A stretch of DNA of 63,704 bases, filler included, from Craspedostauros australis (Eukaryota), in NCBI GenBank assembly GCA_030167865.1. It is 13 parts of 13 records of this genome, joined end to end, with 100 filler letters (N's around TTAATTAATTAA, not from the genome) between each part and the next. Parts side by side here need not be neighbours in the genome. Positions count along the whole stretch, not along the records: positions 9,774 to 30,823 come from JALAGF010004679.1; 12 more parts are not named here. One strand, 5' to 3'. This document shows positions 1-63,704 of the stretch, one piece after another. The notes beneath the pieces were generated by a model, which saw nothing but the letters and a program-made list of their open reading frames with translations, ran no database searches and was not told the origin of the DNA. The position numbers and the translations under genes are program-made. Numbering within the stretch: the stretch's first letter is position 1; every line of letters starts with the position of its first letter.

Positions 1-2900
1 AGTCCAATTGCCATCCACCTCCCAGGTGTCTGGTCGGAAGAAGATCGTGTACGGCATATTGGACAAGCCAGGAGCCACGAAAAGTCTCATTCCGGTGATT
101 CGAAAGTCCCTAAGTGTGCGCAAATCGAATCTGAAGGACTTTGTGATGTCACCAAACAAGCTTCGACGGGACCTTGTGTATTCCCACTCTGCGCACTGTT
201 CTGTTGGAGCTTGGCTGGAGAGTGCGCTTGGTCTGTTGGAAGGTGCTACTGATACTGATGGCGCAAAAGAAACGGATGGTGTGTTTGAAGGTGGTGCTGA
301 TACTGATGGCGCAAAAGAAACGGATGGTGTAGTGGATGGCGCAGCGGATGCCATGTCCGATGGTGTATTCGTAGCCAACACTGTCAGAGAGTCGGTTTTG
401 CAGAACTCCAACGATCCCATGAAGAAGTCGTAGAAACCTCCGTAAGCGGCATCAGGATACTCTCCAACATCTCTGCTTGACAACCCTGGGAACATGATGA
501 ACGGGCATCCCTCACATTCGAACCAGTCTGGTGGTGTAGGCCCGTAGTCCTTCGTGGCATCTTTCAATGTTTCTGTTTGCGTATCCACACGGATGGCGAC
601 CACGCCGTCGGCCTCCGAAACAGACAGTGGTGGATCAAATGTGATCACATCTGTGAACTCTTCGCTCCCCCTCGCCTCGATTGTTCCGGACGCGATTTCT
701 GTCCAGTCACCAGGTGCGTCCCACGTGCTTGGACGGTAGAAGATGGTGTATGGTTGGCTCCCAGTCGATGGCAACACGAGCCTCATGCCCGTGATGTCGA
801 TGACGCTCAATATCTCGATATCGTATCGTATAGATGCAACCTCATCTCCAAAGAAATCACGTGGGAGACCTGCCGTCTCTCCGCTGCGACATGAAGCAGT
901 CGGTGCCTGTGAGGGAACGATAGATGGCTGGGTCGTTGGTGATACTGACGTTGAAGGAGAAGCCGATCCAGTCGGCATCTCGGTATCCAGGTCATTGCAG
1001 AACTCGAGCGAACCAACGAAGTAGGGGAAGACACCGGGGTAGAAGGTGGGCGCACTGTCTCCAATTTCAAAACTGCCTTGTCCAGCATACACATCAAATG
1101 GGCAAGATGGACACGAGAAAATATCGGATGGTACAATGCGTGCGAAGCTCCAGCCTGAGGTTTGAAATTGATTGGCCATGTCGATGCGGAAGGAAACAGT
1201 GCCAGTATTCGCTGGCAGGAGCAGAGGTGAATCAAACGGAAGGGTGGCCGTATAGTCATCCGAATCTGTTTCTCCGTTGTTTCCCGATGCGATCTGAGTC
1301 CAATTGCCATCCACCTCCCAGGTGTCTGGTCGGAAGAAGATCGTGTACGGCATATTGGACAAGCCAGGAGCCACGAAAAGCCTCATTCCGGTGATTCGAA
1401 AGTCCCCAAGTGTGCGCAAATCGAATCTGAAGGACTTTGTGATTTGATCATCATCAACCAAGCCTCGACGGGACCTTGTGTATTCCCACTCTGCGCACTG
1501 TTCTGTTGGAGCTTGGCTGGAGAGTGCGCTTGGTCTGTTGGAAGGTGCTACTGATACTGATGGCGCAAAAGAAACGGATGGTGTGTTTGAAGGTGGTGCT
1601 GATACTGATGGCGCAAAAGAAACGGATGGTGTAGTGGATGGCGCAGCGGATGCCATGTCCGATGGTGTANTCGNAGCCAACACTGTCAGAGAGTCGGTTT
1701 TGCAGAACTCCAACGATCCCATGAAGAAGTCGTAGTAACCTCCGTAAGCGGCATCAGGATACTCTCCAACATATCCGCTTGACATCCCTGGGAACATGAT
1801 GAACGGGCATTCCTCACATTCGAACCAGTCCGGTGGTGTAGGCCCGTAGTGCTCCGTGGCATAAACCAATGATCCTGTCTGCGTATCCACACGGATGGCG
1901 ACCACGCCGTCGGCCTCCGAAACAGACAGTGGTGGATCAAATGTGATCACATCTGTGAAATCTCCCCTCCCTCTCGCCTCGATCGTTCCGGACGCGATTT
2001 CTGTCCAGTCACCAGGTGCGTCCCACGTACTTGGGCGGTAGAAGATGATGTATGGTTGGCTCCCAGTCGATGGCAACACGAGCCTCATGCCCGTGATGTC
2101 GATGCCGCTCAATATCTCAATATCGTATCGCACAGATACAATCCGACTTCTAATGAAATCAAGTGGGAGGCCTGCCGTCTCTCCGCTGCGACATGAAGCA
2201 GTCGGTGCCTGTGTGGGAACGACAGATGGTTGGGTCGTTGGTGATGCTGTCATTGAAGGAGAAGCCGATCCAGTTGGCATCTCAGTGTTTAGGCCATAGC
2301 AGAACTCGAGCGAACCGACGAAGTAGGGGAAGAGACTGGGGAACAAGCTGGGCACACTGTCTCCAATTTCAATACTGCTTTGTCCAGCATACACATCAAA
2401 TGGGCAAGATGGACATGAGAAAATATCGGATGGTACAATGCGTGCGGAGTCCCAGCCTGAGAATTGAAGTCGATTGACCATGTCGATGCGGAAGGAAACA
2501 GTGCCAGTATTCGCTGGCAGGAGCAGAGGTGAATCAAACGGAAGGGTGGCCGTATAGTCATCCGAATCTGTTTCTCCGTTGTTTCCCGATGCGATCTGAG
2601 TCCAATTGCCATCCACCTCCCAGGTGTCTGGTCGGAAGAAGATCGTGTAAGGCATATTGGAAAAGGCAGGGGCCACGAAAAGCCGCATTCCGGTGATTTC
2701 AACGTCTCTAAGTGTGCGCAAATCGAATCTGAAGGAATTCGTGATTTCACCAAACAAGCCTTGACGGGGCCATGTGTATTCCCACTCTCCGCACTCTCCT
2801 GTGGGAGTTAGGGTGGGGGGTGCGCTTGGTATGTTGGAAGGTGGTGCTGATACTGATGGCGCAACAGAAACGGATGGAGTAGTGGATGGCGAATGGCTGA
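1..2900. repeat. Coding tandem repeat with a ~1.3-kb period (A+B domain unit plus Pro/Ser/Thr linkers), about 2.2 copies visible
   Basis: AGTCCAATTGCCATCCACCTCCCAGG occurs at 1, 1297 and 2599. Duplicated shadow ORFs end at 433 and 1735 and start at 743 and 2045 (offset 1302). Confidence 0.95.
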
Positions 2901-5610
2901 AATCCACTTTCACGCTCACCGTCGCACACATTGGTGTCGCTGATTCATTATCGATGTTGGAAACGGAAATGACGAGGCTATCCAAGATCTTCGCAGATCC
3001 AACCCGAGGGGGCCTGTACGACGGTTGGGTCATATTCAGAATGGCCTCTAAGTCGGATGGCCACCCATAGCCTGGAAACCGATCATCCGCTGATGTGACG
3101 AGCACTTGGTTTCTGCCCAGTGGCGAATCGGCATTGAAACCGATGGCTCGGTTAAACGCGACGTAGTAGTTGAAAGCGCTCTCAGGATCATCGATTCGGA
3201 TGATGACATGGTAGCTCGTATCGGTGGGATCGTAGTCTACCACACCACAGAGCCTTCCTTCGAAGTCGATGTCTTGGCCTTCCGTGAGTGTGACGGTCTG
3301 ATCAGAATACCATCCCATATCCCAACTCTTGGCCCCTTTGAGATGGGCGTGTTCGATTTCAGTTGGTTCCGTTTGGGACGTGATTAGACGTGCGGAATAC
3401 GGGATGCCGTATGGTGAGCGCACGTGTTGTGGTTTTAGTTTTGGTGTGAGAGACAAAACAAGCACGGCAAGGCACTTGCATTGGAGAGATGAGTCAGTGG
3501 CCACACGAGTATGGCGGGAATAGTCCAACATGCCCCAGTCGATGAACGTCATAGATTGGGCGGCAATTTCGATCAGCAATTCTCGACATGCGCATACAAA
3601 CGGATCAGTGAGAGCTCCACTGGTTGAGTCCCCCAGATTCCGCCCGCTGCGTCATGCAGAGTGTTCTTTCGATGATGAAATTGGCTGTCTCAGGATAAGG
3701 CATCGATCAGGCTCTGCATTGATGGACATGTGATCTGCCGCCATCAGATCTGAGGATACTTACCGTTGTAACCCGAGAGCGCAGAAAGTGTTTCGTTGCC
3801 AATTCGATTGTATTTCCCACCACCCATGGCCCCACTGCGCGATTCATTGCAGACATGTTGATCCGTCAAGGAGAAATGGCAGAAACAAGCCCAGCAACAG
3901 CACAAAAGGGAAAGAGAAAGCAAAAGAGCGGCAGAGAAAGTGAGTGTATGCGTGCATGCAGAGGCGGCGAAGTGGTTGTTAGAAGCCGACACCATGCAGC
4001 TTCGGCAGTTGTACGTGAGCTCCAGATCATCTTCGGATGCTTACCTTGTGTCCCCGTACTCTATCCCAAGTATATTGGAATGGTGCAAGCCGAAGTTATG
4101 ACCAAGTCCATGGACGATGAGGTTCACAGCGAACCCCCAGTGTGCGTTTGGGTAGTCTTTAATACCGTTGTACACGCTGATTTCTCCATACAAGTATGCG
4201 TAAGCTGAGATTTGTCGTTGGATACGAAGCACGTTATGGACAACATGTTGGATTCGCATGGAATGACATAATTGAATGGGTGAGTAGATTGCGGTAGTTG
4301 GAAGCAGAGCAAATATCCGATCATCTCAGTATCAAATTCGTATGGTACGGTGGATCCAATCATGACCGCAGTGTCTTGAGCAATGATCTCGCCGACCTGT
4401 GGAGATCTGGGTTCACGTCAAGGAGAACCATCTCAAACGATGCCCCGTCATCATCACTATTCATGCTACAGGAGCGCCCAAGACAGTTTACCGCACTGCA
4501 TACCGGTGCGCGTGCCATTTCCCAAATGGGATGCCCGTTGCTGAAAATGGCACTGAAACTTACCAATCCAGTCTCGTTCCCCATCATCAACAGTCGAATA
4601 CGGCACCAAAATCATGAAATGATCGAAGTCGTCAAAGATCTTGGCCTCCAGCGCCAGGTATTGCCTGACGCGGTTTTCAACATTGGTGGTCTTGAGAGTG
4701 TAGGGATCAACTTCAGAAGGATAGTGAATTGTGAGGATCCCATCGTTGGTGCCATTTGTTGGCATTGTGGAAAGCGAAAGCTTGCCGAACGACATGGCCT
4801 CGAACTGGTCGGTGAAATTGGGCTGCGCATTGAACACTTTGTCCACAATGAGAGATTTTGGGACAGTGTAAGTGTTCTGAAACACAACCTGAATCAGGAG
4901 GACCTTCTTGTCGCCAACGCCCAACACATCTGGAGTGTCCAGTGCGCGTCCATGCCCGTGTCCATCCGTATGTCCATCGGTATGATGCCCAAGCAGCATG
5001 TCATCGATGGTCATGCCATCCGGCAGCTTCAGCGTGAAGTTGCTGTCATCAACGATGACGTTCTCCATGAAGATGGTGTGCTGGACGGTGGCGCTGGGGA
5101 ACGCTTGGCGGTCGATCGCCCACTGCTCTGTCAACCCATCGATCTTCATGTCGATGGGACCATGGGATGTGGCATCGACTCCTCTGAGCCTGCAGAAAAG
5201 GTCGGTTGCATCGGTTCCATCGGTGAAACCGGTGATGCGCGCGATGATGAGGCATGGTTCCTTCAGGATACTTTTGCTGTTGTTGTTCTGATTGTCGTTT
5301 GGATTGAAATTGAGTGAGTGAGATCGATTGGATGAAGGTGTGGTGGTTGTGAAAAGGGTGAATATTCGTACTCGGATGTAGGGTGGAGGTTGGAGGGAAA
5401 CGGAGTTGAGCAGACGTGGAATGCAAGGTTGAGAATGGATGATGAGATGGCATGGCCGACCCATCCACGGTCACAAGAGAGAGAGAGAGACCAACCATCG
5501 CAAAGGGTCGTTTCACTCACCGTTTGAGCTGCGGCCAATGTTACAGAGACTGCAATCACCGCAAGCAGCGCGGCAATGAGGGTTTGCTGACAGGAATGGA
5601 AGACTTTCAT
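1..5610 (-). CDS. Secreted gametolysin/peptidase M11-like protein with tandem C-terminal domains; 5 exons (5610-5521, 5287-4564, 4204-4045, 3834-3764, 3335-<1); 3' end lies outside the window
   Basis: Exon 1 encodes a signal peptide (MKVFHSCQQTLIAALLAVIAVSVTLAAAQT). All four introns are GT..AG and phase-compatible. The spliced product has M11-type motifs FDHFMIL, WIAYAYL, HGLGHNFGLHHS, EYGDTSGAMG, YNGAKSWDMGWY and YYVAFNRAIGFN. The last exon appears open to position 1, which would explain its absence from the ORF track. Confidence 0.85.
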
Positions 5611-5915
5611 GCTGGACGAGGGATGGAATTATGATTGCAATTGGAGGGATAGGCACAGATAATAGCTCGTGCAGCCATTCCTTCGCCAACCACGATCGTT
5701 GCGTTTTGGTGCCGACGAGCGTGGACGTTGCTTTCGCTCGTTTGATTCGGCCAACACAGTTCGTACCACACGCTGTTGGACTCTCATCAAATACCGACAA
5801 CGAGCGCAGCGCAGCACAGTACAGAGCACGGATGCGAGATGACCCACAAGAGGAGATCAAGGAGAGTGAAGCTCCCCCGCCTGCGACGTTGCATGTTCAT
5901 GGGTGGAGACTGCTC

Positions 5916-6304
5916 CTTCGCGGCCAGAGCGTGCGTGGTGAGGTGAAGAATGTTGCCTGTGCCAAACAACCAAGTTCACTTGAGGTGAGAAGCGGCGCCC
6001 TTGCAGATCGTGGACATCACCGAATTCGGCGCTGTTCTGTCGCTCTCGGGTACTCTACACTTAAGACAGTATCGAGAGTGACATGTCCCACACCCTGCAA
6101 CCGACATGACACTCGTTGTCCGTCACTTGTAACATGTCACTTGCGTCTGGTTGATAAAATGCCAAAGACAAATTTGTTGTTCTTGGTGACAAAAAATTGC
6201 GCGAAGGCTGTTTGCTGGAACTTCGCGGCCAGAGCGTGCGTGGTGAGGTGAAGAATGTTGCCTGTGCCAAACAACCAAGTTCACTTGAGGTGAGAAGCGG
6301 CGCC
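5916..6304. repeat. ~84-bp direct repeat (5916-5999 and 6221-6304), second copy running into the gap
   Basis: CTTCGCGGCCAGAGCGTGCGTGGTGAGGTGAAGAATGTTGCC...GCGGCGCC is identical at both positions; period 305 bp. Confidence 0.9.
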
Positions 6305-6404
6305 NNNNNNNNNNNNNNNNNNNNNNNNNNNNNNNNNNNNNNNNNNNNTTAATTAATTAANNNNNNNNNNNNNNNNNNNNNNNNNNNNNNNNNNNNNNNN
6401 NNNN
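6305..6404. other. Artificial contig-joining spacer (44 N + TTAATTAATTAA + 44 N); also at 9674, 30824, 34971, 37138, 42413, 45438, 46884, 51341, 53995, 58852 and 60468
   Basis: An identical 100-nt structure occurs 12 times. The palindromic linker places stop codons in all six frames. Confidence 0.98.
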
Positions 6405-9400
6405 TCGCGCCAAAATAATTTCAAGGTGCGACAAGGAACACACTGAGTGAAAAGTAGTCCGTTCTTTAGATGAACTTCAACTCTCCCTTTCAGTGTTGAG
6501 TCGCAGTGAGATCATGACATCGGTGAAAACTTCATCCGTAGTTGATGTTTGAATGCCTCTCTTACCATCCCATGATTTGGAATCGCAAGTATCGGAAGGT
6601 CTGGACGATTGATCCCTTGGTGAAGACATCGGCCAGCTGCTCGCCTGTCGGGATGTGTTGTACACAGATGAACCCAGCCTTGACCCAATACCAGAAGAAG
6701 TGCCACTTGGTAAGAAAGTGTTTGGTTCGAGCAGTGGGTTGGTGATTGGTGGCAAGTGAGATGCATGCTTTGTTGTCTTCGAAGACAGTGCACTGAAGGT
6801 TTGTGTGCAAGGGCATGTCTGTGCCAGCGTTGTCGATGACCTGGCGGATGAGCTGTTGAATCGGAATGAGAGTGCGCATTGCGAGGGAAAGGGCAGCGTA
6901 CTCAGCCTCCATTGTCGAGAGCGCGATCTCCGTTTGAAGCTTGGACTTCCAGATGAGCAGACATCCTCCTAGTTTGATGAGGTATCCGGTACGCGACTTG
7001 ACCGCTGTGCGATCCTGGCCGGGCTCTTGTCTGTAGAGTCCTGCGAAGTCGGAGTCAACGAAGCACGTGAGGTCCAGTTGTCCAGTGGGGCGTATGATGG
7101 TGCCCTTGTCCTGCGTAGCCTTCAAGTATCGCATAATTCGCTTAATCGCTTTTGCGTGTGAGCGACGAGGGTCGCTTCCGAAGCAAGCGACTTGGGAGAC
7201 AGTGAATGCGAGGTCTGGACGTGTGTTGGTAGTAAGGTAGAGTAGCATGCCCACCACGGAGCGGTAGTTCCAATTTTCATCCATGGGTGGCTCATGCTCG
7301 TTCCTGCCAAGTGCGGTTTGGGCCGCGGGTGTGTCAGCTCCGCCGCATTCCATCATGCCTGTTGCCGCGAGCACCTTTTGGATGAGCCCTGGCTGCCGCA
7401 AGTGGATGTAGTCGGCTTGTGGGTCACGGTTGACTTCGATGCCGAGGAACTCGTTGAAGCTTCCTTCCTGGGTGAGTTCGAATCCTCAGTTTCGCATGGA
7501 GCGGATGAAGTCGTCTGCGAATTTCTTGGTCTTGGATGCGATGCCGGCGTCATCGACGTAGAGGACTATCTTAATGCCTTCGCGGATAAAGAGGCACTGC
7601 TCCTGATCACAGGCCGTGAATCCTTTGGCAAGGAGAGCTCGGATGAGGTGTTCGTACCACAGACGAGGGGCGATGGTGAGTCCGTATAGATTCTTCCTGA
7701 GAACGAGGCAGGTGTTCGATCCCTTGCTTGACTTGAATCCTCGTGGTAGATGGAGAAACACCAGTTTGTGAATCTCTGCTTGGACGAAGGCGTTGGTGAA
7801 GTCGATGGATGTTGTGACCCATCCCAGGACGATGGACGTGATTAGGAAGATGCGAACGGAGGACCATGCCACGACTGGCGCATAAGTCAAAGAGTCTTCG
7901 AAGATGAGATCGCCGCGGCAGCACCATCGACCCTTGTACTTTTTGATTGTACCATCGGGGAGGCGCTTGCGGCGAAAGACCCACGTTCCTGGGTAGATCT
8001 TCTCTCCATACGGCACAGTGTCCTTGTCAACTTCCTCCCATGTACCCTTCTTGGTGAGATCTTGGATTTCTTTGTTCGCTGCTTGCATCCATGCGTCTCT
8101 ATTGTCATCGCGGATGGCCTCGTCGAAGGAGAGTGTGTCTGGGTCGGAGGTCGAAGCCTTGTACGCTGCTGTTCGCTCAGAGATGTCAAGGTCGGCGCCT
8201 GTAGCGAAGTAGCTCATGAGTTGCCAGTCAACATAAGCTGGGAAGTTGGTGGCATCTGGCTGTGGCTCGATGATGTTCACTGAGTATGCGTGTTGTTCAA
8301 TGTTGGCCCAATCCTTCTGTGGGATGCAGTTGTTAGTGTCGAGAATGTAGCTCGGGTCAACTGTTAGGGTGCTTTGGAGGATGGCTTGATAGTCAGTCTC
8401 GCGCGTGTTGGGTACGTGATGAACCGGCTCTGTGCCTCCTTCTTGCACTCCGAGGTTGAATTGCTGAACTTCGAACTTGCTGGGTTGCTGCCATGGTCCT
8501 GGGCGAATGGTGCTGGTGTGCTGTCGCAGGGACTCGAACGCCAGCCGGTAGTTGTGGCTCTGTCCGATTGCATTCCAGATGGAGAGGAACTTTGCCTTGA
8601 ACATTGTTGCTCCGAGCCCGCATTCTGGAGGAGTGTGCCCTTCGTTCATTAGCGTTTCGAGGTCGTCGGATTTGGCTGGATCACGAAGAGAGCTTGCAGC
8701 GAAGTCGAGCGCATCGAAGTGTGGAGTCATGGTTCCTGTGAGCATGTATTTGCTCATAATCCCGAGGAACTTGCGCACAGCGTAGACTGTCACTTCGTTC
8801 TGTTGTTCCTCGAAGAGGAATTCGCACTCGCGATCCTCCATGATGTGGAGCTCCATGTCCAGGAAGAAGTCTTCGTATAGATCTGTTACGTTGAATGGGG
8901 CGTCTTCCGTCATGTCCGTTGGTTCCGGTTGCCACCAATCAACCATGTTCGCTTGAAACTCCTCAGGCTCTATTCTTGGTAGATCGTTGACTGAAGCTTG
9001 TGGATTGAGAGTTTGGTAGCGTTGGCGCAGTTGGCGCAGTAAGTATAGTGAGTTGACTTTGAAATCGTGGAGGTAGATAGAGAGAGGATCACTGCCGTTA
9101 CGTTGTAGAAATTCAATTGTGTTGAGGCAATCGATGACAGCTCGTGAGAATACGTGAATTGGATACGAATCTGGATGTATGTCAGATGTGGCGTCGTCTG
9201 ATTCAATTTCTTCTTCAGCAGCTGTCGCAACACAAAGGTGGTACTCATCACAATCGTCGTCTTCAAGCCACGCTGCCTTGCCTCCAAGACGTCCATAGGT
9301 GAATCGACGTGGTTCTTTGCGAATCCTGGTGCTTGGTTCTCGTTTGGGCGTGATCGTGGATGTTGGTGGAATTGGTGATGAGGTCGTGGTCTCTGGTACA

Positions 9401-9673
9401 TTTGATGTTGGCATAGAGGACACGGGTTGAAGTGGTGATTGAGCTGACTGATCTTTCTTCAGCGGATCAGGGAGCTGGTCGGAAGGTTCCCATTGCGGTT
9501 CTTGTGAAGCGGGGCCCTCTTGGAGTTCCTCGCCTTCACTTGCTGCAGGGGGATAGCTGAAGTCTCCCTCTGTTGAAGACAGTGGTTGATTCACTCCCTC
9601 TGAAGCTGACATTGGAGGGGCGAGGTCATCATTGATGAAGCCTGCGTCTGTTTGCATCATTGGTTTCCGCTTT
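6405..9673 (-). mobile_element. Ty1/copia (CoDi-like) LTR retrotransposon, 3' part of pol (IN-RT spacer, RT, RNase H) with one in-frame stop at 7486-7488
   Basis: RT motifs WVFRRKR, YKGRWCCRGD, IDFTNAFVQA, LYGL, LYVDD and YRSVVGMLLYL..NTRPDL. RNase H motifs VDSDFAG, LSTMEAEY, FEDN, RTKH and QLADVFTK. ORFs 7486-9660 and 6562-7401 are in the same frame. A purine tract GAAAGGGAGAG (6481-6491) may be the PPT. Confidence 0.95.
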
Positions 9674-9773
9674 NNNNNNNNNNNNNNNNNNNNNNNNNNN
9701 NNNNNNNNNNNNNNNNNTTAATTAATTAANNNNNNNNNNNNNNNNNNNNNNNNNNNNNNNNNNNNNNNNNNNN

Positions 9774-9880
9774 GATGCGGGTGCAAAGTGGAATACGACA
9801 TCCAGAAGAACACTTGTCTATGGCGTGACACCCATTCCATCCGGATTGTTCCAGCGAGAGATCTTGGCGGCATCTGTTGA
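9774..9880 (+). CDS. 3' end of a tandem paralog of the 10401-11654 gene (truncated by the gap)
   Basis: 9774-10008 is nearly identical to 11548-11781. It encodes CGCKVEYDIQKNTCLWRDTHSIRIVPARDLGGIC* and continues into the 3' flank. Confidence 0.8.
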
Positions 9881-10400
9881 ACATGGAGCGTGTGGGCTTG
9901 GGCATCTATCACAAGGTAGAAATGGTAAAATAGTGGAGGAAGAACGTTTCGGCGGCTTCTGTATTTACCAAGGTGAACATGAAGGCAGAAGTACGTGTTT
10001 TGATCAGTAGTCGTACAAGAGGACGATGCCGTCATTTTGCTGAGACTCCCCACAATTCCACAAGTTTGTTCCTTGCACTGCGAGCATACCAACGTCGAAG
10101 AAGCGTCAATCATCGGGCAAGGAACCAAAGGAATGAATCGGATCGGTCTCCCGATCATCACAAGATCGAGCGGTGGCCACAAAAGGCCCAAATCTTTTGT
10201 GCGTGCACTGCGAACGTGTAACGAGAGATTTCACCCAGGCATTGCGCCACAGTTTCTCTCATACTTTTACGACACCCTTCTCATGTCACACACACTCTTC
10301 CCTTCTCTCAATGCACGTTGTCTCATCGCCCAGCTGTGATCGCACGCAAGTACAATTGCACCACCAGATTGCTTGAGGAAGGAACCAAAAAAGGAGCACC

Positions 10401-11654
10401 ATGACAACGAACATGGAGACCGATCTCGAGAGCGGAAGTGCTGATCGCGATGTCACCAAGCAACCTGAACCTGAGTACGTCATGGTGAGCAAAAAAGGAA
10501 CTCCTCCTCCGCCAAGTACTGCAGGCACTCCAGGTGACGGCATGGGCAGAACTAACCTCGCAGAGCGTGCTGTGTGGAAAGTTCCTGCGTCCGAATTCAG
10601 CACAACCACATTCGCTCTTGAGTTTTCAGGACGCCCGGACAATCTACCAGATGAAATCGATGCCTTCCTTTGGGGTAAGCTCGCTTATCACGTCACATCA
10701 GCACTCAAGGCACACAGCGCACCTGTGGATTCCCTCTATCGGTGGGTGTTGGGCAGCGGCAGCTTGCTGATCCTCACTATCTTCATCACAGGTTTGCGCG
10801 GGCAACTGATGACCTTGATCATCGTGCTGCCCATCGACCTTACTTTCTTGATTCTCATCATCGTTCGTTTTTTTCGGCAGCGGGAAGCAGTTAGAACCAA
10901 ACATGAATGCTTGAACACTGTGGTGGAACAGGAACTCGTGCAGCCCTTTCGCGATGTCGGATACTCCATCAAATGCATCCAACAAAAGGAGGACTCTTGC
11001 TTTCTCCAAAGTTCCTTCGTCATCCGTTCCATCTCGTCACAAGCATCGCCAGCACCATCGGAACCGCCAGCCACGGAGGCCCATTTGCCAATGACACTGT
11101 TCGAGACAGAATCTCCACCCATCCACGTTGGTGGCTACGCTCCTTGGGGCATGGCAAGCATCCATGAGGTTCCTTGTCATGGACCTTCCAACGTTGGTGA
11201 CAAAGAGGATGACACCAAACGAACATCGATGCTGGGCTTCACTGAAGAACAGTCGGAGATCATCTGGGGCGTCATCCGCGCAACCTATATGAAGCGCACC
11301 CTGGAGCACTACGAGAGCAAGTTGTTCCTCTACGATTCTCTCCACTTCATTTTCTTTGTCATTTTCATATGTGCTCTCTTCGTGGCCCCTCTCTTTGGGT
11401 GGGAGGACAAGAGCAATGTCACATTCATCATCCTGGCTGGATTCGCGGTTCTGTACCATCTGTACGAGGCATGCGTGGAGAAGCCAAGGAGCTTGGTCGC
11501 CATCCAGGAAACCACAAACGACACCGTGAATGGTATGATGATGGATCGATGCGGGTGCAAAGTGGAATACGACATCCAGAAGAACACTTGTCTATGGCGT
11601 GACACCCATTCCATCCGGATTGTCCCAGCGAAAGATCTTGGCGGCATCTGTTGA
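10401..11654 (+). CDS. Hypothetical membrane protein, 417 aa, with two similar TM-hairpin modules
   Basis: Uninterrupted ORF with two pairs of hydrophobic segments (WVLGSGSLLILTIFITG/LIIVLPIDLTFLILIIVRFF and LHFIFFVIFICALFVAPLFG/VTFIILAGFAVLYHLY), each preceded by a ..WG.. motif. Confidence 0.8.
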   Translation: MTTNMETDLESGSADRDVTKQPEPEYVMVSKKGTPPPPSTAGTPGDGMGRTNLAERAVWKVPASEFSTTTFALEFSGRPDNLPDEIDAFLWGKLAYHVTSALKAHSAPVDSLYRWVLGSGSLLILTIFITGLRGQLMTLIIVLPIDLTFLILIIVRFFRQREAVRTKHECLNTVVEQELVQPFRDVGYSIKCIQQKEDSCFLQSSFVIRSISSQASPAPSEPPATEAHLPMTLFETESPPIHVGGYAPWGMASIHEVPCHGPSNVGDKEDDTKRTSMLGFTEEQSEIIWGVIRATYMKRTLEHYESKLFLYDSLHFIFFVIFICALFVAPLFGWEDKSNVTFIILAGFAVLYHLYEACVEKPRSLVAIQETTNDTVNGMMMDRCGCKVEYDIQKNTCLWRDTHSIRIVPAKDLGGIC

Positions 11655-12437
11655 ACATGGAGCGTGTGGGCTTGGGCATCTATCACATGGTAGAAATGGT
11701 AAAATAGTGGAGGAAGAACGTCTCGGCGGCTTCTGTATTTACCAAGGTGAACATGAAAGCAGAAGTACGTGTCTTGATTAGTATGCGTAGGGCATGGTAG
11801 GAGTACGGATCCGAGTACGAATGGGCACCGCCGTGCTTCCGCCAGATGAGAGAACTACATCGACCGTACTTTGCTTTCCAGCTGTGCTCTCAGAAGTGTG
11901 TGGTTGCTGTTGTGGTGGTGGTCGCACACCTTTCATGGTCTGCCATCAGTCTCCATCCCTCTCTGGAGGATGGCATGATGCAGCGCTCCAGGAGCGTGTA
12001 TCCACACAGATGCAGAGACGCGAACTGCTCGAAAATAGCTCATGGCTCTGGATTGGATTGTGTAGACTATGTTTGGTATCCTGTTTGACACAACCGACCA
12101 AACGCGAAACTTGAACACAAATCTGAAACAGAATGCAAATGGCAACGTGATTTTGTGGCCTTTGGGCCATGGTGGAGGGAGGAGAAACGACATGTGGATC
12201 GGATCCAAATGGTGGCGACATGTGGAGTTTGGCACCATCACAGCACCTGATTGCGAAAGGTCTGGGCGACCGCAGTTGTTCCTTCACAAAGACTGCGCAA
12301 AAGTCCGATCCACAAGTGTCCGGTTTGTATAGTACGCAAAGAGAGAGAGAGAAACGAGATCATATCATATCATACCTCGTATTATATAATACTGTACTCA
12401 TACCAGGAGCTATCGCAGAACAGAGCAGACAACCATC

Positions 12438-13815
12438 ATGTCGTCCATCGCCATCGCATCCTCCGCCACCAAGGCAGGCATCGCGGCTGCCATGCCCATG
12501 GCGCCAGGCATGCTCGCCAAGGCCTTCATTGTGTCCGGAGTGTTGGGCTACACGCACCCAGCGATGCCAGACACCACCAAGATCGAGAACAAGGTCTACC
12601 ACGCCTGGATCACCCAGGTGGCATCCCCCATCCGCTTCTTCATCAGCGGCAATCTCGGCAACGTCGCATTCGCCTCGCTGGAGCCTCTGATTGGCGAGTC
12701 CCTGCTGACCCTGCCGCTCCTGAAGGGCGTCGTGGATAAGTTCGGCAAGGAGTCCCTGGCCTTCACCATCGGCTACGTCCTCGAGATCGTCGTGCAGCAC
12801 ATTCTGCATGCCGTGCTGGTCTACGGCCTTTACACCATCAACACCACGCCGCGCTACATGCTCACCTTGCTGGGAGAAGCCGCCATCTACGGGGCCTCCC
12901 TGTTCGGATCGACCTACTTCAACATGCAGCTGCTGGAGACCCTCAAGCTGGATCGCGCGTTGGCGTTCGCCATCACCATGGCCGCCTTTGCCATCATCAA
13001 CTACTACACCATCGGCACGTGGGTGCGATGGGTCATGGAGTGGACCCCGGAGAAGGACGCCGCACCACAAGCCAGCAGCAACGGCAACAAAAAGAAGCAG
13101 AAGGTCAGCAAGCCACAACCGCCGAAGGTCACAACATCCACCACCGTCGCAACCGTCAAGCCACCTCCGCCACCAGCACCGCCAGCTGTTGTGCCCGTGA
13201 AGAAGGTCAGCAACGACAAGAAGAAGGCCAGCGGCAAGAAGACTGGTGTGGTCGCCAAGAAGAATGAGGGACTTGGATCAGGGAAGGCGCTCGGTCTCGT
13301 CGGTGCCACGTTGCTCGCGGGTGGATACGCGCTCGCGGAGACCGTCTTTGGTAGGTCGATTGAATGCGGCGCTTTGTGCTGTATGCTGTATGATGTATGC
13401 TGTGCCGTGTTACGTACTATATGATAGTCCTATGCATTGGTTTTGTGATGGGATCGTCTGGTGTTCATCGTTATCTCACATCAACGCACCGTTTTCCATT
13501 TGCACCTCCTTTGTGTCCTCCTTGTCGCACCGTCCTGCTCGACGCAATCCTCCATATCTCCCATTCCGAACCATTCACACGATAGCGGGCAACGGAAGTG
13601 ACGCAGGCAGCAAGCCTGCCCCAAAGGAAAAGGCGAAGCCAGCACCGCCTGCTCTGAAAGCAGCACCAAAGAAGAAGGTCACCGCATCCGCCAATTCGAA
13701 GGATAACACCGAATCTCGCGCCCAGAAACTCGCCAAGGAGATCAAGGGGATGGTCAAGGAGTCCACGGAGCTGTACGGAAACGAGCTGGACGGCGAAGCT
13801 CCAACCAAGGAATGA
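12438..13815 (+). CDS. Hypothetical multi-pass membrane protein with a Lys/Pro-rich C-terminal half; exons 12438-13350 and 13586-13815
   Basis: Strong C/G third-position codon bias. A phase-1 GTAGGT..GATAG intron joins ETVF-A-GNGSDAGSK in frame. The N-terminal half is hydrophobic. Confidence 0.75.
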
Positions 13816-14447
13816 AGAGAGAGAGAGAGAGAATTCCCACCTCCACGCATGCTTTTGGAAGAGTATGTATGATGCAAATCGCCGCCATGAATAGATGCAA
13901 CGCATCTGTTGGTGCACCCAGCAAATCGGTGCACTCTTGCAGAGTACTCGTGCGTCTGGCAGCGAGGCGTTCATTGGGCAGCAAACATGAGATCCCAAAC
14001 GATTAGAGCTGTCAACAAAGTACTATTCTATTATATGATTTCATACGCAATAACGAAGTAACAATCCGATACACACACACAGAAACGAAGGCCACGCATC
14101 TCGTACCACAGGAGACAACGTATGTACTATGGTATCGTCGGGCATGCTCCTGTGGAGTGGACGAAGCAACGTGGAGCCAAGCATCTACACTTGTGAACGG
14201 CCGCTACGAGCACGGTAATATGACTCGTTTGACCTCGACACCACAATTTGCCCAACACACACAACAACACAACGGAAAATAACGGTCATGTTATTGACGT
14301 TCATGGACTGACACGCAAAAGATGTGCAAATCACGTTGGAGCCATCATCACATGACAAGTCCTCCCATGCGCACTTCCGGTCACCACGGAATCCATGACC
14401 AGCAGCAGCAGCAGTAGCACCAGCAGAGGGACCCGCTCATAGTGCGC

Positions 14448-15950
14448 ATGCACGCACGGTCAGATCGAGCGGCAGCTTTCTCCGATGGCATTGCAGACAT
14501 CGGCAGAACACCAATGAAGCAACGGCGGGTTGGGCTGGTGGTGCTCTTCGGCCTCATCCTGGTCCTCTCTTCCTTTTCCATCTTCGTCTCCGTGAAGTTG
14601 GCGATCACCGACCATGCGCACCAGGATGGGTGGCTGAACGAAATGATCTTGGATCAGTCGATGGATGGATCCACAGAACAGCCATCGAATCCAATTCTCG
14701 GTCAGCCGCCACCGATCAGAGTTCAGGTGCAACCGCAGGCACCGTCGCAATCACTGCCACAGCCACAAATCATGAACCTCTCTCGAGACTTCACGTTCTT
14801 TCCCCACTTCATGACGCAGCAGCAACGGCATCCATCATTTGCAGATCCAAAACACTCCAACTGCACCAGTACCAGCCCCGATCTTCCAGGAATTCACGCC
14901 TCCCAAGAGTTTCCCACATCCTATGCCCCGCAATCCTTTCTTCGACAAGTGCATGGTGACTTCGAGGCTGCTTGGAACGCAAGTGGCCAGTATGCGCATT
15001 CTACCATCGAAACGGCTGCATGCTACATCACGAATCCATGCCCGTTGAACCACTTCCCTCACTTCCTGCAGCACATCGTGCAGTGCTGGTCGCTATGGGA
15101 GACGTTCCCTGATTCGGAGCATGCGCTGATCCTGGATCCTGGGAGGCTGGCCGGTGTCCTCAAGGCGTCCTCGTTTGGTCGGGGCATTGTGAAAATGCTG
15201 GAATCGGAACACATCGTCATCAATGAAACCACAACAGATGGCTACGAACAGAATTACTCGTCGAGTTTGGATCAGCTGCTCATCGTCATGACGAAACAAA
15301 CAAGATGGTTCGAGATGGAAAAGAGCGAACATCTCCAAAGCTTCAGGCAGAAGATGATGGAAAGCATCCCGATACAGAAGAATGCAACAGTCCATTGCTC
15401 CGCAGCCATGCATGTCAATGATCCAGCGCAGCAGATGCAACTGCAGCATCTCAACCGAACGCGCGAGCCACTTCCGCGCATTGCGATCCTCAACCGGAAG
15501 GGACACAGGCGGCTGCTGGATTCGAATACGATTTCCAATATACTGATGGATCGATTGGCGCTGACCTACAGACCGCCGGTGTTGTACTTTGAAGCATTTT
15601 CATTCGAACAGCAGGCCGAAGCCTTCACCAACGTGGACATCATCATTTCGCCGCATGGCGCGCAGTCCACCGGCATTTTCTTCATGCCTCGATGCGGGTC
15701 CCTCATCGAGATCTTCCCACCAGGACTTGACTCGAGACCTTGGTTTGGAACGATGGCGGCTCTGTCAGGACTGAACTACTCCTACGTCTACGTTGGCAAG
15801 CGCATGAAAAAGGAGACCGAAAAGATCATGCTCAAACCAGAGCTCAGATCCAAAGCACGCAAGCAACTGGTTTGTGCCCCGGTGGAAACAATCGTCGCGA
15901 CGGTGATGGAGCAGATCGATCATTGGCGACGGTGCTGCGGACTCTCATAA
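14448..15950 (+). CDS. Glycosyltransferase family 61 (DUF563)-like type II membrane protein (alternative start 14514)
   Basis: N-terminal TM segment after RR, Gln/Pro-rich stem, and motifs NHFPHFLQ, RIAILNRK and VDIIISPHGAQSTGIFFMPRCGSLIEIFP. Confidence 0.85.
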   Translation: MHARSDRAAAFSDGIADIGRTPMKQRRVGLVVLFGLILVLSSFSIFVSVKLAITDHAHQDGWLNEMILDQSMDGSTEQPSNPILGQPPPIRVQVQPQAPSQSLPQPQIMNLSRDFTFFPHFMTQQQRHPSFADPKHSNCTSTSPDLPGIHASQEFPTSYAPQSFLRQVHGDFEAAWNASGQYAHSTIETAACYITNPCPLNHFPHFLQHIVQCWSLWETFPDSEHALILDPGRLAGVLKASSFGRGIVKMLESEHIVINETTTDGYEQNYSSSLDQLLIVMTKQTRWFEMEKSEHLQSFRQKMMESIPIQKNATVHCSAAMHVNDPAQQMQLQHLNRTREPLPRIAILNRKGHRRLLDSNTISNILMDRLALTYRPPVLYFEAFSFEQQAEAFTNVDIIISPHGAQSTGIFFMPRCGSLIEIFPPGLDSRPWFGTMAALSGLNYSYVYVGKRMKKETEKIMLKPELRSKARKQLVCAPVETIVATVMEQIDHWRRCCGLS

Positions 15951-16683
15951 TCACTGTGCCAAATGTGACAGTTGAGTTTGATTCTTCTTATTCTCTCATT
16001 CACTCTGTTGCGTCGTGCGGATGGTAATGGTGGAGTTGCCCGATGTTGGATGACGTGGATCGAATTCAGGCAGGTTGCGAGGAGCTGCGGCAAATCATGA
16101 TACATTAAATAATGGTAAATCCACTGACACAACCTGACACGATGCGACACACCTGCTGGACAGAATGTCACCATGTTTTTGTCAATTCAAACTACAAGAA
16201 TGAAAAGGCCTTCGGGCATGTTCGCATTCTCATGTCCTTTCCTCCTCTGCTTTGTAAGTGTTCGTCGCCCGAGATTTGTCCCGTACCTGTCACCACGCAG
16301 AACTCACATCCTTCACTCTGCTTGAAGTACCTCCCACGACCACAATTATCGTCACTTGCTCCAAAGCAGCCTTGAGGGGAGGTTCTGAGCGAACATCGCC
16401 GGTCGCGACATCGCCACCAACATCAGCAGGAACAGGAACCGCATCGACACAAACGTGACCACATCATCCGTGCGGTCCCTCATCTTCACCAAGGCAGCAA
16501 AAGCAAGAATCCTGTCTCCTTCACCACCCTCCCTGCCATCACATGAAGCCTCTCTCCCTCTCTTCCTCATCCTCATTGGTTCTGTTCATCCACTTTTCAC
16601 ACCATCACTATCAACCCCAATTGCATTCGTTCCATCATTGACCAGTCTTCTCAAGCACCAGCCCCGTACAAACAGCATCGAAC

Positions 16684-19600
16684 ATGGTGCGGTTGCATGC
16701 GAGTGCTTCCTCCTCCTCCGACGACGACGGCGACGATGATGACAGTGGGAACTTCACAAACATCTCCGATGCACGAATACAACCGGACCATGGTGGAACT
16801 GAAGGCGACATCGAATCCAGCACAGATCAGCTCCGAAGGCAGGATCTGAGATCCGACAAAGATCATGAACTTCAGGAGGATCACGACAGCACGACCGCCG
16901 TCTCCACCATCTCGCCTGCCTCTTACCATGATGATACGAGCGGTTTCACCACCGCCGACAGCAACTTCCGCCCGAACCTCGCATCGTTTGGACAAGCAAT
17001 GAGCGACCGCAGGCTGGTTCCGAGGCAGATGCGCCCTTTTGCGCATGCTGCTGAGAAGTTTCCAGCCCCTGTCGCAGTCATGGAGGCTGATTCGACTCAT
17101 AGCAAAGACAATGCAAAGAGCACAAAGCAAATCCCGTCCACGATGCTCACCACAAGAGGCAACTCTTTGGAGCAGCAGCACAAGAAGGAATCGATCATTG
17201 CGGACGCACTTCGCCACGACGTGGCGAGAATACAGCACGATGATGTCCGAACGGGGCGAGTGAGGTTTACGGGCATTCAGCTGCAGCAGGTGGCATCGAA
17301 GACGCGAGCCACGTTCGACATTGAAAGTACTGATGGCACCCAGCTACTTTGTCCCGAACGGGAGGATACGAAGGAGAGCGGCAAATCCAACTCCGTCCAA
17401 CTCAAGCCATCAATCGTGATGCATCCTGGTGCAATTCGTGTTATCGGGCGTGACGGAGATGCCTCGTCGGGGCCAGAGATTGACGATGGCAGGCTCATGG
17501 AGGCAGATCCGACGGGCAGAATCCGGCTCGATGCGCCTGACAGCGAGGACGACGATACCGAGTATTCCACGACACTTCGTGACACGGGAACTATTTCGAC
17601 GCTCTCGACGCACCCTGGGGGCAACGCCGACCCCAGCAACGGCAATCAAGAAATTGCGGTGATCAATGCCGATGTTGAGGCTGACCGTGGGGCGGTAACA
17701 TCAGAACGGTTGCCTGTCGTGGCCGATCTTGCGCCTGACACGGATAAGATTGTGCAGCAGGCAATTGAGGAAGACAGAGCGCAACAGGATGTTGAACATC
17801 TGGTGCTCGTCGAGTCCGAACCAATCGATGAGGCGGGAGAAACACGGCGTGCCCGCAACCTCCGATGCGGTCTTGTCGCTCTTTGTTTGATCGTTGTCGT
17901 CACTGCAATCACCCTTGGGGTGATACTGTCAAAGGGCGACGGTGGAGGCGACAAGGCAAACGGGGAACCGCTGATCGCCGACAGGACCGACGCTCCCACG
18001 ATGAGTGTGCAGCCCAGCAGCATGCCCTCTGCTACTCCCACTATCTCACCATCATTGTCGCCAAGTACCGCGCCTAGTCAACAATCAACGCTCTCCAACT
18101 ATGATGCGTTGGTGCAAAGATTGGCCGCGGCGACAAACGGGAGCCTGTCAGTGTTTCATGATATGCTGAGTCCTCAATCACGCGCAGCACATTGGCTGTT
18201 GGAGGATACATTCTTCGCCATCGCAGATGCTGCCGTTGGTGACACAACTGGCAACAACACCAGCAGTATGTCCATCACAGACACTGTCGCTGACAATGGG
18301 ACTCCTTCAGTTTTGGCCTTCGAGTGGAATGAAACATCGACGAAACTTGTTGTGGAGAGATACGCCGCCGTCGTATTCTACTACGCTCTTGGCGGAGAGA
18401 TGTGGGACGACCAGCTCAACTTTCTTTCGAACGCATCGATTTGCGATTGGACAAAAAGTGTCATTACTCGCACTTCCACTCGCTTTGGCGTCATGGAAGT
18501 GGAGCATATCTATGGTATCGCATGCACCAGCAGCACGCATCCGCAACGGATTAATTTCGGCTGTAAGTTGCCAGGCTGAATCTGCTGTCGCCATTTCCAA
18601 ACGAGGAACGTTGCCTTCTGCTTCGCCTGTGATCTGCTGCTTGCGCTTGCTCTTGTGCTTCCTCATTACAACATACCACGCCAAACTGCGCTCACTCGAA
18701 TGCTTCCGCTCCCGATAAATGTCATCTCGTTGTCCCAACTTGACTACTCCACGCATCAACAGCTCATCATGAGGACATGCTCACTGGCAGATTGCCCACA
18801 GAGATTGGACTATTTCAGGAAGCGTACAGTTTCACACGTAAGTGTCTGGTGGACGGGTCACACAGGGCTCCTGGGTTGGGCCGCAACGGGCCATGTGAAG
18901 TTTTGCAATGTCCTCATGACAACCATCTCAACCCGTTGCTCGCTGCATCTTGGTGCATCTTCACTGAACCTTTCCAGTCGAATCGCAACCGCGGATCCGA
19001 GGGACCATTCCGACAGAATTAGGAAATCTCAAAGAGCTGTACAGGCTGAATCTATGTAAGTTTCGAGGCTTTCTCCCCGGGCAAACTGGATATTGGCTTG
19101 GCAGTTGGCTCTCTTGCGCTCCTACTCCCCATCTGTCCAAGTTGTTTAATGTGGCACATTGTACATTCCATTTTGCTGGTGGATTCCATTGTTGGTACAA
19201 ATGATTCCGCTCGAATTTCAAAATGAAACTCAGTCTCACACACCGACACTCCATTTGTATCGCAGCGCTGGAACGGTTGGAAGGCACAATCCCTACGGAA
19301 GTGGCTACGTTGCCATCCCTTGAGAGTCTGATATTGTGTAAGTAGATGGCGAGTGCACTCTGCTTGTTGCAGTATCTATCGGTGAATATGCCGTCTCGAA
19401 GCTTGCAGTGCTGCTTGCTCGTTTGCAAAACTCACTTGCGACAATGAATTCGCCGTACCTTTTGCAGTCGCTTTACCCATGTTTTTTCTCACACGTTCCA
19501 ACCTTGCAAATTGAGATACTGTTACGCGCAGCCAATACAATGTTATCAGGCCAGATCTCATTCAATGAAAACGACTTCACATCGCTCAGATATCTCTACC

Positions 19601-21614
19601 TAGGTAAGCACCACACAAGAGGCACTCGTTGGCATTCCTCGATTCCTCAGAGGCAAGGCGCAACTCTCCCTCCCTCTCACACACCGATCGAGATCTTCGT
19701 CATCCCACCTTGTTTCAAACCTCATTCCATTCTTACCACATTATACAAAGATGACACAGCCTGGGATTCGATCATCCCACGAGGCATCGAATACTTGACC
19801 CAATTGAGGCATCTTTCGATGCGTAAGTAAACGTGCGACTTGCTGTCATCTCCGAGGTCTGCTGTGCGATGGCTGTCATCGACTTTCATACAAGCAATGC
19901 TCATTGTCGATTTCAACACACTGCCTTGGACGTTACTGAAGGTGGAGATGTTCTCAGCCTCCGATCTCATGACACACCCATCACTCAATGGCGTTACATC
20001 TTCATCAATGTTTGTATTGCGTTCGCGTCTCAAACCACTTGCACCACATTCACTCTTTCCTATTGTCTGTATCACTCGCTGACTCCGATCGACTCTCTTC
20101 GAATAAAGTCAACACTGCGATGCGCGGCATAATTCCAACAGAAATTGGGAAACTGACATCATTGGAGAGGCTGGTGCTGGGTGAGCATATGAATGGATAC
20201 ACTCTTGAATGCGAATCAGTTTTGACTTCCTGATCTGCTTTGCCTCAATTGTGCTCTAGTATGCGGAGTATGCTGTTTGGAATATGCAGCAACCACAAGA
20301 ACCTCACTGTTAGTGTTGCTCGGTCATCTCCTTCTCTTATTATCCGGTCACCATCATCATGAACATACAACGTCCTGGGTGGCGTACTCCTCACGTGCCG
20401 TCGCGATTTATGCATCAGGTGCATGTCGCATCCTAGGTTCAATTCCCACAGAGATTGGGGAGATGACTTCATTGAAGCATCTCGATTTTGGTGAGTGGTG
20501 ACAATGTTCTTGGAGTTGGTGTCAGGATTGGTATACCGTGTGAGCCTTTCCTCAAGCGAGGCTCATTTTGGCCTCAAGGTCGGCCAAGTTTGGGAAGTCC
20601 ACTCACGAAGTGTTTGCTGCGATGCCGCTTGTGGCTGAAAAGCATCCGAACCTAACTGGCAACCTCCTCATTCTCCCGACTTTCTGTCGATACCTCATGC
20701 TATCCTCTCACCGAATCTTCTCGATCTTGATGAGGCAGAATACAGTTACTTTCTCAGTGGGAAGCTTCCAAGCGAGCTTGGTCGGTTGGTAGCATTGACT
20801 CATTTGAACGTTGGTAAGTATTTGGCACATGCTATTTCGTATTGGAAGTGGTGATATCTCGCTGGTCTTCGACTTCGAGCAACAGCAACAGCTGTTGTTG
20901 TTGTTGTTGCTGCTGCTGCTGATGGTGGCGGTTGCTCAATTTGCGCCATGCTTCTCACTTCATGTCTCCGTCTTTTCCACCAACGCCGGGTGTGCAATAC
21001 CTTGCTCCTTTTCCACGGTTTTCATCTCAAGCCTGCACCGACATTGATGGTATGATACCAGACACTCTCACTAATCTCACGCAACTGAGAGACTTCGATA
21101 TCAGTAAGTGGCCATTGTCATTACGAGGCTGTGTATTCGAGTATATGATTGAGCCATTTTGGTATGCGTCAGTGAAAAACGTGAGGAGAGCGCCGACATG
21201 CATATGCCTACGTACGAGCGTAATCGATTGGCCGTATTCATTGATCCCAATGCTGATTCTGTGGTTGCTTGTTGCCATTACTCATACTCTGCTCCTTTGA
21301 TTCCACAAAATCCGGCGATGAACCCTTCGTCTCCTCAAGGTGGCTCTTCTCTGACTGGGGGGATACCGCAGGACTTCTGCTCACAAACCTCTGACGTGCC
21401 TGGGACCTTTGCGGATCTGGAAATCGCAAATTGTGGCGCAAAAAAGAGAGAGGAGTTCGCCGTGGTCACCTTCCCACCAAACATCAACTGCACTCAATTC
21501 GATGAAACTGATCCCACCAATGTGTTGAACTGTTGCGGGTGCGCTTCGAATGATGTGGGTGAGGTGGTACGAGATTGTAGCAACTCCCGATCATGCTATA
21601 GCAGGCTTACATAA
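16684..21614 (+). CDS. Single-pass transmembrane LRR (plant-type LxGxIPxEIG) receptor-like protein, 11 exons
   Basis: Exon 1 (16684-18562) has a disordered N-terminus, TM GLVALCLIVVVTAITLGVIL, a P/S/T stalk and the LRR N-cap SPQSRAAHWL...ERYAAVVFYYALGG..W...FLS..SICDW. LRR exons are 18763-18837, 18978-19055, 19266-19337, 19532-19603, 19751-19822, 20109-20180, 20419-20490, 20739-20813 and 21032-21103. The last exon (21340-21614) is Cys-rich. Confidence 0.88.
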
Positions 21615-21935
21615 TCCGCGTGGAAGACTTCAAAGGGGAACCGGCGAGAAGAAAGATCATGCGGGAGAGACCGGAGGGAGGAGCATGATGGGGTGAAGTC
21701 TTTCTGCGAGCTTCTTGGGGAAGGGGAACAGCAGGTCGTTGATTTGACTTGCTCGCCGGATGCGACACGCACTGAAGTACCCTGGGGAGAGGTATGGTGT
21801 TCCCAATACAGAAGCGCGCGGTTGGGTTGAGTCGGGTTCGAAATTTACACATGCCTTTGATCCGAAGATCAAACTGCAGTTGTACAAATACCAGGCGAAG
21901 AAGGTATCTAAGCTATTGTTGCATGTGCTTACGGG

Positions 21936-23483
21936 CTACAATTGCTGCGCCATCAATGCCTCTTCTTGTGCAGTGGTGGATGGGCCCTGGTCTTGTTGCA
22001 GATCCTTTTGGTCCTGCGGTTGCCCATCACGATCATAATCTGGTTGTTGTTGTTGCTGCTGCTGTGCGATGATCTGCTGCACGGCGTCCGACACCATCCC
22101 GGCTCCCCACGCTGTCGCGTTCCATGCCATGCCGATGGTTTCCACAGGATGGCAGATGCGGTCGACAGCCATCCCCGCAGCCTTTTTCCCGACCTCCGGC
22201 CATCCACCTTGGCGCTCGACCTGATGCTGCACGACGCGGATGCTCTGCTTGGCAACCAACTTCCCCGTCAGCAGGGACAGCCGCGTGGTCTGCCAGGCCT
22301 GCGCCGCGCCGCTTTCTAGGTGTTCCAGGATGGGAGCCTGCGAGTTGTGCAAGTGATTGTAGACGTTCTGCAGGATGGAGTCCGTGATCACGATGCCGCC
22401 TCCCACAACCGCTGTACCGAAGGCGACGGGCCACATGGTGATTCCCAGAGCTGCTGTGAGCAAGGGCTTCTGCATGGCATTCTCTTTGCCCCAGCGGAAG
22501 GCATTTTCTACATGCGGACCCAGCGGTGGCCACAGGATGCGGATGCGTTTGCCTTTCTTATTTTTTGTGTTCTTCGTGTTGGCATTGCTGTCGTTGGTAT
22601 TGGTATTGGTGCTGGCGTCGTTGGTATCGTTGCTGCTGTCAATGCCGTTCTGTGATCTCGCTGCATCCATCGCGGGTATGGCCCTGTCCGACTGGGAACC
22701 TTGCTCCAGTATTTCAAAGCGAGGCGACGATCGATCTGCGTTGCTGCCAAGTTGCTGGTGCTCCACAAATCCCTGCAGCTGAAGGTGCGCTGACTGCAAC
22801 GATATCAAGAAGAGCCGCGCCGAAATGACAGCAACATCGGCAATCTCGCTGGCATCGCCATGATCGACGGACCGGAAGGCTTCTTCGACATCACGCAGGA
22901 GATAGGTCGCCGCTTGGAGCAGCCGCTGCATGTCATTGGGTTGGAGCTTCAGAAGCTGTTCCTGTTGCTGCTGCCACTGTTCTTCGGAAGGTCCTGTGTG
23001 GTTGCTCCAGGAAGCAGCCTCATTATTTCCGCCCGTCGTCGGTGCATCCACACTCAAGTCGGCAGCCTGTCTCCCTGAGCTTGACGATGGCGGCACCAAG
23101 GCTGTTTGCAGATCTTGCACGCAGGCCTGCGCCAGCATCTCGCGCTCCTCGTTGGACTGCTGCTCCAGCTCGTTGGCCATGTCCCCGATGACATCTGCAA
23201 TCTCCTGGCACTTTCTCAACACGACGGATCCAAGCTGCCTCGAATCGTTGCTGTCCTCCAGCTGAGTGATGAGGTCATCAACCTCCGTCAACCACGCACC
23301 CATGGTATCGACGACCGCGACTGCCAGCTCTCCCGAGTCCTGCTGATTGAGGGGCTGGAGCTGCCGCTCGGCGACAACGCCGGTGGAGGACGCATCCAAA
23401 GGCTTCCTCATCAGCACGCGGGCGTCAGAATCTGGGATGGATCTGGTCGATGCCAGCACGTCAAAGTCTTCTTCATTGAACAT
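21936..23483 (-). CDS. Hypothetical protein, 515 aa, with a helical/coiled N-terminal half and a hydrophobic segment in the C-terminal half
   Basis: Long ORF with protein-like composition; hydrophobic stretch LLTAALGITMWPVAFGTAVVGGGIVI; poly-Q tail. Confidence 0.75.
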   Translation of the reverse strand: MFNEEDFDVLASTRSIPDSDARVLMRKPLDASSTGVVAERQLQPLNQQDSGELAVAVVDTMGAWLTEVDDLITQLEDSNDSRQLGSVVLRKCQEIADVIGDMANELEQQSNEEREMLAQACVQDLQTALVPPSSSSGRQAADLSVDAPTTGGNNEAASWSNHTGPSEEQWQQQQEQLLKLQPNDMQRLLQAATYLLRDVEEAFRSVDHGDASEIADVAVISARLFLISLQSAHLQLQGFVEHQQLGSNADRSSPRFEILEQGSQSDRAIPAMDAARSQNGIDSSNDTNDASTNTNTNDSNANTKNTKNKKGKRIRILWPPLGPHVENAFRWGKENAMQKPLLTAALGITMWPVAFGTAVVGGGIVITDSILQNVYNHLHNSQAPILEHLESGAAQAWQTTRLSLLTGKLVAKQSIRVVQHQVERQGGWPEVGKKAAGMAVDRICHPVETIGMAWNATAWGAGMVSDAVQQIIAQQQQQQQPDYDRDGQPQDQKDLQQDQGPSTTAQEEALMAQQL

Positions 23484-24359
23484 CGTTGGGCACTTGTATT
23501 CGCAGCGGTCTGTATCTCTTTTTATGTGATGAAGTCAGTACTTGTCGGTGAGATTGGATGAATGACAAATGTAGGTCGTGTTGCAGATTGTTGTGTGACC
23601 ATCATCGACATCATGATCAACCTCATCATCGACATCATCTCTGACATCATCGTCACATGCGTGATGATCATCGTCGACGTGACGAATTCCAAACGCTTCT
23701 TCGTGCTTCGTCTTGATCCGTGTCCTATTCTCTTCTGTTTCGCTTTTCTCTTTTTCGTTTTGTTGGCAACCGCACTCGTTCTTGTCGATTTGACTATACC
23801 GACTACAAGCTCGACGGCGCAAAGTGACGTGTCACAATGCGACACGAGACGGAACATCGTACATAACGACATCGCGCTCGGCGACACATCACGACCACAA
23901 ATAACAACGACAGAAACTCTTCGTCACAAATTCGGCTGATGTGGCAGAAAGACGCAAAACACGCAAGCAACGAACCAGTTTGTCAGAGGTTGAAATCAAC
24001 GTCCGAGTTCATGTGGTGCAGGCAATCCGTGATGAAGCGCCTCTCACGTTCTCGAACGAGCGTGATTACCTCCCGGACATGTGTGTGCGTTGTTTGGGTG
24101 TTGATGGTGGTGACGAAGTTGATGTTGACATGTGGGTTGATTTCGGTGAAGTGATCATTGGGCGTGATGCGGTGCCATGCGCTTTGGTTGCGGAATGGAG
24201 AAGTCAAAAGGCCGTCGTTCAATTCCTTTCTCTCTCCTTTCTCGATCATTGGTGGCATGCATACCAAAAGCTCTTTCGTTGCGTAGCTTCAAGGTGTCCA
24301 TCTTCAGGATGTTTGGATGCATGACGACTTTGGCATGAATCGGCACTATTCCCACAGAA

Positions 24360-25604
24360 ATGGCAACAAGGAAGACGACGTCGACGCCTGCATCCGCAGA
24401 CACAATACGAGCAATCACAATGCCAGCACCGTCGACGCTTGAGACTGCTATCTGTAAAACACCACAGATGACTCCACACAAAACATCTCCCAGCGACAAC
24501 GCAGGTCCGCAGATGCAAACAAACACCATGGTGGTCAACGATGGCGCGCAGCAACAACAGCACCAACCTTGTGCCGACGATCCCCTTCCATCCGTGGATC
24601 AGTGCCGAGCCATTCTGGAGCACTGTCTGTGGAGGGAAGCCCGCTTGCATGCATCCTCGTGCCGCCACGATGACAACCGGACATGCGACTCAAGTCCGCC
24701 GCTGCATGAGCATCCCTACGCTTCGGAGTATCGCCAAGAGATGATCTCTTGGCTGTTCCGTGATTTGCGGTCGCTCTACGATCTCTCCATGGACTGTGTG
24801 GAACAGACCATGCGATGCATCGATCGATTTCACAATCTCGCGACGAGAAATCAACGCAACCAACGATACAGCCAGCTGCGCGTCTACCATCAGATGATCG
24901 TCATCGCCTGCATTTACATTTGCCAGAAGCTGTCGCACTCCAAGCATGCGCTGCATTCCAGCAATGATATGATCCGCATACTGCTGCAACAAGAGCATGC
25001 ATCATCGGCATCTGCCGCAATGTCGTTTCCATCATCCATCTTCAACTCGGCCAATTTGGAACGCATGGAGTTGACGATCTGCGAGGTGTTGGAATGGAGA
25101 CTGATGCACCCCAGCACCACCATGTCCATATCCTACCATCTCATCCAGTGTTTCATCACGACCAACACGAAGGAAAATGATGACGCAACCGCTGATGCAG
25201 AAAAAGTTGCACGACAACGCGATTGCCAAGTCCTCATGGCGGTCGTAGAACGACAGTTCGAGTTGTATCATGGACACGAATCTGCAGTGCAGCACAGCTA
25301 CCACAGACCAAGCCAGCTCGCGAATGCGGCCGTGTGCAATGCATTCCGATTGCTGTCCTTGAAGGATCGCGAATGCTCGGATGCGATTACGTCATCGGCC
25401 GCGGATTGTCCCATTGCGAAACGGTTGTGGGTTATGCTTTTGGAGGATGGCGGCGACATGCTGGCGGGCTACGACAGTACGCAAGTTGCGATGGCTGTGG
25501 CCACCAATGGAGACGGCCTTGGACAAGAGAAGAGTGATGCCAAGACGTCGCCGACATGCGTCGTACAGACGGCGACATCGACAGTGCGTGCATCCGCCCA
25601 ATGA
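24360..25604 (+). CDS. Cyclin, diatom-specific cyclin type
   Basis: Cyclin-box features YRQEMISW, TMRCIDRF, QMIVIACIYICQKL and ERMELTICEVLEWRLMHPST; C-terminal SPTCV. Confidence 0.85.
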   Translation: MATRKTTSTPASADTIRAITMPAPSTLETAICKTPQMTPHKTSPSDNAGPQMQTNTMVVNDGAQQQQHQPCADDPLPSVDQCRAILEHCLWREARLHASSCRHDDNRTCDSSPPLHEHPYASEYRQEMISWLFRDLRSLYDLSMDCVEQTMRCIDRFHNLATRNQRNQRYSQLRVYHQMIVIACIYICQKLSHSKHALHSSNDMIRILLQQEHASSASAAMSFPSSIFNSANLERMELTICEVLEWRLMHPSTTMSISYHLIQCFITTNTKENDDATADAEKVARQRDCQVLMAVVERQFELYHGHESAVQHSYHRPSQLANAAVCNAFRLLSLKDRECSDAITSSAADCPIAKRLWVMLLEDGGDMLAGYDSTQVAMAVATNGDGLGQEKSDAKTSPTCVVQTATSTVRASAQ

Positions 25605-25958
25605 GTGTCAAGCAAAGCGGCAGCAATACTACTATAACAGAACACACCAGAATAACTAGTCAAGTTCTGTCAAGTCATCTCAATAGGCTCAACGCCTCCA
25701 TTCTTGACACACCCACGTTCCGTTTCCAGAGAACGGAAAGAAAGAACTTGTGAGGTTGAAATTGAGATTGGAAGAAACGAAGTTGAACTGCTATTTTGGA
25801 TTGATTCGGAAGCACTCCAAGATCTCGGGTGCTTTCTACTGTTTGTCGCGACCTTTGTTCCTTCGTGCTTGGTGCAATGTGCATGCGATCTGCTCTAGCT
25901 CGTACCCTTTGGAGTAAAATGAAAGAACGAACGAACGAACGAGCAGCAGACCCAATCT

Positions 25959-27344
25959 TCACTTCTTCACTGCCTTCTTCAAGAACGTCAGCGTCAGATC
26001 CATCATCTTTTCGAATACTGCGCCTTCGTCAGCTTTGCCGATAACCCCGCGCAACAGTCTCGACAACGTGAAGGAATCCACCCAAAAAATGATATCGCAG
26101 AAATTCTGATGCCCCGTGTCGGGAAGTACATGCAACGCATCCTCGTTGCCCGTCAACCTCTTCGTCAGCGTCCGCGTGGATTGAAACAGCTTCTCATATC
26201 CTTGGAATTGTTGCGAATCGATGAGTATGCTGGGCATGGAGTTGGGCAAGTGCTTGGGTTTGGCGGTGGACGCGTCGTCTTCAAATGCTTCGGGCGGGAA
26301 TGCGAATTCGATGCCGGCCGATTTGCTGACATCGATGTGGAACCATCCATCCAACAGCACGGCGGCACAAAAGCGTGACGGATCCATGGTGATGGCACGC
26401 ATGGACGTCGCGGAACCGTACGAGAAGCCGGCAACGACGAGCCGGTCATGGTCGACGGCCTCGCGGATAGTATGGAAGAGGCTTGCCGCATCATCCGCAT
26501 CGTTCACCAGCATGCGATCGCAAACACCCAGGACTTCTTTGGCACGCTGTTCCACTTGATTGGTGCGGAAGGACGGATCGTAGTTCTGCATCGACGGGCC
26601 ATGTACGTAGTACTTGCGCGTTCCATCGGCCATCGGGACGTTGCACGAGCTGCCATCGGCATGGTGCAGGCAGGCGACGATGTAACCCTGTTTGGCCCAG
26701 GCCGAGCACATCGCGAAATTCTCCTGTCCCGTGCCCGTCAGTCCATGGGAGAAGACGATGAGCGGGAGTTTGGCATCGGCCGATGATGCCAAGGATGGTG
26801 CGCGGAACTCTGCCTCCTTGTACACACCAGGGATGCGCAGCCATCCCATGGGCAATATCAGCGACATGAGGAACAACACTGGCCGCAGCACCATATTGAA
26901 CAGCGGAGTGTCCTCCTTTGCCAATGCCATGTGCGCGTATCCCAGAAGGAAGGGGCGCACGCCACCTTCGCAGTCTTCAAACCAGCGAATGGGTTTGGCG
27001 GTTCTCTTGGGACGATTGGCAGCCTCGCTGGTTGGATCGGCAGCAGGGTAGAAGACGCGGAACGGAGGCAGACCGTCGGTTGGCGGGACGTAGAGGTAGC
27101 CAACTGCTTCGGCTGGTCCTGCGGAAATCAAGCTCTTGGGGACGCCGATCATGGTGGACGTGGCAGCTTTGTCTCGAGTGAAACTGGACGGGCAAGCGAA
27201 ATGTGAAGATGGTGGAGCGGAATGGAATGGAGTGGAATGGAGTGCTTGACGAGGAGCAGTAGATGGAGTGGAGTAGTCGTAAGTGGATGCAATGGAAGCC
27301 ACTCACATCGGAATGACCAACATGAGCATGAACATGAGCATCAT
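25959..27344 (-). CDS. Platelet-activating factor acetylhydrolase-like alpha/beta hydrolase (possible short first exon 27344-27307 spliced to 27183; otherwise start at ATG 27152)
   Basis: Motifs RVFYP, PLIVFSHGL, H.DGS, nucleophile elbow AGFSYG, LLDGW and GHQNFCD. A phase-compatible GTGAGT..CAG intron lies upstream. Confidence 0.85.
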
Positions 27345-27825
27345 CAACGCGAGCAACTGCGCATGTGATACAACAAGGTTGAAAAGAACACAAACGAATC
27401 AGAGAAGCGGGGTTGGGTGAAGGTTTGGTCGTGCCGTGATGTCGTTGGGCCATCGGAGGGAATCGCGTGATGGTTGTGGGCGCGCTGGAGATCAACCAAG
27501 ACGTCATTTTTCCACACATCACTCGCACGTATTTTCGGAATCAAGCATGACTCGATCGACTATTTTTAAACGACCAATATATAGACCGTCCTCCCATAAT
27601 TACGAAACCAATTATGAGTCTGACACACGCCCGTTCAGAAGTATCTTTTTGGTGGTTCTCGTTCGTATCCCAAGGTGCGGACGACGCCTCGTGAGGGCAG
27701 ACCATCCCCAACAGAACACACACGTCGCCACAGCGTAGATTCGGGAGACGACGTCGCACAAGCACATCAACATTCTGGAAGCCACCTGGATCCGGGTGGA
27801 GCAGAGGACACGACGCACCCCAGCA

Positions 27826-27854
27826 CCCATTGCCCATTGCCCATTGCCCATTGC
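27826..27854. repeat. (CCCATTG)x4 heptamer array just upstream of the PGAM start, in the divergent intergenic region
   Basis: cccattgcccattgcccattgcccattgc read directly; any regulatory role is unproven. Confidence 0.7.
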
Positions 27855-27891
27855 TCATTTCTCATAGCAACGAAGAAAGAAGCGTTTCATC

Positions 27892-29090
27892 ATGTTTGCC
27901 GTTTCCAGATCTGCCTTCTCCATCGCCTCCAAGGCGACCTTCCGTCGCAGGTACGTTGAGCGTATCCGTGCTCTCATTGATGTTGATGTTGATCTCGGGT
28001 GCCACGCTGGGTATCTATGGATCGATTGGTTCGGCCACGAGCGGTTCGGCAGATGAAATGGGGTAGTGGGCGCATCCTTAGATGCATGAATGCATCCAAG
28101 GGTGATTGATGCATCGACGACGCCTTTGGCGGCGTCCTTTGACACTCTGATGCATCATATGATGCAAGATGCATCCCATTCGGCACATGTACCATAATCA
28201 TCAAATTACTCGGCTCGACTCTGCGCCAGAGAATTCTCTCACATGAAACTGCGACAACTTCGACATCTGACTACTCTAACCTACCATACACTCCACGCAG
28301 CTTCGCTGCCATCCAAGCCGCTGACAAGCACACCCTGGTGCTCGTGAGACACGGAGAGTCCACTTGGAACTTGGAGAACAAATTCACGGGATGGTACGAC
28401 TGCCCGCTCAGCCCCAAGGGAACCGAGGAGGTCATCGAGGCCGGAAAGCTCATCAAGGCCGAGGGCATCGTCGCTGATGTTGCGCACACCTCCCTCCTCA
28501 AGCGCGCCATCCGCACCCTGTGGCACGTCCTGGAGCAGACCGACCTCATGTGGATCCCTGTCCAGAACGCGTGGCAGCTCAACGAGCGTCATTACGGCAG
28601 CCTGCAGGGACTCGACAAGCAGGAGACCGTCGACAAGTACGGCAAGGACCAGGTCCTCATCTGGCGCCGATCCTACGACGTCCCACCACCCACCGTCGAC
28701 AAGACCAGCGAGCACCACCCGGCCAGCGACCCGCGATACTCCGCCTTCGAATTCGACGAGAACTTCACCGAATCCCTCGCCACCACGCTGGACCGCGTCG
28801 TGCCGTACTTCGAGGAGGAGATCGCACCGCAGCTCAAGGAGGGCAAGACCGTCCTCGTCACGGCCCACGGCAACTCCCTGCGCGCTCTCGTCAAGTACCT
28901 CGACAACATCGGTGAGGATGTCATATCCGACCTCAACATCCCCACCGGTGTGCCGCTCGTCTACGAATTGGATGAAAACCTCAAGCCCATGCCAGCCAGC
29001 GAGGCCATCGCACCGCTCCAAGGGCGTTACCTTGGGGATCAGGAAGGAATCCGCGCACGCATTGAGGGAGTCAAGAACCAGACCAAGTAA
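27892..29090 (+). CDS. PGAM: 2,3-bisphosphoglycerate-dependent phosphoglycerate mutase with a mitochondrial-type presequence; exons 27892-27950 and 28301-29090
   Basis: Motifs [42 protein letters not shown] and LNIPTG.PLVYELD. A phase-2 intron GTACG..CGCAG yields the N-terminus [23 protein letters not shown]. Confidence 0.95.
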
Positions 29091-29770
29091 GCATGTGCGC
29101 ATGCATACGCGTACGTGTGATATACACGTCGCATCCATCGCATCAGTCGGCGTGAAGAATGCTTGAAACGAAATGAAGTTTAATGAAACGAAACGAAAAC
29201 AATCGGACATGAAATGGTCGTGCAGCGTGAATAGATTTGACTGGAGTACTGCTGTGCACTCTATTGTTGTGTATGTGTGTGTTGCTCTCCAGTATTACAT
29301 ATGCATGCATCCACAGAGAGACAAGAGGTGGCCGTATGGCGCAACGGCGAAGAGTCAGATGGGTTGCCCAGTTCTCCGCCATGCCTCAACTCCTCCAATT
29401 TTTGTGAATATATTCGTGACTCGTGCTAGTTTCAGTCACGAATTGAAGGATGCGAGTCGTTGCGAGAAATTGATCGAGATTGTTCTTTGAGACCAATAGA
29501 GAGGTTTCGCATTGTTTCGTATTCCACTCAGAGGCCCCCACTGCCATGTCACATACGACATGGACGCTCGAGTGACGGAAACTGCACAGGACTGGTGCGT
29601 GACAGAATACTGCTTGGATTACGTGGAGTCAATAACCGTTCGCGCCATCTCTAGGGTATCTAATTTAGACATGTTCGCTTTCACTTCTCCGGAAGAGCGT
29701 CACATTTTGGTCATGAGTGTCACAACACATCATCTGTTTCTGTTTTGATGTTGCATGATGAGTTCTCTCC

Positions 29771-30823
29771 ATGCTTCCCTCCATGCTATACTCGCTGCTC
29801 CTTCGATCCTTCTGTGTTCATCACACCTTCGCACACGCAGCTCCTCCACACGTTCGATTATTACTTACCATCGTTGCCATGGTCAATCGTAATTGGAATA
29901 CCGTTCCCGAGCGGCAGGCATTGCAAGAAGCAATCGCTCGATTTGAGGCTGCCATCACTCAACTTGCAGACATCGACGTCCAACGTCTGGATTATGCAGG
30001 CGTCGTCATTTTGGTTCAGCACTATAGCAACATCGTCGCATTGGGCCGTCATGTGCTACAAATGCAGCAACTTTACCTCGTTCCATTGGGACCTCCTCCC
30101 ATGTTCACCAACAGGAACATTGCCATCGCGGAACTGGACAACCGCGAAAGTGTTCGTCACTTTCGTTTCCGTGCGTGTGATCTCCAACGTCTGGCTGACC
30201 GTCTCTGGCCCAAATTCCAGGCAGTGTCCGGTGAGGCAGATCCTGCATGCATTCAAGTGCGAAATCGATACACAGTATCGTACGAGATGGGATTGCTCGT
30301 CATGCTATTCCGTCTGGCACATCGCGGACGGCTGTGTGACATGGAACAAAGATTCAGCATGGACAGTGTCCGTATTTCCAGCATTGCCTCCACTTTCTAC
30401 TCCTACTTCTATGACATTGGCAAACCGTACCTGAGCGACATCGGTTTGTTTCATACTCGATTCCCCGACTATGCGGAGAACAATCACCGTCTCACCCACG
30501 GCTTGGTGGACGATGTGTTCGCTTATGTCGACGGCACGTTTTGGGAAACCTGTCGTCCCAAGGAGAATCAAGAGGACCTCTACTCAGGCTATAAACGCGG
30601 TCATGGGCTACACTATCAAGGAATTGTTGCACCAGATGGGTTGCTCATTCACTACTTTGGGCCGATTGCAGGTGCTCGCAGTGACGGGTACATGTTCCAG
30701 CAAAGCAAAATCGAACAGCGATTGGAGGCTCTCATGCCATTGGATGAGAACAATCCTCCATATCGTCTCTACGGTGATGCAGCATATCCTACTACACCAT
30801 ACATATTCGCTGCATACAAGGAC
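29771..30823 (+). mobile_element. PIF/Harbinger-type DDE transposase (DDE_Tnp_4-like), 3' truncated by the gap
   Basis: Motifs HFRF, HTH-like MLFRLAH.GR..DM..RF, YVDGT....CRP, YSGYKRGHGLHYQGIVAPDG, GARSD and LYGDAAYP. Confidence 0.9.
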
Positions 30824-30923
30824 NNNNNNNNNNNNNNNNNNNNNNNNNNNNNNNNNNNNNNNNNNNNTTAATTAATTAANNNNNNNNNNNNNNNNNNNNN
30901 NNNNNNNNNNNNNNNNNNNNNNN

Positions 30924-33900
30924 GTAGAGCAGCATGCCGACGACAGAGCGGTAGTTCCATTTCTCGTTCATGGCTGGTTCATCCTTGCACTGTCCGAGTG
31001 CGAGTTGCGTGGTAGGTACCGGACATGGGTTGCAGTTCGACATCTTCGTTGTCTCAAGGACCTTTTTGATCAATCCTGGTTGTCGAAGATGGACAGTATC
31101 CGCCTTCGGGTCACGGCAGAGCTCAATCCCCAGGAATTCGGTGAAGCTGCCTTCCTGGGTAAGCTCGAACCCGAGTTCACGCATTGATGCAATGAAGTCA
31201 TCAGCATCCTTCTTAGTCTTGGAGGCGATTCCTGCATCGTCAACGTAGAGAACAATCATGATGTTGCGCTTGATGAACAAGCATTGCTCTTGATCGCAAG
31301 CTGTGAAGCCGACTGTGATTAGAGCTCGGATGAGGTGCTCGTACCACAGGCGCGGAGCGATCGTCAATCCGTAGAGACTTTTGCGAAGTCGGAGACAGGT
31401 GTTGGGTCCCTTGCTTGACTTGAAGCCGCGAGGAAGGTGAAGATGCACAGGCTTATGGATTGAGGCCTGCACGAAGGCATTTGTGAAGTCGATGGATGTT
31501 GTTGTCCAACCCATCACGATGGATGTGCTCAGGAAGATGCGGACGGATGACCAGGCCACGACTGGCGCATAGGTGGATGCATCCTCATTCATGAGGTCTC
31601 CGCGGCAGCACCAGCGACCCTTGTACTTCTTGATGGTACCATCTGGCAAGCGCTTGCGACGGAAGACCCAGGTCCCTGGGAAGATCCGATCATTGATGAC
31701 GTCGGCCTTTTGAATCTCTTCCCATGTTCCCTTCTCGGTAAGTGCCTTGATTTCCTTTTCGGCTGCTTGCATCCACTCATCCTTGTTGTCGTCGCGAATC
31801 GCTTCGTCAAAGGAAAGGGTGTCAGGGTCATTGCTGGATGCTTTGTACGTGGATGAGCGTTCGGCGATGTTCAAATCGCCACCTGTTGTGAAGTAGCTCA
31901 TCATGTGTCCATCAACATATGTTGGGAAGTTCGTTGAGTCTCGTTGTGGCTCGATGATGGAGACAGCGTAAGCATGTTGTTCGATGTTCGCCCATGTGTG
32001 CTCTGGGATACATGTTGCTGTGTCGAGGATGGATGATGGGTCGACTTCAAGTGTTGATCCGCTTTGATCGGACGCTCGCGTTGCTGGGGCCACCTTAAGA
32101 GGTGCCGTGTTGGTATCGATCATTCCTTGGATAAATTTCTCAACTTCGAATTCACTTGGCTGTGGCCATGGCCCTGGACGAATCGTCGTGACTTGGCGAC
32201 GGAGTAGTTCGAATGCGAGGCGATAGTGATGGTTCTCAGAGATGGCGTTCCACACGGAGCGAGTTCTTTTGAAGAATGTGTTTCCACTGATTTTGGATTC
32301 GGGAGGAAGAAAACCCTTCATCATCAAGTATTCCGGATCCTGATACGACCATGGCTCTGGTTTGGCCGATGACATGTAGTCAAAGGCATCGAAGCTGGGG
32401 TTCATGATGCCGGTTCGAATGAAAGTGCTCAGTCTGTTGACGAATTGGCCGACGGCGTAGTCGGTTGCTTGTCTCCTGAGGTCATCACAACGAATCTCGC
32501 AGTGAAGATCGACTTCGAAATGTCTCTCCATGTCCGAGTAGAAGTCCTCGTAGACGTCCTGGCATGGCGTTGGTCCTTCTTCGACCATGTCGTCTGGATC
32601 CGGCTGCCACCAATCGGCCATGTTGATGCTTGCTTCTTCTCTTTTAGCCGGTTTTGGGGTGAACGTTGGTAGGACGATGTTGGTTGGTTGTGGATTCAAC
32701 GTATTGAATCGACCTCGAAGTCTGCGCAACAAGTAGTGAGCGTCCACCTTGAATTGGTGTAGGTCGATGGAGAGGGAGTCGCTGCCTTTGCGTTGGAGAG
32801 GTTCGATTGTATGTAGGCAATCGACGACAGCTTGTGAGAATGTGATGATTGATGCAGAATCAGGGTGTAGTTCCCTGGTTGTTGCTTCCTGTTCATTTTC
32901 TTCCATGGTAGCCACCGCGGGACAGAAGTAGTAGTCATCGGTATCTTCGTCGTCTAACCATGCGGCTTTGCCTCCCATGCGTGCATACGTGAATCGCTTT
33001 GGTTGTTTGCGATTTCTCGTGCTTCGAGATCTTACTGGCGTTGGTTCAAGCTTGGGCATGATAGGTGCCGTGGAACCGGTTTCAGTTGGTGTTGGATCTG
33101 AAGGTGGTAATGGAGTTGCCGGTTCCGAGATTGGTGACTCTCGGAGAGGTGAGTCAAATTGCGGTTGAAGTGTTCGCTGGTCCGGTGACTCTATAGTAGG
33201 GTCAGGTACCGGGGACTCATCGGGAGCTCCCTCTGTCGAAGACATTTGCTTGTTGGCTCCCTCTGAAGCTGGCATCGGAGGGGCGAGAGGTTCACTCATG
33301 AGATCCGGGATCTGTTGTGTCGTCGGTTGCGACTCTTTCGCCAATACCTGTGGCGCCCTTTCACGGATAGTTCGTTGGTTTCGCGCCTCGGTCATCGGTG
33401 GTGGAGTATTATCGTCGTTGTGTTGTAACCGGTTGTGGTCTCGCGTGTCTGATGCGAAGATGTCGTCCTGCTCCATTGATTCCACATCGTCGTCATCGAA
33501 TGGATATTGNNNNNNNNNNNNNNNNNNNNNNNNAGTCCATTCTTCCGATTGATAGCTTGGAAGTTGCTTCAAGTCGGTAGCAATTGTTGCGAACCAGTCG
33601 TCGAACACAACATGGAACTGTGGTGTGATTGAACCTGTCCGTGGTGATAGAACTAGGGGTACGGTTGAAGCATGCTTAGTGGAGAGACCCATGTTCACGT
33701 ATCTCTCTCCTCTTGGTTCCCATCGAGGTATCTTGCGCCCGTCGGCCAGTGCTTTGTTAAGGACATAGACTGGGCTGCCCCATACGTGCAGGTTATGAAG
33801 TTGCTTGAGGGGNNNNNNNNNNNNNNNNNNNNNNNNNNNNNNNNNNNNNNNNNNNNNNNNNNNNNNNNNNNNNNNNNNNNNNNNNNNNGCATGCACTACG

Positions 33901-34970
33901 GCCATTGGCCACAGTTGAGCGTCGAACATTGTTGGCCAATGAATGCTTTGATGCATCATCATGGTTCGGGCCATTGATACAATTGTTCGAATGCTTCGTT
34001 CGGCGATTCCATTGTGATGATGAGCGCCGACGCCTGCGAATCGATGGACTTGATGGAATATTTCAAGGTGCTTGGAGTATTCGGGTGAGGTGAAGGTAGT
34101 TGCGTTGTCTGATAAGTAAGATCGCACGGGGACTCCCACATCTCGACACATTAGTTCGAACCGTTCTTTGGCCTCGAGGGTAGCGTGTGTTGTTAGTGCT
34201 GCTACTGGTTCCACATGAATGTATCCGGAGGCGTGATCGACGAAGATGGCTCCGCCTTTGTACATTTCGTTTGGATCACCTTTGCCTCGTCCTGAGAAGA
34301 GGCGTCCTGGTGTTCGACCGACGAAGTGGTCCACTGATACTTGTTGTCCTGGGAACAAATGATCGGTGCGCAAAACTCCTTGTTTGTCACGGACGACATG
34401 TTGAGTTATTCCTGGGGAAGGNCGACGGTGCAGCTTTCCGAATTGGCATGCGGCGCAGAGCGGAAGGCTTGTGACCCTTGCCGCAGCTGTGTGCATCTTT
34501 CTAGACGATTCTGACCCAGTGAGCGCACCCGAACGCAGCAGGAACTTCACTCGACTGAAGGATAAGTGTCCGAGACGATAGTGCCACCGAAGAAGTTCCT
34601 TTTGCGGTTGGGTGAGNNNNNNNNNNNNNNNNNNNNNNNNNNNNNNNNNNNNNNNNNNNNNNNNNNNNNNNNNNNNNNNNNNNNNNNNNNNNNNNNNNNN
34701 NNNNNNNNNNAGCCTTGTGGACTTCTTGTAGTTCGCTACGATTGCATTGCGATCGTCGTTTCCCAGGATTCCGCTGAGTTTGCAGGAGGACTTGTCGAAC
34801 ACTATTGTTTCGCCCTGATACTCTTCTAGGAGACTGGAAGTGCTGATTAGCTTGACCTTTGATTCGGGAACATGGAAAGCAGGCAATCGCAATTTGCGAG
34901 GGCTTCCAGTTACATCAAGGACATGCCATTCGACGGTCCCCAACGCATTCACTTGGATTTTCTTGAGGAA
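30924..34970 (-). mobile_element. Ty1/copia (CoDi-like) pol: integrase, long spacer domain and RT; related to the 6405-9673 element
   Basis: Integrase HHCC (WHYRLGH...CAAC) and core motifs VSVD, SDN, HHHNGIAER and SITPQFHVVFDD; RT motifs LYGL and LYVDD. IN precedes RT, the copia order. Confidence 0.95.
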
Positions 34971-35074
34971 NNNNNNNNNNNNNNNNNNNNNNNNNNNNNN
35001 NNNNNNNNNNNNNNTTAATTAATTAANNNNNNNNNNNNNNNNNNNNNNNNNNNNNNNNNNNNNNNNNNNNTCAG

Positions 35075-35363
35075 ATGATATCGTCATCTGAGGTTTAGTT
35101 GGGAAGTACCTCGAGATTCTCTTGGTACCATTGATGGATGGACAGACGATCTTCCAATTCTCTCAGAAATCGTTATTTGCAAATTTCCTCCAGAAATCTT
35201 GCCCCTTTTCGTGTGTTCCATTTCCCCTGTAATTNNNNNNNNNNNNNNNNNNNNNNNNNNNNNNNNNNNNNNNTACCGTCCAAGTGCGTATGAGAGAATA
35301 ACGGGTGAACGATGCACATATACACGTACATCTCGACATATACTCACATGTACATCTCGACAC
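35075..35363. repeat. Dispersed non-coding repeat (possible LTR or TE end); homologous segments at ~37505-37665 and 46984-47063
   Basis: GAGGTTTAGTTGGGAA...CTCTCAGAAATCGTT..TTGCAAATTTCCTCCAGAAA is shared with ~37520-37640. GTGCGTATGAGAGAATA.CGGGTGAACGATGCACATATACACG...CTCGACACA is shared with 46984. Confidence 0.8.
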
Positions 35364-36041
35364 AGTTTGTCATTGATGATCTGTTCACAGGCCATCTCAC
35401 TCTTTGTGACATCGGTCTGTCTCAAGTACTCTTTTCTCATTGGTTGCGACATGGGGGCCGTAGTTGCGTGTATTGTGATGTTGGTCATGATTCCAACATC
35501 CCTGCCCCCTGCAACATGCACGTGTGATTCGAATTCCTGCATTGAGGTCACGAGCGCCGAAGTACGGTTCGCATTCGGCACGTGTCGTTCTCCACCACAA
35601 GACACATGTAGCTCACATTTTCTGTCACAAAGATCCAAGGGTGGGAGTTGCGGTGATGTAGCACAACATTACATTCGACTCCTTACCCTTGGGAGGTGCG
35701 GCAATGTGGTGTTTCAGAACACCCGATTCCTGACAATCGGCATCATGTTTTGCCTCCGACCCATCAAGACCAGACTCTCGAACTCGGGAACGAAGCCAGA
35801 TGTCACGAGATCGTCCCAAACCCAGAAAAAACAACACGACAGATAACGGTCTCCATTAGGGGCAGCCTGGCCGGCTCCATCACCTCATAACTCTACAACT
35901 AAAACCACCCTGAAGCTGCAAGCTCGGATAATGAATTTATGTACGTAAAAGTGCATGTGCGTCAAGTTTCATCTCAATCGAAGGTCCAAAATCAAAGAAC
36001 CCTGTTGGACCGCACCGTTCTTCACTCACACGGGTCATATT

Positions 36042-37071
36042 TCACTTCGCTTCCGCTGCGGCCGGCATCTCCTTTTCGTACTCCGCCGTCGTCTTTCCAA
36101 AGATGCGCCGCTCCCACACCTCGTCCATCTCAGGCGTCAAATGGATGGGTTCATACTCCGGAGGCAGCTTCGATTCGCCTTCCTCAGTGCAAGGACGCAG
36201 CTTCATTCGTCCCGACGCGCAACCATCCTGCGACATCAGCCTCGCGAACTCGGGCCTTGCGGCAACCACAGGATTGATGAACACCTGTGCATTCAATTCC
36301 ATGGCGATGGAATGTGATGTTTGATTGGTCCGAGGATATGCATGATTTTACAGAAATGGAAGAAGAGGAATGTACAATGGGTAGAGCATGACGTTGGAGG
36401 TGAGAGACAAACACATGGAATAGAACATGATATCGTGCACACAACCATCGCATTTTGCTTCTCATCGTATGGTTTTTCATGTCCACTTACCATCATGTGC
36501 AACCACACGTGTTGGGCATTGTACTGCGCTCCGTTCGGTGCCCTGAACTGCTTGTCTTCGCGTTCACTTGAGGCCACTTCTCGGACCATCTTGGTGAGTT
36601 CTTCTGAATACTTGAAGCCCATGCTTTCCATGCGAGCAATCCACCACTGTGAGTCATGCACTTCCACATGGTGCCATCCCGACCACGTCGAATGAGTCAC
36701 GAACAAGTAAGCGGCCTTGCGGAAGATGGGAATGTAATTGTGTTGATAGTTCCTGCCAACGTGTTCCAGAAACTCAACTGCCCACACGGCATCGTACAAC
36801 TTATCTGGCCAGTACGGACCACGCGAGAAGTCGTGCTCCACGAGATGCGTGTCTTTGTTTGGAAGCACGTTGGCTAGGACGGCATCATGCGATCCCTCCA
36901 CGCACAACGCATCCACGCCATGATCATGGAACCAGCTCGTGCTGGTCCCCTTTCCACAACCCACATCCACCATGCTTTTGATTCCCATGTACTCGATCAT
37001 GAACTTCCATGTTCTTGGTGACACTCCCATGAGATCGAGCTCTGTGAATCCACCGAGATGTGCTTTGTCGC
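36042..37071 (-). CDS. Class I SAM-dependent methyltransferase, 5' truncated; exons 37071-36491 and 36284-36042
   Basis: Motifs HLGG, motif I VDVGCGKG, VEG, HDF and YDAVWAVEFLEHV. A GTAAGT..CAG intron joins HMM-VFINP in frame. Confidence 0.85.
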
Positions 37072-37504
37072 CTGATCGGAAAAAAGATGATGGACATCAG
37101 TGAGGCATTGCGAGGCATGGCGAGGCAACAGAAAGTGNNNNNNNNNNNNNNNNNNNNNNNNNNNNNNNNNNNNNNNNNNNNTTAATTAATTAANNNNNNN
37201 NNNNNNNNNNNNNNNNNNNNNNNNNNNNNNNNNNNNNGTACTCGATACGTGCTCCGTATTTGATACGTATTCAGTTGTCTCATCCTCTACTGGCCTACTA
37301 CTTTGTGTGCAGTTTCCAACATCTCATCCGAACTCCTCCTTGCATATCCACGATCTCAATGTCCCTTGGTCATCAAATCTTCGCCTTCTCGATCTGATGT
37401 GGAGACAGATGTCGACATGGTGACATGATGACATCTTGTCAACGTCAGCTGTCACCTTCCACAGTCCTTCTGATTCCATGTTCCATCAATGATGCGATGG
37501 TCTG

Positions 37505-37665
37505 GTGAGGATATTGTCATTTGAGGTTTAGTTGGGAAATACATTGAGCTTCACTTGATGCCATGCATTTCCTTTGATGGATGGACGGACGATGTTCCTG
37601 ATACTCTCAGAAATCGTTGATTGCAAATTTCCTCCAGAAATTCTGCTCGTTTTCATGTGTTCGAT
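37505..37665. repeat. Diverged copy of the dispersed repeat at 35075
   Basis: Direct sequence similarity to 35075-35220. Confidence 0.75.
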
Positions 37666-39451
37666 TTGGTGATGTGATTTCGTTCAATCACAGTTCACTC
37701 ACGACACGAATGTAGTTGTACCATCCATAGATGAGTATAAGAGAACAATGGGTGAGTGATGTACATACACATTTGCACATTCCTACAGTCGTGGATGATT
37801 TTTCCACTTGTTTGCGCCATTGCACTGAGAGTGAGTGATGCATACAAACATGTACACAAAACCTCAACAAACAAGTACATGGAAGGCTCTCATTCAAAGC
37901 TACACACTGAGGAATTGGTAAGGTGCATCACAGAGACGTTGACAACAACAAGTCAAAACGAAACGAGCAAGTTCCAGTGTGCAACACACAGCATACACAA
38001 CTTTGATGCATACAAGAGCGTTGGGTGAACGCAACTAGAATGTGGCGAACCCTGTAAGATCGAGCACCTTGATAGTGGCGGTANGCAGTCGTGTATTCTA
38101 TTGCAGTGCAGATAATAATGCTGTGTTGGCGATCATGATGCGCAGCAGGGTACTCCCAAAAAAGATGACTCGTGCACGCGACGAGCCAGCCTGTAGTATG
38201 CGCACGAAGCTCGTATTTGCCCACATGATCGCCGCGAACAGAAAGGAGACAAAATGAACGAATATCTGATACTGGGATGGAGGTATCTCATTGAGCAACT
38301 CAGAGAAATGACGTCACATGTTGGTGTGGTGTTGCGACACACCCACAAAGACAAAAAAGAGTCTGTTGATGACGTGGTTGCGAGCGTGCAGCACTCGGGA
38401 AGGAGCATTGGGAATAACAGGAACAGGGTTTACCGCAGCTTCCAACTTAACCCTTCACCGTTAATGACAGTCCCAACTCATGTCCCACAGCACACTCGTA
38501 CGAGCGGAGTAGTACTATTATAGCCCAAGGTACCGAACCTTACTATGGAAGAAGGCGAGCTCGGGGAAAGTGTAGACATCGTCACTTCACGTTGTTGTGT
38601 CTGGCGGGTGTCTCTGTACCTCGTCACTGGAACCTCTGTGCTCACTTTTTGCTTTGATTTCTTTGCTGGTCTTTTCGAGATCGTCGCCACAAATAAGAGG
38701 AGGGTGCCAGTTCTCCACTCTTGCAACATCCCCCTCTCGGTGTTCCTTGTGTCGCACAACACTCTGCGGGCAACCATTAATGGAGTCTTTTGGCGCACTC
38801 CGATTTCCGTTGGCTCCCTTTCGCCATCTTCTGACTCGTGGGGCGCGAAGGAACTTCTTCGCGGGTTGTCGCATCGATGAGCGCGAGCCTTCGTTGCTTC
38901 GGTCCCCTGCTGTCCTGCTGGCCATGCATTGACACCACTGGTACTGGTATAGCACTTGCGTCAGTGCAGGGCCAGCCTCGCCACTGGAACTGTTGCATCA
39001 ACGACGGGAGCAAAAGAGGCACAGGATCACATCCTCGACGAAAACACACACCACAACATCCCTGCTTGCTTGCGATACACGATGCCCTCGCCTGAAACAA
39101 AAATCGCTCGGGCAGGTTCGCCATCATCCGATCGGGCGCAGTCGCCACACGCGCAGCGTGCATTTCATCCTCTCCGCTCACGTAAGCCCAACTTTCCAAC
39201 ACCATGATCTGCACACACCGCGGGTTTTGGCGTGACCAGGACAAACAACAGCAGAGCACTCTGCCGATAAGGATACTCTTCTCGCGCTTCTTCATGGATG
39301 GTGTTTACTCATGGCAACTCACTCCTCGTCCTCACAAAAAGCATTCGCTGACAACCAAAGCAACGAGCAACACACAGCGGCCAGCAACCAGCAGCACTCA
39401 CAAACCAATTCCCTATTCTTCCTACTCTGACTCAAGCATCCGATCTTCATC

Positions 39452-40824
39452 ATGGTTTCCTTCGGCAAAGCAACTCTGTTCCTCTCGATCATGAGCTCCG
39501 TCATGGGGTTCACCTTGGGCGATGGTACGTAAAGCATCACGAGATGCTCCAGGCCTGCTGAAGACTGCATGTGCCCAACAACTGCGTGGATGATCATCCA
39601 ACTCACATCTCCGTTTGCACCGACATGCGTCTGCATCGTCCATTGTCCATCGCAACTCTCAATGTGTATCCTCCTCCCGCTTCCCCCACCACAATAGAAG
39701 TCGAAGTGATGATGCAGAAGACCCGCAACCTCAAGGGTGCCAGCGGCGGCTCCCAATCCAAGGGCTCCAAGAAAGGAGAATTCCCGCCCAATCAACCAGG
39801 GGCTGACCCGGAGGCATGGAGGCGCAGCAGCTCTGCTTGGTACTACGAGCAACTCGGTCAAATTCAAAGCAGGGAACTCATCGAGCAACTGGCTGGAGTC
39901 TCTGCCATTCCTGTCGGTGGTACGGACACCACGCTTGCCAACTCACTGGACGCGATTGTTGGTGTCGATGCCTGCGTGGACGGCAATCCAGGGATCGGAC
40001 GAAACGGAGAATTCACTGAGACGTCTTGCGATACACTCAAGAAGCTCATCGAGTTTTGGTCGCTTGATCCTGCCATCGACAAGACGCAACTGGCAAGGAT
40101 CCAAATGCAAGGTTTGAAGGGACAAATTCTGGCAAATACAGCCTTGCTGAAGGCAGCCTTCGCCAATTCTCCAACCGTCACCGACGAACTCATCCAGCAG
40201 CTGCAGGCAGGGATCCAGCTGGGGCTGCCAGGTGGTTTCGACAACCCTCTGCTCACGCCCGCCTCGTCTGGTGCTGGGTTACTGACCGACGCAGGGACGA
40301 TTGGCGAGCCAGTTATCGATCCATCCGGCGCCAGGAGCTTCCAGCAATACCCCATCGCTTCCATCAGTCTTGGAGACGGTTTCATGGATAGGTTGGCAGA
40401 AATGGATCTCGCATCAACCTTCTTCCTGGAGAGGGTCATCGTCAATCTCTTCCCCTTATTCTTCATGACCGTTGTTGAACCAGTTTCCAGTGCAAATCCT
40501 CCCGGGTTGGCTCCGGAAACGCCAATCGACACCGATTTCCGTATTACCGAACGTGAAGTCATCCGCCATGCGTTGGAGGGATACTTTTTTGCTCACATGA
40601 AGGGTACGCTCTATTTTGATACCTTCTGTGACTTGTTGGAGCAGCCGCGTGCATCCGGAGCGCGTGGCACCTGCGGTGTCATCGTCGGCGCAACGCTTGC
40701 TGACATGGATGGGGACGTGGTGAATGCGAAGAGGGTCGTCGAATATGCCAGAGCCAACAGGGATGGCATTTTGAGCGCCGACCCATCCATCTGCCCAACC
40801 CCACCCGGCTGCTTCGATGGTTGA
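39452..40824 (+). CDS. Secreted hypothetical protein; exons 39452-39524 and 39698-40824
   Basis: Exon 1 encodes a signal peptide (MVSFGKATLFLSIMSSVMGFTLG). A phase-1 GTACGT..TAG intron follows, then RNLKG with a Ser/Lys/Gly tract and a globular-looking domain. Confidence 0.75.
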
Positions 40825-41308
40825 GCTGTCAACCTTTGCGCACCTTGTCGATGCGAAAGCCATACTTGCGAATGGTCATGTCGGCATCAAACTTGGAATA
40901 CCATAATATAGTCGGTACTTAATTCATGGAAGTGAACGATCATCAATCTACCCAGAGATCTCATTCATACCTGTACTTGCATTTGCATTTGTACTTGTGA
41001 GAGTTGTTGATCGAGGTCATGGTGCGAGCGGAGAGAGTCCGTGCCGCTTGGTGGAAGAAACTCGACAAGAAGCCATGATGCGCCGTTTGTTAGAAGCACT
41101 CGTAGATCGTACCATATGCCACGTAGTACGAGCTACGCACGCAGAGCCGAGCACACACCAACGATGGGCGACTGTACCATGGCCATACGAGCGAGCGCAA
41201 CAATTGCGAGCGGAGTAGAGGACAGCGGAGTAGTTTGGTTTGATCGAAGCAACCTTGTTTTCGCCCATGGCGCAGCGACCTTCAAAGTTCAAACCAGATG
41301 TCGCCTTC

Positions 41309-41367
41309 GGTAGGTAGGTAGGTAAGCAGGCAGGTAGGTAGGTAAGCAGGCAGGCAGGCAGGCAGGC
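41309..41367. repeat. Compound tetranucleotide microsatellite (GGTA)n/(GGCA)n
   Basis: ggtaggtaggtaggtaagcaggcaggtaggtaggtaagcaggcaggcaggcaggcagg read directly. Confidence 0.9.
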
Positions 41368-41968
41368 TGGAGTGGAGTGGAGTGCTCTCTAGACTATGTA
41401 CCTTGTACTAGAGGGTATGTTCCGATATTCTCTAGCTTGCTTCTGTTGGTTGCGGCATCAGTCACGCCCAGGACTCGACGCGCTTTCAGCTCGAACGAAT
41501 GTGTGTCGGCTCTGATTTGTCCGTTCGAGTTCGAAACAATGGTGTTCACACGCCATCGCGTTTCGGCATGATGGTTAATTGACGTTAAGTTTTGTATCAA
41601 CATTTATTACCAAATGAATGTTACATCCAAATATGACCGACGCGACGCTGACGCCAGCCGTCACCGATTCCATTTTGCGGACTACGAGCCTGCTTCACTC
41701 ATCTTTTCGAAAATCAAACAACAAGTACAAACAAAAGCAAAGGAATGGCAAGTCAAGCAGAAGCAGAAGCGACCAGGAAAATGTGGGAACAACCAGCATC
41801 ACGTACTAATACAGAGACATACCAGACAGCCACCGGCAACAACAGGCAACTTCGCAACATCTATCGGACCTGAAATTGTTGTGCTCACAATCTCAGATCT
41901 TGCAATCTCTGCAACGCTCAATCACAGCAACAACCAGAGTATCAACAAGCAACCCAACAACAAGCAAG

Positions 41969-42412
41969 ATGGATCCCATTCAGCTCATCAAGTCGGTGTA
42001 CTCCACCGGACTCCTCATCTTCTCGATCACCATCGTCTGCGGACTCATCTTCAATGAGCAGACCAAGGTCTCGTCCGAGGTCCACCCAGTGGTCGCCGTC
42101 GTCATCATGATCACGGCCCTTGTCTGGCTCAACATGGTGGAGGGAGGACAGGGTTCCCTCGTCGGTCTCCCGCCAGTCGACCGCGACCTCTACGTCGAAT
42201 CCCACCCAACCGCCCACCAGTGCACCTCCCTCGCCCACAAGGGTGACAACCTCGACCGCTACCTCATGGGACGTCAGTTCATGGTCCTCCTCATGGTCTT
42301 CACTATCAACCAGTGCGGTGCCCCGCTTGCCGATGCCGAAGTCTTCGGACTCCCAGACATCATCATCCAGATCTTCCTCGGATCCGGAGCCGCCATGATC
42401 CTCATGACCGCT
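41969..42412 (+). CDS. SIT: Silicon (silicic acid) transporter, N-terminal part, truncated by the gap
   Basis: SIT GXQ motifs VEGGQ.SLVGL.P and NLDRYLMGRQFMV; several TM helices; strong codon bias. Confidence 0.95.
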
Positions 42413-42512
42413 NNNNNNNNNNNNNNNNNNNNNNNNNNNNNNNNNNNNNNNNNNNNTTAATTAATTAANNNNNNNNNNNNNNNNNNNNNNNNNNNNNNNN
42501 NNNNNNNNNNNN

Positions 42513-45437
42513 TGCTGAGAACTGCGAGAGCTTGACCACGGGGAAAGTGATGTCTGGACGACAAGTCACCATGGGCCAGATAAGCTCACCAATAGCTTGC
42601 CGATATGACCCAAACTTGGCTTGAATCTTGCGAAGCTCACCAGAATCGAGTGCCTCCGCATCATCCAGAGCCTTGACATGAGCATTGCTGGCCGCCATGG
42701 GAAGTTCAGTGTCATGCATGTCGTCCCAATCATGACGCCGGAATACCTTGCCAAGGTATGTGGCGTTGTGCATGGTGATATGCGTGGACGTTTGAATGAT
42801 ATCGGCCCCATTGAAGTGCTGGAGCAAACCGAAACGCTTCATGGGCACGAAGAGAAACCCATCAAGTTCATCACAGATCGCCCCAAACGTGTCAGCATTG
42901 TCGCATGCGATGGCGAAGTCGTCAACTTGTCTGAGGAACAGAACGTCGTGCCCGTTGTATGTGGCCCTGTAAAGGCACGGAGCATGTGTGGTCGGCTTGA
43001 ACCCCATGCGCTGCAGTTGAGCATCGATGTGCCTTGCCCACTGTCGGGGCGCCTCAGGATGCCCTTGAAGGTTCTTGCAGATGGGAATGACATGTCCCTT
43101 CGGAATGGGTGGCTTGCCTTTCGACTTCCACCAGTTGGCGAATGGTATGTCCACGTGCATGAAGTANNNNNNNNNNNNNNNNNNNNNNNNNNNNNNNNNN
43201 NNNNNNACATCGGCGCCGTAGATTTTCTTGTTTTCCAAAGCCGAGATGGCCACAAAAAGTCGAAAATCCGTAGCATCCGGTGTCGCAGTGAAGGTGTGTC
43301 CAGTGATGACGGCCTTGCCTGCGCGAGGAGATCCATCGCACACTGCGCGGGCCTTGCAGCGTGTCTCAGTGGGATTCTGTTTGAGCACGTAGACCCAGAC
43401 CCAATGGAACACCTGGTCACCGCCTTGAGCAGCCACTGGGCTGCCGAACATGCCCTGGTCGTCGTANTGCTGGAGCTGCTGAAACTCAGATTGCTCCCAA
43501 AGCTCCCAGTCGTCTTGACCACGTAACACTCGTCGTGTGAGCTTGAGCGCCACTCGATGACGTGAAGATGAGTCGTCACCGCCGTCGTTTTTGGCGGCAC
43601 GGCACAGCGCCCGGATGTCTCGCCATTGGTCGAAGTACAGTTGTACCAGACCACGAGCGGACAGAGTGTTGCGTATGGCGTCAAAAGCGAACGTGAAGGT
43701 GGCTTGAGTTTCACCAAGTCCTCGAGCGTCACGGACGACCGTCTCAAGTTCCGGCAGGTCGTATACTGGTAGGCCATTGACCGCCAGCAAGTATGCGCCG
43801 CGAAGCCTTGATTTCCACTGGGGTACACGCCGTGCGCGCTGCCCAGAAGAAATGTCGAAGAGTCGAAGCCTCTCACGGTGATTGTTCGAGTTCCACTCGA
43901 TGCCCGCATGCGGATGGTTGCCGAACAACGGTATGTCCACGTCGAAAGACTTGTCATACGGATGGCCGGACATGTCCAGCATCATGACATCGTTCATGGG
44001 TGGTTTGGCATGCACGGCTGCAGCAGACGCAGCCGGCGCGATGTGTAATCCGTCACGGAGAGGTAGCGGAACGAAGCTTGCACCCTGAATCCCAGGCAGG
44101 GCCTTGAGCTTGTCAAGTGTTGGTTGAATGGCGAAAGGTGGATCACCAACTTTTGGTTCCGCAGCTGCACCTTCGACAGGTGTCTCAACCTGTTCAGCAC
44201 CCAGGTCGAAGAGAAGTTGGGCTGAGGGTGGACGATCCGTGCACATGTAGTGTGCCTCATCGAACACCACGGAACCACCAACCTTGACAGTGCCGGAGTC
44301 CAGATNGATGTACCGAATATTGACTCCATCGCCCATGAATCCAAGGAAGATCCCGCTGTANGTGTGCACATCCAGCTTTCGGATGGCTTTGTCAGGTTTG
44401 CGAACCGTGACGCGAGATCCAAATACCCTCAGATGTGCAATATCGGGGATGTTGCCGTTGAGCGCTTCATATGGTGTTTTGCCAATGGCAGCATGCCACA
44501 TGCGATTGCGCAGATATGCAGCATGTAGCAGCGCGGCCGACCAATACTGCGGTGGCAGACCAGCCCCATACAGCATGGCACGAACCATGACCGCGTACAC
44601 TCGATTGAGTCTCTCAGCCTTGCCATTTCGATGATGTACACCGGCGCCCGTTGGTTCGAGGATGTACCCAGCATCACGAACCATTTCCGCGAATGCCCGG
44701 GATGTGTACAGCTCACCACCATGATCCACTCGAATGGCACGGTAGCCGTCCTTCCGACCGAACCGTTGGAGGTGTGTACGCACCACATCGACTGGAGTGC
44801 TCTTGCCTTCGGTGTTAAACACCCACGCGTACCTCGAGTATGCATCCACGATGAGTAGATATGCAGTACATCGGTCAAAGGACTCCACCACTGCCGGCAT
44901 GTTCTTGACTTTGGCGTACTGAGACGAGCTCGCACGCATGTAGCCGAAGTCCATATGGAATCGAGAACCAACCGCCAGAGCGGAAACGTCAGCAGTAGGA
45001 CCTCTCGGCTGTCGNTGTGCACGGGCCTCCATGCACGTGGTGCACATGCGGACCGGATGTTGACCGGTTGCAACCTTGGCGGGGATGCCCACAGAGTGTT
45101 GTGGAAGGTGCACCATCTGATGATGCCCAGGATGTCCGAGGCGCTGATGCCACAGCTCGTAGGTGAGGGCCTTGTTTCCAGTAGACGCTGTCACGCTGTG
45201 TACAGAGTACAGAGCCATGAAAAAGTAGAGGTCGTTGATCCTCACCATGGAAGCGCGCTTGGAGAACTTGTGTGCGTTGCCATAGAACCTGACATGGGGG
45301 TCATTACGATCCCTGCACACCACATCGAAGGTGTCATACACCGCCGAGTGCTCACAGATGAGCTGTGGAGAGAGAAGAGTGGCCGAGACGTGCTGGCAGA
45401 AGTACATCGGGATGGGGATGACATCGCCATCGTCGAG
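42513..45437 (-). mobile_element. Ty1/copia pol (integrase, PDZ-like insert, RT); distinct lineage
   Basis: Integrase motifs LWHQRLGHPG..CTTC, FHMDFG, IRVDHGGE, NGKAER and VVFDE. RT motifs KARAVCDGS, LQGHPEAPRQW, LRQVDDF and CRPDI. Confidence 0.93.
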
Positions 45438-45537
45438 NNNNNNNNNNNNNNNNNNNNNNNNNNNNNNNNNNNNNNNNNNNNTTAATTAATTAANNNNNNN
45501 NNNNNNNNNNNNNNNNNNNNNNNNNNNNNNNNNNNNN

Positions 45538-46883
45538 TGCGTATATCTTCTCGTTGGTATATGCGTTGACGAATGCGTTGCCGACATCGCCGCAGAGCTG
45601 GTCCAGTTTGTTCGCGTCGGCAATGACGTCGAGTATTCTCACGCTGGTCGACTTGACTGTCGATGAGTAGACACGAATGTTATCTGCCAGCTCGATGAGG
45701 TGTCCTCCCGCCACGAGTCGTGCCTTGCGTCTCAGGTCCTGCTTGACTGCGAAGATGAGTCTGAGCTTNGTGCTCTGGTATTCGGATGATGGTCGATGTG
45801 TTGACGGATGGAATTCGAAGCAGTCGAGNTCGATGAGTGCATCGATCTCCTTCTTGGCTGCTGCCTTCCACATGTCGTTGTTGTTGGCCTGNTCGAGTTG
45901 CAAAGCGTGTTTCATNTTGCGTGGAACCTCGACTCCGTATTGAAATACAGTTGCGAAGAAGTCTTTCTTCTGCTTCTTCTTTCCTGGCCGGACCCGTCGT
46001 ATGATTGTCACGTTGTCGTTGCCGTCGATCGAGAATTGATGCGTGCGCTCTATTCGTTGGATGCGCCGTCTGATCGCTCGTAGTGCATGGGTTGCCCATT
46101 TCAACATCGTTTGCGATTGACGATTGTGCCGTCCGTGTCGAGTAGGCTTGTTCGCGACAATGTAGCGAGCCACNNNNNNNNNNNNNNNNNNNNNNNNNNN
46201 NNNNNNNNNNNNNNNNNNNNNNNNNNNNNNNNNNNNNNNNNNNNNNNNNNNNNNNNNNNNNNNNNNNNNNNNNNNNNNNNNNNNNNNNNNNNNNNNNNNN
46301 NNNNTTGGATCGACCTTGTCGACCTGATTCTGAAACATTTCATCGTGTTCGCGCTCTGCAAGAGAGCTTTGACGCCCCTGAGTCCGCTGCTCCGGTGGAT
46401 CCGGCATAGGTTCCGCCGCCGAGCCGTCGGACTCCACTGAGATGTCGTCATCTGGAATGTCGTCATCTGGAATGTCGTCGCCGTCGTCGTCGTCATCCGA
46501 TATCATGCCAGCGGCGTCCTGTCCGCGCATGCCATCGTCATCTGGTACGATGTTCGGCCGCCCAAACCATTGATCCTCCGATGGAGTAGTATTTGCGTCG
46601 ACCTCGACGCCCCTGACCCGTTCNGGTCCAGGTTCCGGAATGCAAGCCGCCGCCCCTGACCGCACAGCAATCGCGTCGATGGCCTCNCGGACCTGTCGAG
46701 CGAGCTCAGCTGGCATCGTCTTGGTGCGTGCCCTGTCCCCCGAAGCGCCCCTGGTCTTGTAGTGTATGAGGTCGAGTCGAGCGATCCGCTGTATTTCCGC
46801 GTCAGTGATCCGTGGCACTTCTGCATTCTCCAAAATTCGCGGTTTCACGATGTTCCGGACGAGTGCTGTGCCTTTCTTGATGT
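45538..46883 (-). mobile_element. Ty1/copia pol fragment (acidic spacer and RT N-terminus)
   Basis: Motifs FQYGVEVP, W..A..KEI, IFAVKQDLRRKARLVAGGH and GDVGNAFVNA. Confidence 0.9.
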
Positions 46884-46983
46884 NNNNNNNNNNNNNNNNN
46901 NNNNNNNNNNNNNNNNNNNNNNNNNNNTTAATTAATTAANNNNNNNNNNNNNNNNNNNNNNNNNNNNNNNNNNNNNNNNNNNN

Positions 46984-47063
46984 GTGCGTATGAGAGAATA
47001 GCGGGTGAACGATGCACATATACACGTACATCTTGACATATACTCACATGTACATCTCGACAC
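46984..47063. repeat. Copy of the dispersed repeat at 35284-35363
   Basis: Near-identical ~80-bp segment at the contig edge. Confidence 0.85.
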
Positions 47064-47898
47064 ATGTACATATGCACATTCCAACAATAAATGAGCTTTC
47101 CAAGGCTGTTCATGAGGTATTTTGCTTTGAAAGCTGTTGTTTTGTAGATGATGGGTACATTGGGGCCAGTGACACTGCGGTTGGAATTGATGGGCCCCAC
47201 GAAGTGCGGATCGTTCTCTTGCATCATCATGAATTGTGAAAGGGCCAGATCTGTTGCACTTCCCATATTGGACCAGTCGGCTGTTCAGTTGCATGTATCT
47301 CTGATGATGGCGATGCAGTGATCAAGTTCACCTGTTCCTGTGTATTCGTATGTGTATGAGCATGAGTGTGTATCTGCATGCTGGTATTGGTAGGTTCCTG
47401 TGCAATTGTCTGCATTGCCAGCTCCTCCGTACTTGCAGCGTCATTCAATACGGACTGAATCTGCATCTGGATCACGGCTGCTTTCAAAGTCTACGTGGAA
47501 GCACGCAACGAAAGACCGCAGAGGAGTGCGCCGAAGATCACGGCACGTCTACATCGAGTGGCTGACCGTACCATGGTCCGCGCTCTATGAAAGGATGGAG
47601 ATGGTGCTGTGTCTTGTTGTGAATAGTATTATACATTGTGAGTGTGGTGGTTTGGATCCGTCAAGGTATCCACACCATTGGCGTCGTTGCGAATGTTGGG
47701 TTGTTGATAGTTTCACGATTGAAGGACACGTTCAGTCACGATCTTTTCGTGATCGCGTGCGAATCTAGTACCAAGGCACCACGACAGAAACGAAGGTGCT
47801 CATATAATATGCATTATATGATCTACCATGCAAATATTGGTATGTAGGCATGGATTGATGAAGGTAGCAAGATTATATATGCTTAACACCATGATCCA

Positions 47899-49503
47899 TT
47901 ATGATTCGACGGCATCGCCGCCACCACCGCCACAACAAGTCCGCCAATTGTTCAGTTCGATTTGCACGGCTTCAATGATCGGCGCAATGCCGGCACACAA
48001 GTTGTCCGCGCGCCCCTGTTTGCGGTCGCGCAAGGACTGCATACTTGCATACGCTTCACTGGTGTTCCTACCCAAGAAGATGTGCGCATGATGCAAGCCG
48101 CAGACTGTGGCCAACGAACCAAAGAAGTCGGGCAAGTAGTACTTGGATGGGAAGATTTCGATCACCGATCCGCATCGCGGCATGAAGAAGATGCCGGTGA
48201 GCTGCGCACCGTGTGGTGCGATGAGAATGTCGACGTTGGTGAATGCCCGCGCTTGGTCCTGATAGGACATGTTCTCAAAGTAGAATACGGATGGTTTGTA
48301 GGGGAGGTGGAAATGCTCCTGCAGGCGCAGCGATATCGTCGTAGATTGCAGAAGGCGGCGAGTCACACGTCGATTCAGAATGGCGATGCGCGGAAATGTG
48401 CTGTTGGTCAAGTGATGTTGGATGGAAGCCCCACCGCCGTCGCTGGTTTGAACTTCTGAACCACTGGCACCTCCGCAATACGTCGTTTCGCTTGGAAGGA
48501 TTGGAATCAGTTCCATGGCTTTGCTTCGGAAGTGCGGCACATCCGTGATGTTGCCCACTCGAAAAATGTTGCTGTTTCTGGACCATGCAACCAACATGCC
48601 GCGCTTCTTGCCCTTCGCATTTTTGGCGTATTCAGGTGGATACGAGATTGTGGTATCCAGAGTGATATTGTTGCGTTCCAACAACTCCAGCATGGCGGAG
48701 TTGAAGCTCGTTCGATTCGTCATCAAGAGCTTCTGCTCCGGGCTCAGCATCATGATATACTTGGCGCGGGGGAAACGCCGCCACATGGACCAGCACTGGA
48801 GGATGTGCTGCAGGGCGTGGGGGAAGTGATGCATGTCGCTGCGTTGAGAAATTGCGCAGACCGCCGTGTGCAATGGTTTGTTTCCCGCGGCCAGCCTCTT
48901 CTGATCCGTATCCATGCAATTACCATGCACACATTTGATGATCTTGATGATCGGGAACGTTCGTTCATATTTCAAGCTTGCGTACATCACTGGAAGTGAA
49001 GCATCGGTGACGTTGCAAGCTGAATCTGAGGGTTCCGCGAACATCGGATCAGCCTCTTGCACGGTCATGAAGCGTGGGAATTGTACGATTTGTGACATCA
49101 AACCCGATGGTACGACTTGTATCGGTTGTTTTGTGGACCCTTGTTGTGTCGGCTGCGGAGTTGGCTGCTTCGTCGGTGGTTGTGTGGATGCTTGTTGTGT
49201 CGACTGCTCCGTAGATTGCACCGTTTCATGTTCTACCTGTGAATGCTCTTGAATCTGCATCGGCGGCTCTGTGGAGAATCGCTCAGTATTCGTAGGCACT
49301 GACGTATTTGTCTCCAACCCGATTTGCGGCAGCGTCAATCGCTGTTCCGCAACCGGCAACCCTTGAGATGGGATTGACATTGCGGCCTCATACTCATCGA
49401 GATTGGTGGGGATTGCCGTCATGGACGTCAACAATGAGGCCACGAACATGATCATGGTCACCACGGCCACGACGGCCCTTCCGATCGTCCGTGCGCGCAT
49501 CAT
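47899..49503 (-). CDS. Glycosyltransferase family 61-like type II membrane protein
   Basis: N-terminal TM segment, Q/T/P stem, and motifs HHFPHALQHILQCWSMW, RIAILNR and DILIAPHGAQLTGIFFMPRCGSVIEIFP. Confidence 0.85.
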   Translation of the reverse strand: MMRARTIGRAVVAVVTMIMFVASLLTSMTAIPTNLDEYEAAMSIPSQGLPVAEQRLTLPQIGLETNTSVPTNTERFSTEPPMQIQEHSQVEHETVQSTEQSTQQASTQPPTKQPTPQPTQQGSTKQPIQVVPSGLMSQIVQFPRFMTVQEADPMFAEPSDSACNVTDASLPVMYASLKYERTFPIIKIIKCVHGNCMDTDQKRLAAGNKPLHTAVCAISQRSDMHHFPHALQHILQCWSMWRRFPRAKYIMMLSPEQKLLMTNRTSFNSAMLELLERNNITLDTTISYPPEYAKNAKGKKRGMLVAWSRNSNIFRVGNITDVPHFRSKAMELIPILPSETTYCGGASGSEVQTSDGGGASIQHHLTNSTFPRIAILNRRVTRRLLQSTTISLRLQEHFHLPYKPSVFYFENMSYQDQARAFTNVDILIAPHGAQLTGIFFMPRCGSVIEIFPSKYYLPDFFGSLATVCGLHHAHIFLGRNTSEAYASMQSLRDRKQGRADNLCAGIAPIIEAVQIELNNWRTCCGGGGGDAVES

Positions 49504-49923
49504 GTTGCAAGCGCTTCTCCGATCACGGGGGAAATCAAGGTTGATGGTGGAGATGGAATGATTGTGATCATGTCCAAGTCCAAGTCGGAATGAGGCCAAC
49601 AACACCAACAGCAACAATGACGTGATGAGTCGGAACGAGCCGTTGATTTTGTTCGCTCACATTGTAGTCGAACGAGTCGAATATCAATGGTGATTTTCGC
49701 GCCAAGTTCACCACTTCCGATGGAAACAATGACACGAGACGAATCTGCAGAATAGTATGGTACGAGTAGTCCTTAAGAGAGTTCCTCGAAGAGAGGCCGT
49801 GTGGGTCGTACGAGTACTAGTCGCAAGCAGGAAAATCATGCTTCATTGAGTGCGTATCCCTTTCCGACTCAGCTCGTTCTTCAACTCTGCCCGCTGCTTC
49901 GTGCGTGCCTCCAGCCACACTCC

Positions 49924-51340
49924 TTATGACATCACCGCCGCCTCGTCCCCAAACCCACAACACCGTCGCCACTCATCAATCTGCGTGCGCACGGCTTCCA
50001 AAATCCGCGGCGCCGGCAGGCACAATTGCTTATTGCGCGCTGCGCTGCGCGATGTCAATGTCTTCATGACCTCGACCGCCTCTGCTTGCATGTTGGTGCC
50101 CAAGTAGATGTAGGAATGATTCAGCAGGGAGATGCGCGCCAGGCGTCCGTAGAAGACGGGATAATCCAATCCCAACGGAAACGATTCGATCAGCGATCCG
50201 CACTGCGGCATGAAGAAAGCGCCGGTGCATTGCGCGCCGTGCGGTGTTACGACGATATCGGCCTGCAGGAAGGTTTCCGCCTGGTGATCGAACGAGAAGT
50301 CTTCGAAGTAAACGACGGGCGGCCGGTAGGATAATCCCAATTCGTCTTGCAACAGCCGCGCGATGGAATCGGGAGCGAGCAAACGACGTGCGCCCTTTCG
50401 ATTGATGATAACGATGCGCGGCATGGGCAGCGCGTGCTGCTGTGGTTTCGTGACATTGCTGGGGAAGAGCGGATTGTCAATGTGCAAGTTTTTGGAGCAA
50501 TATTCGATGGAATCGCGATGCGACGAAATCGATTCCAACATTTTCTGCCTGAAATCCTTGAGATCCTCCGTATCGGCGATTTTGTATCCTTTGAATTTGC
50601 TGGTCACGCCCACGAAGAGCTTGTTGGCATCGCCATTGTAGGTTTGTGAGTAGTTCTTGGGTGTTGTGAAGTTGGAGTCCACGATGACGCCCTGCGCCGT
50701 GATCATGCTCGTGAGGCCGAGGTTGAAGGTGCTTCCCGTCGTCATGGAACGGTTCTGGATGTCATCCAGCAGCATGACGTGCTTGGAGTTGGGGTACCGA
50801 CGCCACAACGACCAGCACTGCAGAAGATGCTGCAGCTTGTGGGGAAAAGGGCCAAACACTGAGCCTCCAGCGATGGCACAGGCCACGGTTTCAGGCTGAT
50901 TGGCGGAGTCGCCCGGTGGGAACTTGCTGAAGTTGCCGTCGAGGCACCCAATGAATTCATGGAGCGGATAACTGGTCGGGAAGTTGCCGGTAAGGTACCG
51001 GCCGGGAAGATCGGGATCCGTGATGGTGCAGTTGGCGTCGGTCGCCTCCGCGAAGGCGGCATTGTGCTGTTGTTGCATGATGAAGTCTGGGAAGTACGTA
51101 GCGTCTGACGTTGATGGTGTCGACTGTGTCGATATTGTCGTTGTGGATTGTGATTGCGTCGTTGCTTCTGTCGTTGTTACTTGCGTAGTCGTCGGTTGCG
51201 TAGTCGTTGCAGATTGCGGCTCCGCACTTCGTTCCATCTTCATCTGCTCTTCTGCTTGCTGCTCTTCCATACCTGCAATACCGCCATTGTCATTGTCATT
51301 GTCATTGCCATTGTGGGATACCGAGTTGCTGGCAAATACT
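49924..51340 (-). CDS. Glycosyltransferase family 61-like protein, 5' truncated; tandem paralog of 47899-49503
   Basis: Thr/Gln stem and motifs PFPHKLQHLLQCWSLW, RIVIINR and DIVVTPHGAQCTGAFFMPQCGSLIE; the frame is open to the gap. Confidence 0.85.
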
Positions 51341-51440
51341 NNNNNNNNNNNNNNNNNNNNNNNNNNNNNNNNNNNNNNNNNNNNTTAATTAATTAANNNN
51401 NNNNNNNNNNNNNNNNNNNNNNNNNNNNNNNNNNNNNNNN

Positions 51441-53876
51441 GGAAGATTCGCATCATACCTGCACTTGTCGCCACGGCCTGGTAGGATGCTCACTGGAGCC
51501 TCCACCATGCGTCGCTTCATGACCAACTTGATAGGCTTGTCAAGCGCCGTCCCTTTTCGACTGGTGTGCGTCGTGAACGAGTATGCACTTTTGTTGTCAA
51601 GCGCCAGCAGCCAAAATGACGATCCTTCCACCACTTCGAGTCCTTTGATGTCGACATCCGGAAAGTTGTCTGCCACCATCAACATCGATTCGATCTGGAG
51701 CACCATGTACTTCCCAGTCTCTTCGTCGTACTGCACCTGATGCAACTTGGCTTGCTCAGTCGGAGTGAACCAGTTCGCGCTGGTGGCTCCCACTTCCCAT
51801 GTGCACCTCGCTGCCAGGGTGTTTACGATCGCCTCTGCCCTCACNNNNNNNNNNNNNNNNNNNNNNNNNNNNNNNNNNNNNNNNNNNNNNNNNNNNNNNN
51901 NNNNNNNNNNNNNNNNNTGGATAAACACCGGCCTCTTTGTGATCAGATGCACCTGATTGGCAAGGTTTGATCTCAGTGGTTCCTTGAATCCGTCGTGTCC
52001 AGCTCATCAAGGTCTTCGACCCCTCTGATTCGCACTTCCACCATCCTTCCCATTACCACTTTGTGTTTCCGTAGCATCTTCTTCATGGCTGCCACTCCAT
52101 CTGGGCCCAACGTCATTGCCATTGGATGGGAGATGAATCTGTTGCAGAGTTCTCCTGGCCCAATCTTGGAGATGTCATTGAACATCTCACAGAGGATTTT
52201 GGCGATTCTCACATGGAAGCNNNTGTCAGCTTCAAGCCTGAGAGCTTGCCAAGGTTGCACCTTGAAACTCCTCCCCATAGCTTTATGAGCATCTTGCCAT
52301 TCCTGGCTGATCATTCCGTCCGCCCTGACTCTTCCCCCAACTTCGCCTTCGACTCCTGCAGCCTTCAGACGTTTGTTGATGATGGCGCATATAGCAGGTC
52401 CATTGGAAAAGTTCCCCGTGTAGGTGAGCATTTCAATTTGCTTTGTGTACTCCGCTTCATCCAGCAGTCTCTTGTACAGAGTCTGTCCAGTCGACTGGTA
52501 GAAGAAACTCAGCTGCAATCCTGACTTTGACATGATGTCCTTTGGATCACATGTCATAGCAATNCGCACTTGTGCCGCCACTGTTCGACCATTCAATGTT
52601 GCCTTCATCCTGCTCACGTACACCATCAGCTCCTTCTCAGTTGTTGGAAATTGGTTGGCATTGCCGATCACCTTGGTGGTGTCTTGCACCTTCCACACCA
52701 TGAGAAAGATTGTGTCATCGTGATCCTTGAGCGCCCCTAGCCATTGTTAAGTGGCTTCAGATACCTCTTCACTGGATTGCCGCCTGATTTGACCAGTACT
52801 GTCATATCAAATCTCTTCACTACCATGCTTTTCTTCAGCATATGTGTGGTCTTGCTCTCCACGGATGCATCGCTATCACTGTCTTCATCCGTTTTCGCAC
52901 TGCTTGTGCTCCCTTCACTCTTGCATGACTCCTCATCTTCGTCGGACTCCTCACTCTCACTACTTGTGTTGTGCTCCATCGCCTTTGCCAAACGCTGTCC
53001 CTCCACCTCTATTGCAGTTGGTGTGCTGGTCATGAATTTGATTTTCTTCTGCTTGAGGTTTCTTGGTTGGACGATGTCGCTATCTCCCGTCTTTCCCTTC
53101 TTTCCGCTCCCTTCTACGGTTGTGCTCATCATTCTGCTTTCGGCTTCCCCCATTACCGCATCTTTGCCTTGGGGAACGAACGTGATGTCTGGGTACTGTG
53201 ACCTCAACACATTCACAGCTGCTCTCCACGCAATGGTGATCTCAGTCTTCCTCAGGAGCCCTCCTGAATTGGGAATCATCATGTCTTTTAGCATCATGTT
53301 TGGATCTGTCATGCTCAAGTCAGCAGCAAGTTGTTGAATCTGCTGTCGTCGTTCGTCTGTTTTGGGCACTTGCGCTACACCAAATTTTTTTCTTCCATCG
53401 ATGACCATGCTGATGAACACCTGCACTTCCTGCACCAGGATGGTGTGTCCTGTTTTTGCAGTTGCCTTCCCGGTCCACCTTTATTGTTGATTCATCATCC
53501 CTTTCACCAGGATATGGATCGACCTGCCTTCCTCTGCCATCACTTCACGGTAGGAGAACGAAACAGCTACCTTGTGGATTTCTCCTGGCAGAGATTTCCA
53601 CATGCTTGTCGTTGTCTTACGCGCAATGGAGACTCCTGCCTCGTTTTCTCCTTCCACAAGTGTCAGCATCTTATCCCGTTTCTTGCTCCCAGCCTTCCTT
53701 GGCATGGTCTTGACAGCCCTTGTTTGTGACTGTCCTCCTCCGCGTATGCCGTTGGCAGTCTCCTTATGATTTACCATTGCTTTGCCTGCCATTGTCGTTG
53801 CTGTTGGCCTTGCTTCTGTATCTTTTCTACGGTTGATACCCGTTGACGTCGGTGCTGTTTCGGTGTTTGCATTCAT
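51441..53876 (-). pseudogene. Degraded long coding region broken into consecutive ORFs; possibly the ORF1-like gene of a diatom non-LTR retroelement
   Basis: Abutting same-strand fragments at 53481-53876, 52737-53435, 51973-52701 and 51441-51952, with stops, frameshifts and ambiguous bases. No diagnostic motif was recognised. Confidence 0.4.
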
Positions 53877-54911
53877 TTTGTAGAATACTATCTTTACATG
53901 TTTCTACTGCGTTTGTTTTCCTGGTCCCTGGTGTTATGCTTCATAACACAATACTGTATTATTATATGATACTATATGATATAATATTATGTTGNNNNNN
54001 NNNNNNNNNNNNNNNNNNNNNNNNNNNNNNNNNNNNNNTTAATTAATTAANNNNNNNNNNNNNNNNNNNNNNNNNNNNNNNNNNNNNNNNNNNNGAAGGA
54101 AGGGGGATGGAAGCCGAGCTGATGCATGAGGAAGATTCGACAGCGCACACGCACACACGCACACCTACACAACGGAGAATGTATTCATTTGCAAAACCGA
54201 CGTCAAGACGCGCGCGAACCGCGGATAGCGTCGCAGATGAAGCAGCAGCACTGATGAAAGGGCATCACGCACCAACGCTCAAGACGCAAGATACTTACGA
54301 GTGTGAGCACCATACCTACTACATTCCAGTCAATCTTCGCGCCTCGTTATGCGGCGGTGCTGCGGCGCCTGTCGGTGGCGACCATCTCGTTCAGGATGCC
54401 TCGTGTCATGCCAATGTCCGACACGCGCCACTCCCATCCAGGTGCTCAAATCCCGCACCTCCAAGCCGAATTAACTCAAGCTGCTCTTTCCCATCACGTT
54501 TCTTCTCTCCCCTTCCCTTCCCTTCCCTTCGTCTGCGCAACTGATGCCTCCTGTGTGCGCAATCTTGACGTGATTGAATCGTCACGATGTTGTGTCGATT
54601 GATGGATATCGTTAATCTTCATTGATTGCCATCTTTGTTGTTGCTCGCCACCACGTATTGCGTCATTTCACACACCAACAATTACGCTCACACAAACGAC
54701 CACATCACTGCAACACTCACAATCGTTGCCGTTCTTCGTGGGACGGAACTCGCCGCCAAACTTACACATGATGCTCGCATTGCCAATCTCAACCCATACG
54801 TGATTCATACCAACCCATTCTTCTGGCACGTACGCATACATGCACACATACAAATGCGCCCGACGTGCAGAACCAAACAGTCTCACGACAGCAACGAGGA
54901 CAACAGCAAAG

Positions 54912-57900
54912 ATGCTCTGCACCAAGGCAGCTTTCGCGGCTTTCATCGCTGTCACCAACACGGCAACAACCCATGCTGTCCTCCGTGGCAACAGAACTCC
55001 TGTGGATCCAACTAAGGAACTCCACACAGCAATGATGAAGACCCGCATCCTCAAGGACGCCGACGATGACGCAAACACCAACAAGGGCAACAAGGGCAAC
55101 AAGGGNAACCGAGTGCCACCCACTGAGAACCCGGCTGGTGCGGAAACAANAGCGCCAACCGCATTGCCTACTGGGTCGCCAACTGCCTCGCCGACCTCCC
55201 AGTCCACCCGCCTGCCAACATCCAAACCATCAGCTGCTTCAACCGTCTTCGATTCCACCATCGAGATCGTTTGCAAACCGGATGGCACCACCACCCTCAC
55301 ACCACAAGAGACAAGCGCCAAGACCATCATCTGCGATGCGAACAAGCCATCCTGCCGCAAGGCAGTGGCCGCCGTCAAGGAATCCGAGCAGCTGCAGAAC
55401 TTCTTCGGATGCGCAGGAGACCTTGGCGAAGGAGATGCACGCAAGCTCTTTAACAAGTACGCGTCGAATGGCGTGCTTGCTGGCCAATTGGCCCTGGTCG
55501 CTGCAACCAAACAGCTCCTCGTCACCGAACGACCGAATGCAATGAAAAAGACCTGCATGACCATCGGAATGACCCAGTCGCTGCCTGCTGCGGATCTGTG
55601 CTGCCAAGGATCCTCGGGATGCACTTCAGTCACCGGTTCCGCCTCCAACTCTCCTCCATTCATGACCGTGGCCATCACGGCATGTACTGGTGACAGCGCC
55701 TGCAAGGATATGGGCCCCAATCCCCTCATCCTTGATTCCTCCTGCACTGGCACAAGTGCATGCGAGTTGATGAACGAAAATGAAATCAACCCGTCCATCA
55801 CAGGAGTCACCTTTGTTGGTGAGATGGCATGCACCACCCCTCAATCTTGTGAGGGAGTGGGACGTCGTTCTCATGGTGATGTCACCATCCAGACCGGTGC
55901 ATGCNNNNNNNNNNNNNNNNNNNNNNNNNNNNNNNNNNNNNNNNNNNNNNNNNNNNNNTCATATCGCTTCCGCAGCCATATCGACATTGGTGAGAATGCG
56001 TGCGTTGGCAGCAGTGCCTGCAAGGATGCCCATTCCACTGTCAACCATGGTACTGCGGGCAAGTATGCAGGCAGCCTCACCATTGGTGCTGGTGGCTGTG
56101 ACGCCGATGGGTCATGTGAGAAGATGGGCTTCCGTGACAGGATGAGGACCGACCTCGTCGTCCCTCCTGGTGGATGCGGCAGTGTCGAAGGCTGCAAGGG
56201 ATGCATGACGAAGACGGAGTGCGACTCCGACAAAGTCTACATCATCAGCGATGTCGACGGGGCCTGNCCAAAGGGAGGCAANGACANCAACANNAATCCN
56301 ACNGGNGACANNGTGGATGAGTACTGTATTGGCAAGGACACCTTGCCCACAGACTCTCCAACTTTTTCCCCCACCCCTTTCCCAACGCCTGCCACGTCAC
56401 CTCCCACACCATCCCCAACAGCTCCAACTGCTTCGCCGACCTCGACACCGACCAGCGCCCCAACGAGCGCGCCAACGAGCGCACCGACATCGGCCCCCAC
56501 TGCTTCGCCGACCTTGACACCGACTAGCGCGCCAACTTCAGCACCGACGAGCGCTCCAACAAGTGCCCCGACTTCGGCTCCAACTTCAGCACCAACTTCA
56601 GCACCAACATCGGCTCCTACCTCGGCGCCAACGAGCGTACCAACGTCGGCCCCCACTGCTGCGCCGACTAGCGTGCCAACTTCAGCACCGACGAGCGCGC
56701 CAACTTCAGCACCAACATCGGCTCCTACCTCGGCGCCGACCAGCGCACCAACGTCGGCCCCCACTGCTGCGCCGACTAGTGTGCCAACTTCAGCACCGAC
56801 GAGCGCTCCAACAAGCGCCCCGACTTCGGCTCCAACTTCAGCACCAACATCAGCTCCTACCTCGGCACCGACCAGCGCACCAACGTCGGCCCCCACTGCT
56901 GCGCCGACTTCACCGACGAGCGCCCCGACGAGCGCGCCAACTTCGGCACCGACATCGGAATTCCTGGGTGCCCTCGGAACACCAAACACAAAAGAGGGAG
57001 TAGCCCTTCTCTTCACTATCCAAAACGAAGCTGATCTCCTCGGGATCTTCGAAAACCAGAACAGCATTGCTGACGGCGTCGCTCTCTTCAATACCATCAG
57101 CGGAAAGACGGGTGTCCTCGATATCTTCAAGGCGGCCGCTTCCGCCCCCGGTGAGATGTTCACGGGAACCGCAGCTGATGCTATTGATTGGTGTGGGGAG
57201 GCAGGACGCACATGCTGCGACGGAGATGACGCCTGTGACTGGATCGGCATTGCGTCTATCGCATCCAACAGTTGCATTGGGGACTCCGCATGCGACAGTA
57301 TCGAGACTCAGTCCATCATCTTCCAGGGATCCTGCCACTCTGACACTTATCCATGCCACTTCTTCAACTTCAACTCTGGAAGTGACAAGGCCTCCATCAT
57401 TGGGCCAGGATCGTGCAATGAAGAAGAAGTATGCATATACTTTGCACGAGACTCCAACGGCGACGCCATTATTGGTGCAGGATCATGCAATGGAAACGAA
57501 GCATGCAAACACTTTGCACGAGACTCCAACGGCGACGCCATCATTGGTCCAGGATCGTGCACTGGAGCCGACGCATGCAAACACTTTGCACGAGACTCCA
57601 ACGGCGACGCCATCATTGGTCCAGGATCGTGCACTGGAGCCGACGCATGCAGTTTCCTCGCGCAATCTTCCAACGGCGACGTTATTATTGGTGCAGGATC
57701 ATGCGCTGCATCAAGGGCCTGCAGACGCATGGGTTCTGGAGCAGCAGCCGACATCCAAACCAAGCGTGTATCCAACACTATCGTGGGAACCGGGTCCTGT
57801 GTCAACGCCAACTCGTGCACGAACATGAACTCTTACTTCACCTCCGGCAGCAATAGATACCCCCAGCTCGAGGGAGACACACTTATCGGTGATGGTACTT

Positions 57901-58124
57901 GCTTGCCGGATGCCTCCTGCATTTTCCTGGGCTTCGGTCGCTACTTTAACGCGGACATCATTCTTGGCGACAACGTGTGCAACAAGGACCCCGTCGAGAG
58001 AGGCACCAACTGCAACCGATGCCAATACGACATACCGTCGACTTCCACTTGCGCGCCTCTCGATTCCGTCTTGGCCATTGCCTCCGGCAGCTCTTGCCCA
58101 GCCACCTGCACCGAAGATCCCTGA
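54912..58124 (+). CDS. Secreted Cys/Gly-rich repeat protein with a central mucin-like PTSA stalk
   Basis: Signal peptide MLCTKAAFAAFIAVTNTATTHA followed by LRG and RIL motifs. Two regions of (I)GxxSCxGxxAC repeats flank ~200 aa of PTSA repeats. Confidence 0.85.
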   Translation: MLCTKAAFAAFIAVTNTATTHAVLRGNRTPVDPTKELHTAMMKTRILKDADDDANTNKGNKGNKXNRVPPTENPAGAETXAPTALPTGSPTASPTSQSTRLPTSKPSAASTVFDSTIEIVCKPDGTTTLTPQETSAKTIICDANKPSCRKAVAAVKESEQLQNFFGCAGDLGEGDARKLFNKYASNGVLAGQLALVAATKQLLVTERPNAMKKTCMTIGMTQSLPAADLCCQGSSGCTSVTGSASNSPPFMTVAITACTGDSACKDMGPNPLILDSSCTGTSACELMNENEINPSITGVTFVGEMACTTPQSCEGVGRRSHGDVTIQTGACXXXXXXXXXXXXXXXXXXSYRFRSHIDIGENACVGSSACKDAHSTVNHGTAGKYAGSLTIGAGGCDADGSCEKMGFRDRMRTDLVVPPGGCGSVEGCKGCMTKTECDSDKVYIISDVDGAXPKGGXDXNXNXXXDXVDEYCIGKDTLPTDSPTFSPTPFPTPATSPPTPSPTAPTASPTSTPTSAPTSAPTSAPTSAPTASPTLTPTSAPTSAPTSAPTSAPTSAPTSAPTSAPTSAPTSAPTSVPTSAPTAAPTSVPTSAPTSAPTSAPTSAPTSAPTSAPTSAPTAAPTSVPTSAPTSAPTSAPTSAPTSAPTSAPTSAPTSAPTSAPTAAPTSPTSAPTSAPTSAPTSEFLGALGTPNTKEGVALLFTIQNEADLLGIFENQNSIADGVALFNTISGKTGVLDIFKAAASAPGEMFTGTAADAIDWCGEAGRTCCDGDDACDWIGIASIASNSCIGDSACDSIETQSIIFQGSCHSDTYPCHFFNFNSGSDKASIIGPGSCNEEEVCIYFARDSNGDAIIGAGSCNGNEACKHFARDSNGDAIIGPGSCTGADACKHFARDSNGDAIIGPGSCTGADACSFLAQSSNGDVIIGAGSCAASRACRRMGSGAAADIQTKRVSNTIVGTGSCVNANSCTNMNSYFTSGSNRYPQLEGDTLIGDGTCLPDASCIFLGFGRYFNADIILGDNVCNKDPVERGTNCNRCQYDIPSTSTCAPLDSVLAIASGSSCPATCTEDP
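56345..56958 (+). repeat. 12-bp coding minisatellite encoding (PTSA)n
   Basis: Translation (PTSA/PTSV/PTAA)n with synonymous codon variation. Confidence 0.95.
57396..57725 (+). repeat. 72-bp coding tandem repeat (IIGxGSCxGxxACxxFARDSNGDA), about 4.5 copies
   Basis: Units start at 57396, 57468, 57540, 57612 and 57684. Confidence 0.92.
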
Positions 58125-58951
58125 GGGAGCAGCAGCACAAGTACATTCTTCCTCCGGTTCCGTGCCAACACCAGGTCTTGAAGGGTCTGGGCCAGCCACC
58201 TTCCGGATGATGGCAAAGCACCCTCTTCATTGGGTCTTCATGTGTTTGTTAGGATAAGGATAAGCAGAAAATGGCGATGGCGAAGAGAAAGGAATCGAAC
58301 CCCAGACGACGAAATCTGGAATGCCCGGGGATTGCACCCGGAACCGGTAGCCGTAGCCCACTCCGTTGATGAAACGGAGTAATTGCCTACTTAAGTAGTG
58401 AGTATCAAGTATATCATCTAATCTCCTATAATCTCAGTGTTAAGAAATCCACTTGGCGTAAATTCATAGTCCTTGTTTCACACAAATTGTGCTTCATTAC
58501 AAACTCTCCTACTGGGAAAAGGCATGGAATTGGAAATAAACAACGGATTATGAGCTCAAGGCACGAGCCATTTACCTCTCATGCGGTCTCTATTCTGCTG
58601 CATATGATTCAGCTGCAAGTGCTCAGTCTAACGCTCAAATAACCGGTAATAACGTCTGCTTCTGTTTGGTCCCCTCGATATGCAGTGGCTCTGCTGCTCG
58701 TCAGATCGTCTCATCTCTTCGGTGCTCTTAATCGCACGGTATGTACCTGCTGCATGTCCTCATCAATTGGACACCACAGGGCGCTCATCCCATCCACCAG
58801 GAAGTTACTCCCCAGCCGACCATCCGATGGGTACTGTCGCGCAGTCTCACANNNNNNNNNNNNNNNNNNNNNNNNNNNNNNNNNNNNNNNNNNNNTTAAT
58901 TAATTAANNNNNNNNNNNNNNNNNNNNNNNNNNNNNNNNNNNNNNNNNNNN

Positions 58952-60467
58952 TGGTGCTGAGAACCCCAATGGTGGCCAACGATGCAACAGCTGGGGCCAA
59001 CAGCTGGGGCCAACAGCTGTGATGAGGCGATGCCCGCCTTCTGCTGACCTTTGCTCTCCTCAGACACCACTGCACCTTGTTTTGCCTGTGAGCTTGTGGC
59101 TGCGGCCGTCGCGGATTGGGCCGGGTTGTCCACGACTTCATAGGGATCCATCTCATGGCACACAATGACATCGCCGCTCTCACCGTCGTACACTTCGAAG
59201 CTCGTGCTGTTGTAGTTCACGAGGTTGGTGACTGGTGCTGCACCAGCTGGGTTGGTGGCAGACTTGTCGGTGCCAATGCTCTGTGCTGAATCGCGTGATG
59301 CAAGGGCGTCGTCTCCGTCACCAGTCCATGGATCCCCGTACGAATGCTGCCCCTCCATGGAGTCGCTGATAACGATGACGTCATCGGAATGACTCTGCGA
59401 TGGTCGAATCTGCTGGTGATCATCGTCACCCTCGTTGTCACCGGAGCAGTGGTCGTCTTCGTCGTCGAGCACAATGATCTCTTCCACATTTCGCGAGCGG
59501 GAGGCGCTCTCTGCTGGGTTTTTTTTTTTGCTCGATGGAATAATTCCCAGGTGACGCACCACCCTGGCTTCCGTGGTCGGTGACATCAATTGGGTCATGT
59601 TCAGCCGGAGCACCACCAACATCAGCATTGTCGCAATCCTTTTCTGCATTCATCAACAACTTGGTCATGGTCGCTGCGCCAACCCCAAGGACAACTGCTG
59701 CACCTGCGGCTACTCCAGTTGGGGCGTTCTTGGTGACATCGTCCAATGACGACTTCGCTGAGCTGATCGACTTGTGGGATGAGTTACGCTCGATGTGACC
59801 AGTCGAAACAGTTGCCGATGCATCTTGAGCGGNGTCGGCAACATCGTTTGTTGAGGCCGCCGACGCGTTGTCGGTGCAGCTACTATCGACAGGATTCGAG
59901 TTGGCGCTTGCGCTNGTCACCACGCTGACTGCAGGGCTGCCGTCAGCTGCAACTTTGGCTGTGGTAGTGGTAGTGGTTTTGGCTGCAGATGCCACAGATG
60001 CCGCCATAGTGACTGCTGCGGCCACGCCAATAGCTGCGGTGATTTTCAATGCGTTGGCGTTGTCGTCCTTGTTGCTGTTGTCATCTTTCCCGAAGCCGCG
60101 ATCGCTCTGTGTTGTGGATGGGATCGATTGGTCTTGGTGCCCGACCAGCGCCCCAACCTTTTCCGAGTCAGAGTCCAACAGGCTGATCAAGACGGATTCA
60201 TTGAACGACGAAGGGCGTTCGTTGTCCGCAGAGCTGNAAGACAACTTCCTGGTGGAAGCTGCACCAGATCTCACCGACCGTTCATTCTCGGAGAGGTGAA
60301 TTCGGAGGCTGTGGATTGACCGCTGTTCGTTCCTCGCACAGATATGAGAACTTCCATGCCCTGGACGACTGGGATGTCATTGGATGAACGTGCGGTTTCC
60401 ACGAGGTGGCCAACTATCACTGGGTTGGCTGCACCGGCGATCAGGTCTTGCTTTTCAGATCCCGGTT
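58952..60467 (-). CDS. Internal fragment of a low-complexity Ser/Ala/Asp-rich protein with an apparent frameshift in a homopolymer at ~59519-59529
   Basis: ORF 59438-60274 reads plausibly up to the A-run and ORF 58900-59649 continues plausibly after it (NVEEIIVLDDEDD). Both ends run into gaps. Confidence 0.55.
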
Positions 60468-60567
60468 NNNNNNNNNNNNNNNNNNNNNNNNNNNNNNNNN
60501 NNNNNNNNNNNTTAATTAATTAANNNNNNNNNNNNNNNNNNNNNNNNNNNNNNNNNNNNNNNNNNNN

Positions 60568-63500
60568 GCGACAGAGATGTCGAACCGCCCGAGGGAGATA
60601 CACCACTGGAGTGCACCGATGAGGGACATGAACTTGCGTTTGTCGGTTTCGCAGAGTTCGGAAGAGATGTCCAGTTCAGGACTGTCGGCCTTGTCGAGGG
60701 GACAGCTGGCCTTGCGAGGGAGCTCACCGAACATGCGCTCGTAGTTCTCCAACATCCGTTTGATGTAGGACTGTGGAGAGAGCTTGAGGGTACCGTCGGG
60801 GTCGCGACCAAAGTCAGCACCGAGGTGGTACTTGATGGGACCAACTCCCTTGAGCTGGTACCCATACTTGGAAGAGAGGGTGTCGAAGAAGGTCTTGGGA
60901 TCCGCCATGGTGGCGGTGAGGTCGTCGACGTAGACACAGACGTATTCCCAGTGGGACTGGGCGTCTCGCATCCAGACGTCAGGATCCGAGCGGCACTGGA
61001 GGAACCCCATGTCGCGAAGGGTGTCGGCGAGGGCCTCGTGGAACCGGGCACCCGATGTGCGCAGGCCGTAGAGTGCCTTGACTATCTGCATGGTATGACC
61101 AGCGAAGTCACCGAATTCGTCACCAGCGACGAAGCAGATGCGCTCTTGAGTGAAGGCCTCAAGATATGCATTGCCGATGTCTCTGACCCATGTTGGAATG
61201 CCGTTGAGTTCCCCGGCGAGGAGGGAGAGTCGGAGGGAGCGAAGGCTGACCACACCTGCGTAGGACGCATCCTTGCAGGGTTCAGTGAGGTGGCCGCCAG
61301 CGACGCAACGCGCCTTGTGACGGAGGTCATGCTTCACAGCGTAGACCCACTGAAGGCGGATCTTCTGGAAGCCGGAGGGTACCGGGGCACCCTTCCCAAG
61401 GGTCTTGAAGGTACGGTACCCGAAGAGTTGGTCCATCTCCTTCTTCTCGGCGTCGGCCCAGAGAGTGTTGCCATTCTTGTCATCGAGTCTCATCGCCTCC
61501 TTGTGGTTGCGAGGGACTTGGACACCGAACTGGAAGGTTGGGGCATGGGAAAAGGTCTTGGACTTGTGGATCTGGCGCTCAAGACGGTGGGTACGGATGC
61601 CGAGGCGCTTGAGGCGCTTCCAACCAGGCTCGTCGAGCAGTTCATGGCGGCGGCCATAGGCAGCGCATGAGACAGGGTCATCTTGAATCATGATGGAGAG
61701 GGGTTCGGTGGAGGTGGAGCCGTCTCCCCATTTCACAATGACGTTGAATCTGGATCCCTTGTAGGTGGGGGAGGAAGATGTGAGGGGTCCTTCATGTCCA
61801 ACAATGGAGTCGAACTCCCACTTGGCGTCGGGATCGTCGCTGTGCTCTCGCTGACGTTCGATGATGTCAGCGAGCTCGACATAGGAGATCAGGTCGTGTG
61901 TCTCCCCATCTGCCAATGAGAGAAGCATCTTGATGCGTTGGTGGTTGGCGGCGTCAAGGTCATTGACCTTCTGCACCACCTCAGCTCGGACCTGTTGACC
62001 ATCCTTCTCGTGGATGAAAGTCATCCCAACAAGATCCTCAGGAGAGAACCTTGGGATGTGGACCTTTGCATTCCCCACTGTTTCGGGGTCTGTGCCACGG
62101 CGGTCAGCCAGGATGGAGTCAGAGAGACAGTGGACGATGGGATCGAGGTCTGGAGGGACGGAGATGTCGTCGTCAGGCTCCCCAGACGCCGTATCCATGG
62201 CATCAGATCCATCATCCTCCCCAACAATGGGGAAGGGAAAGTCCGCACGAAGGTTGCGGGTGGAAGAGTCGTCAGCCGGCCGTATGGCGGAGCGAGGAAG
62301 GAGCCGCTGGGTCTCATCATCGAGTACCCAGAAGGTGAGGTCGTCCCCCTTGTGGAGACAGGGACCGGCCCAGCGTCCACGGCGTTCCTTGGACTGGCTG
62401 GGGAAGGAAGGGTTGTCAACCCGGTAGTAGACTGGTTGCCACCATCGGTAGGAGAGGAACTTGGAGATGTCCGGTCGTTGGCCGAAGGCGGCTTGAAGGG
62501 GGGTGATGGAACCAACGGTGACCTGCGCGATGTGATTGAAGAGGTCAATCACATAGAGCGTGCAGATCAGCCAGAATCGGCCGGGGGTCCCCGTGCGATC
62601 CATTACACCATTGGTGGTGCGCTTGATATCTTGGATCCGGCGTTCCGCGCCGTTCTGGTGCTGGTGCTCCGGCTCACTCTGGTGATCCCGGATGTGGTAT
62701 TGCCGAAGGATCTCCATGACCTTGTTGCCGATCTGAGCCTTGGCGTTGTCGGACATCAGAAGGTCGGGAGCCCCGTGTCGTCGGATGAAGTCGCGAAGGG
62801 TATCGGAGATGCGGTTCTCAGATGGCATGGGGAAGCCGGCCGTGAACCGAGAGTCGAGGGCGACGTACACCTGAAGCATGGTGCACCCGCCATGACCCGG
62901 AACTCCATCATCGTGAGCGGGGGTATCCGAGAAGAGCGTATCCATTGCCACCGTCTCATGGAGGCGGTCGACGTTGGCTGCAGGGAACCGAGACTTGAAA
63001 TGCTTGCGCATGGAGAAGCGCTCGGCGGTACGGTACCACTGGGAGGTGCACCGAAGGGTGTCGCGAACGCGACGAGCCGGAATCCAGCCGAAGTGAGGGC
63101 GGAGTGCCTCGTAGTCAGCAGGCCTGCGTGTAGCAATGACACTGCCCGGATTGTCTGCGATGTCGGCCTGGCGGGCATCAGCTTGTGTTGTGAGAACGGC
63201 GTTGTTGTTCTCGCGACGCTGAAGTGCTGCGGCGTCATCATCGGCGACGTCGTCGAGGGTCATCTCGCAGTCGAGGGAGGAAGGGTCCCACTCGTCGTCG
63301 GCGGTGAAGTCGACATGCGGGTACTTGTCGAGTTCCGCGCGAGTGGGCTTGGCCATATCCATGTAGGACAGGCCCTGGCGAACGGCCAACGGGATGACGT
63401 GGCCACTGGGAGTGATGATGGTTTGGCGACCACCTGGAAGGTGGCGAGGGCGCTCGTTGACGTCCATCCCAAAGGCACCAAGCTGGTTGGTGGAGTGGAT

Positions 63501-63704
63501 GGTCTTGCCCTTTCCGTAGAGCGCATATTGATGGAATTTTCCAATGATGGGTCCGTCAGTAGTCTGGATGAGTCCAGCGACAGTGCCGATGTCGAGGTTG
63601 GCGATGGCGGAATCACCGATGCCGCTGACGTCGGCCGTGTGTCCTGTCTTGCAGAGAACGAGGACATCATCGCCAGCCAGGCCACCATTGGCACCGCTGT
63701 CGAC
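60568..63704 (-). mobile_element. Ty1/copia (CoDi-I-like) pol: protease, integrase, chromo-like domain, RT
   Basis: The frame is open from the window end, starting with the protease motif VDSGANGG. Integrase motifs VAMDT, LMSDNA and HQNGAERRI; RT motifs HKARCVAGGH, KALYGLRTSG and VYVDD. Confidence 0.95.

What the first reader, a model, noticed from the sequence alone, without database searches (positions are those of the whole stretch)
18563..21339. One LRR per symmetric phase-1 exon: a shuffling- or skipping-competent receptor architecture
Seen: nine consecutive internal exons of 75, 78, 72, 72, 72, 72, 72, 75 and 72 nt each encode one LRR (e.g. LEGTIPTEVATLPSLESLIL, MRGIIPTEIGKLTSLERLVL). 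All are phase 1-1, so any exon can be skipped, duplicated or swapped in frame. Most other genes here have 0-1 introns, and several inferred acceptors are the weaker AAG type (19750, 20108, 21031, 21339). Established: repeat-per-exon LRR genes with exon shuffling are known in brown-algal ROCO proteins proposed to act in immunity. Inference: a diatom surface-receptor diversification system. The type II topology places the LRRs outside and there is no kinase domain.
Basis: partly seen in the sequence, partly recalled or inferred. Interest (0 to 1): 0.7.

Follow-up and report, generated by a model that had tools for sequence, protein, structure and literature searches.

The report
Diatom receptor gene: one LRR per exon
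A diatom-type cell-surface leucine-rich-repeat protein gene really is split so that each repeat has its own small exon, but the transcripts seen use every exon, so it looks like an old relic of repeat duplication and not an active diversity generator.

Summary
Nine internal exons of 75, 78, 72, 72, 72, 72, 72, 75 and 72 nt each encode one 24-26-residue LRR, and all are phase 1-1. RNA-like contigs of one public run join all 10 predicted GT..AG introns at exactly the inferred coordinates.

The spliced product passes the Pfam LRR thresholds and folds as a plant-type LRR solenoid. Each exon ends one residue after a concave-face beta-strand. The protein has one membrane span upstream of the repeats, no signal peptide and no kinase domain.

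The "diversification system" reading is not supported:
- No exon-skipping joint was listed, and 0 of 7 transcript ORFs skip an exon. The only variants are intron retentions, and each gives a premature stop.
- Exons 3-10 are only 30-62% identical in DNA, the introns are unrelated, and there are no pseudo-LRR exons.
- Of 3 relatives with DNA, 1 shares the phase-1 intron after the N-terminal cap, and none has one LRR per exon.

The cap-adjacent phase-1 intron does look widespread in the family. Verdict: a new member of a known kind, of modest interest.

The parts
16684..18562 (+). Exon 1 (the start codon is the first ATG of the ORF and is unverified). It encodes an acidic, Ser-rich N-terminal tail of about 396 aa, the membrane span, a Ser/Pro-rich linker, the cap domain and the first beta-strand. 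It ends in phase 1.
   Evidence: ORF analysis. The donor joint at 18562 is confirmed. RNA-like cover begins only at 18466. Pfam finds no family.
17872..17928 (+). Single predicted transmembrane helix (residues 397-415). The upstream flank is Arg-rich, which fits an N-in/C-out (type II) orientation.
   Evidence: Kyte-Doolittle maximum of 3.04 over 19 residues. It is the only stretch above 1.6.
18091..18562 (+). N-terminal LRR cap domain. Its conserved core (RY-x-hydrophobic...G..W...NFLS...C.W) lies at about 18328-18465.
   Evidence: phmmer gives 408 representative proteins at E<=1e-3, and the best stretches fall on query residues about 80-125. Invariant R, Y, G, W, C and W in alignments A1 and A2.
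18563..18762 (+). Intron 1 (200 nt, GT..CAG, phase 1). The same place and phase are seen in relative L002, and probably in many family members.
   Evidence: Joint. L002 donor and AAG acceptor. ORF read-through tally.
18763..18837 (+). LRR exon 2 (75 nt)
18978..19055 (+). LRR exon 3 (78 nt)
19266..19337 (+). LRR exon 4 (72 nt)
19532..19603 (+). LRR exon 5 (72 nt, irregular unit without the IP motif)
19751..19822 (+). LRR exon 6 (72 nt, AAG acceptor)
20109..20180 (+). LRR exon 7 (72 nt, AAG acceptor)
20419..20490 (+). LRR exon 8 (72 nt)
20739..20813 (+). LRR exon 9 (75 nt)
21032..21103 (+). LRR exon 10 (72 nt, AAG acceptor)
21340..21614 (+). Last exon (AAG acceptor). It encodes a tenth, degenerate LRR unit and a Cys-rich C-terminal tail. 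The stop codon TAA is at 21612-21614.
   Evidence: 100% match to transcript ORFs P0170-P0172. The tail is modelled at low confidence.
19338..19531 (+). Intron 4, read as coding at the 5' end of four transcript ORFs (retained, or a transcript fragment that starts inside it)
   Evidence: P0171, P0229, P0230 and P0231
19823..20108 (+). Intron 6, read as coding at the 5' end of two transcript ORFs
   Evidence: P0170 and P0173
20181..20418 (+). Intron 7, retained in one transcript ORF and covered by an unspliced 294-nt contig
   Evidence: P0230. Record 2 of X1, 20154-20447.
20814..21031 (+). Intron 9, retained in one transcript ORF. It contains a CAG/CTG-type microsatellite at about 20865-20936.
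   Evidence: P0231..
21104..21339 (+). Intron 10, retained in two transcript ORFs and covered by an unspliced 294-nt contig
   Evidence: P0173 and P0229. Record 4 of X1, 21076-21369.

Best explanation
This is one real, expressed, 11-exon gene of a diatom-type eukaryote. It encodes a 937-residue single-pass membrane protein.

Domain order: a long acidic cytoplasmic N-terminal tail, one transmembrane helix, a Ser/Pro-rich stalk, a family-specific LRR cap, ten plant-type LRR turns and a Cys-rich C-terminal tail. The LRR part most likely lies outside the cell (type II orientation). The protein has no kinase. It would bind an extracellular ligand or partner on the concave LRR face and signal through a co-receptor or through its own tail. 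These functional statements are inferred.

Each of nine LRR turns sits on its own 72-78-nt phase-1 exon that ends one residue after the concave beta-strand. The likeliest origin is old tandem duplication of an 'LRR exon plus phase-1 intron' unit. The seed would be the phase-1 intron that this family carries directly after the cap. The units have since diverged.

Today the exons appear to be spliced constitutively. The only transcript variation seen is intron retention, which truncates the reading frame. The symmetric exons make in-frame gain or loss of repeats possible over evolutionary time, but nothing shows that the cell uses them to generate receptor diversity.
For: Shown:
- 10 of 10 introns are confirmed as GT..AG joints, and no other joint is listed.
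- Seven transcript-derived ORFs (P0170-P0173, P0229-P0231) match the window's exons at 96-100%, in the order 5-11, 7-11, 8-11 and so on. None of the 7 lacks an internal exon. Six of 7 read into introns 4, 6, 7, 9 or 10.
- Every retained intron gives an in-frame stop after 2-75 codons.
- The spliced product passes the Pfam thresholds for LRR_14 (59.4 bits against 40), LRR_8, LRR_4 and LRR_1.
- The AlphaFold model has pLDDT above 90 over the LRR part, with strands every 24 residues that end one residue before each exon end.
- The best PDB matches are plant LRR receptor ectodomains: BRI1, ERL2, GSO1, MIK2 and FLS2, at E about 1e-9.
- One hydrophobic span, no kinase.

Age of the array:
- Exons 3-10 are 30-62% identical in DNA.
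- The introns have no mutual similarity apart from a microsatellite.
- Tandem Repeats Finder sees no exon-intron period.
- Each unit's best match within the gene is 26-55% identical, no better than its best match to units of distant relatives at 45-71%.

Family context:
- The cap has 408 representative relatives. Several of them have a short tail, a membrane span and then the cap.
- In relative L002 the donor after the cap strand is at the same place and phase.
- In 48 of 83 relatives whose ORF ends within 110 residues after the cap, the ORF runs h-x-h-[CRGS]-K, as expected from reading through a phase-1 GTAAG donor. The background is 0.06 per 70 residues.
Against: - Origin by exon-intron unit duplication is inferred from the identical position and phase. 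It is not shown, because no duplicated intron sequence survives.
- The transcript evidence is contigs of one run plus assembled transcript ORFs, probably from one organism and few conditions. Contigs drop rare variants, so rare exon skipping is not excluded.
- Exons 2-4 are supported only by one contig, and exon 1 upstream of 18466 is not supported at all.
- No genome is held, so paralogues, exon-number polymorphism and inter-paralogue exchange were not examined.
- LRR number differs among distant relatives, about 8-15 units. This shows that repeat gain and loss does occur in the family.
- L003 and L004, which lack introns, may be cDNA-derived (one search gives no clue).
- Topology rests on hydropathy and sequon distribution only.
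Confidence: 0.6

Rival explanations
1. One reading: the symmetric one-LRR exons are used as cassettes. Exon skipping in the transcript, and/or exon duplication and exchange among paralogues, would diversify a surface receptor repertoire, as proposed for brown-algal ROCO genes.
For: - All nine exons are phase 1-1 with lengths that are multiples of 3, so any skip or duplication stays in frame.
- Each exon is one structural turn.
- 4 of 10 acceptors are AAG.
- LRR number varies among distant relatives.
- Phase-1 donors after an LxL strand recur at other repeats in some relatives' ORFs, such as P0056, P0086 and P0119.
- The brown-algal precedent includes alternative splicing of LRR exons (PMC11378527 passages).
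Against: - 0 exon-skipping joints are listed among the joints of X1, and 0 of 7 transcript ORFs skip an exon.
- No other cluster of near-identical proteins of 146-466 aa exists in the database search.
- No pseudo-LRR or inverted LRR exon lies in any intron or anywhere else in the 63.7-kb window. Only the 10 coding units score, and the next best hit has E = 1.1.
- Exons and introns are old and diverged.
- 0 of 3 relatives with DNA have one LRR per exon.
Confidence: 0.1
2. The many introns are kept because regulated intron retention controls how much full-length receptor is made. Retained-intron mRNAs would be unproductive or would encode truncated proteins. The exon-per-LRR layout would then be a by-product.
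For: - Retention of introns 4, 6, 7, 9 and 10 is seen in 6 of 7 transcript ORFs.
- Two unspliced contigs span introns 7 and 10 whole.
- Every retention gives a premature stop.
- Intron retention is reported as prominent and condition-dependent in Phaeodactylum (PMC5859163, abstract and passages).
Against: - The unspliced forms may simply be pre-mRNA, assembler paths through spliced and unspliced bubbles, or some genomic DNA in the library.
- No condition series was available.
- Contig depth cannot rank isoforms.
- Nothing links retention to a signal.
Confidence: 0.15
3. The introns were not inherited with duplicated exons. They were gained separately, at the same site of each repeat in an originally intron-poor LRR array. 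The cause would be a sequence preference of intron insertion at the LxL|xxN boundary.
For: - Relative L002 has the cap intron but then seven LRRs in one exon, and L003 and L004 have none. An intron-poor ancestor is therefore possible.
- The introns share no sequence.
- Phase-1 donors after LxL occur at scattered repeats in other relatives' ORFs.
Against: - Nine independent insertions at exactly the same codon position and phase are improbable.
- The exon ends show no common proto-splice motif: the last three bases are CAC, TAT, TGT, TAG, TGC, TGG, TTG, TTG and TCA.
- There is no introner-like repeat.
- Intron loss in the relatives explains the same data.
Confidence: 0.12

Closest known systems
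Ectocarpus 'type II LRR exon' loci, mainly LRR-kinases (Zambounis et al. 2012, PMC3341825, section 15 read in full)
   Same: One 24-residue LRR per exon, with the boundary offset from the ROCO type. No inactivated or inverted LRR exons, which is to say no tangible sign of shuffling. Stramenopile host.
   Different: As read from the published consensus (xLxxNxL...LxxL), the boundary there lies two residues earlier than here (LxL|xxNxL). Those genes carry a kinase and this one does not. The phase of the type II exons was not stated in what I read.
Brown-algal ROCO 'type I' LRR exons with exon shuffling and alternative splicing (PMC3341825; PMC11378527, passages)
   Same: 72-nt symmetric exons, each encoding one LRR, in a stramenopile. 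Proposed receptor role.
   Different: There: phase 2, with the exon starting at GxxP; cytosolic LRR-Roc-COR GTPases; near-identical exons; pseudo-exons in introns on both strands; recombined recent paralogues; multiple splice variants with different LRR content. Here: phase 1, with the exon starting at xxNxL; a membrane protein without Roc-COR; diverged exons; no pseudo-exons; no exon-skipped transcript.
Diatom 'plant-specific type' transmembrane LRR proteins without kinase, such as MRP2 and MRM2 of Pseudo-nitzschia multistriata and the MRM2 homologues of pennate diatoms (PMC6261938 passages; bioRxiv 10.1101/2024.04.15.589526 passages, which cite Schulze et al. 2015, not held in the library)
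   Same: Single membrane span, extracellular plant-type NxLxGxIP repeats, no kinase domain. Proposed partner-recognition or adhesion role.
   Different: MRM2 is described with a short intracellular part of about 50 aa, against about 396 aa here. The passages I read said nothing about exon structure.
Plant LRR receptor ectodomains (BRI1, ERL2, GSO1, MIK2, RGFR1, FLS2)
   Same: Best structural matches to the model of the spliced product (E about 1e-9, 25-32% identity over about 160-170 columns). 24-residue plant-type repeat.
   Different: Those are type I proteins with a signal peptide, an LRRNT_2 cap and mostly a kinase. This protein has an N-terminal anchor, a different cap family (no Pfam hit) and no kinase.
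Vertebrate glycoprotein-hormone receptor genes, one LRR per exon with all introns in phase 2 (as summarised in PMC11378527, passage). Plant SERK-type genes with 72-nt LRR exons are recalled and were not confirmed.
   Same: Repeat-per-exon LRR architecture with same-phase introns. It is interpreted as a trace of exon duplication, and the exons are spliced constitutively in the main isoform.
   Different: Different phase, boundary and lineage, so the origin is independent.

Membership tests
Leucine-rich repeat proteins (Pfam LRR clan) | Profile match above the curated threshold on the spliced product | tested here: met
   P0171, which covers exons 5-11 as spliced in a transcript: LRR_14 59.4 bits (cut-off 40), LRR_8 40.6 (27), LRR_4 38.2 (27), LRR_1 49.8 (20.6). 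Single exons alone give nothing.
Leucine-rich repeat proteins (Pfam LRR clan) | Solenoid of beta-strand/loop turns with a period of about 24 residues | tested here: met
   AlphaFold model with pLDDT above 90 over residues about 40-180 of P0171. Strands at 49-53, 75-77, 99-101, 123-125, 148-150 and 172-174.
Plant-specific (PS) LRR class | 24-residue consensus LxxLxLxxNxLxGxIPxxLGxL | tested here: met
   The GxIPxxhxxhxxhxxhxh pattern is found in 6 of the 10 units, and nowhere else in the window. The remaining units are degenerate. The top fold matches are plant LRR receptors. The class name is taken from the passage.
Diatom cap-plus-LRR membrane protein family (unnamed) | Shared N-terminal cap motif followed by LRRs, with a membrane span upstream of the cap | tested here: met
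   408 representatives at E<=1e-3. The spliced protein aligns over cap plus LRRs at 26-33% identity with P0093, P0069, P0025 and P0090. Those hits carry Pfam LRR domains. P0090 is named from the diatom Stauroneis constricta. Relatives with tail-TM-cap order are seen in A2.
Diatom cap-plus-LRR membrane protein family (unnamed) | Phase-1 intron directly after the cap's first beta-strand | tested here: met
   Window intron 1. L002 has a donor at the same codon position, in phase 1, with an AAG acceptor. There is an indirect read-through signature in 48 of 83 relatives' ORFs. L003 and L004 have no intron there, but they may be cDNA.
Brown-algal LRR exon-shuffling system (ROCO type I) | One LRR per symmetric 72-nt exon | tested here: met
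Brown-algal LRR exon-shuffling system (ROCO type I) | Same exon boundary and phase (phase 2, exon = GxxPxxL...LxLxxNxLx) | tested here: not met
   Here the phase is 1 and the exon is xxNxLxGxIP...LxxLxL. Published definitions were read.
Brown-algal LRR exon-shuffling system (ROCO type I) | Non-coding or inverted LRR exons within introns of the LRR domain | tested here: not met
   A profile of the 10 units was searched against all six frames of the window. Only the 10 coding units score, and the next best hit has E = 1.1.
Brown-algal LRR exon-shuffling system (ROCO type I) | Recently duplicated paralogues with recombined LRR domains and differing exon number | not testable with these tools
   No genome is held. 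The closest database relatives of the LRR part are 38% identical or less.
Brown-algal LRR exon-shuffling system (ROCO type I) | Roc-COR GTPase module | tested here: not met
   No Pfam family in exon 1 or the last exon.
LRR receptor-like kinase | Cytoplasmic protein kinase domain | tested here: not met
   No Pfam kinase hit in the 626-aa exon 1 or the 90-aa last exon.
Plant-type LRR receptor-like protein (RLP) | Signal peptide, extracellular LRRs, C-terminal membrane span (type I) | tested here: not met
   The only hydrophobic span (397-415) lies N-terminal to the LRRs. The N-terminus is acidic and no C-terminal span exists.

The most novel reading that the evidence does not exclude
The window gene may be the fully split, perhaps ancestral, state of a large diatom family of cap-plus-LRR surface proteins. 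In that family, phase-1 introns placed directly after the concave beta-strand would let whole LRR turns be gained, lost or exchanged in frame. That would be a diatom counterpart of brown-algal LRR exon shuffling that arose independently, because the phase and boundary differ. The conserved phase-1 intron after the cap would serve as the docking point for new LRR cassettes.
Probability: 0.12. Interest if true: 0.55.

Novelty: new member of a known kind. Interest (0 to 1): 0.3.

Why it matters
Diatom genes usually have one or two exons, so a ten-intron gene in which every intron falls at the same point of a structural repeat is a clean record of how an LRR array grew.

It shows that repeat-per-exon LRR genes exist in diatoms as well as in brown algae, plants and vertebrates, with their own boundary and phase, so the origin is independent.

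It also gives a practical warning. Prokaryote-style gene calls cut this family off right after the cap domain, so diatom LRR receptors are probably under-annotated in metagenomes.

If paralogue surveys later showed cassette exchange, this would bear on whether unicellular algae diversify surface receptors. The present evidence does not point that way.

My three literature searches for diatom LRR exon structure or diatom LRR proteins listed no paper describing this architecture in diatoms. The key survey, Schulze et al. 2015, is not in the library and may cover it.

Tried and rejected
- Whole genome: none is held, so there was no paralogue survey.
- The search for homologous proteins with the cap region of exon 1 (near lengths): 0 hits among 1379 candidates. 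The exhaustive phmmer search later found the family.
- Pfam on single exons, exon 1 and the last exon: nothing except a chance COX5B hit at E = 0.2.
- Sequencing runs: one holder, X1, whose RNA nature is the tool's guess. No RNA holder is listed as such.
- X1 gives no cover upstream of 18466 and none in bin 20824-21024. I draw no conclusion from these holes.
- Alignment A1 (40 sequences) was too diverse for the locus search. The smaller A2 gave only 4 confirmed loci from 32 pattern matches, and two of them are the same gene.
- The genome-contig scan matched 8 patterns and confirmed 0.
- Whether L003 and L004 are DNA or cDNA could not be decided from their ends.
- Positional orthology of LRR units with relatives: abandoned at about 30% identity. 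Only unit counts and best-match identities were taken, and the latter are inflated by partial alignments.
- AAG acceptors as a cause of retention: among introns 4-10, 3 of 4 AAG introns and 2 of 3 CAG introns were seen retained, so there is no difference.
- Intron-hosted RNAs: Rfam gave only two sub-threshold miRNA-model hits on the microsatellite.
- Tandem Repeats Finder found no exon-intron period.
- The SERK paper (PMC6307271) had no statement on one LRR per exon, so that comparison stays recalled.
- Earlier findings of this scan: nothing relevant.
- Two paper-reading runs failed on a search term that was too short.
- Supplementary tables of PMC3341825 and PMC11378527 were not opened. They may list more exon types.

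Full report
**What is there**

The + strand between 16684 and 21614 carries one gene of 11 exons.
- Exon 1 is an uninterrupted frame from the first ATG at 16684 (upstream stop at 16639) to 18562.
- Nine short exons follow: 18763-18837, 18978-19055, 19266-19337, 19532-19603, 19751-19822, 20109-20180, 20419-20490, 20739-20813 and 21032-21103.
- Their lengths are 75, 78, 72, 72, 72, 72, 72, 75 and 72 nt.
- The last exon is 21340-21614, with the stop TAA at 21612-21614.
- Every intron interrupts a codon after its first base. All nine internal exons are therefore phase 1-1, and their lengths are multiples of three.
- Each encodes one 24-26-residue unit of the form xxNxLxGxIPxE(I/L)GxLxxLxxLxL. A tenth, degenerate unit opens the last exon.
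- Four of ten acceptors are AAG (19750, 20108, 21031, 21339), as stated.

**Is it spliced as inferred?**

One public run (X1; Logan contigs; the tool guesses RNA) holds 31% of the sampled words of 17900-21700.
- Laid on 16000-22000, its contigs give ten joints, all GT..AG. Allowing for the stated 1-2-base ambiguity, they lie exactly at the ten predicted introns. No other joint is listed.
- Two 294-nt contigs run unspliced through introns 7 and 10.
- Independently, the protein database holds seven transcript-derived ORFs from consecutively numbered transcripts of a marine eukaryote transcriptome collection: P0170-P0173 and P0229-P0231.
- Mapped back to the window, they are 96-100% identical to it and contain exons 5-11, 7-11, 8-11, 7-10, 5-10, 5-7 and 5-9 in genomic order.
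- None of the seven lacks an internal exon.
- Six of the seven start or end with residues read from introns 4, 6, 7, 9 or 10, which is intron retention or unspliced precursor.
- Every retained intron brings an in-frame stop after 2-75 codons.
- Nothing supports exon 1 upstream of 18466, so the start codon is unverified.

**What the product is**

- Single exons are too short for Pfam. The spliced transcript ORF P0171 passes the curated thresholds of LRR_14, LRR_8, LRR_4 and LRR_1.
- An AlphaFold model of P0171, built with a 42-sequence alignment, has pLDDT above 90 across the repeats. Beta-strands lie at residues 49-53, 75-77, 99-101, 123-125, 148-150 and 172-174.
- The exon ends fall at residues 54, 78, 102, 126, 151 and 175. 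Each exon is therefore one structural turn that ends one residue after the concave-face strand.
- The best solved matches are plant LRR receptor ectodomains (BRI1, ERL2, GSO1, MIK2, RGFR1, FLS2), at E about 1e-9 and 25-32% identity.
- The 937-residue protein has a single hydrophobic span (397-415) with an Arg-rich upstream flank and an acidic N-terminus without a signal-like segment. Nine of 11 N-glycosylation sequons and 12 of 15 cysteines lie downstream of the span.
- Exon 1 and the last exon have no Pfam domain, so there is no kinase.
- A type II, kinase-less LRR receptor-like protein is therefore the best reading. The orientation is inferred, not shown.

**Family and host**

- The segment between the membrane span and the first LRR is a cap domain with a conserved core.
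- An exhaustive phmmer search found 408 representative proteins at E<=1e-3, many with several copies.
- Inside the Python box, the spliced protein aligns over cap plus LRRs at 26-33% identity with the best of them. Nine that I scanned all carry Pfam LRR domains.
- One (P0090) is named from the diatom Stauroneis constricta. Others come from the same transcriptome collection or from metagenomes.
- The nearest ESM Atlas clusters to exon 1 are eukaryotic hypothetical proteins, most commonly Bacillariophyta, at score 0.90. That is a lead only.
- Copia-type retroelements and GT61 glycosyltransferase genes surround the gene.
- No relative closer than 38% identity to the LRR part was found.

**Tests of the 'shuffling or skipping' idea**

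The brown-algal precedent is real. I read section 15 of Zambounis et al. (PMC3341825) and passages of Teng et al. (PMC11378527).
- There, ROCO 'type I' LRR exons are 72 nt and in phase 2, and they begin at GxxP.
- Shuffling was called from inactivated or inverted LRR exons inside introns, from recombined recent paralogues and from multiple splice variants.

The situation here is different.
- The phase (1) and the boundary (after LxL) are different.
- A profile of the ten units, run over all six frames of the 63.7-kb window, finds only those ten units, and the next hit has E = 1.1.
- Exons 3-10 are 30-62% identical in DNA.
- The introns share nothing except a CAG/CTG microsatellite, and Tandem Repeats Finder sees no exon-intron period.
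- Each unit's best match within the gene (26-55%) is no better than its best match to units of distant relatives (45-71%; the latter figure is inflated by partial alignments).
- No skipped-exon transcript was seen.

The same paper describes a second class, 'type II LRR exons'. These have one LRR per exon with offset boundaries, occur mainly in LRR-kinases, and show no tangible sign of shuffling. That class is the closer analogue.

**Relatives with DNA**

A pattern scan of metagenome contigs gave 4 confirmed loci from 32 pattern matches. L001 and L002 show identical LRR peptides, so there are three distinct relatives.
- L002 has a GTAAGT donor after the cap's beta-strand at the same codon position and phase as intron 1 here, and an AAG acceptor 153 nt downstream. 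Seven LRRs then follow in one exon. A second intron is in phase 0 and sits at a different point of the repeat.
- L003 reads through cap and LRRs in one frame. L004 does so apart from a one-base frame change. I cannot tell whether either is genomic or cDNA-derived.
- So 0 of 3 relatives have one LRR per exon, and 1 of 3 shares intron 1.

Indirect evidence is broader.
- My cap pattern matched 113 of the 150 listed phmmer hits. In 83 of those, the ORF ends within 110 residues after the cap.
- In 48 of those 83, the ORF runs hydrophobic-x-hydrophobic-[C/R/G/S]-Lys. This is what reading through a phase-1 GTAAG donor gives.
- The background is 66 such patterns in 75,647 residues of the long hits, or 0.06 per 70 residues.
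- I dropped the 37 hits without a pattern match and the 30 whose ORF continues further.
- A few ORFs show the same signature after the first or second LRR (P0056, P0086, P0119).

The phase-1 intron after a concave strand is thus a family trait. This gene is the extreme case in which every boundary carries one.

**How it most likely came about and works**

The identical position and phase of all ten introns is best explained by old tandem duplication of an 'LRR exon plus intron' unit, seeded by the cap-adjacent intron and followed by long divergence. This is an inference.
- Independent insertion at nine equivalent sites is less likely. The exon ends share no proto-splice motif, and there is no introner-like repeat.
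- Loss of introns in the relatives would explain L002.
- The gene now appears constitutively spliced, with sizeable unspliced or retained-intron material. That fits what is reported for Phaeodactylum, where intron retention is prominent (PMC5859163, abstract and passages).
- Function is inferred from the architecture and from diatom literature. Kinase-less transmembrane plant-type LRR proteins (MRP2, MRM2 and homologues) are proposed as pheromone receptors, adhesion molecules or partner-recognition molecules (PMC6261938 and bioRxiv 10.1101/2024.04.15.589526, passages).
- I could not test homology to those proteins.

**Novelty and verdict**

Repeat-per-exon LRR genes are known in brown algae and in vertebrate hormone receptors. 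In plants they are known only from my recall, which one search did not confirm. Kinase-less membrane LRR proteins are known in diatoms.
- My three literature searches for diatom LRR exon structure or diatom LRR proteins listed no paper that describes one LRR per exon in a diatom. The main survey (Schulze et al. 2015) is not held, so this is not proof that it is unpublished.
- I rate it a new member of a known kind.
- The architecture is real and tidy. It permits in-frame repeat gain or loss, but it shows no sign of being an active diversification system.
- Interest is about 0.3.
- The open question, testable only with the genome and long-read cDNA, is whether the wider family exchanges LRR cassettes.

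Noticed in passing
window 7486-9660 (-), 30876-34952 (-), 42465-45407 (-), 60516-63467 (-): Four long ORFs carry Ty1/copia-type reverse transcriptase (RVT_2), some with gag-pre-integrase, integrase and SH3 domains. The window is rich in copia-like retroelements.
   Followed up: no
window 14442-15950 (+), 47899-49617 (-), 49924-51270 (-): Three paralogous ORFs with a glycosyltransferase family 61 domain. One lies directly upstream of the LRR gene.
   Followed up: no
window 29771-30871 (+): ORF with a DDE_Tnp_4 (Harbinger/PIF-like) transposase domain, next to a copia element.
   Followed up: no
window 54840-58124 (+): A 1094-aa ORF with PT disordered repeats and a DUF7640 domain. Possibly a secreted or wall-associated protein.
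   Followed up: no
window 21340-22000 and beyond: One 1598-nt RNA-like contig starts exactly at the last exon's first base and runs past 22000, into the 3' end of the convergent minus-strand ORF 21936-23483. The 3' ends of the two genes may overlap, or the assembler may have merged them.
   Followed up: no
window 20865-20936 and 22043-22064: A CAG/CTG-type microsatellite sits in intron 9, with its two halves in opposite orientation. A similar run lies in the neighbouring gene. It caused the only intron-intron BLAST hit and two sub-threshold miRNA-model hits.
   Followed up: partly
window 21443, 21498, 21870; introns 4 and 6: X1 contigs differ from the window at three bases: A>G, T>C and C>G. 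By my own reading of the sequence, the T>C change would turn a Phe codon into Leu. The transcript ORFs also differ from the window inside introns 4 and 6, including one extra residue. This is allelic or strain variation.
   Followed up: partly
proteins P0001-P0150: Many metagenome-derived family members are annotated as 200-300-aa proteins that stop just after the cap domain. This is apparently because prokaryote-style gene calling reads into the first intron. This eukaryotic family is systematically truncated in such catalogues.
   Followed up: partly
proteins P0001, P0093: Some cap-containing relatives combine the LRR modules with He_PIG, Calx-beta, fn3 or Big_9 domains and carry up to 11 cap copies. 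The cap-plus-LRR module is reused in very large multi-module proteins.
   Followed up: no
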